Below, in pieces: positions 1 through 64,000 of a stretch of DNA of 64,000 nt. The notes under the pieces were generated by a model, which made no database searches, was not told where the DNA came from, and saw only the letters and a list, made by a program, of their open reading frames with translations. Source of the DNA: an uncultured delta proteobacterium (GTDB lineage Bacteria; Desulfobacterota; Binatia; UBA9968); the NCBI GenBank assembly GCA_963755715.1, contig CAVWLW010000064.1, positions 96,001-160,000 on the forward strand. The letters run 5' to 3'. The first letter of the stretch is position 1. Every line of letters starts with the position of its first letter. Both the position numbers and the translations under genes were made by a program.

Positions 1-1040
1 TATTTAAACTCCGGCATCACTTTCTCCGCGAAAAGACGAATATTTTTGAGCGCCAATTCCTGCGGCATGCCGCCGAAGTGAAAGGTGCCCGAGATAGTCG
101 TTAGACCGGTCTCGTCGCGCCATTTGCGAATCGTATCGGCGACTCGCTTGGGATCTCCCGCCAGCACAAAGCCGTGCTCCAATTGAGTTCTGGCATCGCG
201 TTGCGTCAGCAGCCCTTGCTCCTGGCGTTCGAGATCAGCCGCCTTGTGCACGTCGAAATAATTGATGAGATAGGGCTCCGCTTCGCGAATGGCGGCTTCT
301 AAACTGTCCGCCACGTAAATATGAAACTTGCCGAGAATGTCGGTTTTGCCGCCGTTATGACCCGCCGCGGTCAAGGCGTTTCGGTAGCTCTTGATGAATC
401 CGGGTAGTATTCCCGGTTCGCGATAGAGATAAGGCAGCGTCATCAGGTGAAAGCCGTGCTCGCCGGCCCAGCGAAAGCTATCTTCGCTGCGCGCGCATCC
501 GACCCAAAAATTGGGATGCGGCCGCTGCACCGGTTTCGGAAACACCGGCACGTTTTGATAGTTGTAAAACTCGCCCTTAAAACTGACCGGCTTGTCCGAC
601 CATGCTTGCAGCATCACTTCGACGCCTTCATACATGCGCTGGGTGGCTTCCTTTTGATCGACGCCGAACTTTTTGTACTCATGAGATTCGCTGCCTTTGC
701 CCACGCCGAAATCCAACCGGCCGTTGGAAATGACGTCGACCATCGCATAGGACTCGGCCACCTCGATCGGGTTGTGCAGCGGCAAAACATTGATGGCAAC
801 ACCCAGGCGAATCCGCTTCGTCGTGCGCGCGATGGCCGACATGAAAGTCGGCGGATGCGGCAGATCGCCGCCGTAGTGAGCGAAATGATGTTCGGTTACC
901 CAGACGTGATCGTAGCCAAGCCGATCCATTTCTTCCATCTGACCGAACATCTTTTGATAGAATTCCGTAACCGACCCGTCCAAGTCGGCGACGTAGGTCG
1001 GCAGATAATGCGCGCCGAATTTCATGCTTTTGCTAGCCAT
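1..1040 (-). CDS. LLM-class (luciferase-like) flavin-dependent oxidoreductase; stop codon cut by window edge
   Basis: Read by hand on the minus strand from ATG 1040: MASKSMKFGAHYLPTY...GYDHVWVTEHHFAHYGG...LPLHNPIEVAESYAMVDVISNGRLDFGVGKG...FAEKVMPEFK. Not in the ORF track because the stop is truncated. Confidence 0.9.
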   Translation of the reverse strand, partial: MASKSMKFGAHYLPTYVADLDGSVTEFYQKMFGQMEEMDRLGYDHVWVTEHHFAHYGGDLPHPPTFMSAIARTTKRIRLGVAINVLPLHNPIEVAESYAMVDVISNGRLDFGVGKGSESHEYKKFGVDQKEATQRMYEGVEVMLQAWSDKPVSFKGEFYNYQNVPVFPKPVQRPHPNFWVGCARSEDSFRWAGEHGFHLMTLPYLYREPGILPGFIKSYRNALTAAGHNGGKTDILGKFHIYVADSLEAAIREAEPYLINYFDVHKAADLERQEQGLLTQRDARTQLEHGFVLAGDPKRVADTIRKWRDETGLTTISGTFHFGGMPQELALKNIRLFAEKVMPEFK

Positions 1041-1121
1041 CAAGCTTCACAACCTCCAAATTTTATCCAACCAGATATAAGTTGGCACCGCGTGGGAGTC
1101 AACGCCGGGGTAAAAATGGCA

Positions 1122-1147
1122 AGGGCGTGATGAAATCACGCCTCTAC
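1122..1147 (-). repeat. GTAG-type REP-like palindrome
   Basis: Minus strand GTAG-A-GGCGTGAT-TTC-ATCACGCC-C. A similar element GTAAGGGCGCGGC-CTACC-GCCGCGCC lies at about 42291-42318. Confidence 0.5.
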
Positions 1148-1307
1148 TGTGAATTTGAAATGCCTCGACCCGCTACTTGCATGACTAGAAAAAATGCCAG
1201 AGTAGAAACTTTCGACATTCCATCACCGCGGACCGGGTCGTAAAAGAGTTATTCTCACCGATAGTCGGCAATGGGAGTTGGCTGCCGCACAACTCCTCCC
1301 AAATGGT

Positions 1308-2648
1308 TTATCCGCCCATTGCCACCGGTGGCGAGAATACCGTCGGTCCTTTGACCTCGGACTCGAGGGCTTTGAGCGCGGTTTGAATGATTTCACGGCG
1401 CAGGCGCGCGTCAAGTTCTTTGGATAAATTCGGATCGCCGCACGGATGCGGAATGCTCACGCCTTTGACGATGCGGTTGGCGCGCACCTGCTGCGCCACG
1501 GGAAACATCGCGCTGATCAACGCTACCGGTAAACCCGCCTTTTCAAGTTCTTTGCTCATCACAGCGCCGCTGCGACTGCACGTCCCTCACGTGGCGACAA
1601 ACAGGACTCCTTCGACGTTGTCTTTTTTTAAGTCCGCGGCGATTTCCTGACCGATGCGGCGCATCACCGTCGGCGAACCTTGGTTTCCGGGAATAACGTA
1701 ATAAGCCGGATAAAGTTTTCCCGGACCGATCGCGCCCTCGGCTTCCAGCGCGCGCAGCGCGTCGAGCGGCACGCCGTAGTGGGGATTCTGATTCATGTAC
1801 GCCACGTTGTAGCCGCCGTGCACCGCTTCCCATTTTCCCGGCTCGAGCTCTTTGAGCTCGGCGATATTGTATTTGCGCCAGTAGGTATTGCGATAAGTTT
1901 TGAACTTATCCGGATTGCCCCACGGCACCACCCCGCTGGTTGTCACTACGGCGATGTTGCGATCTTTTACTTGATCGAGTGGCGGCGCCGGCGGCGCGTC
2001 GTCCCACACTTCCATCGGCAGCTCGCTCTCGAACGGCTGGTTATTTATTTTCTTGAGCAGCATTTCGACCGCGCGCGTGGCGCCGCGGCGGTCGGTTTTC
2101 TCAATCCGTCGAATGCCGCGCCCGATGTAACCTTCTTTGGCCGCGGAACCGATCTCTTCACCGCGCGCTAGCCGGATCGCAAGGCGCGCCAAGCGCGTCA
2201 GCGCGTCGTTCATCCCCGTCGTCGCTTCCGCCGTCGGCAGGCAATAAACCCGCGCATTGACAAATTCGCGATAAGTGCCGACGCCCGGGTTCTCCTCGTG
2301 CATTGCGGTTAAGCAGGGAATTTGCAGCGCGTTGGCTACCGCATTGCAAATCTCGACGCAGGACAATCCGTAGCGGCCGGAGTTGAACGCCGGTCCCGCC
2401 ACCAAAACGTTGGGCTCCGCCGCGCGCACGGCGTCGAGAATCGCTTTGAGCGCTTCTTCTTTGTGCTCATGAAAGTAGTTATCGCCGACATACACCGTGC
2501 AAGCGATCTTGCCCTCGTCGCCGAGCTTTGGCTCCAAGCCGCGCGCCGCGCCGGCGCTGCCTTCGATCACGCCCACGGGCAAGCCCGCTTTTTCCTCGCC
2601 GCCGAGGCCGGCAAAAAATTGATTGACGACGTGAACGATTTTAATCAT
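1308..2648 (-). CDS. grdB: Glycine/sarcosine/betaine reductase family selenoprotein B (GrdB-like), 446 aa, Sec at codon 354 (TGA 1587-1589)
   Basis: N-terminus MIKIVHVVNQFFAGLGGEEKA, AGPAFNSGRYG and HGGY motifs. ORF 1587..2648 continues in frame through TGA into ORF 1308..1562: VAT-U-GTCSRSGAVMSKELEKAGLPV...IPHPCGDP, matching the GrdB U-x-x-C motif. Confidence 0.93.
1558..1576 (-). promoter_or_regulatory. Bacterial SECIS-like hairpin of the grdB-like gene
   Basis: UGA, a 10 nt spacer, then GUCGCAGC-GGC-GCUGUGAU (8 bp stem with two G-U pairs, G-containing apical loop). Confidence 0.7.
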
Positions 2649-2676
2649 GGCAACCGTCTCCTTAATATCTAGAAGA

Positions 2677-2786
2677 GTTCAAAACGTTCAACCGTTTGGA
2701 GCGGACCGCATGGTTCGACGGGCTCACCACGAACGGCATATTTTTCCGCTCATCCTGAGACGGTCGAAGGATTGAACGACTGGAAC
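2677..2786. repeat. Composite palindromic intergenic repeat (GTTCAA/TTGAAC arms around a TTCGAC...GTCGAAGG REP-like hairpin)
   Basis: GTTCAAAACGTTCAACCGTT ... TTCGACGGGCTCACCACGAACGG ... CCGCTCATCCTGAGACGGTCGAAGG ATTGAACGACTGGAAC. The inner hairpin resembles the interior of the element at 50935-51073. Confidence 0.7.
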
Positions 2787-2788
2787 AA

Positions 2789-4096
2789 TTAGTATTCCGC
2801 GCATCTAAATTCCCCTTGTCCCCAAATATCCGCCCCGCCCATCATGACATCACGCGCCTCCAATGACAAAGCGCCGCGTGCCGGCACCAGAGCCGCGCCG
2901 GGAAAAGGAAAAATTTTGATCTGTTCGTACGGACCGATGACTTTGTCCATTGCCGGCAGCTCGACGACTTTATCGAGGCTGCCCGTGCTCACTATCGCAT
3001 TCGCTTCGGCAATGTAAAACAGCACAGGACTGTCTTTGCCTTCCTTACCGCCATTCTCATAAGTGACCAAGGTGGTCTTAATGCCGTTTTGCTCACACGC
3101 GCGCACCGTGAGCATGACGTCGACGAAGGCGTTGCCGCCGCCGATCCAGGTCACCAGCGCGCCATCGGCGCCCATCGCTTTGGCCAGACGCGCGGCGTTC
3201 TGCGCGCCGACTTCTTTGCCGTGGCTGGTCTCAAAGCGAATGCGCTGCAAGACCACGCCGCCGAAGTTCAAGCTTTTGCCGTGCGCCGCGTACAACTCCA
3301 AAACCAAAGGATGGTTCTGCCAATCCCAGGTCGTCGGGTAATAGCCGCGCCCCGAGCGCGTCGTGTCCACCGTCACCGCGCCGTCAAAAAGCTCGTTGGG
3401 ATGAACAAACGTGGACATGGAATTACGCAACGAGAGCCCGTAATAACCCACGCCCGAATGCACGTGCTGCGGGTCGGTGATGCAGCCTTGCACCAGCATC
3501 ACATTCGGCAGCGCCGGATCTTTCTTGCTCAAATCATAAGTGGCGATCTCTACCGGCGAAAGTTCCGCCGTGACTTGGCCAAGCCGCTGGGCAACTTTAT
3601 ATTCGGCCGATTGAATTGCCCCGTGCGCATCCAACTCGCCCAAGCCCGGCGCGATCCTGAAGCTCAAAATCAGATGTCGGCACGAGCTAAACCGGGAAAT
3701 CTCCGCGCCCGGCCCGGACATATCGAGGATGGCGTTTCTTTGCACCGTCGTGCCGGCACGGATCGTGCCTTCGTACTCCGCCGCCGCGATGACGGTCATG
3801 CCGGACAGCCGATGAGTTCGGCCATCGCCGACGTTTTCGACGGCGCCTAAAACACCGGGGAAAACCTGGCCACTGCCCGCCACTTTAAAGCGCGGCTCGA
3901 CCATATCGCGTATGCCGGTGATGCGCGTCTTTTCGCCGGGCACAGCCACGGCCAGCGTTGCATCCGTGATCCGCGTATCTTCGAGGACGAGAGCGATCAG
4001 TTCGCCCTCGTCGACCTCGAGGATTTCGCTTTCGTATTTGAAACGACTCCCCAAGCGAATCTGCTTTACCGGAAATTCTGCGAGTTCGAGTTTCAA
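2789..4096 (-). CDS. Glycine/sarcosine/betaine reductase component B subunit (GrdE/GrdG/GrdI family)
   Basis: MKLELAEFPVKQIRLG, PGEKTRI...D.VEPR.K, FPG, G.GRTHRL.G, IDMSGPGA, HPNELFDGA, QNHP...LY..HGK.LNF.GV, GADGA and GN...D motifs. Adjacent to the grdB-like gene. Confidence 0.88.
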   Translation of the reverse strand: MKLELAEFPVKQIRLGSRFKYESEILEVDEGELIALVLEDTRITDATLAVAVPGEKTRITGIRDMVEPRFKVAGSGQVFPGVLGAVENVGDGRTHRLSGMTVIAAAEYEGTIRAGTTVQRNAILDMSGPGAEISRFSSCRHLILSFRIAPGLGELDAHGAIQSAEYKVAQRLGQVTAELSPVEIATYDLSKKDPALPNVMLVQGCITDPQHVHSGVGYYGLSLRNSMSTFVHPNELFDGAVTVDTTRSGRGYYPTTWDWQNHPLVLELYAAHGKSLNFGGVVLQRIRFETSHGKEVGAQNAARLAKAMGADGALVTWIGGGNAFVDVMLTVRACEQNGIKTTLVTYENGGKEGKDSPVLFYIAEANAIVSTGSLDKVVELPAMDKVIGPYEQIKIFPFPGAALVPARGALSLEARDVMMGGADIWGQGEFRCAEY

Positions 4097-4207
4097 CGTC
4101 TTCTCTTCAACGGTTTGAACGTTTGGAACGTTTAAATTCTTCTATGCCGCAAAACTACACCTATCCCGAAATATTCCAATCCCAGCGCTGTGATCGCATA
4201 AATTGGC

Positions 4208-5314
4208 TCACGGCGCCCCCATGATTTTGCGAAAGTCCTGAATATAGTTTTGCAGATTGGCGCCAAGCTTGGGACTCACGACGAAGTCCGGTTTGACTTG
4301 AAAATCTTTAAACTTGCTGCGCACACCTTTCATCGCGCTGCCTTTGCCCAAACTCGTTGCCAAAAAAGACTGCGCTTCATCGGAGAGAACCCATTCGACG
4401 AACAGCAGCGCAGCGTGCGGGTGAGGCGCGTTCTTCGCCAAAAACAGGCCCTCGGGTTTGACGATCGTCGGCGCAAGAACTTTAAATCCCAGGGGCGCCC
4501 CTTTTTCGCGAATCGCCGCCGAAGTCTCGCCGTTGATCGCGATGCCGACGGGATATTCGCCCGAAGTCACCACCTGTGTCGTCAAGGTGCCGCCGCGCCG
4601 ATAGCTCAAATCTTGCTTGGCTAACTTCGTCAAATAAGCGACTGCTTTTTCTCGCCCCCAGCTCTCTTCCATCGCTGCCAGAATATATCCCGCTTCCGGA
4701 TCGAAAAGCATTTTACCTTTCCATGCGGGGCTAAGCAGTTCGTCGTAGCTCTTCGGAGCCTGTTCCGCCTTGATGGAGTTGGTGTTGTAAATCAAGGCTG
4801 TGGTCAAATAGTACATGCTGTGCCAGTAGCCGTCGGGATCGTAGGTGCCGTCATAAAAACGCTTCGCGCCGGCGATCGGTTGCGGCTGCACGAGATTGGC
4901 GTTCAACAACTGATAGCCGTAACTCAGATCCACTTGAATCACGTCGGCCGCATGGCGCCCGGCCCGCGCTTCGGTCAACGTGCGGCTGAGAATGCCGTCG
5001 CGCGGCGAAAAATAATGCTGCAGTGCGATAGACCGGTAGCGCCCGTTAAAAACCCGCGCCAGCGGCAGAAACTCGTCGATCGGCAGCGTGCCGTAGTAGA
5101 CGAGCTCTCCTTCCGCCTGCGCGCCCTTGAGTAAATAACTGGTTCTTTCCTGCGGCTTGAGCGATCTTATCTTTACTGCAACTTCAGCGATCGTCGCCGC
5201 ATAGAGCGTAACCGTGGCATTCGCGCAGCTAATGAGGATCGCAAAAACCAAGCTGGCTTTAGCGACTGCGGCTTGATGGCGCCTTAGCCGATGAACTTTG
5301 CCGATGAGTTTCAT
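4208..5314 (-). CDS. Extracellular solute-binding protein (Fe3+/polyamine-like ABC SBP family), orphan
   Basis: GAQAEGELVYYG, YNT...APKSYDELL.P.WKGK and APHPHAALLFVEWVLSDEAQ motifs; hydrophobic N-terminal segment. Confidence 0.85.
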   Translation of the reverse strand: MKLIGKVHRLRRHQAAVAKASLVFAILISCANATVTLYAATIAEVAVKIRSLKPQERTSYLLKGAQAEGELVYYGTLPIDEFLPLARVFNGRYRSIALQHYFSPRDGILSRTLTEARAGRHAADVIQVDLSYGYQLLNANLVQPQPIAGAKRFYDGTYDPDGYWHSMYYLTTALIYNTNSIKAEQAPKSYDELLSPAWKGKMLFDPEAGYILAAMEESWGREKAVAYLTKLAKQDLSYRRGGTLTTQVVTSGEYPVGIAINGETSAAIREKGAPLGFKVLAPTIVKPEGLFLAKNAPHPHAALLFVEWVLSDEAQSFLATSLGKGSAMKGVRSKFKDFQVKPDFVVSPKLGANLQNYIQDFRKIMGAP

Positions 5315-5535
5315 ATCAGTTTCGTTTAGCAAAACGTTGAAGCGATCGTCAATGACGATGATCGGTCATGAAAAATGTTCACGCAACCACCCGAGTCTGA
5401 TTCAGCTAGAGCACTCGATAACCCAAGCGGCGATCCACGATCGTAAATCGGCCAAATTTGTCTGGCGCTGTACGAGATCAGCATACGACATATTGCGTAT
5501 TCTTGGCTCATTGACACCGTCGTAGTTTTTTCTTA

Positions 5536-5563
5536 TTGACATGGCTAGCCGGCATAATAAATT
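5536..5563 (+). promoter_or_regulatory. Putative sigma70 promoter
   Basis: TTGACA-N16-TAAATT upstream of the strong RBS GGAGGAGG of ORF 5614. Confidence 0.4.
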
Positions 5564-5613
5564 TTTCTTGTAGGGCTCGTTAAAATCGCTTTAAAGGGAG
5601 GAGGTGATACTAG

Positions 5614-5886
5614 ATGAAATTACAGAGGACGATGGGAATAGTTCTTCTGGCTTTGACGTTGGCCCCGGCCTACGTTGCCGTAGCTGCAGAGGATATGGAA
5701 TTGAAAGCGACGGTGGTGACCAAGGGCGAGAAAGACATCAAGGTTAAGACCAAGGATGATGAAAAAACCATCCTGGTCGGCAGCAAGACGAAGGGCCTTG
5801 AGAACGCCAAAGAGGGCTCCAAGGTGACGATTAAGTACACCGAGAAAGACGGACAGATGAGAGCCAGTGAGATTAATCCGCGCTAG
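5614..5886 (+). CDS. Small secreted Lys-rich beta-strand (OB-fold-like) hypothetical protein
   Basis: Strong RBS, Sec-type signal peptide (AVA-AE), KEGSKVTIKY pattern typical of OB/DUF5666-like barrels, followed by a terminator. Confidence 0.75.
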   Translation: MKLQRTMGIVLLALTLAPAYVAVAAEDMELKATVVTKGEKDIKVKTKDDEKTILVGSKTKGLENAKEGSKVTIKYTEKDGQMRASEINPR

Positions 5887-5904
5887 CAGATAGCTCGGCG
5901 GCAG

Positions 5905-5940
5905 AAAAAAGGCGGGGTCGTAACGACCTCGCCTTTTTTT
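5905..5940. terminator. Bidirectional rho-independent terminator
   Basis: AAAAAA-GGCGGGGTCG-TAA-CGACCTCGCC-TTTTTTT between convergent genes. Confidence 0.9.
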
Positions 5941-6104
5941 AATTTATGGCGATGAAATAAATTAATCGTTGCCAAGCCCAATTTTCCACCGCCTCGTTGA
6001 CTCGACCCATGCCGCAGACCGATGGGTTCTCTGCTCAAGCGTACGCGGCCCAAAAACGATCCGGCTCAGATTGGCAGCGGGTTAGCTGGGACGAGGCGCA
6101 ACAG

Positions 6105-7184
6105 TTAGCGCAACATCGGAAGAATTTCTTCGCCCCAGAGCTTGATCACTTCGGGAATATCAGGTCCCAGGGGAACGCCGAGAGTAATCTGCCTGAACCC
6201 ATCGCGCGCCGCCAGTGAAAAAAGCTCCGCGATTCGTTCCTTGCACTGGGCCGGCGTGCCGGCGATGATCAGACGATCCACCGCTTCGTCCGGCGTCAGC
6301 GACGCAGCGTAATCGACGCCGCGATTCTCGGCGTACGCCTTTCGCACCTCTTGAATCGCCTGGGGGTCAATGCCTTTCGTCTTGAGGACTTCATCCGGCC
6401 AGCCGGACACGATATGCGAAACGAATCTTTTCGCGTGTTGCCTGGCCGCCTGGCCGTCACGCGATACCGAGGCATTGAGCAGCATGACTTTGCGCAACGG
6501 CTCGGCCAGCGGCGATTGCGCTCGCGCCGTTTCAAGACGCGCCAGCGATGATTCCATGTCGGCGATACCGTAAAGCGTTTGCAGGATCACCCCGTCGAAG
6601 TGGCGCGCGATCAGATCGAGCACCGCGGGCTTGAGGAGACTCGGGCCGTAATAAAGGCGGATCGGCGCCTGAGTCTTGAAGCGGAGCGCATATTGCTCCG
6701 CGTTCATGTGAAAATAAGACGCGAGGACGGGAATCTCGCTGCTCTGGAGCGGCGCACCGGCGAACAACGTCCGTAATGCCGTGGCCAACTCCGCCATGAT
6801 CGTGAGCGGTTTTACCCGTTCCACTTGATGTGTGAGTATCGATCTCGATCCGGGTCCCAAGCCAAGGGAGATTTCCCGCCCGTCCATAAGTTCGGATATC
6901 GTCGCGAAGGCCATCGCCAAATCGACGGGGTTACGAAAATAAGGCACGGTTACGGCGGTGCCGAGCTTCACCGGCAATCGCGCGACAATCGCCGCGGAAC
7001 TCGCCAAGACGCTGCGATATTCCAGATTGTCGTTGGTCCAAACCTGGCTGAATCCGAATTGTCCCATCGTCCGCCAAGCCGTCTCGGCGAGCCCGATCAA
7101 CTCCGGCAGCGAGTAACGATTGAGCACGTGGAGCGGATAGTGAATGCCGATTTCGCCGGTAAATTTCTTTTCTTGTTTTGCCAT
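6105..7184 (-). CDS. LLM-class oxidoreductase, Mer-like (possibly F420-dependent)
   Basis: FSQVWTNDNL, KLGTAVTVPYFRNP, TISELMDGREISLGLGPG and IAGTPAQC motifs; RBS GGAGAG before ATG 7184. Confidence 0.85.
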   Translation of the reverse strand: MAKQEKKFTGEIGIHYPLHVLNRYSLPELIGLAETAWRTMGQFGFSQVWTNDNLEYRSVLASSAAIVARLPVKLGTAVTVPYFRNPVDLAMAFATISELMDGREISLGLGPGSRSILTHQVERVKPLTIMAELATALRTLFAGAPLQSSEIPVLASYFHMNAEQYALRFKTQAPIRLYYGPSLLKPAVLDLIARHFDGVILQTLYGIADMESSLARLETARAQSPLAEPLRKVMLLNASVSRDGQAARQHAKRFVSHIVSGWPDEVLKTKGIDPQAIQEVRKAYAENRGVDYAASLTPDEAVDRLIIAGTPAQCKERIAELFSLAARDGFRQITLGVPLGPDIPEVIKLWGEEILPMLR

Positions 7185-7265
7185 GGCGCTCTCCAACAAA
7201 CAGATTGATTCTACAGGGCGCGTTGGGGATTCATCACTTCGATATGTGACGCGAGCCGCGCAAGC

Positions 7266-8555
7266 CTATTTATGATTGCGCGACTCGGCGATCCAAATAA
7301 AGATCACGGATACGAACGTCAACGCTTGAGCGATCCAAAAAGCCTCATGATAACTACCAGTCCAGTCATGAATGACGCCGCCCAGCCAAGGACCGATGCC
7401 CGCCCCCGCGCCGATAAACAGCGAAATTGCGCCGATGATCGCGCCGAAAGATTTGCCGTGAAATAAATCGGCGGCGATGGTCGGGTACAGCGATTGGCGC
7501 GACGAGAAGCCAACCGCGATAAATGGCGGAAACGCGTAGAACAACCAGCTGCGGCTGACGTCTGTGATCATCATCAAGAGGAAAATGCCCGCCATCAACG
7601 ACGCTGAGCCGAGCAAATAGGACCATTGGCGGCCGATCCGATCGGCCAACAGCCCCATGAAAATCATTGCCGGCGCGGTAAAAAGCCCGATCAGTCCGAG
7701 CCCAAACGCCGCCAGTTCTTTTGAGAATCCCGCGTCGCTCACCGCGGCAACTTGATGAATCAGGACCATGTGCAGCGGAATCGCGCCGGCGAGCACGCCG
7801 ACGGCAAAAGCCCAAAAACGCCAGGTGCGCAGCGTCTCCCTCAAGCTCGGACCGCCGACGCCCGCAGCTTTCGCGTGGGCCGCGGCATCGCGAGTCGCCG
7901 GATCGCCAAAGTCGGGTTTGAGATTCATTTCGTCCGGCCTTTGGCGTTGAAAGAAATAGTTGAGCGGCGCGACCACCATCGCCAATATGCCGGCGAGAAT
8001 GAAAAACGCCGCGCGCCAGCCGTAGGCGGCGATCAACCACTGCGTCCACGGCACGACGAGAAGAATTCCCAAACCGATGCCGGACGCCGCCGTGCCGATC
8101 GCCATGCCGCGTTTACGGATGAACCAGTTGGATAAGAAAGTCGCTTGCGAGGTCATCGGCAGGGCCGCGAAGCCGACGCCCATGAAAACTCCCATGCCGA
8201 TATAAAACGCGACAACGGAGTGGGCAAAACCGCTGATCACGAAGCCGGTTGCCATGATCAGCGCGCCGCCCGGCAGCACGATGCGCGGACCGAGCCGGTC
8301 GAGTAGAATGCCGATCACCGGCGCCGACAGCGTCCACATGACGGATCCGAGCATGAGCGCGCCGGATGCCAGCCCACGGCTCCAGCGAAACTCTTCGATC
8401 ACCGCGACTAAAAATACCGCGAAGGCGTTGCGCGTGCCGAACGCCACCGCGACGGTCAAAAACGCGATGCCGATGACGACCCACGGATAGTAACGCTGCA
8501 GCGCTCGACTTGCGGCAATCTCAGTTTTCACAGCATACAAGGTGTTTTCCCTCAA
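7266..8555 (-). CDS. MFS transporter (OFA/MCT-like)
   Basis: About 12 hydrophobic segments; motif A GILLDRLGPR and GLLADRIGR; WFIRKRGMAIG. Confidence 0.9.
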   Translation of the reverse strand: MRENTLYAVKTEIAASRALQRYYPWVVIGIAFLTVAVAFGTRNAFAVFLVAVIEEFRWSRGLASGALMLGSVMWTLSAPVIGILLDRLGPRIVLPGGALIMATGFVISGFAHSVVAFYIGMGVFMGVGFAALPMTSQATFLSNWFIRKRGMAIGTAASGIGLGILLVVPWTQWLIAAYGWRAAFFILAGILAMVVAPLNYFFQRQRPDEMNLKPDFGDPATRDAAAHAKAAGVGGPSLRETLRTWRFWAFAVGVLAGAIPLHMVLIHQVAAVSDAGFSKELAAFGLGLIGLFTAPAMIFMGLLADRIGRQWSYLLGSASLMAGIFLLMMITDVSRSWLFYAFPPFIAVGFSSRQSLYPTIAADLFHGKSFGAIIGAISLFIGAGAGIGPWLGGVIHDWTGSYHEAFWIAQALTFVSVIFIWIAESRNHK

Positions 8556-8603
8556 ATGTCGTCAGACGAAATGCGAATGTGTCGGTCAGTCAATGAGTGA
8601 TTC

Positions 8604-9573
8604 TTACAGATAGCCCTTCTCTTCATAGTATTTCTTTGCCCCCGGATGCAGGGGAATGCCGAGCGGCGCGGCTTCCGTCCCCCGGCAAAGCTTTTTCATA
8701 TCGAGTGGACCCTCGTCATCGACGGGAATAACGCTCTGCCGCAAGTCGATCGCCTGGCAAATTGCGTAAGCGAGGTCGTTGCTGAGCCCGCGATGCGTGA
8801 TCAGCGGCCAGCCGCTGAAATCGATCGTGTTGACGTCCGCTTTGAGCTGTCGGAACTTTGCAGGTGGAATGACGGAGGCTTGATAACCGAGGGCCGACAA
8901 TTGTTTTACAATTTTAGGCTCGATCGGCAAGATTTCGAATCCATGGTCGAGCGCTTCGTCGAGCCAATTATGCAGTCCTTCGTCGAAGATCGCGTTGATC
9001 TTGCCCGTTTTTATCCCGTCCAACCGCTCCGGAGAGGTAGGCCTGGGAGTCTCCTGCACTCTCCCGCCCCAGCTCTTGATCTTGGCAAAGGACAGGCCGT
9101 AAAGCGCAAGAATCTCCGTCACGGTGTAGTAAGTCGTATTGTAAATACCGGAAGGACGGGTCGAAATTCTCAAGGGTATCTTGCGCTCGGCGATTTCGAA
9201 TAGAGATTTGAGCTTCAACTCTTTGGCGACCGCAAAAGCCATTTTGTCCCAGGATGGAAAGGAAGCCAGCGCCCGGAGAGGCAGCTTCTCCTTGTAAAAC
9301 CCTTTTCCCCGATAGGCCATGGTGACGATCGCGGATGGATTGATAAAGGCGACGTCGACCCGCCGTTTTCCGACTTCAATGGGGGCTTTCATGCCGCCCA
9401 TAAGATCGCCGTTGATGCCCATCGTCATTCCGGGAAACTGCTCTTCCCGCGAGCTGGGTTGTATGGAAATCGTTGCGACGTTGCCCATGTGCAGACATCC
9501 GTTGAGTATATAACTCCGCTGCGACCTCGAGCGCCATTTTCGTCCGCATCATCCGCGCATTCATTTTGGCCAT
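8604..9573 (-). CDS. TAXI-family TRAP solute-receptor-like protein (frameshift near 9490-9510)
   Basis: C-terminal PLGIPLHPGAKKYYEEKG is the TAXI signature. RBS-linked start ATG 9573 (MAKMNARMMRTKMALEVAAELY) joins ORF 8604..9488 by a +1 shift. Confidence 0.8.
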
Positions 9574-9626
9574 GGAGATTTCCTTTTCTTACTGAGACTG
9601 GATCAGCATCGCTGGCAACGAATCCC

Positions 9627-10707
9627 TTATTGCACGATCGACGGCAATAAATCGCGCGCCAGAACCGTGATCGCTTCCTCATAGTCGGGGCCGAGCTTAG
9701 CCAAGCAAATTTGATCGAAGCCGTACTCTTGCGCGTAAGCGCACATTTCTTCGAGCGGTTTGACGCAGTCGCGCGGCGTGCCGGCAATGAAACCGATGTC
9801 GACCATCGCATCGGAGATCAGCGCCGAGACCTGCTCGATCGTGCCGCCCGCCTCGAAGGCCTGCTTAATTTGAATCACGGTCTCGCGCTCAACCCCTAAA
9901 GCCTGAAACTCTTCGTTCGAGAATCCCATCGCTTCGAGCACGACGAGCATATGGGCGATGTATCGCTTCGGAAAACTTCTCGCCTTTTGGTAATCGCTGG
10001 AGATCGAAATATTGATTTCGCAGACCTTTCGTAACTTCGTTTGGCGACCCGCATCTTTTCTTCCACGCTCGGTTTTTTCCAGCAGTCCGGCGAGCCTGCC
10101 GCTATGCACGAGCGGTTTGAAGAAGCCGCCGATCAGCACACCATCCATCACGCGGCCGGCGATCTCCATAATTCGCGGGCCGTTGCCGCCGCAATAAAAT
10201 AAAATCGGCGACTTCGGAGCAAAGCCCAATTGAATGCTGGAATTCGGGCGCAGGTTGAAGAACTCCGACAGCGACAGGATAGTCGCCGTATCTAACCGTA
10301 TCGCCGCGCAGAAGGCCCTTCATACATTCGACGGTCTCTTTCACCATGGCGATCGGTTTGACCATGTGGATTTGGTTGCCGGCTTGCGCGTAATCGCCGC
10401 GCGCGATACCCACGCTGATCTCACGACCGTCCATCAACTCCGACAGCGACGCGAAAGCATCGGCGGTATCCACTGGATTTCTGAAATACGGCACCAAAAT
10501 CGCAGTGCCGAGCTTGATCGGCACCTTCGACGCGATCGCGGTCAAAAGAACAAAAATATTTCTGTGGCCGAGATTGTCGTTGATCCAAAGCTGTGAAAAC
10601 TTATTGCGCTGAGCGTGCGCCGCGAGCTCGACCCATTGAGGTATGGAATAGTGCTTTGCGAGATGGGTCGTAAACTGTAAACCCACTTCACCCCGGTAAA
10701 CCGCCAT
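9627..10707 (-). CDS. LLM-class oxidoreductase, Mer-like, paralog of 6105-7184 (frameshift at about 10272)
   Basis: FSQLWINDNL, KLGTAILVPYFRNP, GGNGPRIMEIAGRVMDG, IAGTPRDC. Removing one base restores PVLSEFFNLRP, which aligns to the paralog PVLASYFHM. Confidence 0.85.
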
Positions 10708-10807
10708 GCAAGCCTCCGTTTCTCTTATTCAACAGCGAAGGTCGGTGAAGGAACTAAATCTCGTGCCATGCGACCTAGATTAAATGCTCATCGAGCAGAG
10801 ATAGCGC

Positions 10808-11569
10808 TTACGCGCCGACGACGGCGCCGATCTTCTTTAGTTTCAACCTCAGCTCGTAGCGAAACAGGTCGCTTCGGTAGAAGCCCGCGGTCCGCATGAT
10901 CAGGCGTTTTTTGTAGAAATGGTCCCGCTCGACGTAGAGAACGGGAGATCCCTGCGGAATATCGAGATGTGAGGAGACCTCGTCGTCCGACAGCTTTGCT
11001 TCCACGATGTGCTTCACGTCACTGATCTTGATGCGCAAGGAGCTTTCAATAACGGTGGACAGCGGTATGGTTTTCATGCCCTTGATCCGCACTTGAGCGG
11101 CAATTCGTGAAGGCAGGTAGGAAATGACATAGGCAAGCGGCCGGCGGTGCGCCAACCGGATGCGTTCGATTTTCCTGACTCTCTCGCTTACTGCCAAGCC
11201 GAAGTCGCGGCGGAGCTCGAGCGACGGCTCAATGTCTTCCAAGTTAAGCACCTTGAAGCTTGTGCCTTCCGCATCAACCGGCGCCAGATCTTCGGTTTCA
11301 ACCTCGAGCTGAACCGATTTTTTGAGCGGCCCCTTCCAACTGACGAAGGTTCCTTTGCGCCACTCGCGCGTCAACAATTTTTCCTGACATAGCTGCGCCA
11401 GTGCTTGGCGAACGGTGATGACGCTCACGCCAAGCTGACGGGCCAGCTCGATCTCTCCGGGAAGACGATGGCCGTAACCCCACGTTCCGGACAGGATGTC
11501 GTCGCGGATGCGCATCATCACTTTGAAATACAAAGGCACCGGGGAGGCGGTTCGTTTGGCTAGGCGCAT
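10808..11569 (-). CDS. GntR-family (HutC/UTRA) transcriptional regulator
   Basis: PLYFKV...I..DILSG...GHRLPGEIELARQLGVSVITVRQAL...KGTFV winged helix; C-terminal UTRA domain ending YRSDLFRY. Confidence 0.92.
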   Translation of the reverse strand: MRLAKRTASPVPLYFKVMMRIRDDILSGTWGYGHRLPGEIELARQLGVSVITVRQALAQLCQEKLLTREWRKGTFVSWKGPLKKSVQLEVETEDLAPVDAEGTSFKVLNLEDIEPSLELRRDFGLAVSERVRKIERIRLAHRRPLAYVISYLPSRIAAQVRIKGMKTIPLSTVIESSLRIKISDVKHIVEAKLSDDEVSSHLDIPQGSPVLYVERDHFYKKRLIMRTAGFYRSDLFRYELRLKLKKIGAVVGA

Positions 11570-11707
11570 ATTGACTACGTTTATGTTTAGGAGTAGATCA
11601 ACCTCGATAGAATTACAAGCCTTCGCCGACGCCGCTCGATCCACCCAGTGCGATAGAGATCAGCGAAGACTCGGTAGCAATTTCACAAAACGAGCATCGG
11701 AGGTCCC

Positions 11708-12403
11708 ATGGCACAGGCAGCCAAAGCATCACCGTCGCAACCAGCCGCTATAAACCCCACCGTCCAAACGCTGATGAGCGTGATCCAAAAACGCCGCAGC
11801 GTGCGAGTTTACAAAAGCGGCAAAGTTAGCGACGCGCAACTGAGTACGATTCTCGAAGCGGCGCGATGGGCGCCCTCGGGAGCCAACACGCAACCCTGGG
11901 AATTCGTCGTGACGCGGGACCGCAAAAAAATGAAGCGCATCCGCGAGATTTACGATAACGAGTGGCGCCAGAGAAAACGCGAAGATCCCGTCAACTACAA
12001 AGGACTCAAGAAAGATTACGTCGGCGACGTTAGCGTTATCGTGCTCGCTTGCGGCGATCCGAGGACCAAAGCGGTTTACTTAACCACTCGCCAACAAGCA
12101 GACCGCGAGAAACTATTTCAGGCGAGCATGGCCAATGCCGTGCAACAAATGATGCTGGCCGCGGCGAGCATGAATCTCGGCACGGTGTGGGTTTCCGTGC
12201 GCGAAGAGGTGGAGCCGGAGTTAAGAAAACTTTTTCAAGTGCCCGAGCCGCTGCGTCTCTTATGGGTGGTGCCGATCGGCCATGCGCGTAGTTGGCCCAA
12301 GGCCAAGCCGCGGCGAGCTGTTTGGGATTTTGCCCATATGGAAGTTTACGATTCAAAAAAGTTGAGACCGGACTCGGAGATCCGACCTTGGCCGAAAAAC
12401 TGA
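11708..12403 (+). CDS. Nitroreductase family protein
   Basis: KRRSVRVY, ILEAARWAPSGANTQPWEFVV, MMLAAASMNLGTVW and PIGH motifs. Confidence 0.92.
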   Translation: MAQAAKASPSQPAAINPTVQTLMSVIQKRRSVRVYKSGKVSDAQLSTILEAARWAPSGANTQPWEFVVTRDRKKMKRIREIYDNEWRQRKREDPVNYKGLKKDYVGDVSVIVLACGDPRTKAVYLTTRQQADREKLFQASMANAVQQMMLAAASMNLGTVWVSVREEVEPELRKLFQVPEPLRLLWVVPIGHARSWPKAKPRRAVWDFAHMEVYDSKKLRPDSEIRPWPKN

Positions 12404-12576
12404 TTTGATCGTGATGGGGCGCTCAAATACCGGCCAAATCTTTTTTAGATTTCCACGTCCGGCCGGCATTATTAGTGGCATGATAATCAGCAACATTATC
12501 GGGCGCTCGTTTCGGAATCAGAACTGATTAAAAAACCAAGTTGAAATTAGTCCGTAAGTCCCCAAAAGGAGGCGTC

Positions 12577-13552
12577 ATGATTCGAACGCGCATTTGCGAT
12601 CTGCTCGGCATCCCCCATCCGATCGTATTGGGCGGCATGGGCAACGCGACCACCGCGCCGCTGGTCGCCGCGGTCTCCAATGCGGGAGGCTTCGGCACAC
12701 TCGGCACCTCCGCCTTCGACGCCTCGACCCTCGATCGCGAGATCGCCTCAATCCACGAGCGCACCGAGAAACCGTTCGGCATCAATCATCTGTTGTTTCA
12801 GATTCAGGAAAATATGTTCGCGGTCACGCTGGCCGCGAGGCCGACGCTTATCGCCTTCGCCTGGGCGCGCAAAGACCAGAATCTGCGCGACTACGTTCAG
12901 CGCGCCCACGACGCGGGATGCAAGGTCATGTACTCGGCCGGCGAAGTTGCCGAAGCTTTGCGCGCCGCTGAAGCGGGCGCCGACGTCTTGGTAGCGCAAG
13001 GGACGGAAGCCGGCGGCCACGTCGGTTGGATGGCGTCGTTGCCGCTCGTACCGATGATGGTCAAAGCCCTCGCGCCCCTGCCGGTGCTTTGCGCCGGCGG
13101 CATCGCCGACGGCCGCGGCCTCGCGGGGGCGCTTGCGCTCGGCGCCGAAGGCGTGTTGCTCGGCACGCGTTTCCTCGCCACCCACGAATCGCCGCTCCAT
13201 GCGAATTTTAAACAAGCGATCGTCGATAGCGACGGCCACGACACCGTGCTGACCGAGATCCCCGATCTCGCCAGCCAACGCGTCTGGCCCGGCGCCATGT
13301 CCCGCGCGCAAGCGCAATAAATTTATCGAACGCTGGGCGGGACGGGAGTGGGCCATCCGTCAAAACGCAACCGAAATCGGCAAAGAGTTAGCCAAAGCGC
13401 GCGCCGCCGGCGATATCGACAACGCCTCGCTCTCTTTCGGCCAAGACGCGGGCCTGATCGACTCGATCAAAAGCGTGAAAGAGGTAATCGAAGAGATCAT
13501 CGCCGAAGCCGAGGCGATCATGAGAGGCCGACTGCAAACGCTTTTGCGATAA
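12577..13552 (+). CDS. Nitronate monooxygenase / FabK-like flavoprotein (frameshift at about 13309)
   Basis: TRICDLLGIPHPIVLGGM, AQGTEAGGH, AGGIADGRG, GTRF. The +1 frame continues RNKFIERW...FGQDAGLI...IIAEA to TAA 13552. Confidence 0.88.
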
Positions 13553-13697
13553 CGCCCGTTTCGGCGCATCGGCAGCCCGCGCTACAAGAGCCCTACCCGA
13601 GCCTTATGCACCGCGTTCGTGTTTAGTCAATGAACGCGATGACGATGCACGACAGTTTGAGCAAAGTATCTTGAGTGCTTACAGCCCAAGGCTGTGG

Positions 13698-14324
13698 CTA
13701 CGAATTCCGCGGCGGAATCGGCTCCTTATAAACCATATCGACGTCCATCTTTTGATACGCCGCAACGAAACCGCTTTTATATTCGTGGCCGCAATAGTGC
13801 GCCGGCTTGAGCTTGTCCCATATCAGGTAGCCGTTGGCATCAGTGCAGCCCTTGTCGACTGACGCCGCGACGACTCTGCCAACGATCATGACGCGGTGCA
13901 GCCACTGCTTGGTCCATTCGACTTGGCACTCGAAATGACTGTGGCACTCGGCGATGCGCGGCGGTTTGACGACTTTGGAAGCAATCGCCGTCAGCCCGGC
14001 TTTTTCCAATTCGTTGACGCGCGGCGGGAATTCCAAGCCCACGACTCGGACCTTTTCCAGAATCTCGCGCTCGAAGGGCGGCACGTTAACGACGAACTCG
14101 CCGGTGGCAAGAACGTTGTTGCAAGTATCCTTCGTCGCACCGACGGTGAACGCAATAAACACCGGATCGTGGCACACGCGGACGCAAGTGCCAAAGGACG
14201 CCGCGTTGATCCGCCCCTCGCGGTCCGCCGTGGTGATCATGACCAGGCACGCGCTCGGCGCAAAAAGCCGGTCCCAATGCTCGCTCGGCACGTCGATTTT
14301 ATTAGCGGAATCTAACTCGCTCAT
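13698..14324 (-). CDS. Flavin reductase family protein (DIM6/NTAB-like)
   Basis: ITT...G.INAASF, KDTCNNVLATGEFVVN, GLT...SKVVKPPRIAEC..HFEC motifs. Confidence 0.88.
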   Translation of the reverse strand: MSELDSANKIDVPSEHWDRLFAPSACLVMITTADREGRINAASFGTCVRVCHDPVFIAFTVGATKDTCNNVLATGEFVVNVPPFEREILEKVRVVGLEFPPRVNELEKAGLTAIASKVVKPPRIAECHSHFECQVEWTKQWLHRVMIVGRVVAASVDKGCTDANGYLIWDKLKPAHYCGHEYKSGFVAAYQKMDVDMVYKEPIPPRNS

Positions 14325-14760
14325 TTCCTCGCCTCCTTCCTGTTCTCAATGGCATAGCGAAAGGAATCCGCTCCGTCAACGGAAGAGCTCCTGCCTTTGA
14401 AGACTCAAGAAGCGAGGGCCGACATAAATATTTTTCAACATCCAGTTCGGACTTGAATTCCCGTTGGTTGACTGGATCGCCTCTGATACGTTCCCGACGA
14501 AAATTATCATGGAAGTGAGCATGGAAAAGGCCCGTTGTCGCCGCAGGCATGATTTGGCTGGAGGATTTTGCTTTCGAGGTTACGGCGTGCGGTGATATTC
14601 TTGATGACTCGATGGTCCGACGGTGTCAGGATATTTCAGGTCACGTAATGTAATTGGATCATCTAAGAGTAGCAATCAGGGACCGCAACTGAAATCAGCT
14701 GGCGTGGAAAAAAAGCAGGCGAGAAATTTGCCTAACAGCAAGCTACCGGCTTGCGAGTAA

Positions 14761-15612
14761 TCACGGATCGCCGGTGGTGGGGCATGCTGGAGCGGCAATT
14801 TCTTTGAGGAAACCTAAGGTTCGTTCCCTGACATTTGCCCTCGGTAGGAAATGGCCGTGATCCGGGTACAGCACGAGGCGGTGATCCGTTCCGCCCGCCT
14901 TTAGCCAATCCCTAAGCAAAATGGCTTGGCTCACCGGTATTAACTTATCCTGCTCGCCATGAAGGATAAGCGTTGGCGCGCGCCATCTCGATCCCTGACC
15001 AAGAAGGCTGAAGAGCTTGGGATTGGCGTCATGGTTCGGGTTGAGTATCTGCCGCACCCAGAAGCTCGGCGTCTCCCGGTAGAGCTTGTCGAGATCATAC
15101 GCGCCAGAGTAAAGTACCGCCCCGCTTACCCCTTCCACATCGTTTAACATTGCCGCCGCAACAATCGCCCCGCGCGAAACTCCGTAAAAAAATACGCGGC
15201 GTTTATCGACCCATCGAAGTTGCGTGGCGAACGCGAGACCGTCCTTCACGGCCTGGCGGGTGATTTCCTCAATCGATCCTTCAGCAACATCAGTCGAACC
15301 GTAACCCGGCAGCGAAATCGCCACGCTCGCGAAGCAAATCTCACTTGCGAGAGCTTCCGCGGTTGACAGAACCTGTTCGGCGCCTCGACCTCTGATGCTA
15401 TGGCCATGCAGCAGGATGACCAAAGGAAACGGGCCCGCCCCGCGCGGCCGGGCGACATAAGCTTCGATATTGCCCCGAGCGCTTGGGTAAAAGAAGCGGA
15501 CGGTTTGCTCAGCTTCGAGTGCGCCTACCTGCTCATAGGGCACCACTCGAACGCTGTTACAAGCGAAAAGAAACAGCAGGGATAGCGCGATGAGTCCGCT
15601 TTTATATCGCAT
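14761..15612 (-). CDS. Alpha/beta hydrolase (S9/prolyl oligopeptidase-like), lipoprotein
   Basis: Lipobox LFAC; GPFPLVILLHG; nucleophile GVSRG; PTLILHGEQD; YPDHGH. Confidence 0.85.
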   Translation of the reverse strand: MRYKSGLIALSLLFLFACNSVRVVPYEQVGALEAEQTVRFFYPSARGNIEAYVARPRGAGPFPLVILLHGHSIRGRGAEQVLSTAEALASEICFASVAISLPGYGSTDVAEGSIEEITRQAVKDGLAFATQLRWVDKRRVFFYGVSRGAIVAAAMLNDVEGVSGAVLYSGAYDLDKLYRETPSFWVRQILNPNHDANPKLFSLLGQGSRWRAPTLILHGEQDKLIPVSQAILLRDWLKAGGTDHRLVLYPDHGHFLPRANVRERTLGFLKEIAAPACPTTGDP

Positions 15613-15837
15613 CCCTGGGAATTAACATTCCCGCCGTGAAATTCAAGCCGCTCGAATCGTCCGTCGTTATGTCAGCGCTTCTAGATTTTAGGCATTCCCT
15701 TGCAGGCTCGACACTTTAAGGAGTCACTCTCGCCGAACGTCGATGTGACTTTTGGGCGATGTTATGAATTTGCGAAGAGAAAGTACGATGGGTCGAAATG
15801 AAAAACGAAGCGCGGCAAATAGCCACCCGTGTCGTCG

Positions 15838-16798
15838 TTATTTTGCTTTGAGAGATGACGATACTTCTTTTACGAAGCGACCAATCGACGATTTTTTCCA
15901 TAGGGACACCAGCGGGAACTTCCGCCATGCTCGCAACATTTTTTAAGCCTCTCTCGGTCGGCAGTCCACTATCAGGCCAGATGTCCCTTAATCTATCATA
16001 GGCTTTTTGCGCCATTTCCAAATTTTCCAGCCCGATGAAATCTTTCAGCAGTGGAACCACCTCGTCGCGGCGCGATTTAGTAAAGGCAATTCCTTTGAGA
16101 GCGCCGGCAAGAACTTTTTTTACTTGATCGGGTTTTTCGCGCAGCAGGTCATTGTTAACGATAATACCAAGGAGCGGGAATTCCAAAATATCTTTAAGAT
16201 AAACAAGCGGCCTAAAGCCGTCCTTCTCGAGGTATATTTCAAGAGGAGTCATCAACATCGCGGCGTCGACATTGCCCGCTTTGAGCCCCGCCAGGCTGGT
16301 TCGCGCGTCTCCTAAACTGGCGGTCCTCACTTCATTCGGATCAATTTTGAACTTGTCCAGGATCATCAGCAATTCGCGATGGACTGTCCCTCCCGGCTGG
16401 CTGATCGCCACCACGCGGCCGCGTAGCTGCCCCGGCGAAGTGATCTCAGGTTTGACGACCAGAACATGATGAGTTTTATCGGTAAATACCATAACGAGTC
16501 GCGCCGGCAGGCCGCGCGCGATCGCCGTCAGCGAAGATCCTGTTTGCGTGATGTAGCCGATCTGCTTTGACGCCAGAGCGGCAAGAGACGTGCGCGCTTG
16601 CATATAAACAGGCAACAACTCGAGACCTTGCTCGCGGAACAGTCCCTTTTTCCAGGCGACGTATAATGGGAACCAAGTTGCTGAGTTTGTCGAAACGCCA
16701 ATGTGGATAGGCGTCAATGTCTGGGCGAGGCCGCCGTGGTTGCCGAGTGAAAAAACAACCACGATGAAGCAACAGATAATATGTTTGGCGTGGCGCAT
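15838..16798 (-). CDS. NitT/TauT (SsuA/THI5-like) ABC substrate-binding protein, orphan (C-terminal frameshift at about 15878)
   Basis: PLYVAWKKGLFREQGLE, QLRGRVVAIS, GNVDAAML. Removing one base gives DWSFVKEVSSSLKAK-stop (TAA 15838-15840). Confidence 0.85.
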
Positions 16799-16875
16799 GG
16801 TGCCGCCGTTTCGACGCAATTCTAAAAACTCGATCCGTGCCAATTGACCCGCGGTGTGAACAGGGTCCAACTCAA

Positions 16876-17682
16876 CTACGCAGTACGCGCGGAAAGATCC
16901 AAGAGCAAGCCGTCGGGATCGGCGATTGCAAATTCGCCGATCTTGCAGCCGTCGATGTCTTCTTGTGTGATATGTCCGAATACGCCGCCGGCCAATTCTT
17001 TTGGCGCGGAGCCGGGATTGGCGCGGCCGAATTCATCGAGGTCCTTCTTTACCTCTTCGATGCTCTCCACTGCGTAACCGAAGTGGTCGATGCCTTCCCG
17101 CATGCTCATATACGAGTGATTGCTCGTGCGTCGGATCGCCAGATCGACCGTGCCGTCGGTCACGCAGAACGCGTCTTCATCGTAGAAATTTTTTCCTTCC
17201 TTGAGATCGAACACTTCGTGATAAAACTCGGCAACGCGTTCAGGCTCCGCAGATCGGATCGCGATATGATTGATCTGCCGCGGCTGCTTCCAGCCGTCGT
17301 CTTTGTAACCTTCCTGCACCTTCGGATGCTGCTTCCATGAAATATCGAATTGCGTTCCCGCCGGATCGTGACTTCGAAACACCGCAAAGGCCACTTGCTC
17401 CAAACCTTTGGTGACCAAAACCTTTGGATATTTCTCTTTGAGTCTTTCAAGAATGACGCCGACGTCGTCCACTTCGAAGCCGAAGTGATCGAGGGCGGAA
17501 TGAAAACCAGGGCGTCTGCGCAAAACCGCGAGACCGATCACGCCGTCGCTGATATGGCCGTGATTGGGTTGGTTAAAGCTCTCCGTGATTCGTTTCATGC
17601 CGAACACGGTTTTGTAGAAATTCGCCATTCCAGTTTGATTCTCGGTATACAGCGCCAGATGTCTGATTCGTGCCGACATCAC
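16876..17682 (-). CDS. Two-domain VOC (glyoxalase/extradiol dioxygenase-like) protein
   Basis: Repeated RHLAL/NHIAI, FY..VF, DHFGF/DHFGY and DP.G motifs. Confidence 0.88.
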   Translation of the reverse strand: MMSARIRHLALYTENQTGMANFYKTVFGMKRITESFNQPNHGHISDGVIGLAVLRRRPGFHSALDHFGFEVDDVGVILERLKEKYPKVLVTKGLEQVAFAVFRSHDPAGTQFDISWKQHPKVQEGYKDDGWKQPRQINHIAIRSAEPERVAEFYHEVFDLKEGKNFYDEDAFCVTDGTVDLAIRRTSNHSYMSMREGIDHFGYAVESIEEVKKDLDEFGRANPGSAPKELAGGVFGHITQEDIDGCKIGEFAIADPDGLLLDLSARTA

Positions 17683-17884
17683 TTCTCCCTTCGGTTAGAA
17701 CGCGTGGGTCGTCGCAACTCCACATAACAAAACCAGTCAAGTCGCGTCAACGGGTTTCCCTTCAAAGCCGTCATTCACTCTTGCCACATTTTTCCTGTCG
17801 CATCTTCATTCGCCTACGGATCGTGTGATATAGAGTCGTTCGCCAAACAATGCAGGTCGCGAACCCCGTGAATGTAATCAAGGA

Positions 17885-18574
17885 GTGAACATGAAAAACA
17901 AAGTCTGGATGCCACTGGTCGTTCTGGTGGTGCTGCTTTCATTAAGCTGGATCGCGAGCTCGCAGGAACCAAAAAACAACATGACTTTTTTCATCACCAG
18001 CGTCGGCTCGGGAAAAGGCGCCGACTTGGGCGGGTTGGCGGGCGCGGATAAACATTGCCAAGCCCTCGCGCAAGCGGTTGGCGCCGGCAACCGTACTTGG
18101 CACGCCTACTTGAGCACTAGCGCAGCCGATGGCAAGCCCGCCGTCAACGCGCGCGACCGCATCGGCAAAGGTCCGTGGCAAAACACCAAAGGCGTCGTCA
18201 TTGCGAAAGACGTCGACGATCTGCACAGCAACAACAATAAGATCAACAAAGAAACCGGGCTCAGCGAGAAAGGCGAGACCATCAACGCAAGCGGCGACAA
18301 ACCGAACATGCACGACATCCTCACCGGCTCTCAGCCCGACGGCCGCGCGTTCTCGGGGAGTGAAGACATGACCTGCCACAACTGGACCAGCAGCACCACC
18401 GGCACCGCCATGCTGGGCCACCACAACCGCCAAGGGCAGCGCGACGACGAATCTTCCAGATCGTGGAACTCGTCGCATCCATCCCGCGGCACCGGTACCA
18501 GCGGCGGATGCAGCCAAGAAGGATTACGCAGCTCGGGCGGCAACGGTTTGTTTTACTGCTTCGCGGTAAACTAA
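17885..18574 (+). CDS. Secreted C-type-lectin/endostatin-fold protein (bacterial 'lectin')
   Basis: Signal peptide; FFITS, GADLGGLAGADKHCQALA, TWHAYLS, HDILTGS..DG, TC.NWTS and terminal LFYCFA motifs. Confidence 0.8.
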   Translation: MNMKNKVWMPLVVLVVLLSLSWIASSQEPKNNMTFFITSVGSGKGADLGGLAGADKHCQALAQAVGAGNRTWHAYLSTSAADGKPAVNARDRIGKGPWQNTKGVVIAKDVDDLHSNNNKINKETGLSEKGETINASGDKPNMHDILTGSQPDGRAFSGSEDMTCHNWTSSTTGTAMLGHHNRQGQRDDESSRSWNSSHPSRGTGTSGGCSQEGLRSSGGNGLFYCFAVN

Positions 18575-18699
18575 TCGATTCGGCACGTTCTAGAGGCAAT
18601 ATAATCCGCGAGCGGCTCGCGGGTAAGAACGTTTAAATATTCGGGGACAAACTCAATTTTACCCCAATCACTGCTCTCGCAGGCGAACATCTCGACAAG

Positions 18700-20046
18700 T
18701 TAGAGCGAATCCAGGAATGCTAACAATTGATTTTTCTGCGCCTCGGATAGGGCGTTGTAATTCTTCGTCACCTCTGCCGCCTGCCCGGCATGACGCTGGA
18801 TGGCGTCCTGTTTGGTGAACGACAAGCCATCGTGCATCAACCGATTGCGAGTCCGTAGCGCCCACAACGGGGCAGTTCGGATCTGATTGGCGGTTGTCGC
18901 ATATTCGGGCAAAGGCAGAACGGGTATGCCGTCGCCCGTGCCGATGTTGTGCAACAAGAAATCGCTGTAAGGATGGATGATCTTGTTGCCGAGCGCGGCT
19001 GGCACAGTCAACACACCGCCGTTGATCTTCGCGCCCGGACGCGCCGTGGTGATGGAAGAAGTATGGCAAACGGCGCAGCCAACTTTGTTAAACAACGCTT
19101 CTCCTGCGAGCACGTCAGCCGACAACGGCCCTCGCGGGGGCGCCTTGGTAGAGCGCATAAAGTCAGCGAAGGCCACAACATCCTCACCATCGTCCTCGGG
19201 GTCAGCAACCGGATCATATCCCGAACCCGAACCGACAAAGCGGCCATTGGAGGTGTTCTCATCCGGAAACAAAGGTGTGGTAATACCCATTTCGTTGAGG
19301 TAAGCGTCGGCGGAAAATGATTCTAGGCTGGCATGCTGACCTTTCCAGCCAAAGCGCCCGATGCGGGCACGGCTCCCCGCTTCGAGCACGGGAACCATAA
19401 CGGCGGTACCGCGCATCCCTGCAGGTTGTTTGTCTCGAATCGCAAGCAGAGTGCTATTCGCAATGGCCTCTACGAAGCCGTTGCCAAGGGTATTTGTCGA
19501 GATACGGAAACTCCGGATAGAATCCGCGGGGGTGATTTGCTCGACGATATCAGGATAAGTAGCGCGCGAGTGGATAAGAGTTCCGCCCAGGGATTCAAAG
19601 AACTGACCGTTCTCTGTGCGCCCGGATCGCAGCTCCGCTACCTGGCTGGCGCCTCCTGTGACGACGTTCTGGTGGCACTCTCTACAGCTCTGTGCGTTAT
19701 AGGTGGGACCGAGTCCATCTTGAATCGTCTCAACCTCCTCGAAAATGAAACGGTTATCGTTAAACGAACGGAGCGCTACGACATTGTCCGCATTCAGTGT
19801 TTCGAAAGGAGCCCCTTGCTCAGTGAAGCCGTTGGTCAGGTTGTCAAAACCGGTCGGCGCCTCCGTCGCGTCGCTTTTCGGGTCACCAACGACGGAGCGA
19901 TCTTCGTCTTCCATCACGCCGTTATGACGGAATCGATCTCCGCGGTTCTGGCGGTTTGCTTGAGAGAATACGTTTTGACTTTGCAGAATGAGAAACCCGA
20001 CTAACCCCAGAACCATCAACATCAGAACCATTAATTTTGTGTACAT
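18700..20046 (-). CDS. Di-heme oxidoreductase (DHOR) family protein, exported
   Basis: Two CxxCH motifs (CRECH, CAVCH); DGLGP.YNA.SC, GRFGWK, AY.NEMGIT, YSDFLLH, RTAPLW and MHDG; N-terminal signal. Confidence 0.9.
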   Translation of the reverse strand: MYTKLMVLMLMVLGLVGFLILQSQNVFSQANRQNRGDRFRHNGVMEDEDRSVVGDPKSDATEAPTGFDNLTNGFTEQGAPFETLNADNVVALRSFNDNRFIFEEVETIQDGLGPTYNAQSCRECHQNVVTGGASQVAELRSGRTENGQFFESLGGTLIHSRATYPDIVEQITPADSIRSFRISTNTLGNGFVEAIANSTLLAIRDKQPAGMRGTAVMVPVLEAGSRARIGRFGWKGQHASLESFSADAYLNEMGITTPLFPDENTSNGRFVGSGSGYDPVADPEDDGEDVVAFADFMRSTKAPPRGPLSADVLAGEALFNKVGCAVCHTSSITTARPGAKINGGVLTVPAALGNKIIHPYSDFLLHNIGTGDGIPVLPLPEYATTANQIRTAPLWALRTRNRLMHDGLSFTKQDAIQRHAGQAAEVTKNYNALSEAQKNQLLAFLDSL

Positions 20047-20309
20047 AGTTTCTTTTGCAACGAGCGCCGTGGGCGACGCTCCTCCATCGATCTTTTCATT
20101 AGGCGCTTATTTCCTGCGAAAACTCTTATCGGGTGCGACTGCTCAGCGAGATCAGCGTCTCGCGTGCCCCTTGTGCGATTGCAGCGTCCGTGGACACGTG
20201 CGCTCGGCCGGCGAAAGGCCAGTATAGCTCTAGGTTCACCAGCACTGGCTCACTGGGCGGGTGAGTAGCGGGTGAGTAATACTCTGCACAAAACTTTGTT
20301 CGCGGTGGG

Positions 20310-20325
20310 AGCAATGTGTATGCCA
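20310..20325 (-). promoter_or_regulatory. Sigma54 (-24/-12) promoter upstream of the DHOR gene
   Basis: Minus strand TGGCATACACATTGCT has exact GG-N10-GC spacing and is close to the TGGCAC-N5-TTGCW consensus; oriented toward ATG 20046. Confidence 0.65.
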
Positions 20326-20740
20326 GCACCAATACTTTAGTATAAGAATGCGATCAGCACATTGACGAAATCGAGGAATATTGTGCGATTTAGCCCGTTA
20401 GAAAATTCGCAAAATTATTTGTAATGATTCAATCAGCCGCAGCGGTGCTTAACTTACGAATGAAAACTCATCCGGCTTTGTATGAAGCCTCCTTCACCGA
20501 TAAGCGCGAGCACGTGCAGAAACGCAGACCACTGCTACGCGAGGTACAGCGTCTTTGACTTTCCGTCGGTCGTTCGTTTTTCTTGTACTCATTCTGGGGT
20601 CAACGATTGCGAAAGCCATACTTGGCGCGTGTGCCGTCCTTGACGGCAGTGACTGCCCTGCCCTATTTTACGCGCAACCGACTTCGACTGAATAACGATC
20701 GAAACGTTGGTGCTGTCACGCTCCCAGGAGGCGCTTCAGG

Positions 20741-21736
20741 ATGAAATTGCGATTGATCACTTTGCTTATTTCTGTTCTCTCTTTCTTCATCTTTGGCTTC
20801 CAATATTCTTACGCTGCGGCGCCTTTGACTAAAGTGATCATGACCAGCGGATCGGTCAGCGAGAGAGAAGGAGCTATATACGTTGCGCAGGAACACGGCT
20901 TCTTTCGTAAGTACGGCGTCGACGTTTCGTTCGTGCAGGTGCGCAACGGGCCGGTAGGCATGGCCGCGCTGAGTTCCGGAGAGACACAGTTCCACTGGGG
21001 ATCGGTCTCGGGCGCCAACCTCGGAGCGATCGCGGAGGGAGCCGACCTGGTTTTTGTCGCCGGTTTCATTAACCGACTCACCGGCATGTTCGTTGCCAAT
21101 CCAAAAATCAAAAGCCCGGCCGAACTTAAAGGTAAGAGCATCGGCGTTAACAGCCTGAGCGGCGGCGGATGGATTTTTACCATGCTCGCGCTGGACCACT
21201 GGGGCCTTGTGCCGGAGCGGGACAAAATACAGTTCAGATCCCTCGGCGATCAATCCGTCATGGTGCAAGGCTTCATGGCCGGCACCGTAGACGCTGTGGT
21301 CGTTGGCTACGCGCACGGCAGGAACTTACAGAACAAGGGCTATCGTGTCTTGGCCGATATCGAAAAACTACCTATTCCGTATCAAGGATCGGGACTTCTA
21401 GCACGCCGTGGATTTATGATTTCGTCGCCAGCGACAGCGGAAAGTGTATTGAGAGGTCTGCTCGATGCGGTGGCATTCATTCGCAACCCGGCGAACAAAG
21501 CCGATGTCATGAAGGCCGTCGCCAAAGGCATGCGTCTGCCGCGCGTCGAAGATGCCGAAGAGGGCTATCACAGCATGGCCGGACTTTACGAGAAAAAGAT
21601 TTATCCCAGCGTCGACGGCATCCGCAACGTCATTCGTTTGCTGGGCATGAACAACGAAAAAATCCGCCGTCTTAAAGCCGAGGATTTGGTCGACGACAGC
21701 ATCGTGAGGAAATTGGAAAAAGACGGACGGTTCTAA
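20741..21736 (+). CDS. NitT/TauT ABC substrate-binding protein, orphan
   Basis: Signal peptide; YVAQEHGFFRKYGVDV, ELKGKSIGV, GTVDA; RBS AGGAGG. Confidence 0.9.
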   Translation: MKLRLITLLISVLSFFIFGFQYSYAAAPLTKVIMTSGSVSEREGAIYVAQEHGFFRKYGVDVSFVQVRNGPVGMAALSSGETQFHWGSVSGANLGAIAEGADLVFVAGFINRLTGMFVANPKIKSPAELKGKSIGVNSLSGGGWIFTMLALDHWGLVPERDKIQFRSLGDQSVMVQGFMAGTVDAVVVGYAHGRNLQNKGYRVLADIEKLPIPYQGSGLLARRGFMISSPATAESVLRGLLDAVAFIRNPANKADVMKAVAKGMRLPRVEDAEEGYHSMAGLYEKKIYPSVDGIRNVIRLLGMNNEKIRRLKAEDLVDDSIVRKLEKDGRF

Positions 21737-21820
21737 CCTGACAAAGGCGGAGCATCAAAATTAGCCGCGCACCATATCAGCCCCCGCGATTCGAATTGGG
21801 TGATCTGAAATCTGTTTATT

Positions 21821-22405
21821 TTACCGCGCAAGCGGCGCGTTCCAAATCATAAACGCTGGAGACTCGCGGTAGTAACCGAGGACGTTCAGCGTCGCGGTGT
21901 CGAGCAAGAAATTCTCGCCATAGTTTGCCGATAAGTTGATCCAGCGCGCCGCGAGAACGCGGGTAAAATGTCCGTGGCCGAACAAGGCGACGTTTCCCGC
22001 TGCGGTGCGAACCTTGGTGATAACGCGATCGGCGCGCGCGCCGACCTGTTCCGGCGACTCGCCGCCCGGACAGCCGTCGCGAAAAACCGACCAACCCGGC
22101 CGAGTCGAGCGAATCTGTTCCGTCGTGAGTCCCTCGTACTCGCCATAGTTCCACTCGATCAAGTCGGGCTCGACATTGGCAAATTGGCCAAGCCCAGCGA
22201 GTTCGCAGGTTTCGCGGGCGCGCTGGAGCGGACTCGTGAGGACCAATGTAAAGGTCACCTTGGCCAGAATCGGTTTGAGAAGCCGCGCGGCCATTCGTCC
22301 GTTCTCGGTCAGTGGAATATCGGTGACGCCCGTATGTTGTCCATTGAGACTCCACTCGGTTTCGCCGTGGCGCAGTAGGTAAACTTTTTGTTCCTCTGTA
22401 GACAC
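21821..22405 (-). CDS. Histidine phosphatase (phosphoglycerate mutase family)
   Basis: LLRHGETEWS, TSPLQRARET, EWNYGEYEG, PGGES and GHG motifs. Confidence 0.92.
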   Translation of the reverse strand: MSTEEQKVYLLRHGETEWSLNGQHTGVTDIPLTENGRMAARLLKPILAKVTFTLVLTSPLQRARETCELAGLGQFANVEPDLIEWNYGEYEGLTTEQIRSTRPGWSVFRDGCPGGESPEQVGARADRVITKVRTAAGNVALFGHGHFTRVLAARWINLSANYGENFLLDTATLNVLGYYRESPAFMIWNAPLAR

Positions 22406-22653
22406 AGGTCGATCCCGCTTGATTGCCCTTCACTCCGTTAGAAAATCCATAGCATAATAATGCCAACTTCCGCCAAGAAAGAGCATTGGCAGCAACCCGC
22501 CTCAGTCAATGCGGATCGCCGCACAGAGACGGCGCTTGCCTCTGCCGGACGAGCAAAATGATTTCGGCGATCATCATCGGCGTTTTCCCTCGATTGACTT
22601 TTGTTAGCGAGTTTATAATACCCAAGTTAAAAATTGTGAAGAGGCGAAGAAAA

Positions 22654-23550
22654 ATGTCGACAAAAAATTTATCGGTCACCATCGCGCGCATCGATCATGG
22701 CGTTTTGCCGTCCAACGATCTCGGCCGCGCTTTTCGTTTTTGGTCGGGCTTCATGGGCGCTCGCCTCGAGTTTCTGACGAATATGAACGCGCGCGGTCTC
22801 AATCGCGAGGTGCCGCTGATCGTCTTCTTTGCGGTCGCCAATCATCCCGGCTTCGGCATCGCCTTGCAGGATTTTCGCTTGGCGAAGCCGGTGCGAGCGC
22901 TCGAAGGCGTGGTGTGGGCTTTCGAAGTCGCCGCCGCCGATCTCTCGGCGGCGAGTCAAGCAGCCGAAAAGCAAAAATTGGCTTGCCAGCGCATCGATTA
23001 TCCTGCATCGAGCCCGCTCCAAGCATCGCTCTTCGTCCTTGATCCGGACGGCAACACCGTCGAGCTGTGCGTGAGAAAAGATCCATCGGAGCTCGCGCCG
23101 CAAGGCAACGTAGTGCCGCTTCGGCGCATCAGCCACGTGCGCATCGAGGTCACCGATCTCGATCTCGCCCGCTCGTGGTATGGCGAGACTTTCGGCTTGA
23201 TCGAAGCCGATCAGGTGCCGGGCGAAGACCAGCTGACTTTGACGGTGCCGCAATCCGGGCAGTTTTTGATTTTGCGCAAAGTGGACAAGGTAGCGGAGCG
23301 CAGCACTCAGTGCTTCAAAGGACCGCACATCGACTTTCGCGCCGGCGCGGATTGTTACGCGGAGATCTTTAAACGCTTCGACCGTCGGGAAACTTACTGG
23401 GGTCCCAATCCAAATCAAATCCCGTGGCACGAGCCCGATAGCAATACCGCGTACGGCTATGATCCGTTCGGCAATCGCATTCAGATCGGCGTCCTCGCCC
23501 AGCGCCCGATGACGTTCGGTAACGTGAGTCACGTGGCAAGCCCCACTTGA
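22654..23550 (+). CDS. Two-domain VOC family protein
   Basis: RIDHGVL, FVLDPDGNTVEL, RISHVRIEVTDL, PHIDF and YDPFGNRIQI motifs. Confidence 0.85.
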   Translation: MSTKNLSVTIARIDHGVLPSNDLGRAFRFWSGFMGARLEFLTNMNARGLNREVPLIVFFAVANHPGFGIALQDFRLAKPVRALEGVVWAFEVAAADLSAASQAAEKQKLACQRIDYPASSPLQASLFVLDPDGNTVELCVRKDPSELAPQGNVVPLRRISHVRIEVTDLDLARSWYGETFGLIEADQVPGEDQLTLTVPQSGQFLILRKVDKVAERSTQCFKGPHIDFRAGADCYAEIFKRFDRRETYWGPNPNQIPWHEPDSNTAYGYDPFGNRIQIGVLAQRPMTFGNVSHVASPT

Positions 23551-23568
23551 CCTGATGAAATTTCACCT

Positions 23569-24570
23569 ATGACTTCTGTAATTTCACAGTTGCTCGCTGT
23601 CCTTTTCCTCCTAAGCATCGAGCAAGCGTTTTTTTTGGGCGCGAGCCGCGCGGCGTCAGCCGAAGAGAAGGTCCGTCTTTCAGTAGCTGCCGTGACCGGC
23701 AGCTACATGGATGAATTCGTCGCCATCGAAAAGGGCTACCATCGCGACGAAGGCCTGGCGGTGGAAATGATTCGGGCCGGTGGCGGCGTGGCGACGCAAG
23801 CGCTGATCGCCGGCGATCTTCACTTCAGCACCTCGGCGGGCTCGGCTCTCGGCGCCATGCTGCGTGGTGCCGATATCAAAGTCATCTATACGAACATCGA
23901 CCGCCCCGGCTACCAATTGTGGTCAGGCCAACCCGAGATCAAGACGCTAAAAGATTTGATCGGCAAACGGGTCGGCGTCACCAGCCGTGGCGACACTCAG
24001 GAGCTCTCGGTCCGGCTGCTTCTGCGAAAGCACGGCCTTGACGCTAACTCGGTCGCCTATGTTCCCGTCGGCTTCGGCGCGACTCGGCTCGCCGCGCTGC
24101 AGACCGGCACGGTCGACGCCGTGCCTCTCGGCGCCGGGGATTTCGCGCAGTTGAAACAACCGAAGGGCCATATGCTCGGGGACGCGGAAAAAGAAATCCG
24201 TTTCGCCTACGTCGGTCTGGCCGTGCCAAGCCGACTGTTGGCGCGCAATCCAAACCTAGTCGAGCGTTTTCTCCGCGGCGTGATTAAAGGACGGGAATAT
24301 GCGCGCCGCTATCGCGAGCAGACGATCCCAATTATCGGCAAGTACACTCAAAGAAAGCGCGAATTCAACGAGGTGGATTACGACACGACACTTCCGGTAT
24401 TGACCGCCGAAGGCTGGGTAGGCGATGAAATTCTGAAAGAAGATGTCGCCATGCGCGCCGAACTCGTCAACGTCGTAGCGCCGGCCGATTTTGCCAAGTT
24501 CTTCGATTACAGCATCGTCAAAAAAATCTACCGGGAGCTTAAGGCCTCCGGATGGAAGCCCGCGCCGTAA
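23569..24570 (+). CDS. NitT/TauT ABC substrate-binding protein, orphan
   Basis: Signal peptide; VAIEKGYHRDEGL, DLIGKRVGV, RLAALQTGTVDA. Confidence 0.9.
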   Translation: MTSVISQLLAVLFLLSIEQAFFLGASRAASAEEKVRLSVAAVTGSYMDEFVAIEKGYHRDEGLAVEMIRAGGGVATQALIAGDLHFSTSAGSALGAMLRGADIKVIYTNIDRPGYQLWSGQPEIKTLKDLIGKRVGVTSRGDTQELSVRLLLRKHGLDANSVAYVPVGFGATRLAALQTGTVDAVPLGAGDFAQLKQPKGHMLGDAEKEIRFAYVGLAVPSRLLARNPNLVERFLRGVIKGREYARRYREQTIPIIGKYTQRKREFNEVDYDTTLPVLTAEGWVGDEILKEDVAMRAELVNVVAPADFAKFFDYSIVKKIYRELKASGWKPAP

Positions 24571-24841
24571 TCGAGCTCAGCTTGCTGTCCAACTTACCCG
24601 GATCGCTCAAAGGGTGGAATTTTCCCATCATCTCGGCGTCGATCCAAGCCATTGCCATTTCCACCGCGTAAACTTCGGCTTGATCGATGAGTTTGAAACG
24701 GTCGGATGGACCCGACAATAATTGAATGCGCTTTATACCTTCTTCCTCCCAGCTCACGTCGGCATAAGGGATCCAACAGTCGGTGTCCAAATTCAACCGA
24801 GGCATCGTGCGAATATGGCGAGCCTTATATATTTCTTCCAA
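24539..24841 (-). CDS. Small hypothetical protein
   Basis: GGAGGG RBS before TTG 24841; protein-like sequence (WIPYADVSW...EVYAVEMAMAWID); follows the upstream lipoprotein gene. Confidence 0.5.
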   Translation of the reverse strand: MEEIYKARHIRTMPRLNLDTDCWIPYADVSWEEEGIKRIQLLSGPSDRFKLIDQAEVYAVEMAMAWIDAEMMGKFHPLSDPGKLDSKLSSITARASIRRP

Positions 24842-24883
24842 GTTCGTTGGCCCTCCGCGCCCAGCGCTTCCATCCACGGATTA

Positions 24884-25571
24884 TCAATTCCGCGGCGACA
24901 AGAAGGACAGGAGTTGGAGATTATCCGGATTGACGAACTCGCCTTCGACCCGCACCGGATCGCCGCGCCGCAACGCGCGAAAATTATCCACATCGGCTGC
25001 TCGCGCATTGTACGGCACCGATACGGTAACCATTCTGCCGTTGCTTGGCCGGACATCGAAGACGCCCAAATTGTAATCGACTCGGTCTACCGTTCCTTCG
25101 ACGACATCGGTTCTCGGGCGAGGTGGTGTTGTAGTGCGGCGCGCGACACTTGGCCCGCTGCGAGCCTGAACCGGCTCTTGAACGCGTATAGTTTCAACCA
25201 ACGCGCCATTGCGCGGCGGCGTTTGATAAGCGATGCGATCGCCGGCTTCCAGATCATCTGCAATATAATCTCGGCCATGATAGATCACTCTCGTGCGATT
25301 GACATCGTAGCGCAGAACATCCCTTCGACCATCATCCGCGACGACCCGGAGCTCGCGTCGGGCTGGATCAATTTGATCGATCTCAGCCGATATTTCACCC
25401 GGTTGTAGGCGTGTGTCTTCGGCTAATGCACCTCGAACTTTGCCCGAACGAACTTCGTTCAAGCTCGGTCGCTGGACGGTCTCCACTGGAACGCAACCGG
25501 ACAACGAGATTATTCCTGTCAAACAACATGGATGAAAAAACAGATGCGCCCAATCGGTTTGACAGCTTCAT
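24884..25571 (-). CDS. Lipoprotein with two OB-fold (DUF5666-like) repeats (N-terminal frameshift at about 25523)
   Basis: Removing one T gives MKLSNRLGASVFSSMLLTGIISLSG-C (lipobox). Repeated units end DDLEAGDRI and ALRRGDPVRVEG. Confidence 0.7.
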
Positions 25572-25956
25572 AGGAACTGCCCCCTTTCCTCTAAAAGAGA
25601 ACTGTATCAAAGAATGTGCCAGGGGCGCGCAATGAAACGCAGCACTGACAATCCGATGCTCCGCGGCGAATTTGACATTTTGCAACGCCGGCGGCGGATT
25701 AAATTCCCGAGTGAATTTTCTATTACACTAACGAATGTTGGGCGATTATCGGCGCCAAATTGGATCATGAAAACGAAGACCGCTTGTATAGGAATGCGGC
25801 GATCTTCAAGCTTACCCAGTCGGATATTCCCGAAATGAATATCGGAAAAATGCCCACACGCTAGGAGGCAAAATTCCTTCAATTCACGAGGCGGCCACGG
25901 CCGCGCGCACTGTATTTAATTAATTTGAGAGCCTGCAGAGACGGGGCTTTTGTTCG

Positions 25957-27389
25957 CTATCTACCGGCGATTTTTTGTTCGAGAAATTCGCGCCAATCGC
26001 CGGCGACTTTCTCTTTCAGCGTGCGGCTGGCGCCGCTGACCTTGGGAAACTTTTCTTGCCACTCGTAGGGCCGGGTGGCGTCGATTATCGCGCGCGAGCT
26101 GTGGCCGACCCGATCGCGCGCGATGCGCGGGTCGAGCGGGCCGCTCCACGCGCGGCGCAGGATCTCGATCGACTCGGCCGGATCGGAACGGCTGCTGAGC
26201 GCCCACAAAAATTCTTCGGAATTGGTGATGTCGACGTCGTCGTCGACTACGACCACGTAGCGGCCCAGATACGCCCCCGAGCGGCACTGGCTCGCAATCA
26301 TGCCCGCCTGGCGCGCATGACCGGGGTAGCGCTGCTTGATCGAAACAACGGTTAGAAATCTGCCGCCGGCCGGATGGCACCACACGCCTTTGACATCGGG
26401 CACACCGGCTTCGTCCATCGCGTTCCAGATCAACGACGAGCGCATGAGCGAGAAATGCACATTGTCGCCGCTCGATGGTTTCAATAACGGGAAGCCGCAG
26501 AGAATCGGATCGTTGCGATAGTAAATCGCTTTGATTTGGATCACCGGCACGGCCGGCTGATTGCTCGCGTAGTAACCCGTCCATTCACCGAAAGGCCCTT
26601 CGGGCATAACGTCTTCGACCCCGACTTCGCCTTCGATGGCGATCTCGGCATCGGCGGGAATCGGCAAGCCCGTGAGCGGCCCGTGAATAACTTGTAGCGG
26701 CTTACCGAGAATGCCGCCGGCGTAATCATACTCGTTGACCCGGTTGGGCACGTCGGTCGATGCCACGACGAAATTGATCGGATGGTGGCCGAATGAAACT
26801 GCGACGGGAAATGGTTTTCCCTGCGCGTGATATTTGTCCTTGTGCACGCGGCCATGCTTGCCTGGCGACATGTGCAGCGCCAGACGATCCGGGCCATGCA
26901 CCATAATTCGGTAAGTGCCGACGTTCACCCAATCTTCTTCCGGGTCGCGCGTGATACCAGATCGTCGGTGCCGATGTAGCGCCCGCCGTCGAGCTCGTGC
27001 CAGCGCGGCACGGGAAACTGGAGCACGTCGATGTCTTTGCCCTGCTTGACGTTTTCGAAGAGCGGTCCGGTTCGAACCGTTTCAGCGCGAATCGGTGTAA
27101 TTTTCTTCACCTGCTCGCGCCAAGCCTGGACAAAATCCATATCGCTCAGACCCGCTTTCATGCCGAGCGTCAACGCCAAACGTCCGACTGAAGAAACCAA
27201 ATTCGCCGCGACCCGATAGCCTTGGGGATAATCTTTGATGCGATCGAAAACGATCGCCGGTCGCGTCCTCGAGCGCTCGTTGATGATTTCCGTAAGCGTC
27301 GACAGCTCGAGATCCCAGTGAGCGTTTTCAACGGTCATCAACTGGCCGAGTTTATCAACGTCGCTAAGCCAAGTGCGTAGGTCTGGCAT
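25957..27389 (-). CDS. UbiD-family (prFMN-dependent) decarboxylase (frameshift at about 26955)
   Basis: DLRTWL, PAIVFDRIKDY, FPVPRWHELDGGRYIGT, (TRDPE)..VNVGTYR, PEGPFGEWTGYY, VVVVDDDVDI and IIDAT motifs. Confidence 0.92.
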
Positions 27390-27442
27390 ATTATTTTGTT
27401 CTTTTCCGAGTTTTGTCTCTTTGCCTTTAGAGAATTAAGATT

Positions 27443-27497
27443 TCAAATCGTTCAATCGCTACGCTCCGTTCAAAACGTAGGGAACGGTTGGAACGGC
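27443..27497. repeat. GTTCAA/TTGAAC repeat family copy
   Basis: GTTCAATCGCTACGCTCCGTTCAA matches the reverse complement of TTGAACGGAGCGCAGCGGTTGAAC (about 62186-62209) at 22/24 positions. Confidence 0.7.
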
Positions 27498-27499
27498 CG

Positions 27500-28594
27500 C
27501 TACTTGCTTGCTTCCGGGACCTGCGGCGTCTGCGTTGTGTGCAAGGAATTCTCCGGCTCCTCGCGATATAAACCGAAAGCCTCAACGATGGGAATATCGT
27601 TTACAGAGAAAAGAATCGCTTCTTCGCTCTTCGACCGGTTGATGTGCTCGTGCCAAGCCCAGTTGGGCAGCGCGAAAGAGTCATACTTCGACCATTCCAG
27701 CGTCTTGTCGCCGACGATGCTCGCGCCCTCGCCGCCGACGACGAAGTAGGCCGCGCTCGACGTGTGGCGATGCTTTTTCGTATGCTCGCCGGGGCGCAGC
27801 AATTGAATCCAGCAGCTGAGCGTTCGGAGCGTATGGCCGCCGGTCATCGGATTCACATACTCCAGCGCCACGCCGTCGTAGGGACTGCCGGCCTGATCGG
27901 CGAGCGCGCGCAGTTGCGGCTCGATATCTTTCCAGGCGTAGCGCAGCGGCAGATTTTCTTTCTTGGTGTTTTCCCATGTCGGTCGCACGGCGCCGGCGCG
28001 CTGCTGTAAATTTTCGCCGGCCTTCTCGCGAATCGTCTGAACTTTGTTGCCGGGATAGGGCTCGTAGAACGGCTGATTCAGTCCAAGCAAGAACGGCACA
28101 TCCAGCGCATCCACCCAGATCGCGCTTTCTTGGGTCGGATTGCGGTGGTCGTGCCAGGTCCACTGCGGCGTGAGAATTAAATCGTAGGGCTCCATCGGGC
28201 ACTTCTCGCCGTCGACGACGGTGAAAACTTTGCCGTCGCCTTTGATCACGAAGCGAATCGCCGCCAGCGTGTGCCGGTGCGCCCAGGCCATCTCGCCGGG
28301 CTTGATCATCTGAACGCCCATCAAGAGCGTGTGCGTCGTCGCGTTGTCGTTCAGGCCCGGATTGCCGAATAGCACGCTGCGCCGCGCCGTGAAGCTTTCT
28401 TCGAGCACGTTGCACGCCTCGAGCAATTTTTCATGAACCATCGGCCACGGCCAGAGATAGGCATCGCCGCGCGGTCGCGGCCCGCCGATGGCGCGACTGA
28501 GCAAATCTTCATAAATCCACTGGCCGGTCATGTGCACTTCGGCCAACTCCTGATTGAATGTCTCCAATGATTTTTTCACCTGTGGCTTCGCCAT
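27500..28594 (-). CDS. Gentisate 1,2-dioxygenase-like bicupin
   Basis: LWPW, RR...NPG, PGEMAWAHRHT..AIRF, DLILTP.WTWHDH, WVDALDVP, LEYVNPMTGG and HRHTSS motifs. Confidence 0.88.
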   Translation of the reverse strand: MAKPQVKKSLETFNQELAEVHMTGQWIYEDLLSRAIGGPRPRGDAYLWPWPMVHEKLLEACNVLEESFTARRSVLFGNPGLNDNATTHTLLMGVQMIKPGEMAWAHRHTLAAIRFVIKGDGKVFTVVDGEKCPMEPYDLILTPQWTWHDHRNPTQESAIWVDALDVPFLLGLNQPFYEPYPGNKVQTIREKAGENLQQRAGAVRPTWENTKKENLPLRYAWKDIEPQLRALADQAGSPYDGVALEYVNPMTGGHTLRTLSCWIQLLRPGEHTKKHRHTSSAAYFVVGGEGASIVGDKTLEWSKYDSFALPNWAWHEHINRSKSEEAILFSVNDIPIVEAFGLYREEPENSLHTTQTPQVPEASK

Positions 28595-28624
28595 ATCCAA
28601 CTCCTATAAAAGTTAATCATGTCA

Positions 28625-28693
28625 CAGTTCAAGCCGTTACGTGAGGCGGTTCTCAAGCATTTTGAACGGCTTGAACGATTTGAACGTTTTGAA
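28625..28693. repeat. GTTCAA/TTGAAC 9-nt periodic repeat copy
   Basis: GTTCAAGCCGTT ... TTTGAACGG CTTGAACGA TTTGAACGT TTTGAAT. Confidence 0.7.
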
Positions 28694-29413
28694 TCACCCG
28701 CGAATTTTAACCCTCGCCGCGGTTCTTCTGACTCCTTCATAATAAAAGCCGTCGAAATAAACCTGCCAGGCCATCATCGACTCTTCCGCCGCGCGCAAAG
28801 CGGCCTTTTTCTCGGCGTCGCTGGTTAAATATTTTTCCAGCAACTTGAGCGAGCCGTCGCCGTGAATCTGATCGACCGAATCGTGCATCCACCAGAACTC
28901 GGTGTCTGCTTTCGTCAGCCCGAGTTGGCGCATCCAATGTTGTGCCTGATGATGGGAAAAGTTACCGCAGTTCGGGTTGTTGGTTCGCTCGAGAACCGAT
29001 TTTGCCGCCAAGCCCTCATACCACGTGCGGTTTTTTGTCAGCGCCTCCCACGCGTGCATGGCCACGATTGTTGTCGGCAGTGGCTTGGCGTTGACGATAC
29101 CGTCGCGGGTCAAACCCAACGCCATCCCCATTCTTGCGAGAATTTCGAAATGCGAGTGACCTTCCTGGGCTTCTTCTTCATAAAGATTTTCAGTGACGAT
29201 GAATTTGCGCACTTCGGTGATCGGACAGTTACCGACGACATGCGCCCAGCACTGCCGGCTGTGACGCGTAAAGCTCGACCATTGCTCGATCAAAACCCGC
29301 GCTGCTTCTTTGGTCAACCGATCTTTGGAATAAGGCACCCATAGCAGCCGGTCGTTGCAGTCAGTGACGATCTTGTCGATGGCCGCGGCGAAAGCTGACG
29401 AACTCGAACCCAT
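28694..29413 (-). CDS. Heme-oxygenase-like diiron enzyme (CADD/PqqC-like iron-containing redox enzyme)
   Basis: NLYEEE....HSH, a mid-protein Glu (VLE) and H-x3-D-x2-H (HDSVDQIH) give a CADD-type ligand set; RBS GGAGG before ATG 29413. Confidence 0.82.
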   Translation of the reverse strand: MGSSSSAFAAAIDKIVTDCNDRLLWVPYSKDRLTKEAARVLIEQWSSFTRHSRQCWAHVVGNCPITEVRKFIVTENLYEEEAQEGHSHFEILARMGMALGLTRDGIVNAKPLPTTIVAMHAWEALTKNRTWYEGLAAKSVLERTNNPNCGNFSHHQAQHWMRQLGLTKADTEFWWMHDSVDQIHGDGSLKLLEKYLTSDAEKKAALRAAEESMMAWQVYFDGFYYEGVRRTAARVKIRG

Positions 29414-29436
29414 CAGAAACCCTCCGAAATATAAAA

Positions 29437-29497
29437 CTGGAGTCGCCGTAATGGAGTAATGGGTTTCGGAGCCTCCAATACTCCAATACTCCATTCA
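29437..29497. repeat. Inverted 8-mer tandem repeat (TGGAGTAA / ATACTCCA)
   Basis: ATGGAGTAATGGG ... CTCCAATACTCCAATACTCCATT can fold into an intercistronic hairpin. Confidence 0.65.
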
Positions 29498-29503
29498 CCC
29501 AAT

Positions 29504-30582
29504 TTAAAACCCCCTGAGACTGACCCCCAACCCCGCGCCCTCCGGCACGCTGATCGCGCCTTTGTTCACTGACAGTCCGAAGAACGGATCGCCGGTGATC
29601 ACCTCGAACTCGCCGAGCTCGCAGAGCGGAGAAATTCCCGGCGTGCTCGCCGCGAGATGCACCGCGGCTGCATCGCCGACCATGCTGCCCGCCGTGTTCG
29701 AGAGCGCGCAGCGAACGCCATTCAGCTCGCACAGCTCGGCGATGCGGCGCACTTCGCCGATGCTGCCGACTTTGGCAATGCCGGTGTTGATCGAATCGAC
29801 CATGCGATTCCTAATCAACGTTTGAGCATCCGCAAAGGTACGGCACGATTGATCGGCTTCGATCTTGATCGGCGCATGCTGCTTCACCTCCCGGAGCGCG
29901 TCAAATTGATCGCGCGGCACCGGCTGCTCAAAGACTTCGATCCCGTGATCGGCCAGACACTTGGCTAATCGGATCGCCGTCTTGGCGTCGTAAGCTTCAT
30001 TGGCGTCGATCTTGATAAACACGTCGTCGCCCACGGCCTTGCGCACAGCGGCCACGCGCGGCAAATCTTTGTCGATTTTGCCGCTGACTTTGAGTTTCAG
30101 CGCCAAGCCGTCGCGCGCCAACTGTCTTGCTTCCTCCGCCATCTTCTCCGGAGTATCGACGCTCACCATTTTAATCACCCGGATCTCGCTGCGATATTTG
30201 CCGCCAAGCATGACGGCAAGCGGCATGTGGTAGCTCCGCGCCAACGCATCGTACATCGCCGTCTCCAGAGCCGACTTGGCGCGCGGGTTTCCGGTTAATG
30301 CGTGATCCATGTCGGCGCGAAGTCGCGCCAGATCTTCGAGATCCCGGCCGACCACTTTGGGCTTCAAAACCGTGTCGATGACATGCTGCGCGGTCTGCGG
30401 CGTTTCGCCCGTGCGCGGGAAAAGATCCGAGTAACCGTAGCCTTCGATGCCCCCGTCGGTGATGACCTTGGCCAGCAAGCCGCGCGCGACCGTAAAATTA
30501 TTCGTCGCCGTGACCAGCGGCTTGGTGTAAGGCATTTCTAATACGGCTGGTTTCAACGCCAGTGACTTTGCCTGATTTTCAT
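29504..30582 (-). CDS. Enolase-superfamily enzyme (muconate cycloisomerase / L-Ala-D/L-Glu epimerase-like); 5' end frameshifted
   Basis: AKSALETAMYD, KLKV (KxK), IDAN, FEQP, ADQS and PEGAGLGV motifs; probable true start ATG AAA ATC at 30582. Confidence 0.88.
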
Positions 30583-30808
30583 CAATTCACATTCCTTTAG
30601 TCTCGAGCGAACTTGATGCAGCTAGCGGATGCTTACCATAATTGAATCCAGCTCTGCCAGTGACCGAGACGATCATCCATGCGCGACGCTGAACCCGATC
30701 CAATCTCAAAAGACTTCCTGATTTTGTTGCACCGTGGTAGGGTCGCACCCGGATAAAAAACTCGCAAACCTCGATCGATTTCAAAAACCATTAAGGAGTA
30801 AGTCGCTC

Positions 30809-31936
30809 ATGTCCCAGGATGAACGCATAAAAGCTTTGATGGCGGCGTTTCACAAAACCACTTATTTCAAATGGATGGCAAGCCAAAATATCCCCGTGAT
30901 CGATGGTTACGGCTTGGAAGACGTCCGTGACGTCGCCATGGCGCCGTGGGCACGCACCGGCGGCAAGGCCTCGTTTATCAATCTCTACGGCATGGAAGGC
31001 GTCACCGGCATGTACGTGGGCGAGATTCCCGCCGGCGGTGCGCTCGAAGCCGAGAAACATTTTTACGAAGAAGTGATCTGCATCCTCGATGGCCAGGGTG
31101 CCACGGAAGTGTGGCAAGAAGGCGGGCGCAAGCAAATGTTCGAATGGGGGCCATGGAGCTTGTTCGCGCCGCCGCTCAATACCTGGCATCGACTGATCAA
31201 CGGCGGGCGCCAGCCGGTGAAGTATTTGGCTGTGACCAACGCGCCGCTGGTGATGGATATCGTGCACAACGAGGAATTCATTTTTAATTCCCCTTATGTT
31301 TTTTCCGACCGCTACTCGGGCGCAGACGATTTTTTTAATATTGGACAGAAGCGCTACGAGTCCGGCATGCAGCATATCTGGGAAACCAATTTCATCATGG
31401 ACGTCCAGTCGGCGAATCTGGATCAGCGCGAAGTAAAGGGCGCCGGCGTGCGCATCACCCAGTTCGAGCTTTCCGGCAACAGCTTGATCGGCCATCTAGC
31501 GCAGTGGCCGGCGGCGCGCTACCACAAGGCGCACTATCACGGCTCCGGCGCGATTCTATTGGGCTTGCAATCGTCGGGTTACGTTCTCCTCTGGTCGAAG
31601 GAACTCGGCACTCAGCCTTACGAAGCCGGCCGCGGCGACGAAGTCGTCGAAGTGAAATGGAAAGCCGGCAGCGTCTATTGCCCGCCGGGCGGCTGGTTTC
31701 ATCAGCATTTCAATACCGGCCCCGAACCGGCGCGCCATCTCGCGCTCCGCTACGGCAGCCGAATTCACCCGATCGGCTTTAAGATCGCCGACAAGCGCAG
31801 CGAGGACGGCGTTTATATCGACGTAAAAAAAGGCGGCACTCTAATCGAATATGCCGACGAAGACCCGTACATTCGCAAACACTACGAAGACGAGATGAGA
31901 AAAAGAGGCGTAGCGAGCCAGATGCCGGCGGTATAA
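30809..31936 (+). CDS. Bicupin domain protein of unknown function
   Basis: EKHFYEEVICILDGQG, PPLNTWH, YHKAHYH and PPGGWFHQHFN motifs; RBS AAGGAG. Confidence 0.82.
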   Translation: MSQDERIKALMAAFHKTTYFKWMASQNIPVIDGYGLEDVRDVAMAPWARTGGKASFINLYGMEGVTGMYVGEIPAGGALEAEKHFYEEVICILDGQGATEVWQEGGRKQMFEWGPWSLFAPPLNTWHRLINGGRQPVKYLAVTNAPLVMDIVHNEEFIFNSPYVFSDRYSGADDFFNIGQKRYESGMQHIWETNFIMDVQSANLDQREVKGAGVRITQFELSGNSLIGHLAQWPAARYHKAHYHGSGAILLGLQSSGYVLLWSKELGTQPYEAGRGDEVVEVKWKAGSVYCPPGGWFHQHFNTGPEPARHLALRYGSRIHPIGFKIADKRSEDGVYIDVKKGGTLIEYADEDPYIRKHYEDEMRKRGVASQMPAV

Positions 31937-32016
31937 AAAAGATCGAACTGTTCTTACCCTCCCAGGGATGCGCGGGAGGACGAAGGACGAGTTTGAACGT
32001 CTTGAACGGTTGGAAC

Positions 32017-33146
32017 CTATTGCAGTATCTCTTCGGCGAACTTCGCCGAAGGAATTCTTACGCCCTTGTACTTATCTTCCAGATGATTTCTGACTTCATG
32101 GTATTGCTGCACGGTTAAACATCTTTCGCCGCCACCGCGCCGAATTCCTTGAGCCACTTGGTGTCCACGTCCAGACGGCGTGTCGATTGATGCATGACTT
32201 TGACGTAAAGTTCCTGCCCCTCTTTCGACAGTAACCAATTGACAAAAACTCTTGCCGCGTTGGGATGGGGCGGATTTTTCACCACGCCGATGACGCCGGA
32301 ACCATTCGAGGAAGGCAAGCCTTCCTTCATTTTTGGCAACTCCTTGATCGGCAGATTGGCAGTAAGAAATCCCTCCAGTGTATAAAAGCTCACGCCCAAG
32401 GCGACGGCGAGCTTGCCTTTAGCGAGCGCATCGCCCAACTGGCGCTGATCGCGGCTGATAAAGAGATCTTGCTGCACGAGCTTTTTCAAATAGCTCTCGC
32501 CTTTGATGTCCCAGAGAAACGACCAGATCGATTGTCCCGAGCCCGGCGTGCGTGGATCGAGGAAGCCGACTTTGCCTTTCCACTGGGGCTTCAATAAATC
32601 ATCGAGGCTGCGAATCTCGTCCGGCTTTAACATTTTTGTGTTGTACCAAAAACCGCCGGTGCCGGCGTCGGCGATAAAGGAATAAAGAAAACGATTGGTG
32701 CTGACATTGTCTTCCCAGATATGGCCACCCCACCAGTTTTTCGCCTCTTTGACTTCGGGCAAGATCATCATGGCGTCCAGAGGCTCGGTCATGCCGGATT
32801 CGACGAGCGACTCGTAGGTGCCCGAGCCGCCGATGAACACATCGAAGTTTTTGACGCCGGCGGCGAACTCCGCGGCGATCTTGCTGGCGTTCTGCGGTCC
32901 TCTTGCCGTTGAAAGATCCATATCGATACCGAACTTTGGCTTGAACACTGCTTCCAGTTCTTTTCTAAGCTCGGCACGTGCGGGAATTCCGACGACGATC
33001 ACCCCTTCTTTTTTGGCCTCTTGCAGGCTTCTCTCCCATTCCTTTTTCCAATCGACTTGCGCCTGCGCGGTGTGCGCCGCACCCCAAGACAATAGGCCCA
33101 AAAGTATGGTGAAGAGTTTTTGTTTTGTTCGACGTGAAACTCTCAT
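32017..33146 (-). CDS. Extracellular solute-binding protein, orphan (frameshift at about 32117)
   Basis: WKKEWE....AKKEG, DLLKPQWKGK...DPR and PPHPNAARVFVNWLLSKEGQ. Adding one T to GTTTA joins ORF 32017..32238. Confidence 0.85.
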
Positions 33147-33290
33147 GTGCTTACTCTTTCTGAGCGCGCGCTTTCAAAGCGCGTCTGTCCTGATTGCTGC
33201 CGCCGACCGTATCGCATCGGCGGGAGAGATCAAGACCGGAACGCCAGCTTTTCCTGGCATCGAGTAATGAGGTATAACCCTAACTGCGCG

Positions 33291-34958
33291 ATGAAAGTTC
33301 TCCTCGTCCAACCGCCGGTTCAGGATTTTTACGACACCGACGTGCGCCTGCAACCTATCGGTCTCGCCTATCTCAAAGCCGCCATTCGAAAACATCTACC
33401 CGATATCGACGTCACCATCCAAGACTATCACAGCGGCTGCGGTCGACAGACCGTGCCGATTCCGAAGGAGCTGCGCTACCTAGCCGAATATTATCCGGTC
33501 GCCGACAAATCGCCGTTTTCCACCTTTCATCAGTATTATCACTTCGGCAAATCCTTCGATCAGATCGAAAGCGAGATCGCCGAGCTAAAACCCGATGTGG
33601 TTGGCATCTCCTGCCTCTTCACGCCGTATTACCGCGAAGCTCTCGAAGTGGCCGCGCGCGTAAAGAAGCGAGCCAACGCCATTGTCGTCATGGGCGGCTC
33701 GCACGCATCGGCAGTGCCGGAATCTTTGCTAGCGTCGCCACACGTCGATTACGTCATCCGTGGCGAAGGCGAAAAACCGTTCGTTGAATTCCTGGGGGCT
33801 ATTCAAAATCAGCAAAGCGTCGATGGGCTTCCAAACCTTGCGTACAAGCGCGACGGCGCATGCGTTCTCAACCCTCTTCAGGACAACTTTCCGATCGACG
33901 ACTTGCCGATCCCCGACCTCAGCGATTTTTCGCCAATGAATTACACGCTCGCCGGCAAAGCCATGACGTTCATGATCACCTCGCGCAGTTGCCCGCACAA
34001 ATGTTCCTTTTGCTCGGTGCACACGACTTTCGGCACGAACTACCGGCGGCGCTCGCTGCAGAATGTTCTGGAAGAAATCGAGCTGCGCTATCAGCAAGGC
34101 TATCGCGTGATCGACTTCGAAGACGATAATCTTACTTATTACAAACAGACTTTCAAAGAACTCTGCCGGCGGCTGATCGCTCGCTTTCCCAATCGCGAGC
34201 TGGAATACGTCGCCATGAACGGCATCAGCTATTTAAGTCTCGACGATGAGCTGCTTGAGCTGATGTACCAAGCGGGCTTCTCGCATTTGAATCTCGCTCT
34301 CGTCAGCTCCGACAAAACCGTGCGCGAAACCACCAAGCGGCCGCATACGCTCGAAGCCTACGTGAAAGTCGTGAACAAGGCGCATCAGCTCGGCTTTAAA
34401 ATCGTTTCCTACCAAATCCTCGGCCTGCCCAACGAAAGTTTGGACAGCATGATTCAAACGCTCGCCTTCAATGCGCGCCTCCCCGTCCTGCTCGGCGCTT
34501 CGCCGTTCTATCGCACGCCGAATTCGCCCATCGCCCGGGGATTGGAACTCAATGAAACCGATTATGTCCGCGCTCGCTTGACCGCCCTGGCGATTGAAAC
34601 TGAGACTTTCTCTCGCGACGACATCTATACCCTCTTTGTCACGACGAGAATTATTAATTTCCTGAAAGGTCTGCCGCTTCGGTCTACAACGACTCTCGGC
34701 TCTCTAGTCAGCGCAGCACCCGAAACCCACAAAGCGGGAATCGGCTTGCTTCTACTCAAGCAGCTTTTGACGACCAGGCGCTTATACTTTTTGACGAAAC
34801 AAGGGCTGGAGGAAAATCGAAAATTTGTCAGCGGAATATTTTTCCGAGTGCTTTCAGAAGTAGAATCCATCGCCTGTCAAAACGGCCACTCTGTCATCGT
34901 CGACGATTTCCATCGCCGACATGACGGGACCGGGGCAACCTTAATAAATTTGACATAG
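33291..34958 (+). CDS. B12-binding-domain radical SAM protein
   Basis: MKVLLVQPP, PIGLAYL, PDVVGIS, VMGGSHAS, DYVIRGEGE, TSRSCPHKCSFC (CxxxCxxC) and FEDDN motifs. Confidence 0.92.
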   Translation: MKVLLVQPPVQDFYDTDVRLQPIGLAYLKAAIRKHLPDIDVTIQDYHSGCGRQTVPIPKELRYLAEYYPVADKSPFSTFHQYYHFGKSFDQIESEIAELKPDVVGISCLFTPYYREALEVAARVKKRANAIVVMGGSHASAVPESLLASPHVDYVIRGEGEKPFVEFLGAIQNQQSVDGLPNLAYKRDGACVLNPLQDNFPIDDLPIPDLSDFSPMNYTLAGKAMTFMITSRSCPHKCSFCSVHTTFGTNYRRRSLQNVLEEIELRYQQGYRVIDFEDDNLTYYKQTFKELCRRLIARFPNRELEYVAMNGISYLSLDDELLELMYQAGFSHLNLALVSSDKTVRETTKRPHTLEAYVKVVNKAHQLGFKIVSYQILGLPNESLDSMIQTLAFNARLPVLLGASPFYRTPNSPIARGLELNETDYVRARLTALAIETETFSRDDIYTLFVTTRIINFLKGLPLRSTTTLGSLVSAAPETHKAGIGLLLLKQLLTTRRLYFLTKQGLEENRKFVSGIFFRVLSEVESIACQNGHSVIVDDFHRRHDGTGATLINLT

Positions 34959-34978
34959 ACAGGAGCCTGTACTACCCT
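34950..34978 (+). promoter_or_regulatory. Putative sigma70 promoter of the ABC operon
   Basis: TTGACA-N17-TACCCT, 36 nt upstream of ATG 35015. Confidence 0.55.
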
Positions 34979-35014
34979 TCCGACCGCTCGTCGGAAATCA
35001 CGGCAGGAGGCAAA

Positions 35015-36088
35015 ATGAAAAAATTACTATTAGTTCTGTTGTTGTCGGGTATGCTGGCGGCGCAGCTCTCTCGGAGCTATTCGGCGGAAAGCAACCCTAC
35101 TGTCACGGCAGCGCAAAAGGAAGGAAAGCTCGTTATCTATTCTTCGACGGACTCGGCCAGCGTCGAGCCGCTGCTGCAGGATTTCAAGGCGCTCTATCCG
35201 TTTCTTCAAGTCGAGTACAATGATCTCAATACCACGGAGCTCTATAATCGTTTCACCGCCGAGGCAGCTTCCGGCGCCGGCACGGCGGATTTCATGTGGA
35301 GCTCGGCAATGGACCTGCAGCTTCAGCTCGCGAGCAAAGGCAACGCTCTGAGTTACGCCTCGCCGGAAATTTCCGGCTTGCCCAAGTGGGCGGTGTGGCA
35401 GAATCAAGCTTATGGCACGACCTTCGAGCCGGTAAGCTTCGCGTACAACAAACGGCTATTGGCCGCCGATGCGGTGCCGCAGAGTCATGCCGATCTGGTT
35501 CGTTTGATGAAAGAGAAGCACGACGTGTTCAAGGAAAAAATCGCCACCTTTGATCCGGAAAAAAGCGGTGTCGGATTTCTCATGATGACTCAAGACGCGA
35601 AAGTGTTCCCGCAGTTCTGGGATCTCGCCAAAGGTCTCGGCGCCACCGGCGCAAAAGTTTATACAAGCACAGGCGCAATGCTGGAGAAGGTCGGTTCAGG
35701 CGAGCATACTTTGGCCTATAATATTATCGGCTCCTATGTGCTGCTGCGCCAGAAAAAAGATCCGTCTCTCGGCTTGGTATTGCCGAAGGATTACACGCTC
35801 GTGTTTTCGCGCGTCGCTTTTATTTCCAAGACAGCGCGCAATCCCAACGCCGCCAAACTATTTCTCGACTACGTTCTTTCCAAACGCGGCCAGACCGTGA
35901 TGTCCGAGAAATCCCTGGTCTATTCGATTCGCAGCGACGTGTCTGGACCGATCACCGCCGCCGGCCTCACCAAGGATCTCGGCAAGGCATTGAAACCCAT
36001 CGAGGTGAACACGGATATTCTCGCCGGTCTCGAACAAAACAAGCGCTTGGAATTCATGAAACAGTGGAAGGAAGCACTGAAAAGATAA
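35015..36088 (+). CDS. Fe3+/FbpA-family ABC transporter substrate-binding protein
   Basis: Signal peptide; AAQKEGKLVIYS, WSSAMDLQ and NPNAAKLFLDYVLSKRGQ; first gene of a complete ABC operon. Confidence 0.9.
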   Translation: MKKLLLVLLLSGMLAAQLSRSYSAESNPTVTAAQKEGKLVIYSSTDSASVEPLLQDFKALYPFLQVEYNDLNTTELYNRFTAEAASGAGTADFMWSSAMDLQLQLASKGNALSYASPEISGLPKWAVWQNQAYGTTFEPVSFAYNKRLLAADAVPQSHADLVRLMKEKHDVFKEKIATFDPEKSGVGFLMMTQDAKVFPQFWDLAKGLGATGAKVYTSTGAMLEKVGSGEHTLAYNIIGSYVLLRQKKDPSLGLVLPKDYTLVFSRVAFISKTARNPNAAKLFLDYVLSKRGQTVMSEKSLVYSIRSDVSGPITAAGLTKDLGKALKPIEVNTDILAGLEQNKRLEFMKQWKEALKR

Positions 36089-36092
36089 ACTT

Positions 36093-37760
36093 GTGAGCCG
36101 GACTCTCCGTTCCTTCGCGGTGATCGGCGTAGGCCTGGTGGTCTTCGGACCGCTGGGGCTCATCATTTACCAAAGTTTTCTTAGCGAAGCTTTCTTTAGC
36201 CCGACGGCCGCCCTGAGCCTCGGCGCCTATCGTTACGTTCTCACCGATTCCGGTTTTCACTCCGCCTTCGGCACCTCTCTGCTGGTTTCCCTCGGCATGA
36301 CATTGATCTCGGTTCCGCTCGGCAGTCTGCTGGCGTTTTTGCTCGTGCGCACCGATTTGCCGGGAAAGAAATTTCTCGAGCCCTGGCTGCTCGTGCCGAT
36401 CTTCCTCTCGCCTGTTGTATTGGCTTTCGGCTACGTCGTTGCCGTCGGCCCGGTTGGATTCTTTTCGCTCTGGACGAAGGCGTTGGTCGGCCGCGTGCCG
36501 TGGAATCTGTATTCCCTTTACGGCATGATTTTGATCGCTGGCCTCACCCACGTGCCTCATTCTTTTCTTTATGTCTCCGCTGCGCTGCGCAGTTTAGACC
36601 CATCGGTCGAGGAGGCAGCGCGAGTTGCCGGCGCCGGCCCATGGCGCATTGCGGCAACGGTGAGCCTGCCTTTGGTGCTACCGTCGATTCTGTTCAGCGC
36701 GTCTTTGATATTTTTGCTGGGCTTCGAATTGTTCGGCTTGCCCCTCGTGCTGGGCGATCCCGCCGGTCTGCTCGTGCTCACGACCTATTTATACAAGCTC
36801 ACCAATCTGCTCGGCGTGCCTTCCTACCACCTCATGGCTGTCGTTGCGCTCTCGATCGTTGCGCTGACTTTCCCATTGGTCTACGCGCAGCGCCGCATGC
36901 TGCGCACCGCCGGCCGCTTTGCGGTGATCGGTGGCAAAGGCCAGGCGTTCCGCCCTCTGCCCCTCGGCGCGTTGCGCTGGCCTGCCGTCGCGATCGTTTT
37001 GCTGTGGTTGATAGTAACGGTCCTATTGCCGCTGATCGGTGTTGCCTTGCGCTCGGTCGTTAGCCAATGGGGCGAAGGAATCAAGTTATCCGAAGTTTTG
37101 ACCTTGGATCATTTTCGCGAGCTCCTAGGTTATCCCAATTTGGTCCGCGGCATCGTCAATACGCTATTGATCGGCAGCATCGGCGGCGCGTTGTCCGTCG
37201 TATTCTACGCCGTAATCGGCCTAGCCGCGCACCGCTGGCAGAGCCGCTGGGTTTCGTTTCTCGATTATCTGGTGATGTTGCCGCGCGCTCTGCCCGGACT
37301 CATCGTCGGCTTGGCATTTCTCTGGGTGTTTTTGTTTTTCAAACCGATCGCACCGCTGCGCACGACGTTATTCAGCTTGTGGATTGCCTATACGGTTGTC
37401 TGGCTCGCCTATGGATTGCGTCTGATCTCCGCCGCCTTGTTGCAGGTGAAACCGGAACTGGAGGAAGCCGCGCGCGTTACCGGCGCGGGCCAAGGCACGG
37501 TTTACCGCGACGTGACGCTGCCGCTGATTCGCTTCGGTCTGATCGGCAGTTGGCTGCTCGTGTTCATGATGTTCGTGCGCGAATACTCGACCGGAGTCTA
37601 TTTGCTCGGCCCTGGCACCGAAGTGATCGGCTCGTTGATCGTCTCGCTCTGGGGCACCGGTGCCTTGGATTTGATCTCGGCGCTCTCCGTCATCGAAATT
37701 GCTTTGGTCGGCTTGATACTTTTTATCGCCCTTCGTTTAGGAGTGAGACTCGATGCCTGA
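36093..37760 (+). CDS. FbpB-like ABC transporter permease (duplicated domain)
   Basis: Two EAA loops (VEEAARVAGA, LEEAARVTGA); about 12 TM segments. Confidence 0.92.
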   Translation: MSRTLRSFAVIGVGLVVFGPLGLIIYQSFLSEAFFSPTAALSLGAYRYVLTDSGFHSAFGTSLLVSLGMTLISVPLGSLLAFLLVRTDLPGKKFLEPWLLVPIFLSPVVLAFGYVVAVGPVGFFSLWTKALVGRVPWNLYSLYGMILIAGLTHVPHSFLYVSAALRSLDPSVEEAARVAGAGPWRIAATVSLPLVLPSILFSASLIFLLGFELFGLPLVLGDPAGLLVLTTYLYKLTNLLGVPSYHLMAVVALSIVALTFPLVYAQRRMLRTAGRFAVIGGKGQAFRPLPLGALRWPAVAIVLLWLIVTVLLPLIGVALRSVVSQWGEGIKLSEVLTLDHFRELLGYPNLVRGIVNTLLIGSIGGALSVVFYAVIGLAAHRWQSRWVSFLDYLVMLPRALPGLIVGLAFLWVFLFFKPIAPLRTTLFSLWIAYTVVWLAYGLRLISAALLQVKPELEEAARVTGAGQGTVYRDVTLPLIRFGLIGSWLLVFMMFVREYSTGVYLLGPGTEVIGSLIVSLWGTGALDLISALSVIEIALVGLILFIALRLGVRLDA

Positions 37761-38809
37761 TCTGATCGTGGAGAATATCGAAAAGCAGCTCGGGCACGGC
37801 GCAAGTTTTGTGCGGCGTGTCCTTCGAGCTACAACAAGGCGAAGTCCTCGCTCTCCTGGGCGCCTCCGGCAGTGGCAAGACGACGTTGCTGCGCTCGGTC
37901 GCCGGCCTTGAGCGTCCCGACAAAGGCAAGATCGAAATCCGCGGCAAAGTCGTGTTTGACGCGGCGAGCGGGTTTGAAATTCCCGCGGAGCAGCGCGGCC
38001 TGGGATTGGTTTTTCAATCCTACGCGATTTGGCCGCATCGCAGTGTGTTTGAAAACGTCGCCTATGGCTTGCGTTTAAGACACGTGGCCGACACAGAGAT
38101 CCGCCAGAGGGTCGGCGACGTGTTGGCGCGCCTTGGACTCGGCCATCTAGCGGACCGCTACGCGCATCAATTGTCCGGCGGCCAGCAACAACGGGTCGCC
38201 CTCGCGCGCGCGATCGTTTACAATCCGCCGGTCTTGTTGCTCGACGAACCGCTGTCGAACCTCGACGCCAAGCTGCGCGAAGACGCCCGCGCCTGGGTGC
38301 GCGAGCTCATCAAACAAATCGGCAATAGCGCGCTCTATGTCACCCATGACCAAACCGAGGCATTGGCGATCGCCGATCGCGTGTTGTTATTGGATCGAGG
38401 ACAGATTCAACAAGACGGCACGCCTCAAGAAATCTACGGCCGTCCGACCAGCCAGTTTGCCGCTGAGTTTATGGGCAGCAACAACCGCTTCGATGGCAAG
38501 ATCGCCGAGATCTCCGGCAATCGCGCCCGCCTCGAAAACCACGGCTGGAGTCTGTGGGGCAAATTGCGCGGCAATAAAGAGCCCGGCGCGTCGGGTACGG
38601 GACTGATCCGGGTCGAGCGGGTGCGCTTAGCCGACGGTGGCGGCGAAAACCATCTGAAGATGCAACTGAAGTCCGCTCTCTATTTAGGCGAGCGCTGGGA
38701 ATACGTGCTTCAGCTCGGCGACTTGCGCCTGCGTGTTTGGGGCGAAGAAGCGCGCGCCCCCGGCGAATGTTGGGTGGCGATCCCGCAAGAGGAATTCTGG
38801 ATTTTCTAG
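37753..38809 (+). CDS. FbpC/PotA-like ABC ATP-binding protein (5' frameshift at about 37793)
   Basis: GASGSGKT, LSGGQQQRVALAR, LLDEPLSNLDAKLR, TOBE-like tail; ATG 37753 overlaps the permease stop. Confidence 0.92.
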
Positions 38810-38816
38810 TTTCGAC

Positions 38817-39101
38817 CTACGCCTTTTCCATGCCGATCGAGAACATCCGCTCCAGATCGTGGCGCGAATAAACGCGAAACGCGATCAGCGTCTCCGAGCC
38901 GGTGATTCCCGGAACTCCCCGAATATGCTCCGTGACGATCTTTGCCAGTTGATCGTTGTCGCTGGCGCGCACGATCGCGGCGAGATCGTAGCGTCCCGCG
39001 ACCGAATAAACCTCTGTGACACCATCGGTATCGGCTAGCGCTTCGGCGACTTTGTTCGTTTTATCTCGCTCGGTATTGAGCAGGACGATGGCGGAAAGCA
39101 T
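38817..39101 (-). CDS. Lrp/AsnC ligand-binding-domain-only protein
   Basis: GVTEVYSVAGRYDL and GITGSETLIAF; no HTH. Confidence 0.88.
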   Translation of the reverse strand: MLSAIVLLNTERDKTNKVAEALADTDGVTEVYSVAGRYDLAAIVRASDNDQLAKIVTEHIRGVPGITGSETLIAFRVYSRHDLERMFSIGMEKA

Positions 39102-39238
39102 ATTCGATCTCCTTCTACGTCAAGACCAGCAACCAGACCTGCTGAAAGAGTAGCCGACACGGCACACCATCGTCAACGCTGCGCGCCTTGAACGTCGAGC
39201 CGGCCTTCAATAATATGCGGCCCGAGACGGAGGCGACT

Positions 39239-40240
39239 ATGACGAGGCCGAAGATCTTGCGAATCATGCTTCATTTTTTGTGCTTTGCGTTCTTGATCGT
39301 TATTTCCGATTGTTTCGCTGAAGAGAAACTCACCGTATCTTACAGCTCGGTCGATGCGCCGAGCGCCAACTGGTACATCGCGCAGGAAAAAGGCTTGTAT
39401 AAAAAATACGGTTTGGATGTCGAGTCGATTTTCATTCCGGCGTCATCAACCAACGTCGCCGTTCTGGTTGCCGGTCAACTCAAATTTGGCAACGGCACCG
39501 GCGGTACCATCGCCAGCGCCGCCGTGAGCGGCGCCCCATTAGTAGCGGTCGCCTGCTTCATGAACACATTGCCGTACGAATTGATTGTTCAGGATTCGAT
39601 CAAAACGCCGCAGCAACTCAAAGGCAAAAGCCTCGGCATCAGCCGCATCGGCAGTTCGTCCGATGTCGCCGCGCGTATTTTTCTCAAGAACTTCGGCTTG
39701 GAACCGGATAAAGATGTCGCGATCATCCAGGTCGGAGGTTCGGGCGAGCGCTCCGCGGCGTTTCGCGCCGGCAAGATCGCCGGATTTGCCGCCCCTCCCG
39801 GAGTTTTGTATCTCACCAAAGGGCTAGCTCAACGCGTGTTGGCCAGCACGGCCGACTTTCAGAAAAACTATCCCTTTCCTTATATCTGCGGGACGACGAC
39901 CAAAAGTTACTTGGCAAACAACCGGCCGACAGTGAAACGTTTGGTCATGGGATTGACTGACGGGGTGCGCTTCTTCAAGACACAAAAAGAAGAGAGCAAG
40001 AAAATTCTCGCGAAATACACTCGGCAAAACAACGAAGCCTACCTAGAAGCCGCCTATGAAATCAACGCAAAACTCATGGACCGAGTCCCCTACGTAACCC
40101 GCGAAGGCATGGACATCCAGGTCAAAGATGCCGTGGCGCGTAAACCCGGCGCCGTCCTGAAAGTCGACGACGTTATCGACGACTCCATCGTCGCGGAATT
40201 GGAAAAGGAAGGTTTCATCGACAAGCTTTACAAGCAGTAG
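39239..40240 (+). CDS. NitT/TauT ABC substrate-binding protein, orphan
   Basis: YIAQEKGLYKKYGLDV and LKGKSLGISRIGSSSD; preceded by TTGAAC-N17-TAATAT (39188-39216). Confidence 0.9.
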   Translation: MTRPKILRIMLHFLCFAFLIVISDCFAEEKLTVSYSSVDAPSANWYIAQEKGLYKKYGLDVESIFIPASSTNVAVLVAGQLKFGNGTGGTIASAAVSGAPLVAVACFMNTLPYELIVQDSIKTPQQLKGKSLGISRIGSSSDVAARIFLKNFGLEPDKDVAIIQVGGSGERSAAFRAGKIAGFAAPPGVLYLTKGLAQRVLASTADFQKNYPFPYICGTTTKSYLANNRPTVKRLVMGLTDGVRFFKTQKEESKKILAKYTRQNNEAYLEAAYEINAKLMDRVPYVTREGMDIQVKDAVARKPGAVLKVDDVIDDSIVAELEKEGFIDKLYKQ

Positions 40241-40298
40241 TTCTTGCAGCGCGCGAACGAGTTGAACTGGCTTTCGAACGTTTTGAGCCCGTTGAGGT

Positions 40299-41339
40299 TT
40301 ATTTCCACAATTGATCGAAAAACCCTGAGCGTTTTACCTCTTCGACATAGCGATTATCGTAGTAGGCGGTTATCGGCGTGCTCCCCGCTAGCTTGGGGTC
40401 GATCAGACTACTCTGTACCATTTGCTTGACCATCGAGCGCAACGCTCCTTCGTTGACTAATCCTTCTTTCGCATAGTTTTCCGACGCGAAGAGATAAGCT
40501 TGCTCGAGCAGATCCGGATCCTTCATGGGCATCCATTTCATAATGACTTTCTTGGTGTAATCTTTGTCGGTTTGGATCAGCTTGATCGCTTCCGCCGTTA
40601 CTTTGATCACGCGAATCACGGTGTCTTTGTCTTTCTCGATGACCGAGCGGCGGGCAACGATGCCATTCGTGATAAAATCGGTAAATTTTTTGAGATCGTT
40701 AGGCGATACCAGTTCGTTGTAGCCTTGTTTCTTCAGTTGAAAATTATAAGGCGGGGAGAAAACCGCTCCATCGACCGAGCCTCGCACCAAACCGGCGAGC
40801 GCTTCGGGCTGTCCGCCCATTTGCAGAATGGTGACATTTTTTACGCCATAACCATCGATCGCGGTCTGCAACGCAAAGTGTGTAACCGTGCCGAGACGGC
40901 TGACGCCGATCTTTTTTCCCGCCATGTCTTCGGGTCGTTTGATCTCAGGCTTGACCATCACCGACTGCGTAAACCGGGGAACCATGGCTGTGACATGAAT
41001 GATATCACCGCCGCTTAAGATGTTGGCGATGATGGCAGGCCCGCCGGAACCGGACATTTCAGCGGCTCCCGACAACATCGATTGGAAAAGCGCTGAAGAG
41101 GCGCCTATGAAAATCGGATCGAGATCGATACCGTACTTTTCCGAAAGGCGCGCTTGCTTGGCGACAAACCAAGGAAGACAATTGAGACCGATCGGCGAGA
41201 ACGGAAAGGGAACTTTCTTGAGCGTCTGCGCCTGGAGCGAGCCAGGCAAAAGAAGCGCGGCGGCGAGAATGAAGAGAGCGAGCTTACGGCCAGCCCTCAA
41301 AGACAGGTAAGAAGACAGAAAATTTAGCGAGCGTTTCAT
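40299..41339 (-). CDS. NitT/TauT ABC substrate-binding protein, orphan
   Basis: Signal peptide; KYGIDL, GKKIGVSRLG and GSVDGAVFSPP; RBS AGGAGG. Confidence 0.9.
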   Translation of the reverse strand: MKRSLNFLSSYLSLRAGRKLALFILAAALLLPGSLQAQTLKKVPFPFSPIGLNCLPWFVAKQARLSEKYGIDLDPIFIGASSALFQSMLSGAAEMSGSGGPAIIANILSGGDIIHVTAMVPRFTQSVMVKPEIKRPEDMAGKKIGVSRLGTVTHFALQTAIDGYGVKNVTILQMGGQPEALAGLVRGSVDGAVFSPPYNFQLKKQGYNELVSPNDLKKFTDFITNGIVARRSVIEKDKDTVIRVIKVTAEAIKLIQTDKDYTKKVIMKWMPMKDPDLLEQAYLFASENYAKEGLVNEGALRSMVKQMVQSSLIDPKLAGSTPITAYYDNRYVEEVKRSGFFDQLWK

Positions 41340-41422
41340 CTCCGATCCTCCTCTCTTCGTAGGTTGCTTGTCTAGTACATTCGACTCTCCGGCGTCAATG
41401 CTTTCTTGATTAGGCTACGCTA

Positions 41423-41488
41423 AGATCTCTCTCTTCGTTCGAGATGACAAGCCCTTGTTTGTCATTTCGAGGCGCAGCCGAGAAATCT
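41423..41488. repeat. REP-like palindrome; 28-bp exact half-copy at 44618-44645
   Basis: AGATCTCTC..TCGAGATGACAA-loop-TTGTCATTTCGA..GAGAAATCT. TGTCATTTCGAGGCGCAGCCGAGAAATC is identical at 41460-41487 and 44618-44645. Confidence 0.8.
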
Positions 41489-41566
41489 TTCCGAGGAGAT
41501 TTAAGTGAGCACATGATATCTCCTCGTCGATGACGTGTTCATCTTGAAACAGCTTGAACGATTGTC

Positions 41567-42274
41567 TTACGCGCCCTTGAGATGCTTCGCAAAGAAACCG
41601 AACGTCCTCGGCCACGAAGCGTTCGCCGCGTGTTCGCGGTAATTGCCCGAGCCGAAGTTGGCGAAGGCGTGAGCAGCATTGGGATAGGAATGAAATTCAT
41701 GCGCCTTGCCGAGACGAGTCAGCTCAGCATCGAGTTTCTTCATGTCCGCCGGCGAAGGATTCTTATCGTCTTCGCCGAAGTGACCCATAATCGGGCAGTG
41801 AATATTCTTCGTCCGCTCGAATGGCGATGGGCCATCGCCCCAGGCGTGGAATGGATCGCCACCGTAGTACATGACACCGGCTTTGATATCCGGATTCACC
41901 GCCGACATGAGATACACCGCGCGCCCGCCCATGCAGAATCCAACGATGCCGATCTGCGCAGGGTTCACAGACTTGTGCGACTGCAAATAGCCTACCGTCG
42001 CGTTAATATCGGCTATCACGGTTGAATCGGTCAACCTCATCCGCCGTGTCGGCGCATCGTCTTTACAGTCCGCCGGATCGCGATGATACAGATCCGGCGC
42101 TGCGGCAACGAACCCTTCCCGCGCAGCCATGTCGGAGAATTCGACAAAATCGTCGACGCCCGTCTGGCCTTGAACCACGACGATTGCGGGCGCTCGCGTG
42201 GAACTATCAGGCGCACTCACGTAGGTGCGCATGCTCGAACCGTCGAACCGGACATTTTCCCACGATGAACTCAT
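41567..42274 (-). CDS. Dienelactone hydrolase family protein
   Basis: APDLYHR, GFCMGG (Cys nucleophile), FGEDD and YPNAAHAF motifs. Confidence 0.92.
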   Translation of the reverse strand: MSSSWENVRFDGSSMRTYVSAPDSSTRAPAIVVVQGQTGVDDFVEFSDMAAREGFVAAAPDLYHRDPADCKDDAPTRRMRLTDSTVIADINATVGYLQSHKSVNPAQIGIVGFCMGGRAVYLMSAVNPDIKAGVMYYGGDPFHAWGDGPSPFERTKNIHCPIMGHFGEDDKNPSPADMKKLDAELTRLGKAHEFHSYPNAAHAFANFGSGNYREHAANASWPRTFGFFAKHLKGA

Positions 42275-42332
42275 GATACACCTCGGAAGCGTAAGGGCGC
42301 GGCCTACCGCCGCGCCTCGGGACACGCCAATG

Positions 42333-43364
42333 CTAGTTTCCCAGTACTTTCTTTAATCGTTCAATAACCTCCGGCCGCTGCGACATCATCTCTTTAGCCA
42401 TGGATTCCATCTCCTCGCCGGATGTGTACTCAGCGTCGAGCTTCTTGCTCTTCACTTCGTCCAAGAACGCGTTGTCCTTCAAAGTCTTCTGAAACGCTTC
42501 GCGAACGACCTTGACGAGTTCCGGGCGCATGCCTGGGGGACCCATGTACGGCCGCTGAAAGATTTCCGAAGCCGTCACCACCAGGGCCACCCGACGACCG
42601 ATTTCGGGAGTCTTATATTTTTCCATCAACTCATTGAGCGTTGTCACATCGGCAAGCCGGCTGTCTCTATTTTTTCCGAGCTGAATGATGGCGCGCACGA
42701 AATTGTTTTTACGCCAGGTATGAAACGGTTCGCGAGCGAAGAACGCCGTGACACTGAACGCCCGGCACTGAATCTCGCCGCGCTCCACCGCCAGGTCAAC
42801 TTCGTTACCGCCTTTGTATCCTGTGATGATGTTGAACTTCGCGCCGATGGTTTCCTCCAACAGCCGCGGCACCATGAATCCGGTGGTTCCGGTTCCGGTG
42901 GCGCCGCATTTGGGCGGCTCCTTGGCGCTGCGCACATCTTCCATGGTTTTGAAGGGAGCGTCGGTGCGCATGTAGAGCAGGTCCGTCGTGCGCGAAGCAT
43001 TGCCGAGCCAGGCGAACTTTGCCCAGTCGAATTTGATCTCAGGTCTGCCGATCAGTTGATCGACGTAAAGATTGGGGTTGGGAGCGAGCAAAGTCAGGCC
43101 GTCGGGTTTGGCGACGCTGTAGACGAAATTCGCCGCGACGATATGGCCTGCGCCGGTCATGTTCTGCACCACCAGGTTAGGATTGCCGGGAATATGCTTT
43201 CCCATATGCGCCGCGATCATGCGCGCGTAAATATCGAAGACGTCGCCGGTCTGGCTGCCGGTAATAATTGTAATCGTCTTGCCTTGATAATAAGGCGACT
43301 GCGCGGCGGCACGGCTGAGCGGCGCGAATAGAATGATCAATAGCAAAAGAAACGCTCTTTTCAT
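42333..43364 (-). CDS. Bug/TctC tripartite tricarboxylate transporter substrate-binding protein, orphan
   Basis: YYQGKTITII, HIPGNP...QNM.GAG, AKPDGLTL and GYKGG....LAVERGE motifs. Confidence 0.9.
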   Translation of the reverse strand: MKRAFLLLLIILFAPLSRAAAQSPYYQGKTITIITGSQTGDVFDIYARMIAAHMGKHIPGNPNLVVQNMTGAGHIVAANFVYSVAKPDGLTLLAPNPNLYVDQLIGRPEIKFDWAKFAWLGNASRTTDLLYMRTDAPFKTMEDVRSAKEPPKCGATGTGTTGFMVPRLLEETIGAKFNIITGYKGGNEVDLAVERGEIQCRAFSVTAFFAREPFHTWRKNNFVRAIIQLGKNRDSRLADVTTLNELMEKYKTPEIGRRVALVVTASEIFQRPYMGPPGMRPELVKVVREAFQKTLKDNAFLDEVKSKKLDAEYTSGEEMESMAKEMMSQRPEVIERLKKVLGN

Positions 43365-43441
43365 GTGCGATCCTCCAAACGAAGATAAGGACTCAGCAGA
43401 CTGTGCCCTTACGCGACTGGCATTATATTCCCCCAACTAGA

Positions 43442-44591
43442 CTAACCACGGCCTTGAAACACTTCGCCCGCTCGAATCGTCCATTTCGCCGCGATCCGCT
43501 GTTGATGCAGCTTTTCTCCGCCGACAGAATCGCGCAGCGTTACCGGATCGTCGAGAATTTGCAGCACGGCGATATCCGCTTCCCGTCCGACTTCCAGACT
43601 GCCGATGCGATCTTGCCAGCCGATCAGCGCGAGCGGCGTTGACCGTGCAGTTGGCGATGATCTGTTCGAGACTCAAACCCAGCGGCAAGAATTTCGTCAG
43701 CACCGTCGGCAAATCGCCGACGACGCCGAAACCGGGCTGCGCCAAGCGGCCGTGCAAGTCCGAGCTGATGACATCGGGCGATGATGCCTTCGCCCATCGC
43801 GCGCTCGACAAGATTGAAATCAAAGTGGCCGCCGGCATGGCCGACGTCGAAGATCACGCCGCGCTCTTTGGCTTTGCGCACCAGCGGCAAAAGTTTTCCC
43901 TTGTCGTCGATGATCGATGGCTTCTGCGGCGTGTAGCAATGCGTGATGATATCGCCGGGGCGCAACGTATCGGCGATCTCATCCATGCCGATGGCCGTGT
44001 CGCCGACGTGCACCATGATCGGCGTGCGCGTCGCCTCGCCGGCCTTGATCGCCAAGCGCAGCGCTTCTCGGCTGTTCTCGCCGATGGATTTCTTGTGCAG
44101 GCGCACTTTGATACCGACGCCGATGTCGCGGTTATTGCCGACGGTCTCGGCAGCGCCGTCGGAATCCGCGAAATCCGAGATTGAGCAACTCTCCGGGCGT
44201 CGTTCAAGACGCCGTGTTGCGCCAGAGCGATGAAGCCGAGCATCCGCGTCTTGGACTGATCGTAAACTAATTTGCGAAAGCCAAGAAAATTCACCGGCCC
44301 GGCGGAACCCGCATCCATCGTCGTTGTTACCCCGGTGGCGAGGCAGAGCGAATCGAGATTACAGCCATAAGGATTCACGCCCCAATAGCTGTGCACGTGG
44401 AAGTCGATCAAGCCCGGCGTGACATAGCAGCCCGCCACATCGATCACGCGCTTCGCCCCGCTGCGCGGCAGATCGGCTTGAATCGCCGCGACCCGATCGC
44501 CCGTGACCGCAACATCCAATTTCTGATTCAGCTTGGTCGCCGGATTGAGAACCGTGCCGCCGGTCAGAAGTAAATCAAACGCATCGCTCAC
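43442..44591 (-). CDS. Amidohydrolase/dihydroorotase-like metallohydrolase with 3-4 frameshifts (error or pseudogene)
   Basis: PGLIDFHVH, DAGSAG, GIKVR, MVHVG, THCY, FDVGH and ISSDLH are spread over frames, with shifts at about 44200, 44170, 43780 and 43630. Confidence 0.8.
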
Positions 44592-44712
44592 AGAAATGTC
44601 TGCGCTTTTCTGAAATCTGTCATTTCGAGGCGCAGCCGAGAAATCCTTCTCGACCTTGCTCGTCAGATCACACGGCAGACTCTGAACACGAACACGCTCA
44701 CGAACACGTCTC

Positions 44713-45750
44713 CTAATCCCCATCCAACCCATAAAACTTCGTGGGATTGTGGTAAAGAATCTTGTCGATCACCTTCGGATCGATATCACCGTTGTCTTTG
44801 AGCTTCGCCAACGCCAACAGTTCGCTGGCATTATCCGCATGGCCGTAGTCGGAACCGATCATCAAGCAATTTTCGCCCGCATACTGGAGCACGTAGGGCA
44901 GATCGTCGTCGGTCTGGCAGGCGACGAATAGTTGATCGCTGCCGCTCAGCACATCCGGCCGCGCTTCCTTGCCTTCCAGTTTTGGAAATCGCAAGTTCAG
45001 ATCATGCACCAAATACGGCACCCACTGCGCCGCGACTTCAATCGCGCCGATGCGCAGCTTGGGAAATTTTTCCGGGATGCCATTCAGAATCATGGAGTGA
45101 AAACCGCCGATGACGATCAGCTTGGCGACGCGGAACGGTTCGCCGCCGAGCATTTCATTGACGGTAAAGTTGCCGATGCCGGAGTGAATGCCGATCGGCA
45201 TGTTGAGCCGGCTCGCTTCTTCGTAGAGCGGAAAAAAATAGGGATCGTGCAGCGTATGGTTGGTTTCGATGCCGCGCATGAAGACCGCGCAAGCGCCGTT
45301 GCCGTGCGACCAGCGCAGCTCGTCGAGCGCTTGGTCCATCGTCATCAAAGGCAGCTGGACCGCCCAGCGCAGACGCTTTTTGTCCTTCGACCAGATATCC
45401 GCCATCCAGCGATTGTACGACCGGCAAAGCGCCAGCTCGATGCGCGGATTATCGGTAACCGGCCTTAGGAAAAGTGTCGGATAAAGCACTTGTACGCCGG
45501 TGCCGATGTCGTCCATGTGCTTCAAGCGCGAATCGATGTTCGCCATCTCGCGCGACTCTTTCGAAGTGTCTTGCCCGATATTATCGCGACCGCCGATCAA
45601 GCGCCCGCCGATGATCCAAAAATTTTGCGTCTTGCCCGTCGGCATGTCGACCGCGATCGCCACCGGCCGGTAGCGCTTATCGTCGCCTTCCAGGTAATCC
45701 CAAGTCTTCTCGCATTCGATCACGTGCGCGTCGGCATCGATCGTTAACAT
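44713..45750 (-). CDS. Amidohydrolase_2 family protein (ACMSD/LigW-like)
   Basis: IDADAHVIE, QVLYPT, CRSYNRWMAD, GIH and GSDYGH motifs. Confidence 0.9.
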   Translation of the reverse strand: MLTIDADAHVIECEKTWDYLEGDDKRYRPVAIAVDMPTGKTQNFWIIGGRLIGGRDNIGQDTSKESREMANIDSRLKHMDDIGTGVQVLYPTLFLRPVTDNPRIELALCRSYNRWMADIWSKDKKRLRWAVQLPLMTMDQALDELRWSHGNGACAVFMRGIETNHTLHDPYFFPLYEEASRLNMPIGIHSGIGNFTVNEMLGGEPFRVAKLIVIGGFHSMILNGIPEKFPKLRIGAIEVAAQWVPYLVHDLNLRFPKLEGKEARPDVLSGSDQLFVACQTDDDLPYVLQYAGENCLMIGSDYGHADNASELLALAKLKDNGDIDPKVIDKILYHNPTKFYGLDGD

Positions 45751-45790
45751 TTTTTTAACCTCCAAAACATCGAAACATTTTTTGTAACTT

Positions 45791-46811
45791 TTACAAAGCG
45801 TAGAGAGCGCGCGCGTTATCGTCGAGAATTTTATCGATCACGCGCGCGGCGATTTTACCTTCGTTGCGAATTTTGCGCAGTGCTTCGATCTCGCTGGCGT
45901 TGTCCGAGTGACCGTAATCGGTGCCGATGACGAGATTATCTTCACCGGCGTAGCCGAGAATGTAATCGAGATCGTCATCGGTCTGGCAGGTGACGTAAAC
46001 GCGTTTTTCTTTGAGCAGATTATCGCTCAACTGTTTGCCGCGCCGCGTGATGGCGCCGCGCCAGATCGTGGATCGCGTAGGGAATCCATTGCGCGCTGAC
46101 TTCGATAATGCCGATGCGCAATTTAGGGAACCTCTCGGGAATGCCGTCATTGACGAGCGAATGAAAAGCGCCCACCACGGCGAGCTTGAATTTGCAAAAT
46201 CCGGGCTCGTCGAGAAAAAAATCATGCGCCTCGATGCTGCCGTTCGCCGAGTGCACGCAAACGGGCAGGTCGAGCTTCGTCGCGGCGTCATACATCGGAT
46301 AAAAATAAGGATCGCTCAAGCGCCGATCCGCTTCCAAGCCTCTCAAGTACACGCCGCACGCGCCGTGCTCCTTGCCGAACTTGAGCTCATCGGCGACGCG
46401 ATCCATGTTAAGCAACGGCGGCACGACGACCCAGCGAAAACGGTCCGGCGCCTTGGCGACGATATCAGCCATCCAGCGGTTGTAGCTGCGGCAAATCGCA
46501 AGATCGACCTCGGCGCGGCGCGCCGTCGGAAAAATAAAAATCGTCGGATAGATCACCTGAATATCGATGCCGAGCTCGTCCATGTGCTTTAAGCGAATGC
46601 TCAGATCGCTCATGTCGCGGGCCGCTTCGGGAAGGTTTTTTTCGACGTTGCTGCGCGGCATCAATCTGCCGTCGATGTGCCAATAATTGATCGCCGGGTC
46701 GCCGCTCGCCGCGCCGACAATGCGCGGCCGATATTGCCGTTCGGATTCCAGCATGTAATCCCATGCCGATTCGCTCTCGATCACATGGGCATCGGCATCG
46801 ATGATTTTCAT
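45791..46811 (-). CDS. Amidohydrolase_2 family protein, tandem paralog (frameshift at about 46052)
   Basis: IDADAHVIE and CRSYNRWMAD, then GTDYGHSD...ILDDNARALY in the shifted frame. Confidence 0.88.
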
Positions 46812-46857
46812 GATCTCTTCCTCTGACTCACGCCTCGCGCCTCAAGCCTCTGCCTTT

Positions 46858-47598
46858 TCATCCTTCCCGCGCCAACTCATCGACCAGCCTGCCGTTTTCG
46901 TACGCGAAACACTTGCCGCTCTGATCCATCGGCAGTTGCGCGCACAGCACGAAGCCTTGTCCCAAGACCTCCGGTCCAGGCAAGCGCTTGAGCGCTTCCG
47001 CCGGCGCGGTTTCCGTCGCGATCGGTACCCGCGGCGAAAAAGTCACCACGCAAATGTTTGCATCGCGAACTTCTTCCGCAACGTAACGAGAAAAAGTGCG
47101 AATACCGTCTTTAGTGACCATGTACGTGCCGGCGCCGCCTGGTTTCACTCCGCCGCCGCCGTAAAGATTGATAATGTGGCCGGCCTTTTGCCTCGTCATG
47201 TGTGGAATCACATGTTTGGTGCCGAAGAACGTGCCGTAAAGATTGGTGTGCAGGACCCGATCCCAAAACTCCAACGGCATATCGGCGATCAGCGGCCAGC
47301 GCGGGATATTCCAGGCGAAATGCGGCACGATGGCGGCGTTGTTCATCATCACGTCGATCTGGCCGAAGCTATCAATCACTTCGTCGACCATCGCCTTAAC
47401 GCTGTCTTCATTGCGCACGTCGACATGGACGGCCAGAGTCTCGGTCGTATGCCCGATCTCCGCCGCTGTCTTTCGCGCCAAATCGTCATTGACGTCGGCA
47501 ATGACAATTTTGGCTTTCTCTTGCGCGAAAGTTTTCGCCGCGTGCTTGCCGATACCTTGCCCGCTTCCCGTAATAACGACAACTTTTCCTTGCAGCAC
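46858..47598 (-). CDS. SDR family NAD(P)-dependent oxidoreductase
   Basis: ITGSGQGIG, NNA and YMVTK (YxxxK) motifs. Confidence 0.92.
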   Translation of the reverse strand: MLQGKVVVITGSGQGIGKHAAKTFAQEKAKIVIADVNDDLARKTAAEIGHTTETLAVHVDVRNEDSVKAMVDEVIDSFGQIDVMMNNAAIVPHFAWNIPRWPLIADMPLEFWDRVLHTNLYGTFFGTKHVIPHMTRQKAGHIINLYGGGGVKPGGAGTYMVTKDGIRTFSRYVAEEVRDANICVVTFSPRVPIATETAPAEALKRLPGPEVLGQGFVLCAQLPMDQSGKCFAYENGRLVDELAREG

Positions 47599-47685
47599 GA
47601 TCTGACCTCCCAAAATGTGAGACAGTTCTATATGGAGCGATTATCGCAATCCAGAAATGGATTCAAACGTAGATATAATGGTCTC

Positions 47686-47757
47686 GTGTTTAGCGTCTTG
47701 GGACTGGCGTTGAGGGATTGATTAACCCTAGACCCCAGACTCTAAACCCTAGACGCG
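47686..47757. repeat. Inverted degenerate heptamer array
   Basis: GTTTAGC GTCTTGG GACTGGC GTTGAGG ... CCTAGAC CCCAGAC TCTAAAC CCTAGAC. Confidence 0.6.
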
Positions 47758-47769
47758 CCGGGCGCGCGC

Positions 47770-48777
47770 TCAGCGTTGCGCCGCGTAGAGCCGGTCGATA
47801 AAGCCGCTCTCATCGAGCTGGCGCACGAAACGCGGGTCGGCAAGATCCTCGACCTTGAGCGCGGCGATTTTCGGATTCTGTTGCGCCATCAAGCGCTGCG
47901 CCGCGCGCAGCCCGGCCAATGATGGGTAAGGTTTGCGGTTGAGCGTGAGCAGATGATCCTGGTAGCCCTCCTCGGCCGCGTGCGCATCGGTGAGCCGCAA
48001 TTGCTTCATTAAAATTTTCAGCGCCACCGGTTTATTGGCCGGCAACTGAACGAAGGCAAGGCCTTCAGTGAGAGCGCTGACGACTTTTTCAAGCGTCGCC
48101 GGCTGCTGGTCCAGATAGGCGCGCGTGACTCCCAATCCCAATCCCGGAAAGCTGGCGTCGGTCTTGGCGAGATCGACAAGCTGGGTGAATCCTTTGCTCG
48201 CCAGCCGCCGGCTGAGCGCCGGATCGAGCACCGCGGCGTCGATCCGTCCGGCTTCGAGCGCGTGCCCGATCGTCACCGGATCGCCGATCGGTAAGAACGA
48301 AATGTTGTCGCGCTTTGGCTCCAAGCCGAGTTCTTCTAACGCGAGCATCGCGTACATCCAGGTGCTACCGACGATGCTTTGCACGCCGAATCGCTTGCCT
48401 CGTAAATCGGCGGCCTTCTTGATTTGTGGGCTGGCGATCAGCTTCCAACTGACCCGGCTCGATATCGACGTCAACATTTTTACGTCGATGCCTTGCGCCG
48501 CGGCGCCAAGAACTGAAACGCCTGAGGTAAACGCCGCTTGAATCTCTCCGGTTAGCAGGCTGGCGACCAGCGTCGGACCGCCGCGAATCAAAATAAGCTG
48601 CGGATCGATGCCGTATTTCACAAAGAGGCGCTGTTCCTCGGCCACCCACAGGCTGAGCGCGCTGCTGCTGACCGACGCAACGCCGATGTTGATTCGCGCC
48701 GGCCCCGCCGCAGCGTTGGCAGCCGAGGACATCAAGCAAAGCAAGCTCATCAGCAACGAGCTGGCGAAATTATTCAT
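47770..48777 (-). CDS. NitT/TauT ABC substrate-binding protein, orphan
   Basis: Signal peptide; LWVAEEQRLFVKYGID, DLRGKRFGV and GRIDAAVL. Confidence 0.9.
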   Translation of the reverse strand: MNNFASSLLMSLLCLMSSAANAAAGPARINIGVASVSSSALSLWVAEEQRLFVKYGIDPQLILIRGGPTLVASLLTGEIQAAFTSGVSVLGAAAQGIDVKMLTSISSRVSWKLIASPQIKKAADLRGKRFGVQSIVGSTWMYAMLALEELGLEPKRDNISFLPIGDPVTIGHALEAGRIDAAVLDPALSRRLASKGFTQLVDLAKTDASFPGLGLGVTRAYLDQQPATLEKVVSALTEGLAFVQLPANKPVALKILMKQLRLTDAHAAEEGYQDHLLTLNRKPYPSLAGLRAAQRLMAQQNPKIAALKVEDLADPRFVRQLDESGFIDRLYAAQR

Positions 48778-48841
48778 CGGCAGCAGGAAAGATCAGGATC
48801 GATGATGGCAACGCGAAAAAAATTGGACTGCGTCGTTATTC

Positions 48842-49873
48842 TCACTCGCCCATGACTTTCTTCATCGCCGCGACGACATCGGCAGGCTGGCTCATCACTT
48901 CCTTCGCCAACACTTCGAGCTCGTCACCGTGAATCAGCTCAGGTTCCAGGCCCTGTTTCTTGGCATCGGCAATGAGCTCGGGGCTAGTGAGTCCTTTGGC
49001 ATAACCGGCGCGTAAAATCTTGGTTAGATCGGCCGGGGTTCCCGGAGCGGCGAACATCGGCGCCGAGCCGAATTCGCCCGAACCAAGCATCACTGTCACC
49101 AATCGCCGATTCAAATCGGACGTCTTGTATTGATCCATCAGCTCGCTGAGCAGCGGCGTATCGGGTATCCGGGGGTCGCGCTTCTTTCCCGCATACACCA
49201 AAGCCCGCACTTGGTTCTTGCTGCGCCAAGTGTGAAACGGCTCCCGTCCATAAAAAACCTGGATGGTGAAGGCGCGGCACTGCACTTCGCCGCGCTCGAC
49301 GGCGATTTCGATGTCCGCGCCGCCCTGGTACCCCGTAACGATTTGAAACTTCGCGCCGATGGCCTCTTCAAGCAATCTCGGCAGATAATAACCGGTATTG
49401 CCGGTGCCCGTTGCGCCGCACTTCGGCGGCACGCTCGCAGTGCGCACGTCATGAATCGTTTTGTAGGGAGTGTTTGCCCACATGTATAGGAGCGGGCTTG
49501 TTGGCGTCGTGCTGCCGACCCAGGTGATTTTCGACCAGTCGTATTGAACTTCTTTCTTTTTGAGGAGCTGTTCGAAGTAAAGTGCCGCGTTATTGACGCC
49601 AAGAGTCAAGCCATCGGGCTTCGCCACACTGTAAATGTAGTTGGTCGCCGTCATCGCGCCGGCGCCGGCCATGATTTGAACTATCGTTGCGGGGTTGCCG
49701 GGAATCTGTTTGGTCAGCTGCGGCGCGATCAGCCGCGCCCAGAGATCGTGGGCGCTGCCGGCCGGATAGCCGACGATGATGCGGATCGTCTTGCCCTGAA
49801 AGTAAGGAGTTTGGGCAAAAAGCTCTGCGGCCCAGAAAAAAATCAGTAGAAAGCCGATGCCGGTCTTTCTCAT
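48842..49873 (-). CDS. Bug/TctC family substrate-binding protein, orphan
   Basis: YFQGKTIRIIVGYPAG, IPGNP, AKPDGLTL and GYQGG...AVERGE; RBS GGAGG. Confidence 0.9.
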   Translation of the reverse strand: MRKTGIGFLLIFFWAAELFAQTPYFQGKTIRIIVGYPAGSAHDLWARLIAPQLTKQIPGNPATIVQIMAGAGAMTATNYIYSVAKPDGLTLGVNNAALYFEQLLKKKEVQYDWSKITWVGSTTPTSPLLYMWANTPYKTIHDVRTASVPPKCGATGTGNTGYYLPRLLEEAIGAKFQIVTGYQGGADIEIAVERGEVQCRAFTIQVFYGREPFHTWRSKNQVRALVYAGKKRDPRIPDTPLLSELMDQYKTSDLNRRLVTVMLGSGEFGSAPMFAAPGTPADLTKILRAGYAKGLTSPELIADAKKQGLEPELIHGDELEVLAKEVMSQPADVVAAMKKVMGE

Positions 49874-50201
49874 ATCGCCTCCATATAAATAAATCCGTTT
49901 GTGCGGATCCCTTGCCAAACCGTCGCCGCCTGGAACATAAGGCAGATCGAAATCGAAGGTCAAGAATAATCGTTTTCAATCGGCGCGAGAGCCGCTGACC
50001 ACTGCCCATGCCGCTCGGTTTCTCGATTTTACCTTGACAGGAACGATCGAGCCGTCGTTTAATCCGGGGCAAATGAAATGGCTAAGAGACAAGGTGACCT
50101 CGGGCGAGATTTTCGCGAGAGCTGTTCCGAAGTTCTTTTCTAGCTTTGCTTTGGCTTACGACCGGTTAGGAGAGGTGCGGTGGAGGAGAGGGGAAATCGG
50201 C

Positions 50202-50591
50202 ATGAAGTTCCGTCAAGTAAAGTCTTTTTCAGAACGCGCGAAGCCCAAAGACGGCTTCACTTTGGTCGAGATACTAGTCGTGATCGCCGTCATCGGTCTG
50301 CTCGCCGCGATCGCGATACCGCAGTTCATCCGCTATCGCAGCGAGGCGATTGACGCCGAGATGAAATCGGATCTACGAAATGCCTCGGTCGCCATCGAAG
50401 CTTATTATGCCAAGCAATCCGTGCTTCCGGCTTCACTCGCCGAGATCGCCGGGTATGGCTTTCAACCAAGCGGTGGCGTGACTGTATCCCTCGTCATCGT
50501 ATCGACCACTTCTTACACCCTCAATGCGGCCACGCCTGGCGGCACTCAGCCAAGCTTTACCTACGATAGCATCACCGGCTCGACTCACTAG
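50202..50591 (+). CDS. pilA: Type IVa pilin (short, Geobacter PilA-like N-domain)
   Basis: 18-aa leader, G/FTLVE cleavage site, LAAIAIPQF..YR...SDLRN; 111-aa mature chain without Cys. Confidence 0.85.
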   Translation: MKFRQVKSFSERAKPKDGFTLVEILVVIAVIGLLAAIAIPQFIRYRSEAIDAEMKSDLRNASVAIEAYYAKQSVLPASLAEIAGYGFQPSGGVTVSLVIVSTTSYTLNAATPGGTQPSFTYDSITGSTH

Positions 50592-50620
50592 GGGCTTAAT
50601 GAAACGCAAAGGGGCAAAGA

Positions 50621-50911
50621 ATGATCCACGAAATCATCACTCAACACGTCGCGCCGGACAAACGCGATGAATACATTCAAGTTTTTGGCGACATTTTAAA
50701 GAAAGCCAATTACCCCGGCTCCCATGCCATCAAGTTTTTCACCAGCATCGAAGATCCGAGCCGCGTGATTTTGATGATCGAATGGGACAGCGTCGAAGCC
50801 CACACCCAACACCGCGGCACACCGACCCACAACGCGATGCGAGAAGCGACGGCACGCTATCAAACCCAAAAGAGCGACGGCGGGCATTTTTTTCTGCATG
50901 AGGTTAAATAA
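50621..50911 (+). CDS. Antibiotic biosynthesis monooxygenase (ABM) family protein
   Basis: 96 aa with the SIEDPSR...IEWDSVEAH dimeric alpha/beta-barrel pattern. Confidence 0.8.
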   Translation: MIHEIITQHVAPDKRDEYIQVFGDILKKANYPGSHAIKFFTSIEDPSRVILMIEWDSVEAHTQHRGTPTHNAMREATARYQTQKSDGGHFFLHEVK

Positions 50912-50934
50912 GCATTCGGTGCTCGTGATCGCGA

Positions 50935-51073
50935 CTAGCAGGTCGCTGGAAAAAGGGTTCGGAATGCTTCGACGAGCTCAGCATGAACGGAACAACTCTA
51001 ACGATCTCAAAATATCTCCGTTCGTCCTGAGCTTCGTCGAAGGACTCCTAGAGGGTCTTCTGTAACCTGCTAG
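50935..51073. mobile_element. MITE-like element (139 bp)
   Basis: Terminal inverted repeats CTAGCAGGT...ACCTGCTAG; internal hairpin TTCGACGAGCTCAG..GAACGGA / TCCGTTC..CTGAGCTTCGTCGAA. Confidence 0.7.
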
Positions 51074-51101
51074 ATAAACTTCTCCGCAAGGGAGACTACG
51101 G

Positions 51102-52298
51102 ATGGACGCACAAGAAAACGAAACCATGACCCGCGTCGGACCGGGCACGCCGGCTGGGGAGACCCTCCGGCGCTATTGGCTACCTGTACTTTTTTCGGAC
51201 GAGATCAACTCGGAACAACCAAAAATTGTCCGCCGCCTCGCGGAAGACCTGTTACTGTTCCGGGACGAATTCGGCCGGGTCGGCTTGACCGAACCCACAT
51301 GCCCGCACCGCGGCACGTCGCTCGAATACGGCTGGATCGAAGCCGGCGGCATCCGTTGCTGCTATCATGGCTGGGTCTACGACGTGAATGGACGCTGCAT
51401 CGATCAGCCGGGCGAGCCCTCTGGAAGCAATTTCAAAGACAAGATCAAGCTCAAAGCCTACCCAACCCGAGAGCACGGCGGCATCGTCTGGGCCTATATG
51501 GGCCCCGGCGAACCGCCACCTTTTCCACGTTACGACTTTCTCGTCCGCGACGATGGCGAACGCACGCTCAATGGCTACCTGCGCGAGTGCAACTTCATGA
51601 ACCAGCTCGACAATTGTCTCGATCCGGTGCACGCCACCATCCTGCATGGCCGCGACGTGAACGGCGTGCGGCAGAATCCGGAACGTGCCGAAAGCCCCGA
51701 GTTCGAAGTGCTCGCCGACGACCTATTCGCCAGTTACGTGGCGCGCCGCCAGGGACCGGAACCGGGGAAAGAATGGCACCGCGAAGTCTCCTACACGCCG
51801 CCGATTCTCGTCGTCCACGACGGCGGCTCGCTTCCTGGCGACTCGAACGCATACTTTGCCGACGTCGCCTGGCGTATGCCTGTGGATGACTGCAATACCT
51901 ATTCGTTTATCTTGAAGTTTTATCCGTTCAAAGATGGCCAATCGACGATTCGGCCGGCGCGGAACTCGCCGAAGCCTCCGCCGCTCATGCGCGGCACGTA
52001 TTTGAAATTCGACATGACTACGGTCAACGGCCAGGACGCCGCGGCACAGATCGGCCAAGGCCGCATCGCTGACCGAACAGCGGAACATCTCGGCTTCTCG
52101 GACCGCGGCGTTATCCAAGTGCGCAAGCTCTGGTTGTCGGCAATCCAAGCGGTTCAGCGCGGCGACGACCCGCCCGGCATATTGCGCGACCTCCAAGACA
52201 ACGAAATGCTCCACTTCGACGTCGTTGGCTCCGGACGCCTGGTGAATAAGGGCGAGATGGTTGATCACCTGCCGCGTATTCTGCGCTATCGCAAATGA
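51102..52298 (+). CDS. Rieske non-heme iron oxygenase alpha subunit (phthalate 4,5-dioxygenase/VanA-like)
   Basis: TRVGPGTPAG..LRRYW, CPHRG...CCYHGW Rieske ligands, DPVHATILH and QD iron ligands, EHLGFSDRG. Confidence 0.92.
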   Translation: MDAQENETMTRVGPGTPAGETLRRYWLPVLFSDEINSEQPKIVRRLAEDLLLFRDEFGRVGLTEPTCPHRGTSLEYGWIEAGGIRCCYHGWVYDVNGRCIDQPGEPSGSNFKDKIKLKAYPTREHGGIVWAYMGPGEPPPFPRYDFLVRDDGERTLNGYLRECNFMNQLDNCLDPVHATILHGRDVNGVRQNPERAESPEFEVLADDLFASYVARRQGPEPGKEWHREVSYTPPILVVHDGGSLPGDSNAYFADVAWRMPVDDCNTYSFILKFYPFKDGQSTIRPARNSPKPPPLMRGTYLKFDMTTVNGQDAAAQIGQGRIADRTAEHLGFSDRGVIQVRKLWLSAIQAVQRGDDPPGILRDLQDNEMLHFDVVGSGRLVNKGEMVDHLPRILRYRK

Positions 52299-53428
52299 AA
52301 ACTTTGCCCCATAGAAACACCGGCCGAATTTTTTTTTACGCGTTTATCGCGATTGTGGTCTCTTTGTTTGCGCCGGATTTCGCGCTTCACGCAGCACAAC
52401 CACGCCCGGATTGGAAACCGGAGTGGGAAACGACTCAACGAGCAGCGCAGAAAGAGGGCCGGCTAGTCGTCTATGGACCACCCGGCGTCGATCAGCAGAA
52501 ACTTTACACTGAAATTTTCCAGCAAACTTTTCCCAAGATCAAGGTGAATTATACGCCGGGACGCATGAGCGAGATAATGTCTAGGATCATGGCCGAGCAG
52601 CGCGCCGGCATGCGCCAAGCCGATCTGGTTCTCGGCGGGACAGACAGCTTACTTGGAACCTTGAAGGAGAAGGGATTTCTTCAGCCGATCCGCCCGGTCC
52701 TCGTCCTCCCGGAGATTCTCGACACTGCGGCATGGTTCAAAGGAAAACTTTGGTTCGCCGACAAGGAAGATAAATTTATTCCCATGTGGCGCGCCGTGCC
52801 CTACACCGCCGCTTGCGTTAACACCAATCTCGTCAAGCCCAACGAGCTGAAAAGCTATTGGGATCTTTTGCAGCCCAAGTGGAAAGGAAAGATTGTTTCG
52901 CAGGATTTGCGCGTCGGCAGCGCGCGCAATCAAATGTACACGCTCTACGCGCGCAAAGATCTCGGTCCGGAATATTTAAAGCGTCTTTATAGCGAGATGG
53001 ATGTGACGCTCTCCCGAAACTTGCCGCAAATCGCCGACTGGGTCGCCGGCGGCAAGTTCGCCATCGCTATCGGCGGGGTGGATTGCGACGACTTGGCCGC
53101 CAAGGGGCTGCCCGTGGTGCCGATCCATCTCGAAGGGGTCGCCGCCGTCGGCGCCGGCACCGACCCGGCGTCGTGGCTTGCTTCGTCGCCGAACACCAAC
53201 GCGGCCAAAGTGTTCTTGAATTGGATTTTAAGCCGCGATGGGCAGACACAGTTCCAAAAACTGACGCGCGAGAACTCTCTCCGCGTCGACATCCCCAAAG
53301 AAGGCATCGTCAATCCTTTTTCCATCCTCGACCCCAAGCGCGAATACCTGTTCACCGGCCTGGAAGAATACAAAGATAAGATCAACGAATTTCGTCCCTG
53401 GCTGGAATCGCTGGTTGTAAGAAAATGA
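52295..53428 (+). CDS. Extracellular solute-binding protein, orphan, overlapping the Rieske gene by ATGA
   Basis: WKPEWE....AQKEG, DLLQPKWKGKI and NAAKVFLNWILSRDGQ. Confidence 0.88.
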   Translation: MKTLPHRNTGRIFFYAFIAIVVSLFAPDFALHAAQPRPDWKPEWETTQRAAQKEGRLVVYGPPGVDQQKLYTEIFQQTFPKIKVNYTPGRMSEIMSRIMAEQRAGMRQADLVLGGTDSLLGTLKEKGFLQPIRPVLVLPEILDTAAWFKGKLWFADKEDKFIPMWRAVPYTAACVNTNLVKPNELKSYWDLLQPKWKGKIVSQDLRVGSARNQMYTLYARKDLGPEYLKRLYSEMDVTLSRNLPQIADWVAGGKFAIAIGGVDCDDLAAKGLPVVPIHLEGVAAVGAGTDPASWLASSPNTNAAKVFLNWILSRDGQTQFQKLTRENSLRVDIPKEGIVNPFSILDPKREYLFTGLEEYKDKINEFRPWLESLVVRK

Positions 53429-53702
53429 CGTGCGGCGGCACAAATATCCTGGGGGTTAAGGTGCCTATCGTGCAAATCAAATCGTGAACCACCGCAGGAC
53501 ATCGACCACACTGCGATGAGAGAAATGACAGCGCGTTATCAAACCCAAAAAAGCGCCGGCGCGCACTTTATTCTGCACAAAGTTAGAACCTGACTGCCGG
53601 CAATGAATGTGAGATTCGTCTGCCCTTGACGCTGGTTCGCGAGATCGCATAGGTTTGACTGAACATTGACTGCTTGCAAGTAGCCGAGAGGAGGCTTTAA
53701 TC

Positions 53703-55364
53703 ATGGCCGACGATACGAACGGAACTGAAAAAATCTCCGTGCTCAATCCGGTAGGATTTCCGCCCAAGATCACGCCCAAGCCGATGGCGCCGCGGCTGGA
53801 AAGCCTGGACGGCAAAACCATTTATTTAGTCGACCCCCGCTTCGACGACTCGGGGCTGTTTCTGCGCCAGGTGCAAGACTGGTTCGCCGAGCACATGCCC
53901 TCTGTGAACACCAATCTTGTGGAGATGTCGAGCGTCTACACCAAGGACGATCCGAAAACCTGGGAGATGATCAAGGCCAACGGCGACGGCGCCATCATCG
54001 GTGTCGGCCATTGAAGCACTTGCGCGCCGGCGGTCGCCGTGCACGCAATCGCTCTCGATAGCAAATACGGTGTGCCCACCGTGGCTATCCACACTAACGT
54101 CTTCGAGAAGGCCGTGCAGTCGGTGACGCGCATGCATGGAATGCCCCAAGCGCGTTACACTTTCGTGCCCCAACCGGTCATGGGCAAGACCGCCGAACAG
54201 CTACGAGCGTACGTCGACGGCAAGAGCCCGATCAGTGGCCGCCCAGTGATGCAGGAAGTCATCGAAGGACTCACCCGCCCAGCCGAAGGCGATCATCTGA
54301 AGGAAATCAAGTTCGAGCGCTCCACGCCGAGATTGGTGGACTCCGATACAGACGACAACCTGCATCATCTGTTCCTGGAAAATAATTGGACGGACAAGTT
54401 ACCGATCGTTTTGCCGACGGAAAAGCGGGTAGCGGAAATGCTCGCGCATACGAGCCGCAAGCCGGACGAGGTCGCCGGGCATATCCGCTCGAACCAATTT
54501 CGTCAGCACTGGGAATTCACCGTCGAAAAAGTCGCGGTCAATGCCGTGATGGCGGGCGCGAGCCCGGAATATTTTCCGGTGATCCTGGCCTTGGCGGCAA
54601 GCGGCGTGAGCGCGCGCGGCAGCACGACGAGCTCGATGGCCGCAATGGTCGTCGTCAACGGCCCGATCCGAAATGAAATCGGCATGAACTCGGGCACCGG
54701 CGCCATGGCGCCTTACAATCACGCCAACGCGACCATCGGGCGTGCTTATGGTTTGCTATCGCAAAATCTCCAGGGCGGGTCGATCCCGGGAGACAGCTAC
54801 ATGGGCTCCCAGGGCAATGGCTACGCCTACGGCAGCGTGACGTTCGCCGAGAATGAGGAGCGCAGCCCGTGGACGCCTTTTCACGTGCAGCATGGGTTCA
54901 AGCCGACGGACAGCACGGTGAGCATATTTACCGGCTGCCGCTCCACGGCGTTCACGCTCGGCGTGCGCGAGAAATACTGGCGCGAGCATGTGCGCAACAT
55001 GCTGCGCGGCATGGACGCGCACAGCGCACCGACGTTTCTGCTCGACCCGATCGCGGCGCGCCAGTACATCGACCGCGGCGGCTTCGACACCAAGGAAAAA
55101 ATGATCGAATGGGTTTACGAAAACGCGCTGATGCCCGCGGGTGAGTATTGGGATTATCAGCTGATCCAGAATTACATTTACCCGCGTGCGACGTTCGGCG
55201 AAGAACCCTACGCATCGAAGCTGAAAGCGGCGCCGGAGGAAATGATCAAGATGTTCAAGCCCGATGAAATTCACATCGTAGTCGTCGGCGGCGAAACCAA
55301 CGGCTACTGGCGCATCATGGGATGCAACTATCAGAAGACCGTTTCAGTGGATGAATGGAGATAA
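53703..55364 (+). CDS. UGSC-family selenoprotein fusion, 553 aa, Sec at codon 104 (TGA 54012-54014)
   Basis: MAPRLESLDGKTIYLVD...DGAIIGVGH-U-STCAPAVAVHAIALDSKYGVPTV reads in frame from ORF 53703..54014 into ORF 54039..55364. The C-terminal domain has WTDKLPIVLPT, TVEKVAVNAVMAG, VVNGP, ANATIGRA and FAENEE.SPW. Confidence 0.88.
54015..54053 (+). promoter_or_regulatory. Bacterial SECIS-like hairpin
   Basis: Starts directly after UGA: AGC/GCU, UUGCG/CGCAA, GC/GC, bulged U, CGGC/GCCG, apical loop GGUC. Confidence 0.75.
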
Positions 55365-55370
55365 AAACTC

Positions 55371-55441
55371 GTAAGGGGTGAATGGTAAGGGGTCAGGCGT
55401 CCCTCCGATACACCTTACGCCTCACCCCTAACCCCTCACGC
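55371..55441. repeat. Inverted heptamer array
   Basis: GTAAGGG GTGAATG GTAAGGG GTCAGGC GT ... AC ACCTTAC GCCTCAC CCCTAAC CCCTCAC; a related half-array lies at 46826-46850. Confidence 0.7.
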
Positions 55442-55463
55442 ATCTTCAGAGGGCAACCTCGGT

Positions 55464-56390
55464 ATGGCTGACTACGACGTCATAGTCATCGGGTCCGGCC
55501 TAGCCGGTCTGACCGCCGGCCTATTCGCTGCCCGCTGCGGTCTCTCGACCTTGGTCATGGAATCGAACATTCCCGGCGGTCATTTGATCAGCATCGAGAA
55601 GATCGAGGACTTTCCTGGCTTTCCCGACGGTGTCGCCGGCTACGAATTATGTCCGACAGTGCAGCGCCAAGCCGCCGACCAGGGCGCCGAGTTCCAACGC
55701 GCCGAAGTGCAGAGCCTCGAAGCAAGGGATCGCCTTTGGTCGGTTAACACCGACGAAGAATCCCACCTAGCCAAAGCGGTCATCGTCGCCACCGGATCGA
55801 CGCTCAAAGACCTCGGTATCCCAGGCGAAGCGAAGCTGCTCGGCCGCGGCGTCAGTCATTGCGCGAGCTGTGACGGGCCGCTTTACAACGGGCAAGTCGT
55901 CGGCGTCGTTGGCGGCGGCGACTCTGCTTTGCAGGAAGCGCTCACGCTTTCGAGCTACGCCGAGTCCGTTGTAATTTTTAACCGGGAAGAAAGTTTTTCC
56001 GGCCAACATTCCTATCTCCAAAGAGCTTTGAGCGATCCAAAGATATCGTCGCGCTATCGAACCGCTGTGGAAGAAATTTTAGGTGACGACGTCGTGAGCG
56101 GCGTGCGCGTGCGCGAGTTGTTAACCAATGAAGTATCGCAAATCGACTTGGCCGGTTTATTCGTTTACGTCGGCATGAAGCCGAATACTGCATTCTTGAA
56201 AGGCCTCGTGAAACTCAGCGATACTGGGCACGTGCCGACCGATGGCTCGATGAAAACCGAGCGTGACGGTCTCTATGCCGCCGGCGATATTCGTCAGGAT
56301 TCGGCGGCGCAAGCGATCGCTTCGGCGGGCGATGGCGCCACCGCCGCAATCGCGGCATACAGTTATATCCAATTGGCTTTTCCCAAATAG
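55464..56390 (+). CDS. trxB: Thioredoxin-disulfide reductase (low-MW TrxR family)
   Basis: IIGSGLAGLTAG, GRGVSHCASCDG (CxxC), GGGDSA, GLYAAGD and QAIASAGDGATAA motifs. Confidence 0.9.
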   Translation: MADYDVIVIGSGLAGLTAGLFAARCGLSTLVMESNIPGGHLISIEKIEDFPGFPDGVAGYELCPTVQRQAADQGAEFQRAEVQSLEARDRLWSVNTDEESHLAKAVIVATGSTLKDLGIPGEAKLLGRGVSHCASCDGPLYNGQVVGVVGGGDSALQEALTLSSYAESVVIFNREESFSGQHSYLQRALSDPKISSRYRTAVEEILGDDVVSGVRVRELLTNEVSQIDLAGLFVYVGMKPNTAFLKGLVKLSDTGHVPTDGSMKTERDGLYAAGDIRQDSAAQAIASAGDGATAAIAAYSYIQLAFPK

Positions 56391-56416
56391 GCGATCCTCG
56401 CCGAGAGGAAGCTAGT

Positions 56417-57473
56417 GTGAAAAAACTTGGCCCCGCGCTCTCCCTTGCACTCTTCTCTCGGTGCATTCGCGTGGAGTTTGGTTTTGGTTCCACGTCTCCA
56501 CGCCCAATCGAATTTCTTTCAGGGGAAATCGGTACGAGTCATCCGCGGCGGCCAGCCCGGCGATCTTTACGATCTTTGGACAAGACATATCGCGACCTAC
56601 TTGGGAAAACACATTCCTGGCAACCCGAGCGTCACCGTACAAAACATGCCGGGCGCCGGCTCCGTCATCGCGGCGAATTACATCTACAACGTCGCCAAGC
56701 CAGACGGCCTCACGCTCGGCTCGATCAATCCCGGTATCTATATGGATCAATTGATCGGCCGCAAAGAAGTACAGTACGATTGGGCGAAGTTCAACTGGCT
56801 CGGCACGCCGGAGCAAACCGAATCGGTGTTTTTCTTTCGCGGCGATAGTCCGTACAAGACGATCGACGATCTGCGCAAGGCAAACGATCCGCCCAGATGC
56901 GGCTCTACCGGCACGGCCTCGACGACCTATCATATTCCCAAACTGTTAGAGGAAGTGTTCGGCGTCAAATTCACCATCATCACCGGATACCAAGGCGCCG
57001 CAGACATCGACGTAGCACTCGAACGAGGTGAGTTGCAGTGCCGCCTGATTACCATTGCGGCATTTTTTGGCCGCGAGCCGCACATCAGTTGGTTTAAGAA
57101 AGGCTTCACACGCCCCTTCGTGCAGACTGGCAGGAAACGCGATTCTCAGCTTCCGGAAACGCCCACGGTCTATGACTTGATGGACCGATACAAAAGCCGG
57201 GATGCCGACCGCCGCCTTGCCATCCTAGTCATGGCGCCTAATGAGTTTGGCCGGCCGTGGACCGCGCCGCCGGGGATGGCCGCGGATCGAATAGACATTC
57301 TGCGCGACTCATGGAGTAAAACACTCAAAGATCCCGAGTTAGTAGCCGAGGCAAAAAAGCGCAATTGGCCGGTGGAGCCCGTCGGCGGCGAGCAGCTCGC
57401 AGCGCTGGCGAAAGACGTCATCGCCCAGCCGCCGGAAGTCATCGCCAGATTGAAAAAACTTTTAGCGGAGTAA
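56417..57473 (+). CDS. Bug/TctC family substrate-binding protein, orphan (5' frameshift at about 56455)
   Basis: FFQGKSVRVI, HIPGNP..VQNMPGAGS, AKPDGLTL and ALERGE. GTG 56417 plus one-base correction gives a signal peptide. Confidence 0.88.
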
Positions 57474-57500
57474 GTAAATTTTTCAAGCCCAGACTATCTT

Positions 57501-57627
57501 GCAGGTCGATCAAAAAGGAACCAGATGCAAGGCGCGCGATTGACCGACGAGCGGAGGCGTACGTTGAGTACGTTGGAGCGAGGCGGTTGAGCGCAACGAA
57601 GCAGGTGGGCCTTTTTCATCGGCCTGC
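57501..57627. mobile_element. MITE-like element (127 bp)
   Basis: Terminal inverted repeats GCAGGTCGATCAAAAAGG / CCTTTTTCATCGGCCTGC (16/18 match). The left end resembles GCAGGTCGCTGGAAAAAGG at 50938. Confidence 0.7.
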
Positions 57628-57640
57628 CTAAGGAGGTAAT

Positions 57641-58745
57641 ATGCCAGCTAAGTATCGCGCAGACCATATCGGCAGTCTTCTTCGACCGGCGGAGCTTCTG
57701 CAAGCGCGAAATACGAATTCCGACACCGCGCAACTGCGCGCGCTCGAAGACAAGCACATCCTGCGAGTGATCGAACGGCAGAAGGATCTTGGCTTCAAGA
57801 TCTTCACCGACGGCGAGCTGCGCCGCGGCAACTTCATGAGCGATTTCAACGACGCCGTCGAAGGAATCGACGAAGGCGTGGCGGTTGCACGCACTTGGCA
57901 AACCGGCACCGGCGCATCGTCCCGTCCTTCGATGGTGCCCGGCACTGTAGTCGGCAAGATCAAACAGACCCGGCGATTGACCGGGCATGAATTTGCTTTC
58001 GTCAAGCAGCATAGTCCCGGCGACGTCAAAGTCACGCTGCCCACGGTTAATCAATTTCCCGCCATCTATTATAAGAAAGGCATCAGTGACAAAGTCTATC
58101 CAACGTATTCCGATTTTCTTTCGGACATCGTGCCGATCGTCAAGGCGGAGATCGCAGGCGCTGGTCAACGAAGGAGCACAATACGTGCAGATCGACGCGC
58201 CGCGCTACAGCTATTACATCGATCCGAAATGGCGCAGCTATGTAAAAACTGAAATGGGCCTCGACCCTGACCAGGCGCTCGACGAAGCGATTCGCGCCGA
58301 CAACGCCTGCTTGGAAGGCGCGAAACGGCCAGGAACAATTTTGGCGATTCATCTGTGCCGCGGCAACAATCGCAGCCAGTGGTACGCCGAGGGCGGCTAC
58401 GACGCCATCGCCGAGAAACTTTTCGGCCGGCTCAACGTCGACGCGTTTCTCCTCGAATACGAATCAGAACGCGCCGGCACTTTCGAGCCTCTTCGCTTCG
58501 TGCCGCCCGGCAAGACAGTTGTGTTGGGACTCGTGAGCAGCAAGCTTGCCGAATTGGAATCCGAGGATCAGCTCGCGCGCCGCATCGAAGAAGCGAGCAA
58601 GTACGTGCCGCTGGAAAACTTGGCGATCAGTCCGCAATGCGGCTTTGCGTCGACAATGGAAGGCAATCTGCTCACGGAAGACCAACAGTGGCAGAAGTTA
58701 AAATTGGTCATCGACACCGCCCGCAGAGTGTGGGGCACGGTTTAA
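57641..58745 (+). CDS. Cobalamin-independent methionine synthase II family (MetE catalytic-domain-only) Zn enzyme (frameshift at about 58154)
   Basis: RADHIGSLLRP, TDGELRR, VQIDAP, HLCRGN (HxC), LEY and SPQCGFAS (Zn ligands); RBS AAGGAGG. Confidence 0.9.
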
Positions 58746-58813
58746 CTTTGACGCGCCGACCCCGAGAGTGTTATCTATCGTCGCGGCAAAAATCCCGGCA
58801 TAAGGAGAATCGC

Positions 58814-60007
58814 ATGAGGCGTGTAATTCTCATTTCACTAGCGGCAGTCGTTGCGCTTTTTGGCTTCGGTTCCAAGGTCATCGGCCAAACCGTCAAAGTC
58901 GGCGCGGTGGTTCCGCTGACCGGAAGGTACGCTGCGCTTGGCGGCCAGGTCAAAGCCGGCTACGAGATCGCCGTGCAGCAAATCAACGCCGCGGGCGGCG
59001 TGACGGTTGGCGGCAAGAAGCTGCAGATCGAAATGATCATGTTGGACGATGAGTCGGATCCGACTAAAACCGTCGCGCGCTTGGAAACCCTCGCCACCCA
59101 GGGCGTCGTGGCGTATTTGGGCGGAGCGGGCTCCGATCTGCACGCGGCGGCGGCTTCCATCGGCGATAAGAACAAGATTCCTTACTTCGGCATCGGCTTT
59201 GCGCTTCACAGCATTCACAAACAAGGCCTGCGCTATCTCTTCTCGCCTTTTCCGAAATCGCCGGACTTGACAACTGAGACCTTCGTTTTCTTCGATGCGC
59301 TGATTCCCGCGGCGCAACGACCGCGCAAAGTGGCGCTCTTTCTCGAACGGACAGACTGGGGCAAGGAAATGGGCGGACTATGGGAAAGCGCGGCCAAGAA
59401 GCACGGCTATCAGATCGTCTCCAGCGGCGAATATGCGCCGGGGTCAAAAGATTTTTCCGATTTGATTTTGAAAGCCAAATCGGCAGGTGCGGAAACCGTT
59501 CTCGCACTACCATCACCGCCGGACGGGATGACCATCGTCAAGCAGATGAAGGAACTGGACTTAAACGCCAAGGTCGATATGTTCATTCGCGCCGCTGACC
59601 CACCGGTGTGGTCACAGAATCTTAGCAAGGACGGCGACTACGTTTTACTCTCCCCCGGCTGGCACTTCGCCGCGAAATATCCCAAAGTCGCCGAGCTGAA
59701 CGAAGCGCATCAGAAACTCTTTAACCGTCCCTCCGATCCGCTTGTGGGGCCATCTTACGCTTGCCTGCAGATTCTTGCCGATGCGCTGACGCGCGCGAAA
59801 ACCCTGGACCGCGACAAGCTTCGCGACGCCATCGCCGCCACAAATATGACCACGGTAGCCGGACCTGTTCGATTCCGCTCCGACGGCACCGGTGAAGTCA
59901 AAGTCTTTTTTCTGCAATGGCTCAAAGGTAAACAAGAATTGGTCTGGCCCAAGGAGTTTGCCACCGCGCCGTTCGGCTACCCCGCGCCGGAGTTCAGCCA
60001 ACGCTAA
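58814..60007 (+). CDS. Branched-chain amino acid (LivJ/K-like) ABC substrate-binding protein
   Basis: Signal peptide; VKVGAVVPLTGRYA, INAAGG, LDDESDP and QLVWP-like tail. Confidence 0.9.
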   Translation: MRRVILISLAAVVALFGFGSKVIGQTVKVGAVVPLTGRYAALGGQVKAGYEIAVQQINAAGGVTVGGKKLQIEMIMLDDESDPTKTVARLETLATQGVVAYLGGAGSDLHAAAASIGDKNKIPYFGIGFALHSIHKQGLRYLFSPFPKSPDLTTETFVFFDALIPAAQRPRKVALFLERTDWGKEMGGLWESAAKKHGYQIVSSGEYAPGSKDFSDLILKAKSAGAETVLALPSPPDGMTIVKQMKELDLNAKVDMFIRAADPPVWSQNLSKDGDYVLLSPGWHFAAKYPKVAELNEAHQKLFNRPSDPLVGPSYACLQILADALTRAKTLDRDKLRDAIAATNMTTVAGPVRFRSDGTGEVKVFFLQWLKGKQELVWPKEFATAPFGYPAPEFSQR

Positions 60008-60091
60008 CCGCCATGAGGCCATATCCTGCGCTCCCGCCGCATATGCGCGTGCAGATAGGAAAGGCATGTTCAATTGGCTAGTGAGGCGATC

Positions 60092-61286
60092 ATGAAACCG
60101 ATAGTTTCGGCTTTCTTCGCAATGCAGATCGCATGGCTCGGCTTTGGCGTTGCGGCAATGGGGCAAACCATTAAGGTCGGCGTCGTAACGCCTCTCAGCG
60201 GTCGCTACGCCGCCATCGGCAATGAGCTCAAACACGGATACGACATTGCCGTGGAGAAAATCAACGCCGGCGGCGGGGTCCAAGTGGGGAACCGGCGCTT
60301 ACTCTTGGAGTTGATCGTGCTCGATGACGAATCCGATGCAACTAAAACCGTCGCGCGATTGGAGACTCACGCCGCCCAGGGCGTAGTCGCTTACTTGGGC
60401 GGAGTCGGCTCTGATCTTCATGCCGCGGGCGCCACTGTCGCTGAGAAGAATCGGATTCCCTACCTGGGTGTGGGATTTGCCCTGGAGAGCATTCACAAGC
60501 AGGGTTATCGCTATCTCTTCTCGCCTTTTTGGAAGTCGCCGCAAATCGCCAGAGAAACCTATCGTCTTCTCAATGGCTCACTGGCGGAGAATCAACGTCC
60601 CAAGAAGGTAGCTTTGTTTCTGGAGAAAACCGATTGGGGACAAGAAATCGGCGGTTACTGGGAATCGTTCGGAAAGGAAGCCGGGTATGAAGTCGTCGTG
60701 AAGGGAGAATACGCGCCGGGCGCCAAAGATTTCTCGAATGTGATCTTACAGGCAAAATCGGCAGGCGCTGAGTCGGTCTTGGGCGTGCCATCGCCGCCTG
60801 ACGGCATGACGCTGGTCAAACAAATGAAGGAGCTGGATTTCACGCCGAAGTTTCTGATGCTGCTGCGCGGGTCAGACTCGCCGGCTTGGACGAACAATCT
60901 TGGCGCCGCGGGCGACTACACGATATTGGGCACGGGTTGGCACGCCGCCCTCAAGTATCCGCAGGTCAAGGAGCTGAACGATACTTACATGCAGCAAACA
61001 CAACCGGCTGGCCGACCCCGTCGTAGGCCCCGGTTACGCCGTCGTCCAGATCCTTGCCGATGCGCTGACGAGAGCCAAGGCGGTGGACCGCGACGCGCTT
61101 CGCCAAGCACTGGCGAGTACGAATATGATGACGGTGTCGGGCCCCTTGCGCTTCCGCGCGGATGGAACAGCAGAGATTTCCGGCGTATTTATTCAGTGGC
61201 AAAAGGGGAAACAACATCTCATCTGGCCCAAAGAAAACGCCACCGCACCCTTTGCTTATCCGGCGCTGCCTTTCAACCAGCGCTAG
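60092..61286 (+). CDS. Second LivJ/K-like substrate-binding protein, tandem paralog (frameshift at about 60995)
   Basis: Near-identical blocks to 58814-60007 (QGVVAYLGG.GSDLHAA, PSPPDGMT.VKQMKEL); C-terminus in ORF 61083..61286. Confidence 0.88.
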
Positions 61287-61351
61287 GTCACATTCTTACC
61301 AGCACAGCCGAAACTCACTTACGCTCGTAATCCCTTCTTGCCAATTCAACC

Positions 61352-62074
61352 ATGCCCCTGCTGACTGTAAGGAAAGCTACCAAGACCTTCGGCGGCGTCG
61401 CTGCGGTCAAAGATGTCAGTTTGACCGTTGAAGAGGGCGAGATCCTCGGCATCATGGGTCCGAACGGATCGGGAAAAACGACGCTGTTCAATCTCGTCAG
61501 CGGGGTTTTTTATCCGGATAGTGGGGACATTTTCTTTCAGGACGAGCGTACCAATAAACTGCCGCCCCATCAGCTTTGTCATCGCGGCCTGGCGCGAACT
61601 TTTCAGCTTGTGCGTCCATTCCTCGGCCTCACCGCTGAGGAGAATGTTCTCGTCGGTCTCGGCTACGGCAGAGATCGGCTTACGGGATCCAAGGCGCGCG
61701 ACAAGGCCGGCGAACTTTTGACTTCGGTCGGTTTGGCGGGCCGGTCGGATCGTCCCGCGAACACTCTCACGGTGATGGATCGAAAGCGCCTCGAATTGGC
61801 CCGCGCCCTGGCGACGTCGCCGAAACTTTTATTGCTCGACGAATTCATGGCGGGATTGACCCCGACTGAAACCGCGGCGGCGATAAACCTCATTCGACAG
61901 TTGCAGCGCGGCGGTCTGACCGTCGTCCTGGTGGAGCATATCGTCTGGGCGTTGCTCGATATTTCGCATCGCATCGTCGTGCTCAGCGCCGGCGAGAAAA
62001 TCGCCGAAGGCGCGCCGGCAACTGTGGCGAAAGATCCACACGTGATCGAAGTCTATCTCGGGGAAACGATCTGA
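61352..62074 (+). CDS. livG: Branched-chain amino acid ABC ATP-binding protein LivG
   Basis: FGGVAAV, GPNGSGKTT, ARTFQ, LLLDE.MAGL and VIEVYLG motifs. Confidence 0.9.
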   Translation: MPLLTVRKATKTFGGVAAVKDVSLTVEEGEILGIMGPNGSGKTTLFNLVSGVFYPDSGDIFFQDERTNKLPPHQLCHRGLARTFQLVRPFLGLTAEENVLVGLGYGRDRLTGSKARDKAGELLTSVGLAGRSDRPANTLTVMDRKRLELARALATSPKLLLLDEFMAGLTPTETAAAINLIRQLQRGGLTVVLVEHIVWALLDISHRIVVLSAGEKIAEGAPATVAKDPHVIEVYLGETI

Positions 62075-62085
62075 ATGATCCCCAG

Positions 62086-62229
62086 CGTTCAAATGGTTCA
62101 AGTCGTTCAAGCCCCGTCCTTCATCCTCCCCCGCGCCACGGGGGAGGAATGCATGCCCTGGACTGCGTCGAAGAGAGGTGAGGGCTTGAACGGAGCGCAG
62201 CGGTTGAACGTTTTGAACGATTTGAACGG
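62086..62229. repeat. Most complete copy of the GTTCAA/TTGAAC palindromic element
   Basis: GTTCAAATG GTTCAAGTC GTTCAAGCCC ... TCCCCCG/CGGGGA inner hairpin ... GGGCTTGAACGGAGCGCAGCGG TTGAACGTT TTGAACGAT TTGAACGG. Confidence 0.8.
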
Positions 62230-62243
62230 TTAGTAAATAAAGC

Positions 62244-62957
62244 ATGCTCGAAGTAAAAAGTCTTCAAGTTGCCTACGGCCCGCTTCTGGCCCTTTACGGC
62301 GTCGATTTGATGATTCGCCCCGGCGAAATGGTCGCCCTCGTCGGCCCCAACGGCGCTGGCAAATCGACTCTGCTCAAAACCATTTCCGGCCTGCTCGCGC
62401 CGCGCGCCGGCGCGATTCGCTGGCAGGATAAAATAATCACCGCAGCCTCGCCGCAACGGATCGTCGAGCATGGCATCGCCCTCGTCCCGGAAGGCCGGAG
62501 GCTTTTCGCCGCCATGACGGTGCGTGAAAATCTCGAGCTCGGCGCCTTCACTGAGCGCGCACAAAAAGAAAAACGTGCTCAAATGGAGCGCGTCTTCACT
62601 CTCTTCCCGCGTCTTTTCGAGCGCCAGCGCCAAACTGCAGGATTACTTTCCGGCGGCGAGCAGCAGATGCTCGCGCTGGGCCGCGCGCTCATGGGCCTTC
62701 CTCGCCTGCTGCTGCTCGACGAACCGTCCCTTGGCCTAGCGCCGAAAATTGTCGAGTCGATCTTTGCCATCCTCGCCGAGCTGCATCGCGACGGCATGAG
62801 CCTGTTGATCGTCGAGCAAAACGTGCACGCCGTACTGGCGTTGGTCCAACGCGCGTATATTCTCGAAGGCGGCAGAATCGTCGGCGAGGGCGACGGCAAA
62901 AAACTGCTCGAGGACGATCACATCCGCGCCGCTTATCTAGGACCGTTGGCGCGATAA
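62244..62957 (+). CDS. livF: Branched-chain amino acid ABC ATP-binding protein LivF
   Basis: GPNGAGKST, VPEGRRLF, LFPRL.ER..Q.AG.LSGGEQQMLA, DEPSLGLAP and VEQN motifs. Confidence 0.93.
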   Translation: MLEVKSLQVAYGPLLALYGVDLMIRPGEMVALVGPNGAGKSTLLKTISGLLAPRAGAIRWQDKIITAASPQRIVEHGIALVPEGRRLFAAMTVRENLELGAFTERAQKEKRAQMERVFTLFPRLFERQRQTAGLLSGGEQQMLALGRALMGLPRLLLLDEPSLGLAPKIVESIFAILAELHRDGMSLLIVEQNVHAVLALVQRAYILEGGRIVGEGDGKKLLEDDHIRAAYLGPLAR

Positions 62958-63034
62958 GCTACAGCGATGCGATAAGACGGAACAAATATTTACCGGTAGA
63001 GATACCTAACGTTTGTATTGTATGAGCAAGAACT

Positions 63035-63366
63035 TTCTCACCACGAAGCGCACGAAGGACACGAAGGTTTCGGAAATTAGTTATCATAAACTTCGTGGAA
63101 TCTTCGTATCGTACTAGTAGTCTCAAAATCGTGCGTGGACCCGCGCAAATGATTCTGAGGCTTCGCAGAGAATATGTTTTCACCGCCAAGTCTACTGCGA
63201 AGTGCGCCGATAAGGTTATGCGGTGACAAGGACAAAAACTGATTATGAATGAATTGTTCACACCTCGAATCTCCGAAGCTTTGCGCCCTATTGCGTCTTT
63301 GCGGGAGATACTCCGAGTTTCGGTTGCGGCTCTGCCGCGCTGGAAATATTGTCCTTCGTGGTGAAT
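63035..63366. repeat. Composite intergenic repeat / nested MITE-like region
   Basis: CACCACGAAG CGCACGAAG GACACGAAGG at the left end, inverse CCTTCGTGGTG at the right end, and inner CGCCAAG/CTTTGCG units. It splits livF from livH by about 445 bp. Confidence 0.6.
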
Positions 63367-63402
63367 CACTACTTTGCGTTGTTTGCGGCTAAACAATTCT
63401 CG

Positions 63403-64000
63403 ATGATCCTCACCCAACAACTCATTCTCGGTCTCCTCGTTGGCGGCCTCTACGGCTTGGCGGCCGCCGGTCTTTCGCTCACGTTTGGCGTGCTCCGCGT
63501 CTTGAACGTCGCCCACGGCGAGCTGCTCATGCTCGGCGGCTACGGCACCTTTTGGCTATTCACCCTTTGGAAAATCGACCCGTTTGTTTCGCTGCTCGCC
63601 GTCGCCCCGGCCATGTTCGTGCTCGGACTATTGCTCTATTGGGCGCTGTTTCAATTCGTCGTCAAAGCCCACGAAGACACGCGCATCAAAAATTCGCTGC
63701 TCATCGGTTTCGGTCTCACGCTGGTTTTGCACGCCCTTGCCATTCGACTGTGGACCGCGGACGAGCGCGCGGTGACGACTGCCTACGCCGGCGCGGTGCT
63801 GCGGCTCGGCGGTTTGGCAATTCCGTGGTTACGTCTGAGCAGCCTCGTGTTCGCGTTCGGGATTCTAACCGCGCTCCATCTTTTTCTCGCCAAGGCGCGT
63901 TGGGGCCGCGCGATTCGCGCCACCGCCGAAGATTGGGAAGCTGCGGCTCTCATGGGAATCCCGGTGGGAAAAACTTACCTGCTCGCCTTTGCCCTCGGCA
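63403..64000 (+). CDS. livH: Branched-chain amino acid ABC permease LivH (runs off window end)
   Basis: Read by hand: MILTQQLILGLLVGGLYGLAAAGLSLTFGVLRVLNVAHGELLMLGGY...WGRAIRATAED.EAA.LMGI. Confidence 0.9.
   Translation, partial: MILTQQLILGLLVGGLYGLAAAGLSLTFGVLRVLNVAHGELLMLGGYGTFWLFTLWKIDPFVSLLAVAPAMFVLGLLLYWALFQFVVKAHEDTRIKNSLLIGFGLTLVLHALAIRLWTADERAVTTAYAGAVLRLGGLAIPWLRLSSLVFAFGILTALHLFLAKARWGRAIRATAEDWEAAALMGIPVGKTYLLAFALG

Follow-up and report, generated by a model that had tools for sequence, protein, structure and literature searches.

The unit encoded at positions 1-5332 of the window (the whole 64,000-nucleotide stretch of DNA analysed), on the minus strand, is the substrate-binding part of a selenium enzyme of the glycine reductase type; it is conserved and lacks the self-cleaving cysteine. 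We favour, at a probability of roughly 60%, the reading that it is a "protein B" module with a substrate of its own, as in the case of GrdI or FarE, feeding a shared GrdA/GrdC pair and followed by an end step that proceeds without GrdD. The source genome is a Binatia MAG, 93.6% complete, of an uncultured soil bacterium.

Gene content of the locus

Four co-directional genes, in the arrangement proposed by the initial annotation, make up the unit. A secreted solute-binding protein (SBP) is encoded at 4208..5314 (368 aa when counted from the ATG, with the ORF opening at a TTG at 5332; Pfam SBP_bac_8, 5.7e-18) and is followed by a GrdE-like subunit at 2789..4096 (hereafter E; 435 aa), a GrdB-like selenoprotein at 1308..2648 (hereafter B; 446 aa from the ATG at 2648) and a luciferase-like monooxygenase (LLM) at 1..1043 (347 aa, its stop codon straddling the window start; PF00296, 210 bits, 7e-62), all on the minus strand. 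E belongs to the Gly_reductase family, with 318.6 bits (6.4e-95) on PF09338 against a cut-off of 22.2, and B matched PF07355 (385 bits, 4.9e-115) as well as the Grd/Prd selenoprotein B subfamily TIGR01918 (445.9 bits, cut-off 65.45). A PDB sequence search returned no solved relative of either protein at E 0.01 or better.

Profile searches found no GrdA, GrdC or GrdD within the window, and none of the 69 window ORFs scanned with Pfam, all of at least 80 aa, matched a thioredoxin family, as the initial annotation had observed for the surroundings of the module. A TrxB-sized Pyr_redox_2 gene is located at 55464-56390, about 50 kb away. The module is surrounded by oxygenase genes, in a lineage with three haem-copper oxidase genes. 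Scans for promoters and terminators yielded nothing beyond weak consensus matches; in the region 5' of the SBP gene, where a weak promoter-like site lies at 5554..5583 on the minus strand (9/12 matches), the promoter consensus was met at 8 sites versus 3.1 expected, which is no evidence of function. Short, low-depth contigs from four RNA libraries, each of a different study, aligned at 90-99% with portions of each of the four genes; these contigs carry no information on strand or level and come with no DNA-free control or silent control stretch, so that DNA carry-over is possible and their support is weak, and stretches to which no contig aligned carry no meaning.

The selenoprotein and its Sec codon

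The B frame contains one TGA, at 1587..1589 (minus strand), within the motif T-U-G-T-C-S-R-S-G, and retains Sec362 and Cys365. The canonical GrdB motif is UxxCxxC, and B has a Ser in place of its second Cys. The in-frame stop and the motif U-G-[TS]-C-[ST]-R-S-G around it were kept in all 43 Binatia-type homologues, the TGA codon being confirmed in 42 of them (the remaining one is L042). Decoding of Sec is provided for in the genome by a tRNA-Sec and a SelB (416 bits).

Within a few bases of the TGA, on its 3' side, begins a SECIS-like hairpin (1553..1580, minus strand). The consensus fold of the 43 sequences comprises 10 pairs, of which 7 are the same in every sequence, and the segment AGTCGCAGCGGNGCTGTGAT is almost unvarying even at third codon positions, in proteins that are 58-96% identical. 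As the hairpin shows no compensatory changes, its support is synonymous-site conservation and not covariation; the signal came from the alignment, since folding the region 3' of the TGA from one sequence gave nothing out of the ordinary (z -0.48).

The GrdE-like subunit and conservation of the module

In E, the loop FDGAVTVDTTRSGRGYYPTTWDWQNHPLVL (residues 237-266; 3299..3388, minus strand) replaces the DGAI-x-SGN-C cleavage site, and when E is aligned to 121 full-length representatives of its family, Thr246 occupies the column of the SGNC Cys. The loop string DGAVTVDTTRSGRGYYPTT quoted in the initial annotation was exact, and the absence of a pyruvoyl-forming Cys that it reported proved invariant: TVDTTRSGRGYYP was identical in all 31 orthologues, none of which has a Cys in the loop. 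The TWDWQNHP end of the loop was kept in nearly all Binatia-type rows, the exceptions being L091 and three rows at 33-38%, and the stretch preceding it differs by paralogue type. Only 5 of the 121 representatives carry SGNC, implying that the family is for the most part Cys-less and that the studied enzymes are the exception. Clusters of E relatives at 79-98% identity number more than 120, and Binatia is the organism that their source names give most often.

The SBP-E-B core was found in 31 related loci, with protein identities of 71-97%. The SBP gene was directly 5' of E in 26 of the 27 orthologous loci with at least 1 kb of upstream sequence, and an LLM lay downstream of the module in 11 of the 17 with at least 4.5 kb of downstream sequence. 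Against the preferred reading, B was not behind E within the available sequence in 6 of 25 loci. Broader synteny (MFS, a second LLM and GntR) was restricted to three close relatives. The other E modules of the genome also adjoin binding proteins, namely an SBP_bac_8 on contig C25 and two NMT1 on C63, and that on C56 is near an SBP_bac_5; under the favoured explanation, this Binatia genome would have about six protein B modules, each specific to its substrate, and the SBP-E-B unit would be one of them.

Occurrence of GrdA, GrdC and GrdD

The only GrdA and GrdC matches of the genome form a single side-by-side grdC-grdA pair on contig C69. The grdA product has a Sec (C-F-V-U) and scored 191 bits on NF040748, above 130; that of grdC scored 507 bits on NF040746, above 450, although its frame changes near the C-terminus, HMM positions 444-477 matching in another frame, a point against the favoured reading. 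In a sample of 151 genomes of the class, E-like genes were present in 16; 15 genomes had a convincing GrdA, and these were also the ones with GrdC, in counts drawn from related genomes and not from independent samples. GrdC adjoined grdA wherever both positions were listed, and within families E-like, GrdA and GrdC were all present in some genera and all missing in others. Since every module-bearing genome has other E/B modules, this co-occurrence is not attributable to the window clade alone; the one exception, G386 (95% complete, 80 contigs), bears E yet showed neither GrdA nor GrdC, and counts against the favoured reading.

The order E'-SBP-E-B-E''-GrdC-GrdA was found on one strand in L040, L041, L063 and L081, which are 4 of the 17 orthologous loci whose downstream sequence extends over 5 kb or more; in the remaining 13, to the detriment of the same reading, grdC-grdA was not beside the module. 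In four complete genomes, the only neighbour of grdC-grdA that recurs is a 504-aa ORF without a Pfam match, the rest being mobile or defence genes, and neither a GrdD stand-in nor a thioredoxin was seen beside the pair.

GrdD is the acetyl-phosphate-forming subunit. It had no match in the source genome at 93.6% completeness; the best match in four complete single-chromosome Binatia assemblies was 19.6 bits, compared with 558 bits for a Bacillota control, and none of the 151 class genomes had a match at E 1e-10 or better. A full glycine reductase set of GrdA, GrdC and GrdD was thus not found in this genome, GrdD being the one without a match. The pair is an orphan on the local map alone, because grdC-grdA is present elsewhere in the genome and beside the module in relatives. 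The initial annotation was right about the Cys-less state, the non-canonical grouping (see below) and GrdD, and its functional claim of an orphan enzyme is not supported.

A literature search found nothing on glycine reductase in Binatota or on selenocysteine in Binatia, and no GrdD-less system appeared among the titles and abstracts retrieved on glycine reductases lacking GrdD. The main text of PMC8262859, on Binatota genomes, contains none of the terms betaine, selen-, glycine reductase, trimethylamine or grd.

Among the alternatives, the one that survives best is that E/B alone cleaves the substrate, in the style of D-proline reductase, with Cys365 resolving the Sec362 selenoether to give Se-S and a free acid, and with no part for GrdA or GrdC. 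D-proline reductase (PrdA/PrdB), a Sec enzyme of the same superfamily as the window pair, works without GrdA or protein C and is the model for such an enzyme. Besides the lack of grdA and grdC in the window and in the 13 loci mentioned above, the Cys at U+3, which is invariant in the clade (43/43) and missing from the C57, C56 and C25 paralogues of the source genome, would also fit such self-contained turnover, and to that extent weakens the favoured reading. We nevertheless judge a stand-alone enzyme rather unlikely, in view of the grdC-grdA pair that immediately follows the module, co-directionally, in four orthologous loci, of the presence of GrdA and GrdC in 15 of the 16 genomes with E-like genes, and of scores of only 19.3 bits on PrdA (TIGR04480, cut-off 700) and 79.1 on PrdB (TIGR04483, cut-off 300). 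Furthermore, PrdA is a pyruvoyl proprotein and the Prd mechanism requires the pyruvoyl group, whereas the window E has no cleavage Cys.

Classification and phylogeny

The window pair scored far below the cut-off of every NCBIfam equivalog tested, and is therefore classed neither with the glycine, sarcosine or betaine reductases nor with those of fluoroacetate or D-proline. The best NCBIfam match of E was GrdG (NF040793), at 240.8 bits versus a cut-off of 780, and on the FarE model NF053623 it reached 109.9 bits versus 675, so that it is not a FarE. B scored 411.7 bits on GrdB (TIGR01917, cut-off 602.2), 438.7 on GrdF (NF040794, cut-off 800) and 404.3 on GrdH (NF040795, cut-off 775).

In the tree, which had no named GrdE, GrdG, FarE or PrdA reference row and whose groups were named after a first tree had been inspected, the window E fell in a 3-row clade (99) nested within Cys-less clades of 11 and 23 rows (98 and 100). 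A separate 12-row clade (98) held four SGNC proteins and four GrdI, the latter being rows from loci whose GrdH passes its cut-off; the SGNC rows were labelled by motif and by GrdG-model scores of 384-631 bits, none of which reaches 780, in a scoring that covered 115 of the 121 representatives and left out six long ones. The AU test rejected joining the window E with this SGNC/GrdI clade (lnL 170.8 lower, p 7e-89), and the phylogeny thus bore out the expectation that the protein stands apart from the canonical reductases.

These results bear on a second alternative, an ordinary if divergent glycine, sarcosine or glycine-betaine reductase in which the carbonyl might form at Thr246 and not at a Cys. 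Both Pfam families match end to end, the Thr246 aligned with the cleavage Cys is invariant in the 31 orthologues, and the loop end T-W-D-W-Q-N resembles the T-Y-D-F-Q-N of context-verified GrdI. However, the distance of the pair from the GrdB, GrdF, GrdH and GrdG models, together with the tree and the AU test, makes this improbable; the Thr246 position is moreover a Leu in the sister paralogues L074, L076, L077, L078, L080 and L088, and we know of no pyruvoyl-type processing at Thr. That the module is a decaying or silent paralogue without current function, as a broken E/B copy on contig C14 of the genome and split B or E frames in L021, L028, L042, L043 and L047 might suggest, is hardly credible given intact window frames, 31 orthologous loci at the identities noted above with an invariant active-site loop, a conserved TGA and hairpin and, weakly, the RNA-library contigs.

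Comparison with known reductases and proposed mechanism

A Cys-less E and an unlinked module both have published precedent, in PMC10838667. That paper describes farACEB, the fluoroacetate reductase module of Cloacibacillus porcorum MFA1, as an unlinked E/B module with its own transporter and a Cys-less E, which GrdA and protein C are predicted to serve in trans, and a figure legend gives grdABCDEX for its Synergistota host. The window module is similar in lying away from grdA/C/D, in having its own uptake component and an E without the processing Cys, in a selenoprotein B that departs from the canonical Cys pattern, and in that the carboxymethyl selenoether is predicted to go to a shared GrdA and protein C. 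It differs in uptake (a secreted ABC-type binding protein in place of an MFS antiporter), in the absence of an iron-sulphur oxidoreductase gene and in its host, an aerobe-type Binatia without grdD. The pairing of a Cys-less E with a substrate that already bears a leaving group, put forward in the initial annotation, has its precedent in GrdI and FarE according to the same paper, PMC10838667.

The betaine reductase GrdI/GrdH of the Eubacterium acidaminophilum type (represented here by loci L109 and L111-L113) likewise combines an E that is no proprotein with a Sec-containing B, and the loops of GrdI and of the window E both end in aromatic-Asp-aromatic-Gln-Asn. GrdI reads SGSF-MPC where the window E reads DTT-RSG, the latter falls outside the GrdI clade, and B is well below the GrdH cut-off. 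The betaine system works with GrdC plus GrdD. Glycine reductase (GrdE/GrdB) shares the two Pfam families and the Sec in B, and its GrdA and GrdC have counterparts in the source genome; in contrast to it, the window system has no cleavage Cys, no GrdD that could be found and no thioredoxin gene alongside, and the Grd genes of the source genome are spread over three contigs.

Under the favoured reading of a protein B module with shared GrdA/GrdC, we propose that the SBP would catch an outside compound for an ABC importer coded elsewhere, and that the cytoplasmic E/B pair would bind a carboxylate that already bears a leaving group as its alpha-substituent, a Schiff base thus not being needed. Sec362 of B would displace this group, and the resulting carboxymethyl-type selenoether may then move to the Sec of GrdA. 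The thiolase-fold GrdC could accept the acyl unit as GrdA becomes oxidised, to be re-reduced by a putative thioredoxin-type system, and without GrdD the acyl unit would exit by a non-acetyl-phosphate route, perhaps as a CoA thioester or a free acid.

Textbooks present Grd-type selenoenzymes as Stickland enzymes of Clostridia that work anaerobically and yield ATP. In this widespread soil lineage the machinery exists as several paralogous modules, and the acetyl-phosphate subunit was not found. As a tentative and on balance doubtful extension, Binatia, soil bacteria with genes for aerobic respiration, might possess a stripped-down selenium reductase in which a single Sec subunit B and a single GrdA-GrdC pair serve several Cys-less E paralogues, every one of them with a variable loop and a secreted binding protein of its own, the ensemble cutting leaving groups off imported alpha-substituted carboxylates; in the absence of GrdD, the thiolase-fold GrdC would release the two-carbon unit directly as a CoA thioester or acid, and not as acetyl phosphate, in a process of carbon scavenging rather than an energy-conserving anaerobic Stickland reaction. 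The substrates, once found, would extend the turnover of carbon, nitrogen or sulphur in soil by new reactions of reductive C-X cleavage, and would also reveal the role of GrdC on its own.

The SBP, the LLM and environmental distribution

The SBP, of the cluster-D type (SBP_bac_8/6/1), carries a signal peptide at its N-terminus, and its orthologues have signal-peptide-like N-termini ending in ..A-A-T-[IV]-A-E-V. The nearest solved fold to its predicted model (pLDDT 83.5) was the metal-citrate binder MctA (7f6e, TM 0.73-0.80, 20% identity). The ligands of the nearest solved folds are citrate, ferric ion together with an anion, sugar phosphates or PLP, which speaks neither for nor against a zwitterion such as the onium-type (N+/S+) substrate put forward in the initial annotation, and at about 20% identity these neighbours (MctA, FbpA/FutA, AfuA and P5PA) are too distant to name a ligand. 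The LLM was likewise discarded as a clue to the substrate: it reached no NCBIfam equivalog, its nearest solved relative was 7bip (1.8e-41), and the solved proteins closest to it are either uncharacterised or of the luciferase type. At least seven studies have metagenomes, from soil and rhizosphere, that contain the stretch itself.

Gene content and partner genes

Four co-directional genes occupy positions 1-5332 of the window, all on the minus strand. They encode a solute-binding protein (SBP; 4208-5314 from an ATG, in an ORF opening at the TTG at 5332, with SBP_bac_8, 6 and 1 matches), a GrdE-like protein of 435 aa (E; 2789-4096; PF09338, 6.4e-95), a GrdB-like protein (B; 1308-2648; PF07355, 4.9e-115) and a luciferase-like monooxygenase (LLM; 1-1043; PF00296, 7e-62). 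This is the gene set of the initial annotation, and the peptide of E quoted there, DGAVTVDTTRSGRGYYPTT, is exact.

The module had been described as an orphan component B. This holds locally, as no grdA, grdC or grdD lies beside it, but not functionally. A genome-wide search for the three partners found one GrdA (C-F-V-U; 191 bits against a cut-off of 130) and, adjoining it on contig C69, one GrdC (507 bits against 450), while the GrdD model had no match in this genome. The own grdC (C69:65710-67138) covered model positions 3-444 in one frame and 444-477 in another; in same-genus genomes positions 3-476 or 3-477 were matched in a single frame, and the change of frame near the C-terminus reflects either a frameshift or faulty assembly. 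Other contigs of the genome carry five further E-like and four further B-like genes. One of the E/B pairs on these contigs (C14:73281-76062) is broken, its E being split into three or more pieces and its B into two, and the B motif there, U-G-S-S-T-R-C-G, is unlike that of the other copies.

In an evenly sampled set of 151 genomes of the class, 16 carried E-like genes; 15 of these had GrdA and the same 15 had GrdC, and whenever positions were available for both genes, grdC adjoined grdA. One genome with an E-like gene (G386; 80 contigs, 95% complete) had neither partner. An extra 22-bit GrdA match was discounted, as it fell in a 722-aa frame without TGA. Within single families, some genera had all the E-like, GrdA and GrdC genes and others had none. 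Since kin are not independent and each positive genome holds several modules, co-occurrence alone does not tie the clade of the window to GrdA.

The tie is given by linkage. Among the 31 loci that we took as orthologous (E at least 70% identical), four (L040, L041, L063 and L081) have, downstream of the module and on its strand, a further E paralogue, then grdC and grdA, in the order UbiD, NMT1 binding protein, E', SBP, E, B, E'', GrdC, GrdA. Their E is 74-77% identical to that of the window, with the same loop and the same SBP upstream, and this linkage is decisive evidence against a functional orphan. It was found in four of the 17 orthologous loci holding at least 5 kb downstream, GrdA and GrdC not being found in the available sequence of the other 13; 11 of the 31 loci have less than 2 kb downstream. 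GrdC also follows the paralogue-type B-E pairs of two further loci (L056 and L069).

Regarding GrdD, nothing above 19.6 bits was detected in four single-chromosome Binatia assemblies, each with one grdC-grdA pair, and none of the 151 class genomes gave a match at E 1e-10 or better; the same model reached 558 bits in a Bacillota control. On this evidence GrdD, the subunit which, in work of the Andreesen laboratory, is reported to carry the thiol forming acetyl phosphate, is absent from the lineage.

We favor, with a probability of about 0.6, a substrate-specific E/B module that shares GrdA and GrdC and has a GrdD-less release. This reading is based on the parts list, the loss of the cysteine in E, the conserved selenocysteine and Cys365 of B, and the co-occurrence and occasional linkage with grdC-grdA. 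A stand-alone route of E and B, resembling that of the D-proline system (Prd), would agree with the many loci unlinked to grdC-grdA and with the U-x-x-C invariant in B; set beside the four linked loci, we regard it as rather doubtful.

Minor features of these neighborhoods were also recorded. In the four linked loci E' is immediately preceded, on its strand, by genes for an NMT1-type binding protein and a UbiD-family decarboxylase, and two UbiD genes are found within 10 kb downstream of the module in the window; this proximity may be due to chance, both families being very numerous in these genomes. Upstream of grdC, on the opposite strand, G002 and G003 have a 504-aa ORF without Pfam match (L118:4096-5610 and L119:3648-5162), and in G005 a 91% match to it is contained in a longer, 888-aa ORF near grdC-grdA (L121:4365-7031).

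Family placement and the missing cysteine of E

When compared with the NCBIfam models, B matched the broad subfamily TIGR01918 (445.9 bits) and remained below the cut-off of every equivalog: GrdF (438.7 bits against 800), GrdB (411.7 against 602.2), GrdH (404.3 against 775) and PrdB (79.1 against 300). E was likewise below the cut-offs of GrdG (240.8 against 780), FarE (109.9 against 675) and PrdA (19.3 against 700). In a FastTree phylogeny of 125 rows, E of the window grouped with its own paralogue on contig C63 and the cluster representative P0126 (support 99), and this three-row clade was nested in Cys-less clades of 11 and 23 rows (supports 98 and 100). A separate 12-row clade (98) contained the four SGNC rows present in the tree together with four GrdI. 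Joining the window clade with the canonical clade in an IQ-TREE analysis of 48 rows cost 170.8 log-likelihood units (p-AU 7e-89), where naming the groups after the first tree had been seen weakens the formal AU test, not the effect size. Tree and test both set E apart from the clade of SGNC rows and GrdI, in keeping with the initial annotation, and a canonical reductase in disguise is an improbable explanation of the module.

The initial annotation had also stressed the lack of the pyruvoyl-forming cysteine, which in SGNC proteins is the cleavage residue according to PMC10838667. The lack was borne out, as the loop TVDTTRSGRGYYP is invariant in all 31 orthologues, with Thr246 occupying the Cys column, but it is not peculiar to this protein. 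In an alignment of E with 121 full-length representatives of 50%-identity clusters, S-G-N-C was present in only five (P0194, P0219, P0236, P0246 and P0274); P0221 has a Cys in the same column in another context (NYC). Among the 115 representatives scanned with the GrdG model, only the five SGNC rows and P0202 scored better than 1e-110, and none attained the cut-off of 780 bits. GrdI from four Bacillota loci, where GrdH passes its cut-off (799-843 bits), reads S-G-S-F. Together, the scarcity of SGNC and the GrdI motif imply that absence of the Cys is the family rule. The sister E paralogues keep TWDWQNHP after a variable stretch, and in six the Thr246 position is taken by Leu, so processing at Thr is not a clade-wide trait.

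Two Bacillota loci (L093 and L094, Peptococcaceae) contain an E/B pair without the Cys, reading SGNH, in a genome with the full grdD-grdC-grdA set; Cys-less modules thus occur beside complete machinery too.

Selenocysteine in B

The frame of B contains a single TGA (1587-1589) which, read as selenocysteine, gives T-U-G-T-C-S-R-S-G and is followed by another 92 conserved residues. The in-frame stop and U-G-[TS]-C-[ST]-R-S-G were kept in 43/43 Binatia-type B homologues from the fetched loci (58-96% identity). TGA was the first stop in 45 of 46 B alignments; the exception, L042, has a TAA upstream, within the N-terminal extension of the query and not at the Sec position. The genome encodes tRNA-Sec and SelB (416 bits against a cut-off of 242), and the selenocysteine is real. 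That the pair is a dead paralogue is, next to this conservation, very improbable.

The 20 bases following the TGA, AGTCGCAGCGGNGCTGTGAT, are near-invariant across the 43 sequences, third codon positions included, and form a 10-pair hairpin in their alignment (1553-1580). No compensatory changes were found among them, so the support for the hairpin is synonymous-site conservation, not covariation; the single-sequence fold of the region was unremarkable.

Proposed mechanism and its precedents

For a substrate-specific module sharing GrdA and GrdC, we propose that the imported compound would be an alpha-substituted carboxylate bearing a good leaving group, and that Sec362 of B would attack it with no prior Schiff-base formation, as has been suggested for GrdI and FarE (PMC10838667). 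The selenoether would be handed to GrdA and the acyl unit taken by GrdC; with GrdD absent, release would be other than the textbook phosphorolysis.

GrdI and FarE/FarB provide printed precedent for each odd feature of E and B. Judged on these features, we regard the module as an uncharacterised new clade of known Grd type. The literature searched, including the main text of PMC8262859, contained no report of a GrdD-less grdC-grdA core, of several E paralogues per B, of the coupling of E/B to secreted binding proteins or of an aerobic soil host for a Grd-type system.

Conserved neighbors and substrate uptake

In 26 of the 27 orthologous loci with enough sequence, the gene immediately upstream of E is that for SBP. 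The SBP orthologues carry signal peptides, and the mature part of the 368-aa SBP would begin at about residue 41. B is directly downstream of E in 16/25 loci and further downstream in three more, and an LLM follows the module in 11/17. Other E/B modules of the genome also adjoin binding proteins. Among solved folds, the predicted SBP structure (pLDDT 83.5) most resembles that of MctA, which binds metal-citrate (TM 0.73-0.80, 20% identity), and then those of proteins binding ferric ion, sugar phosphates or PLP. The ligands are in every case anions or metal-anion complexes, a pattern that fits a carboxylate ligand in the modelled protein and is silent on an onium group. The window holds three SBP paralogues (23-27% identical) and one complete ABC system of the SBP type (35015-38809), which might be the translocator for SBP.

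Beside the E/B paralogue on contig C56 there is a divergent gene for a 500-aa thioredoxin-like DUF255/Thioredox_DsbH protein (L115:4370-5872), a candidate for the reductant of the system.

Host genome and environmental setting

The closest proteins to E (79-98% identity, more than 120 clusters) come most commonly from Candidatus Binatia, the others being soil metagenome proteins, and nearly all of the 74 related loci are titled as Binatia or old "Deltaproteobacteria" MAGs. The genome (7.4 Mb, 76 contigs, 93.6% complete) has three haem-copper oxidase subunit I genes; Binatota are described as aerobic methylotrophs in the abstract of PMC8262859. The window is abundant in LLMs, Rieske/LigXa-type oxygenases, UbiD decarboxylases and NMT1- and TctC-type binding proteins, with one flavin reductase.

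Between 0.67 and 0.78 of the sampled words of the stretch were present in 14 runs. These are metagenomes of soil or rhizosphere, together with one coded organism; three of the runs name no study, and the others belong to seven named studies. The best-matching run is possibly the source sample. Each of the four genes was matched in part, at 90-99% identity, by short, low-depth contigs from RNA libraries (four libraries, four studies), and one such contig extends from the E-B spacer into the beginning of B (2516-2786). As DNA carry-over is possible, these matches only weakly suggest transcription.

Elsewhere in the window, 53700-56390 (+) contains a second selenoprotein candidate. It has an in-frame TGA (U105, motif G-H-U-S-T-C) at the start of a UGSC-family domain, to which a domain of roughly 400 aa lacking any Pfam match is fused; read from 53700, the protein has 555 residues. 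A TrxB-sized Pyr_redox_2 gene of 308 aa follows directly (55464-56390, +). For an LLM (9627-10707, -) and a UbiD (25957-27389, -), the two halves of the Pfam model fall on separate ORFs that adjoin or overlap, possibly through frameshifts. Finally, within 32115-38809 a B12-binding radical SAM gene (33147-34958) lies between two SBP_bac_8/1-type binding proteins and adjoins the complete ABC system, which includes a fused two-domain permease and an ATPase.

Follow-up and report, generated by a model that had tools for sequence, protein, structure and literature searches.

A predicted UGA-encoded selenocysteine in a GrdB-like protein with a UxxCxxS motif and a GrdE-like partner in a Binatia-type bacterium

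In a 64-kb window from a Binatia-type lineage (the window being the whole stretch of DNA that was analyzed), two open reading frames on the minus strand, one of 353 aa with an ATG start (1587..2648) and one at 1308..1562, share a single frame. Does the TGA that separates them specify selenocysteine in a reductase subunit of the Grd type and, if so, on what kind of substrate would such an enzyme act? A full-text literature search yielded no publication that connects Binatia or Binatota with Grd-type reductases or selenocysteine use.

The reading frame and its family

The preliminary description had joined the two frames through TGA 1587-1589 into a GrdB-like protein carrying the sequence VAT-U-GTCSRSGA, and both parts of this reading are borne out. 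The gene at 1308..2648 (-) consists of 446 codons between the ATG at 2646-2648 and the TAA stop at 1308-1310 and, with TGA read as U, it translates into 446 residues with U354 as the single recoded codon (LFVAT-U-GTCSRSGAVMSKELE). A Shine-Dalgarno-like AAGGAGA is located at 2657..2663 (-), 8 nt upstream of the ATG. The Pfam model GRDB (PF07355) matches residues 1-353 with 385 bits (cut-off 22), while NCBIfam model TIGR01918 matches residues 3-438 (profile positions 1-430/431) with 446 bits (cut-off 65.45) and spans the TGA. The UGA lies at the conserved selenocysteine position of the family, as U354 shares its alignment column with U350 of GrdF from Peptoclostridium acidaminophilum and the U encoded by the GrdH genes in loci L064 and L065. 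With high confidence, the product of 1308..2648 is predicted to be a selenoprotein B of the GrdB family, the recoding of codon 354 itself being a prediction.

The substrate is another matter. The GrdB-like protein (P0001) falls below all three substrate-defined equivalog cut-offs of NCBIfam, i.e., those for GrdB (TIGR01917, 411.8 bits, cut-off 602.2), GrdF (NF040794, 437.9 bits, cut-off 800, the best score at equivalog level) and GrdH (NF040795, 404.3 bits, cut-off 775); the Sec subunit of L064, which served as control for the last of these models, reaches 848.7 bits. As the scores are so far under the cut-offs, homology cannot supply the substrate. Sequence and profile searches of the PDB with both subunits yielded no credible match (best E = 0.035). 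The C-terminal Sec domain is also homologous to D-proline reductase PrdB (TIGR04483, 79 bits for residues 224-429, below the cut-off of 300), which has a UxxC-type motif as well (tabulated in a review, PMC13188914, available excerpt). PrdB differs in comprising only ~240 aa without the N-terminal GRDB domain, and PrdA is pyruvoyl-dependent (T420/C421).

The motif U-x-x-C-x-x-C has been given as characteristic of the family (Wagner et al., 1999, as cited in PMC6778437, available excerpt), and GrdF of P. acidaminophilum as well as two clostridial GrdH genes do contain it. The window protein does not conform to it but reads U-G-T-C-S-R-S: the proximal Cys357 (TGC, 1578..1580 (-)) is kept, whereas the distal cysteine, encoded by TGC in canonical GrdB, GrdF and GrdH, is replaced by Ser360 (AGC, 1569..1571 (-)), the first base of this codon being position 19 of a stem described below. 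That the last cysteine is a serine had been noted before and is not an error, since AGC occupies the distal position in 40/40 clade members including the window. UGTCSRS is found in 39 related loci besides the window, and its carriers, here termed clade A, constitute one bipartition with 100/100 support, accounting for 34 of 59 rows in a tree from which 11 frameshifted or partial loci had been dropped beforehand. The proximal cysteine is encoded by TGC or TGT in 36/36 distinct clade-A sequences. A second clade of 25 loci features UGTSTRS, L040 has UGTSTRG and L062 has UGTSTRC.

The U-x-x-C-x-x-C motif is not universal within the selenoprotein B family, and clade A shows that the supposedly required motif is not required. 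In one published genome analysis, a GrdB without UxxCxxC was classed as a probable pseudogene (PMC6778437, available excerpt). The cysteines of CxxC have been described as protecting Sec from oxidation (PMC10838667, PMC6778437, available excerpts). In clade A, UxxCxxS is the fixed state; the distal cysteine may be dispensable, and the proximal one could still engage Sec in a Se-S bond that is protective or resolving. The earlier notion of an altered active site is correct for the distal Cys-to-Ser exchange but overstated beyond it: Sec and the proximal cysteine (UxxC) are intact, and FarB, the Sec subunit of fluoroacetate reductase, is already reported to lack both CxxC cysteines in the available excerpt of PMC10838667, whereas the window protein keeps the proximal one.

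Partner subunit and gene neighborhood

GrdB-type subunits pair with GrdE-type subunits. Directly upstream of the GrdB-like gene, a GrdE/GrdG/GrdI-like protein (P0002, 435 aa, TTG start) is encoded at 2789..4096 (-), identified by Pfam Gly_reductase (PF09338) with 318.6 bits, and every related locus in which the flank is available has a homologue next to its GrdB-like gene. The preliminary description placed the gene among oxygenases rather than Stickland fermentation genes; this picture needs correction in so far as the obligatory type of partner lies next to it and relatives possess grdC and grdA. The best NCBIfam match of the partner is GrdG (240.8 bits, cut-off 780), and it scores 109.9 bits with the FarE model NF053623, for which the cut-off is 675.

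In the one characterized GrdG from which the processing site was derived, that of P. acidaminophilum (L070), this site is N241-C242. The window partner has Thr-Thr instead, and threonine occupies the column of the pyruvoyl-precursor Cys242 in 46/46 clade-A GrdE-like sequences (the window and 45 others). Some paralogues of the partner contain a cysteine two residues further on (TRC), where the window protein has serine. In Clostridium difficile GrdE the pyruvoyl precursor is Cys242 (PMC9908766, available excerpt), and the exchange C421S in PrdA abolishes processing (PMC11229817, available excerpt). Resting on alignment to a single characterized GrdG, the partner is predicted not to be pyruvoyl-forming. 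Two kinds of relatives share this trait: FarE, which the available excerpt of PMC10838667 describes as devoid of the processing cysteines and "similar to grdI", and the partners in L064 and L065, which have Ser-Phe at the site. An assignment of the latter as canonical GrdE, with the cysteine of their MPCSS sequence as pyruvoyl site, was considered and rejected, because the pair is GrdH/GrdI (848.7 bits for GrdH). Since the window partner lacks the Asn-Cys pyruvoyl site, activation of its substrate through a Schiff base is improbable; the likeness to GrdH/GrdI likewise implies a substrate that would not need one.

The same-strand gene row is headed by a periplasmic solute-binding protein of the PotD/PhnS-like type (4208..5332 (-), Pfam SBP_bac_8/6/1/11), which matches PhnS2 weakly (56.6 bits, cut-off 392.75) and has orthologues upstream of the GrdE-like gene in 17 clade-A loci. 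It is probably the substrate-uptake component, a candidate for delivering the substrate of the reductase. Directly downstream of the GrdB-like gene, a luciferase-like oxidoreductase of the FMN/F420 type (3..1043 (-), Bac_luciferase 210 bits) runs off the window end; orthologues with at least 74% identity are found in 12 of the closest loci, and 11 of these orthologues lie no more than ~1.5 kb from the stop codon of the GrdB-like gene. A functional link between this oxidoreductase and the GrdB-like gene is something that we only infer. An MFS transporter gene (7266..8555) is located 3 kb away.

GrdD, GrdX, TrxA and TrxB are not encoded adjoining the window's GrdB-like gene, and none of the scanned loci has GrdD (component C alpha) beside GrdC. 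An AACGTT-rich palindrome upstream of both grd-like genes was discarded as a candidate operator, as the 11-mer has two matches vs. 1.35 expected and is not significant. Single-linkage clusters of six-frame ORFs from the loci were polluted by antisense ORFs, the DNA being GC-rich, and were not used, and for L039 and L043 a greedy choice of ORFs included spurious ones. Frameshift-split genes occur elsewhere in the window, namely one for a luciferase-like (LLM) protein at 9627..10707 and one for UbiD at 25957..27389.

A predicted Grd-type reductase

We consider it fairly probable that the GrdB-like protein is the substrate-specific component of a predicted Grd-type reductase that acts, much like betaine reductase or FarB/FarE, on a substrate not requiring a Schiff base. 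The selenoprotein would pair with the GrdE-like protein, on which, by analogy with the family, the selenolate of U354 would attack C-2 of a substrate of the X-CH2-COO(-) type and expel X. The carboxymethyl group would then be passed to the Sec of GrdA and be turned into acetyl phosphate by GrdC, with a thioredoxin-type system re-reducing GrdA. X may well be a good leaving group such as quaternary ammonium, sulfonium or halide, as it is for the substrates of GrdH/GrdI and FarB/FarE.

Besides D-proline reductase, three known systems come closest. Betaine reductase of P. (Eubacterium) acidaminophilum and relatives, made up of the Sec subunit GrdH and of GrdI, agrees in two-gene architecture and family models, in the position of the UGA and the hairpin that follows it, and in a partner without the Asn-Cys site. 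Differences reside in the sequence, as the window protein is 36-38% identical to L064/L065 and contains UxxCxxS vs. UxxCxxC, in the host, which is not a fermenting Firmicute, and in the type of transporter, here with the PotD/PhnS-like binding protein. With the clostridial Stickland enzymes sarcosine reductase (GrdF/GrdG) and glycine reductase (GrdB/GrdE), the system of the window's relatives shares GrdA (CxxU) and GrdC; the P. acidaminophilum sequences UGTCTRC in GrdF and N241-C242 in GrdG are opposed by UGTCSRS and Thr-Thr in the window. Fluoroacetate reductase FarB/FarE from Cloacibacillus (Synergistota) sets a precedent for the combination of a degenerate CxxC with a GrdE-like partner not made as a proprotein and for activity on a non-amine X-CH2-COO(-) substrate (PMC10838667, available excerpt), although neither radical-SAM nor oxalate/formate-antiporter genes are part of the window's gene row.

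Whether GrdA and GrdC take part at all has to be weighed against an arrangement in which the GrdB-like/GrdE-like pair would reduce or cleave its substrate directly in the manner of D-proline reductase PrdA/PrdB, be re-reduced by a thiol system or by a partner such as the conserved luciferase-like oxidoreductase and form no acetyl phosphate. TBLASTN with GrdA and GrdC, Pfam analysis of 58 ORFs and ARAGORN did not find grdA, grdC, grdD, trx, selA, selB, selC or selD in the 64-kb window, and in the closest subclade (12 loci, at least 80% identity) the GrdB-like gene is followed by the luciferase-like oxidoreductase instead of GrdC/GrdA, such that a GrdA-independent mode is possible; PrdA/PrdB alone is in fact catalytically competent (PMC11229817, available excerpt). 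However, the absence of grdA and grdC covers the window only, and several protein-B complexes can share one GrdA/GrdC set encoded elsewhere (PMC10838667, available excerpt). Moreover, in eight clade-A loci (L010, L011, L012, L013, L015, L019, L024 and L025) orthologues with 64-78% identity sit in rows of the type GrdB-GrdE'-GrdC-GrdA. The GrdC proteins of L012, L013, L019 and L024 score 515, 510, 493 and 503 bits, respectively, with NF040746 (cut-off 450), and the full-length GrdA of L012 features the motif CFVU with a TGA of its own (199 bits, cut-off 130). We regard a stand-alone enzyme as unlikely and retain the GrdA- and GrdC-dependent reductase as the preferred reading, for which both components of the source genome would have to lie outside the window.

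A wider proposal is possible but on balance doubtful. It holds that Binatia-type bacteria from soil, groundwater and sponges, which are rich in oxygenases, may possess a widespread, uncharacterized selenoenzyme system that comprises GrdA and GrdC but no GrdD, one GrdB-like Sec subunit with a reduced redox motif (UxxCxxS, or UxxSxxS in the sister clade) and as many as three GrdE-like subunits that confer specificity, can replace one another and contain no pyruvoyl group. This system might convert X-CH2-COO(-) compounds that are quaternary or not amines (betaine-, sulfonium-, halo- or phosphonoacetate-like) to acetyl phosphate by reductive cleavage. If true, Stickland-type substrate-level phosphorylation would occur outside fermentative anaerobes and with substrates new to the family. 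Cysteine-free partners and sets of paralogues suggest that the substrate range extends past glycine, sarcosine and betaine, just as FarB/FarE did for fluoroacetate.

Decoding of the UGA and the SECIS-like hairpin

An alignment of homologues for Sec or Cys at the codon in question, as proposed in the preliminary description, revealed TGA (1587..1589 (-), codon 354) in 68/68 related loci that reach the site, without any TGC or TGG variant; L027 stops short of the codon and was left out of this count. In the relatives the frame stays open after the TGA up to a common stop at codon 447. Synonymous exceed non-synonymous changes over the 92 codons concerned in 19/19 full-length ungapped comparisons, e.g., 37 vs. 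5 for L002 and 31 vs. 27 for L035. Judged by these counts, the 92 codons 3' of the TGA are under purifying selection. The preliminary description had held that homologues ending at this position would refute a selenoprotein. This argument is invalid: 120/120 nearest database clusters do stop near residue 353, as gene callers halt at the UGA. They are labeled glycine or betaine reductase by transfer, so that a large family from uncultured soil and groundwater bacteria is truncated and carries poorly founded names.

A SECIS-like hairpin is located at 1558..1576 (-), corresponding to RNA positions 14-32, where the preliminary description had reported an 8-bp hairpin starting 10 nt after the UGA. 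The stem of 8 bp, with a conserved core of 7 bp and two G-U pairs, is indeed separated from the UGA by a spacer of 10 nt and carries a GGC loop that begins 18 nt after the UGA, a form that we take to agree with the criteria of bSECISearch. Extended by a lower stem of 3 bp (1553-1580), the structure has a folding energy of -13.0 kcal/mol. Rfam models at gathering thresholds gave no family match anywhere in the window. The fold is weakly better than that of shuffled sequences (z = -1.86, with 7/200 shuffles folding equally well or better), and taken alone, this sequence is thus no proof of a SECIS element. Among the relatives, a stem of 7-8 bp with a GGN loop is conserved, 94.8% of the cells are paired, three pairs exhibit double-sided compensatory changes and 0/500 shuffles match this result; RNAalifold independently recovers the same 7-bp helix. 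Furthermore, in the 36 distinct clade-A sequences five third-codon positions within the stem are invariant, whereas those nearby (columns 6, 9, 12, 24, 33, 39 and others) vary. It is the comparison with relatives, not the single fold, that puts the in-frame UGA and the hairpin beyond chance, and the hairpin would be expected to help recode UGA-354 to Sec.

It is very unlikely that near-cognate or suppressor readthrough places cysteine or tryptophan at the codon, in which case the full-length protein would contain no selenium. Such decoding would fit the results of ARAGORN, which detected one tRNA-Arg but no tRNA-Sec in 60 loci and not a single tRNA in the window, and the occurrence of C, G, T or W at the column in 7 of the best 150 representatives, these seven being distant full-length proteins with at most 41% identity. 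It is at odds with the uniform TGA in the 68 loci and with a hairpin maintained by compensatory changes and frozen synonymous sites. TGA is also present at the family Sec positions in GrdA of the relatives and in a UGSC-family gene at 53703..55364, the second such gene in the window, which Pfam matches across the TGA with 89 bits. In addition, TGA is the normal stop codon of 11/43 Pfam-supported ORFs of the window, on account of which a global reassignment of TGA was rejected as well. A nonsense mutation or assembly error, leaving a pseudogene or a true product of 353 aa with a separate or meaningless downstream ORF of 84 aa, was rejected as having next to no probability, for even though frameshift-split genes (LLM, UbiD) exist in the window and databases list 353-aa products, the same TGA recurs in 68 independent assemblies, the downstream codons are under purifying selection up to a shared stop, and the TIGR01918 alignment continues past the site as far as residue 438.

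One of the stem changes concerns the motif itself. The pair formed by columns 19 and 27 is A-U in the window and U-A in L062, L064 and L065, which carry TGC at the distal position. On the predicted pairing, one compensatory stem change is what offsets the Cys-to-Ser codon change. For the evolution of SECIS elements, this pair represents a clean natural case of an amino acid change within the stem that is compensated at a synonymous site.

The GrdB-like gene and its relatives

The GrdB-like gene (1308..2648, minus strand) consists of a 353-aa ORF (1587..2648, minus strand) and a second ORF in the same frame (1308..1562, minus strand), joined, as the preliminary description had proposed, by an in-frame TGA (1587-1589). 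Translated with TGA as U, it gives a 446-residue protein in which a single codon, U354, is recoded (...EGVLFVAT-U-GTCSRSGAVMSKELE...), and a Shine-Dalgarno-like AAGGAGA lies 8 nt ahead of its ATG. The gene belongs to the selenoprotein-B family: Pfam GRDB matches residues 1-353 (385 bits) and the NCBIfam model TIGR01918, 'glycine/betaine/sarcosine/D-proline family reductase selenoprotein B', matches residues 3-438 (446 bits, cut-off 65) in an alignment that passes through the TGA. It is located outside every substrate-defined equivalog, as the models for GrdB (412, cut-off 602), GrdF (438, cut-off 800) and GrdH (404, cut-off 775) are all missed widely.

A word-index search of the protein database returned 1071 relatives. 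The best 120 clusters are 77-99% identical to the GrdB-like protein, cover at most 79% of it and all end at the UGA position (113 with 353 aa, four with 352 aa, the others with 356, 368 and 383 aa); source names, where given, are 'glycine reductase' or 'betaine reductase'. It was already known that annotation cuts Sec genes short and that the motif may lose its CxxC part. Scanning the GTDB species genomes yielded 69 loci, most of them in MAGs under the titles Candidatus Binatia, 'uncultured delta proteobacterium', Deltaproteobacteria or Thermodesulfobacteriota. Alignment of homologs for Sec or Cys at codon 354, named earlier as a check, gave TGA in all 68 loci that reach this codon.

The UxxCxxS variant noted previously is a stable feature, with UGTCSRSGA occurring in 39 loci and the window (clade A, 64-96% identity), while 25 loci carry UGTSTRSGA, with both Cys replaced by Ser (clade B, ~40% identity). 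UGTSTRGGA and UGTSTRCGA occur in one locus each (L040 and L062, respectively) and UGTCTRCGA in two clostridial loci (L064/L065), the first of which exceeds the GrdH cut-off (848.7 vs. 775 bits). GrdF encoded on the megaplasmid of Peptoclostridium acidaminophilum has UGTCTRC at U350. In a maximum-likelihood tree built from 59 intact rows, one 100/100 branch sets the 34 UGTCSRS rows apart and another does so for the 22 UGTSTRS rows; omitted were 11 loci (L020, L023, L027, L028, L038, L054, L055, L060, L062, L066, L069) that are frameshifted, partial or contain extra stops in the extracted stretch. Such a large Binatia-type clade with fixed UxxCxxS and its sister clade with UxxSxxS are new. Full-text literature searches turned up no paper that brings Binatia or Binatota together with glycine, betaine or sarcosine reductase or that deals with selenocysteine use in Binatota, the sole match being a reference-list entry. 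Binatota are generally pictured as aerobic and methylotrophic.

The CxxC cysteines are said to guard Sec against oxidation or to contact GrdA (PMC6778437, PMC10838667, PMC13188914), and FarB is presented as lacking both (PMC10838667). Clade A lacks the distal Cys throughout, so its loss is tolerated; the retained UxxC would preserve a possible Se-S bond. The GrdB-like protein would work most like GrdH/GrdI or FarB/FarE.

Clade B genes (loci L039-L068, e.g., L043 10001-11284) stem from many complete Binatia chromosomes and one Dehalococcoidia MAG, mostly without GrdA/GrdC nearby; L066 has them, as do L040 and L062, each an outlier with a motif of its own. In an all-against-all representative library (1484 matches at E <= 0.001), seven of the best 150 matches align beyond residue 354, with C (n=4), G, T or W at the Sec column in a library that may print U as C, and identities of at most 41%. 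Inside clade A no Cys form was seen at this column. Five proteins of ~700-800 aa (P0151, P0173, P0210, P0217, P0250), whose GrdB-like part begins near residue 430-460, represent genuine GrdE-GrdB fusions or else gene calls made with a code that translates TGA; the sole one aligned, P0250, resembles GrdE in its N-terminal part and carries W in place of Sec.

Probable reading of UGA-354 as selenocysteine

Global recoding of TGA is ruled out, as TGA ends 11 of the 43 Pfam-supported ORFs of the window, which counts in favor of Sec. Coding constraint after the UGA also supports readthrough as Sec: along the following 92 codons, synonymous exceed non-synonymous changes in all 19 ungapped full-length comparisons (e.g., 37/5, 33/6, 31/27), a pattern that equals or exceeds that of the N-terminal 353 codons, and all 19 sequences end at codon 447.

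The 8-bp stem reported 10 nt after the UGA (1558-1576) includes two G-U pairs and is capped by a GGC loop; together with a 3-bp lower stem it reaches -13.0 kcal/mol. Against dinucleotide shuffles z is -1.86 and 7/200 shuffles fold equally well; the hairpin is therefore unconvincing from the single sequence alone. In relatives it is conserved and shows compensatory changes. In 60 sequences aligned from the TGA onwards the 8-pair helix is 94.8% paired (slid controls 13-59%), three pairs show double-sided changes, none of 500 column shuffles attains any of five helix measures, and RNAalifold independently predicts a 7-bp core. All five wobble positions within the stem are invariant among 36 distinct clade-A sequences, while those outside it vary freely (columns 6, 9 and 12 before, 24 in the loop, 33, 39, 45 and so on after). 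Column 19, where the third motif residue's codon starts, pairs with column 27, the wobble base of the next Ala codon, as A-U in AGC(Ser)...GCU, U-A in TGC(Cys)...GCA and G-C in GGC(Gly)...GCC; the change from Cys to Ser was thus fitted into the SECIS stem via a synonymous change. This conserved RNA structure supports reading UGA-354 as Sec.

The same reading is supported by other TGA-bearing Sec-family genes in the lineage; GrdA of relatives has TGA at the known Sec position (...QCFV-U-TAAG), and so does, within the window, a UGSC-family gene (53703-55364, plus strand). Neither selA, selB, selC nor selD was found within the 64-kb window, nor tRNA-Sec in the window or in 60 loci.

Gene neighborhood and the GrdE-like partner

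While observation and core interpretation of the preliminary description stood, its placement of the gene in a mere oxygenase context was a misreading. Directly upstream, a GrdE/GrdG/GrdI-type subunit is encoded (2789..4096, minus strand; PF09338 319 bits; GrdG model 241 vs. 780), followed further upstream by a PotD/PhnS-like solute-binding protein (4208..5332, minus strand), and directly downstream of the GrdB-like gene lies a luciferase-like (LLM) oxidoreductase (3..1043, minus strand), the latter two by Pfam/NCBIfam matches. The order binding protein, GrdE-like, GrdB-like, LLM oxidoreductase is shared by the closest subclade, which includes the window and in which 12 loci carry the oxidoreductase, 11 of them within ~1.5 kb. 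This context of a GrdB-like gene is new.

In eight clade-A loci (L010, L011, L012, L013, L015, L019, L024, L025) GrdC and then GrdA follow downstream of the orthologue, with an extra GrdE-like gene before GrdC in all except L010. GrdC ORFs of L012, L013, L019 and L024 score 493-515 bits against NF040746 (cut-off 450) and the full-length GrdA of L012 199 bits against NF040748 (cut-off 130). Since GrdC and GrdA adjoin these orthologues, clade A is assigned to a Grd-type A+B+C system. GrdD was not seen in the loci scanned. Within reach of the closest-subclade genes GrdA and GrdC were not found; we infer that those of the window are encoded elsewhere in the genome, by analogy with the use of one A/C set for several B components in some organisms, according to PMC10838667.

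In GrdG of P. acidaminophilum, N241-C242 form the processing site and correspond to C. difficile GrdE Cys242, from which the pyruvoyl peptide is described to derive (PMC9908766). The Cys242 column holds Thr in each of 46 clade-A GrdE-like sequences, that of the window among them, which is a new finding, and a Thr-Arg sits there as a conserved feature of the clade; 24 clade-B partners have Tyr and two GrdI-like proteins (L064/L065) Phe. For PrdA, C421S is reported to abolish processing (PMC11229817), and according to PMC10838667 neither FarE nor GrdI is processed. Aligned to one characterised sequence, that of GrdG, and judged by these precedents, the component B of the window is most likely pyruvoyl-free. 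This favors a substrate that has a good leaving group and would be cleaved by direct selenolate attack over a primary or secondary amine held in a Schiff base. As a caveat, the window protein has Ser and some paralogues Cys two residues past the column. About 45 residues ahead of it (P0002, the GrdE-like partner, residues ~210-255), a motif Q-G-C-[IL]-T occurs in all six aligned sequences of clade A but in none of the aligned clostridial and clade-B ones; its Cys could be a thiol replacing the missing motif Cys.

Sets of GrdE-like paralogues are likewise new. Three surround one GrdB-like gene in L012 and L013, which suggests that several specificity subunits share one Sec subunit. In L012 (4136-14949) the paralogues, 57-77% identical to that of the window, are accompanied by a binding protein, GrdC and GrdA, and an IS110-family transposase (8546-9772) lies between the second GrdE-like and the GrdB-like gene; the layout of L013 is alike.

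Other features of the window

AACGTT-containing imperfect palindromes lie upstream of the GrdB-like and GrdE-like starts (2672-2700 and 4106-4136); an operator reading of them was rejected, since a search with their common 11-mer did not exceed chance (2 found vs. 1.35 expected). Orphan periplasmic binding-protein genes are unusually dense, with at least eight of NMT1/SsuA type (e.g., 8604-9488, 15716-16870, 20741-21736, 23569-24570, 39188-41339, 47770-48777) and three of TctC type (42333-43436, 48842-49963, 56427-57473), set among genes for oxygenases, LLM oxidoreductases, cupins and hydrolases; members of these families also flank the GrdB-like gene of the relatives L019, L031 and L033.

Genes for a luciferase-like monooxygenase (9627-10707, minus strand) and a UbiD decarboxylase (25957-27389, minus strand) appear to be split into ORFs that overlap or abut and carry complementary halves of a single Pfam domain, as possibly is an amidohydrolase gene (44713-46811, minus strand). 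The pattern resembles decay or an assembly error of the indel type and, being one of frameshifts, differs from the in-frame TGA, as had been stated. A UGSC-family gene (53703-55364, plus strand) also contains a single in-frame TGA (54012-54014; U104, GVGH-U-STCAP). Read through, it matches Pfam UGSC at residues 13-171 (89 bits), stays under the cut-off of NCBIfam UGSC_fam (62 vs. 125 bits) and has a C-terminal extension of ~380 aa with no family match. The next gene is thioredoxin-reductase-like (55464-56390, plus strand; TIGR01292 315 bits, cut-off 343).
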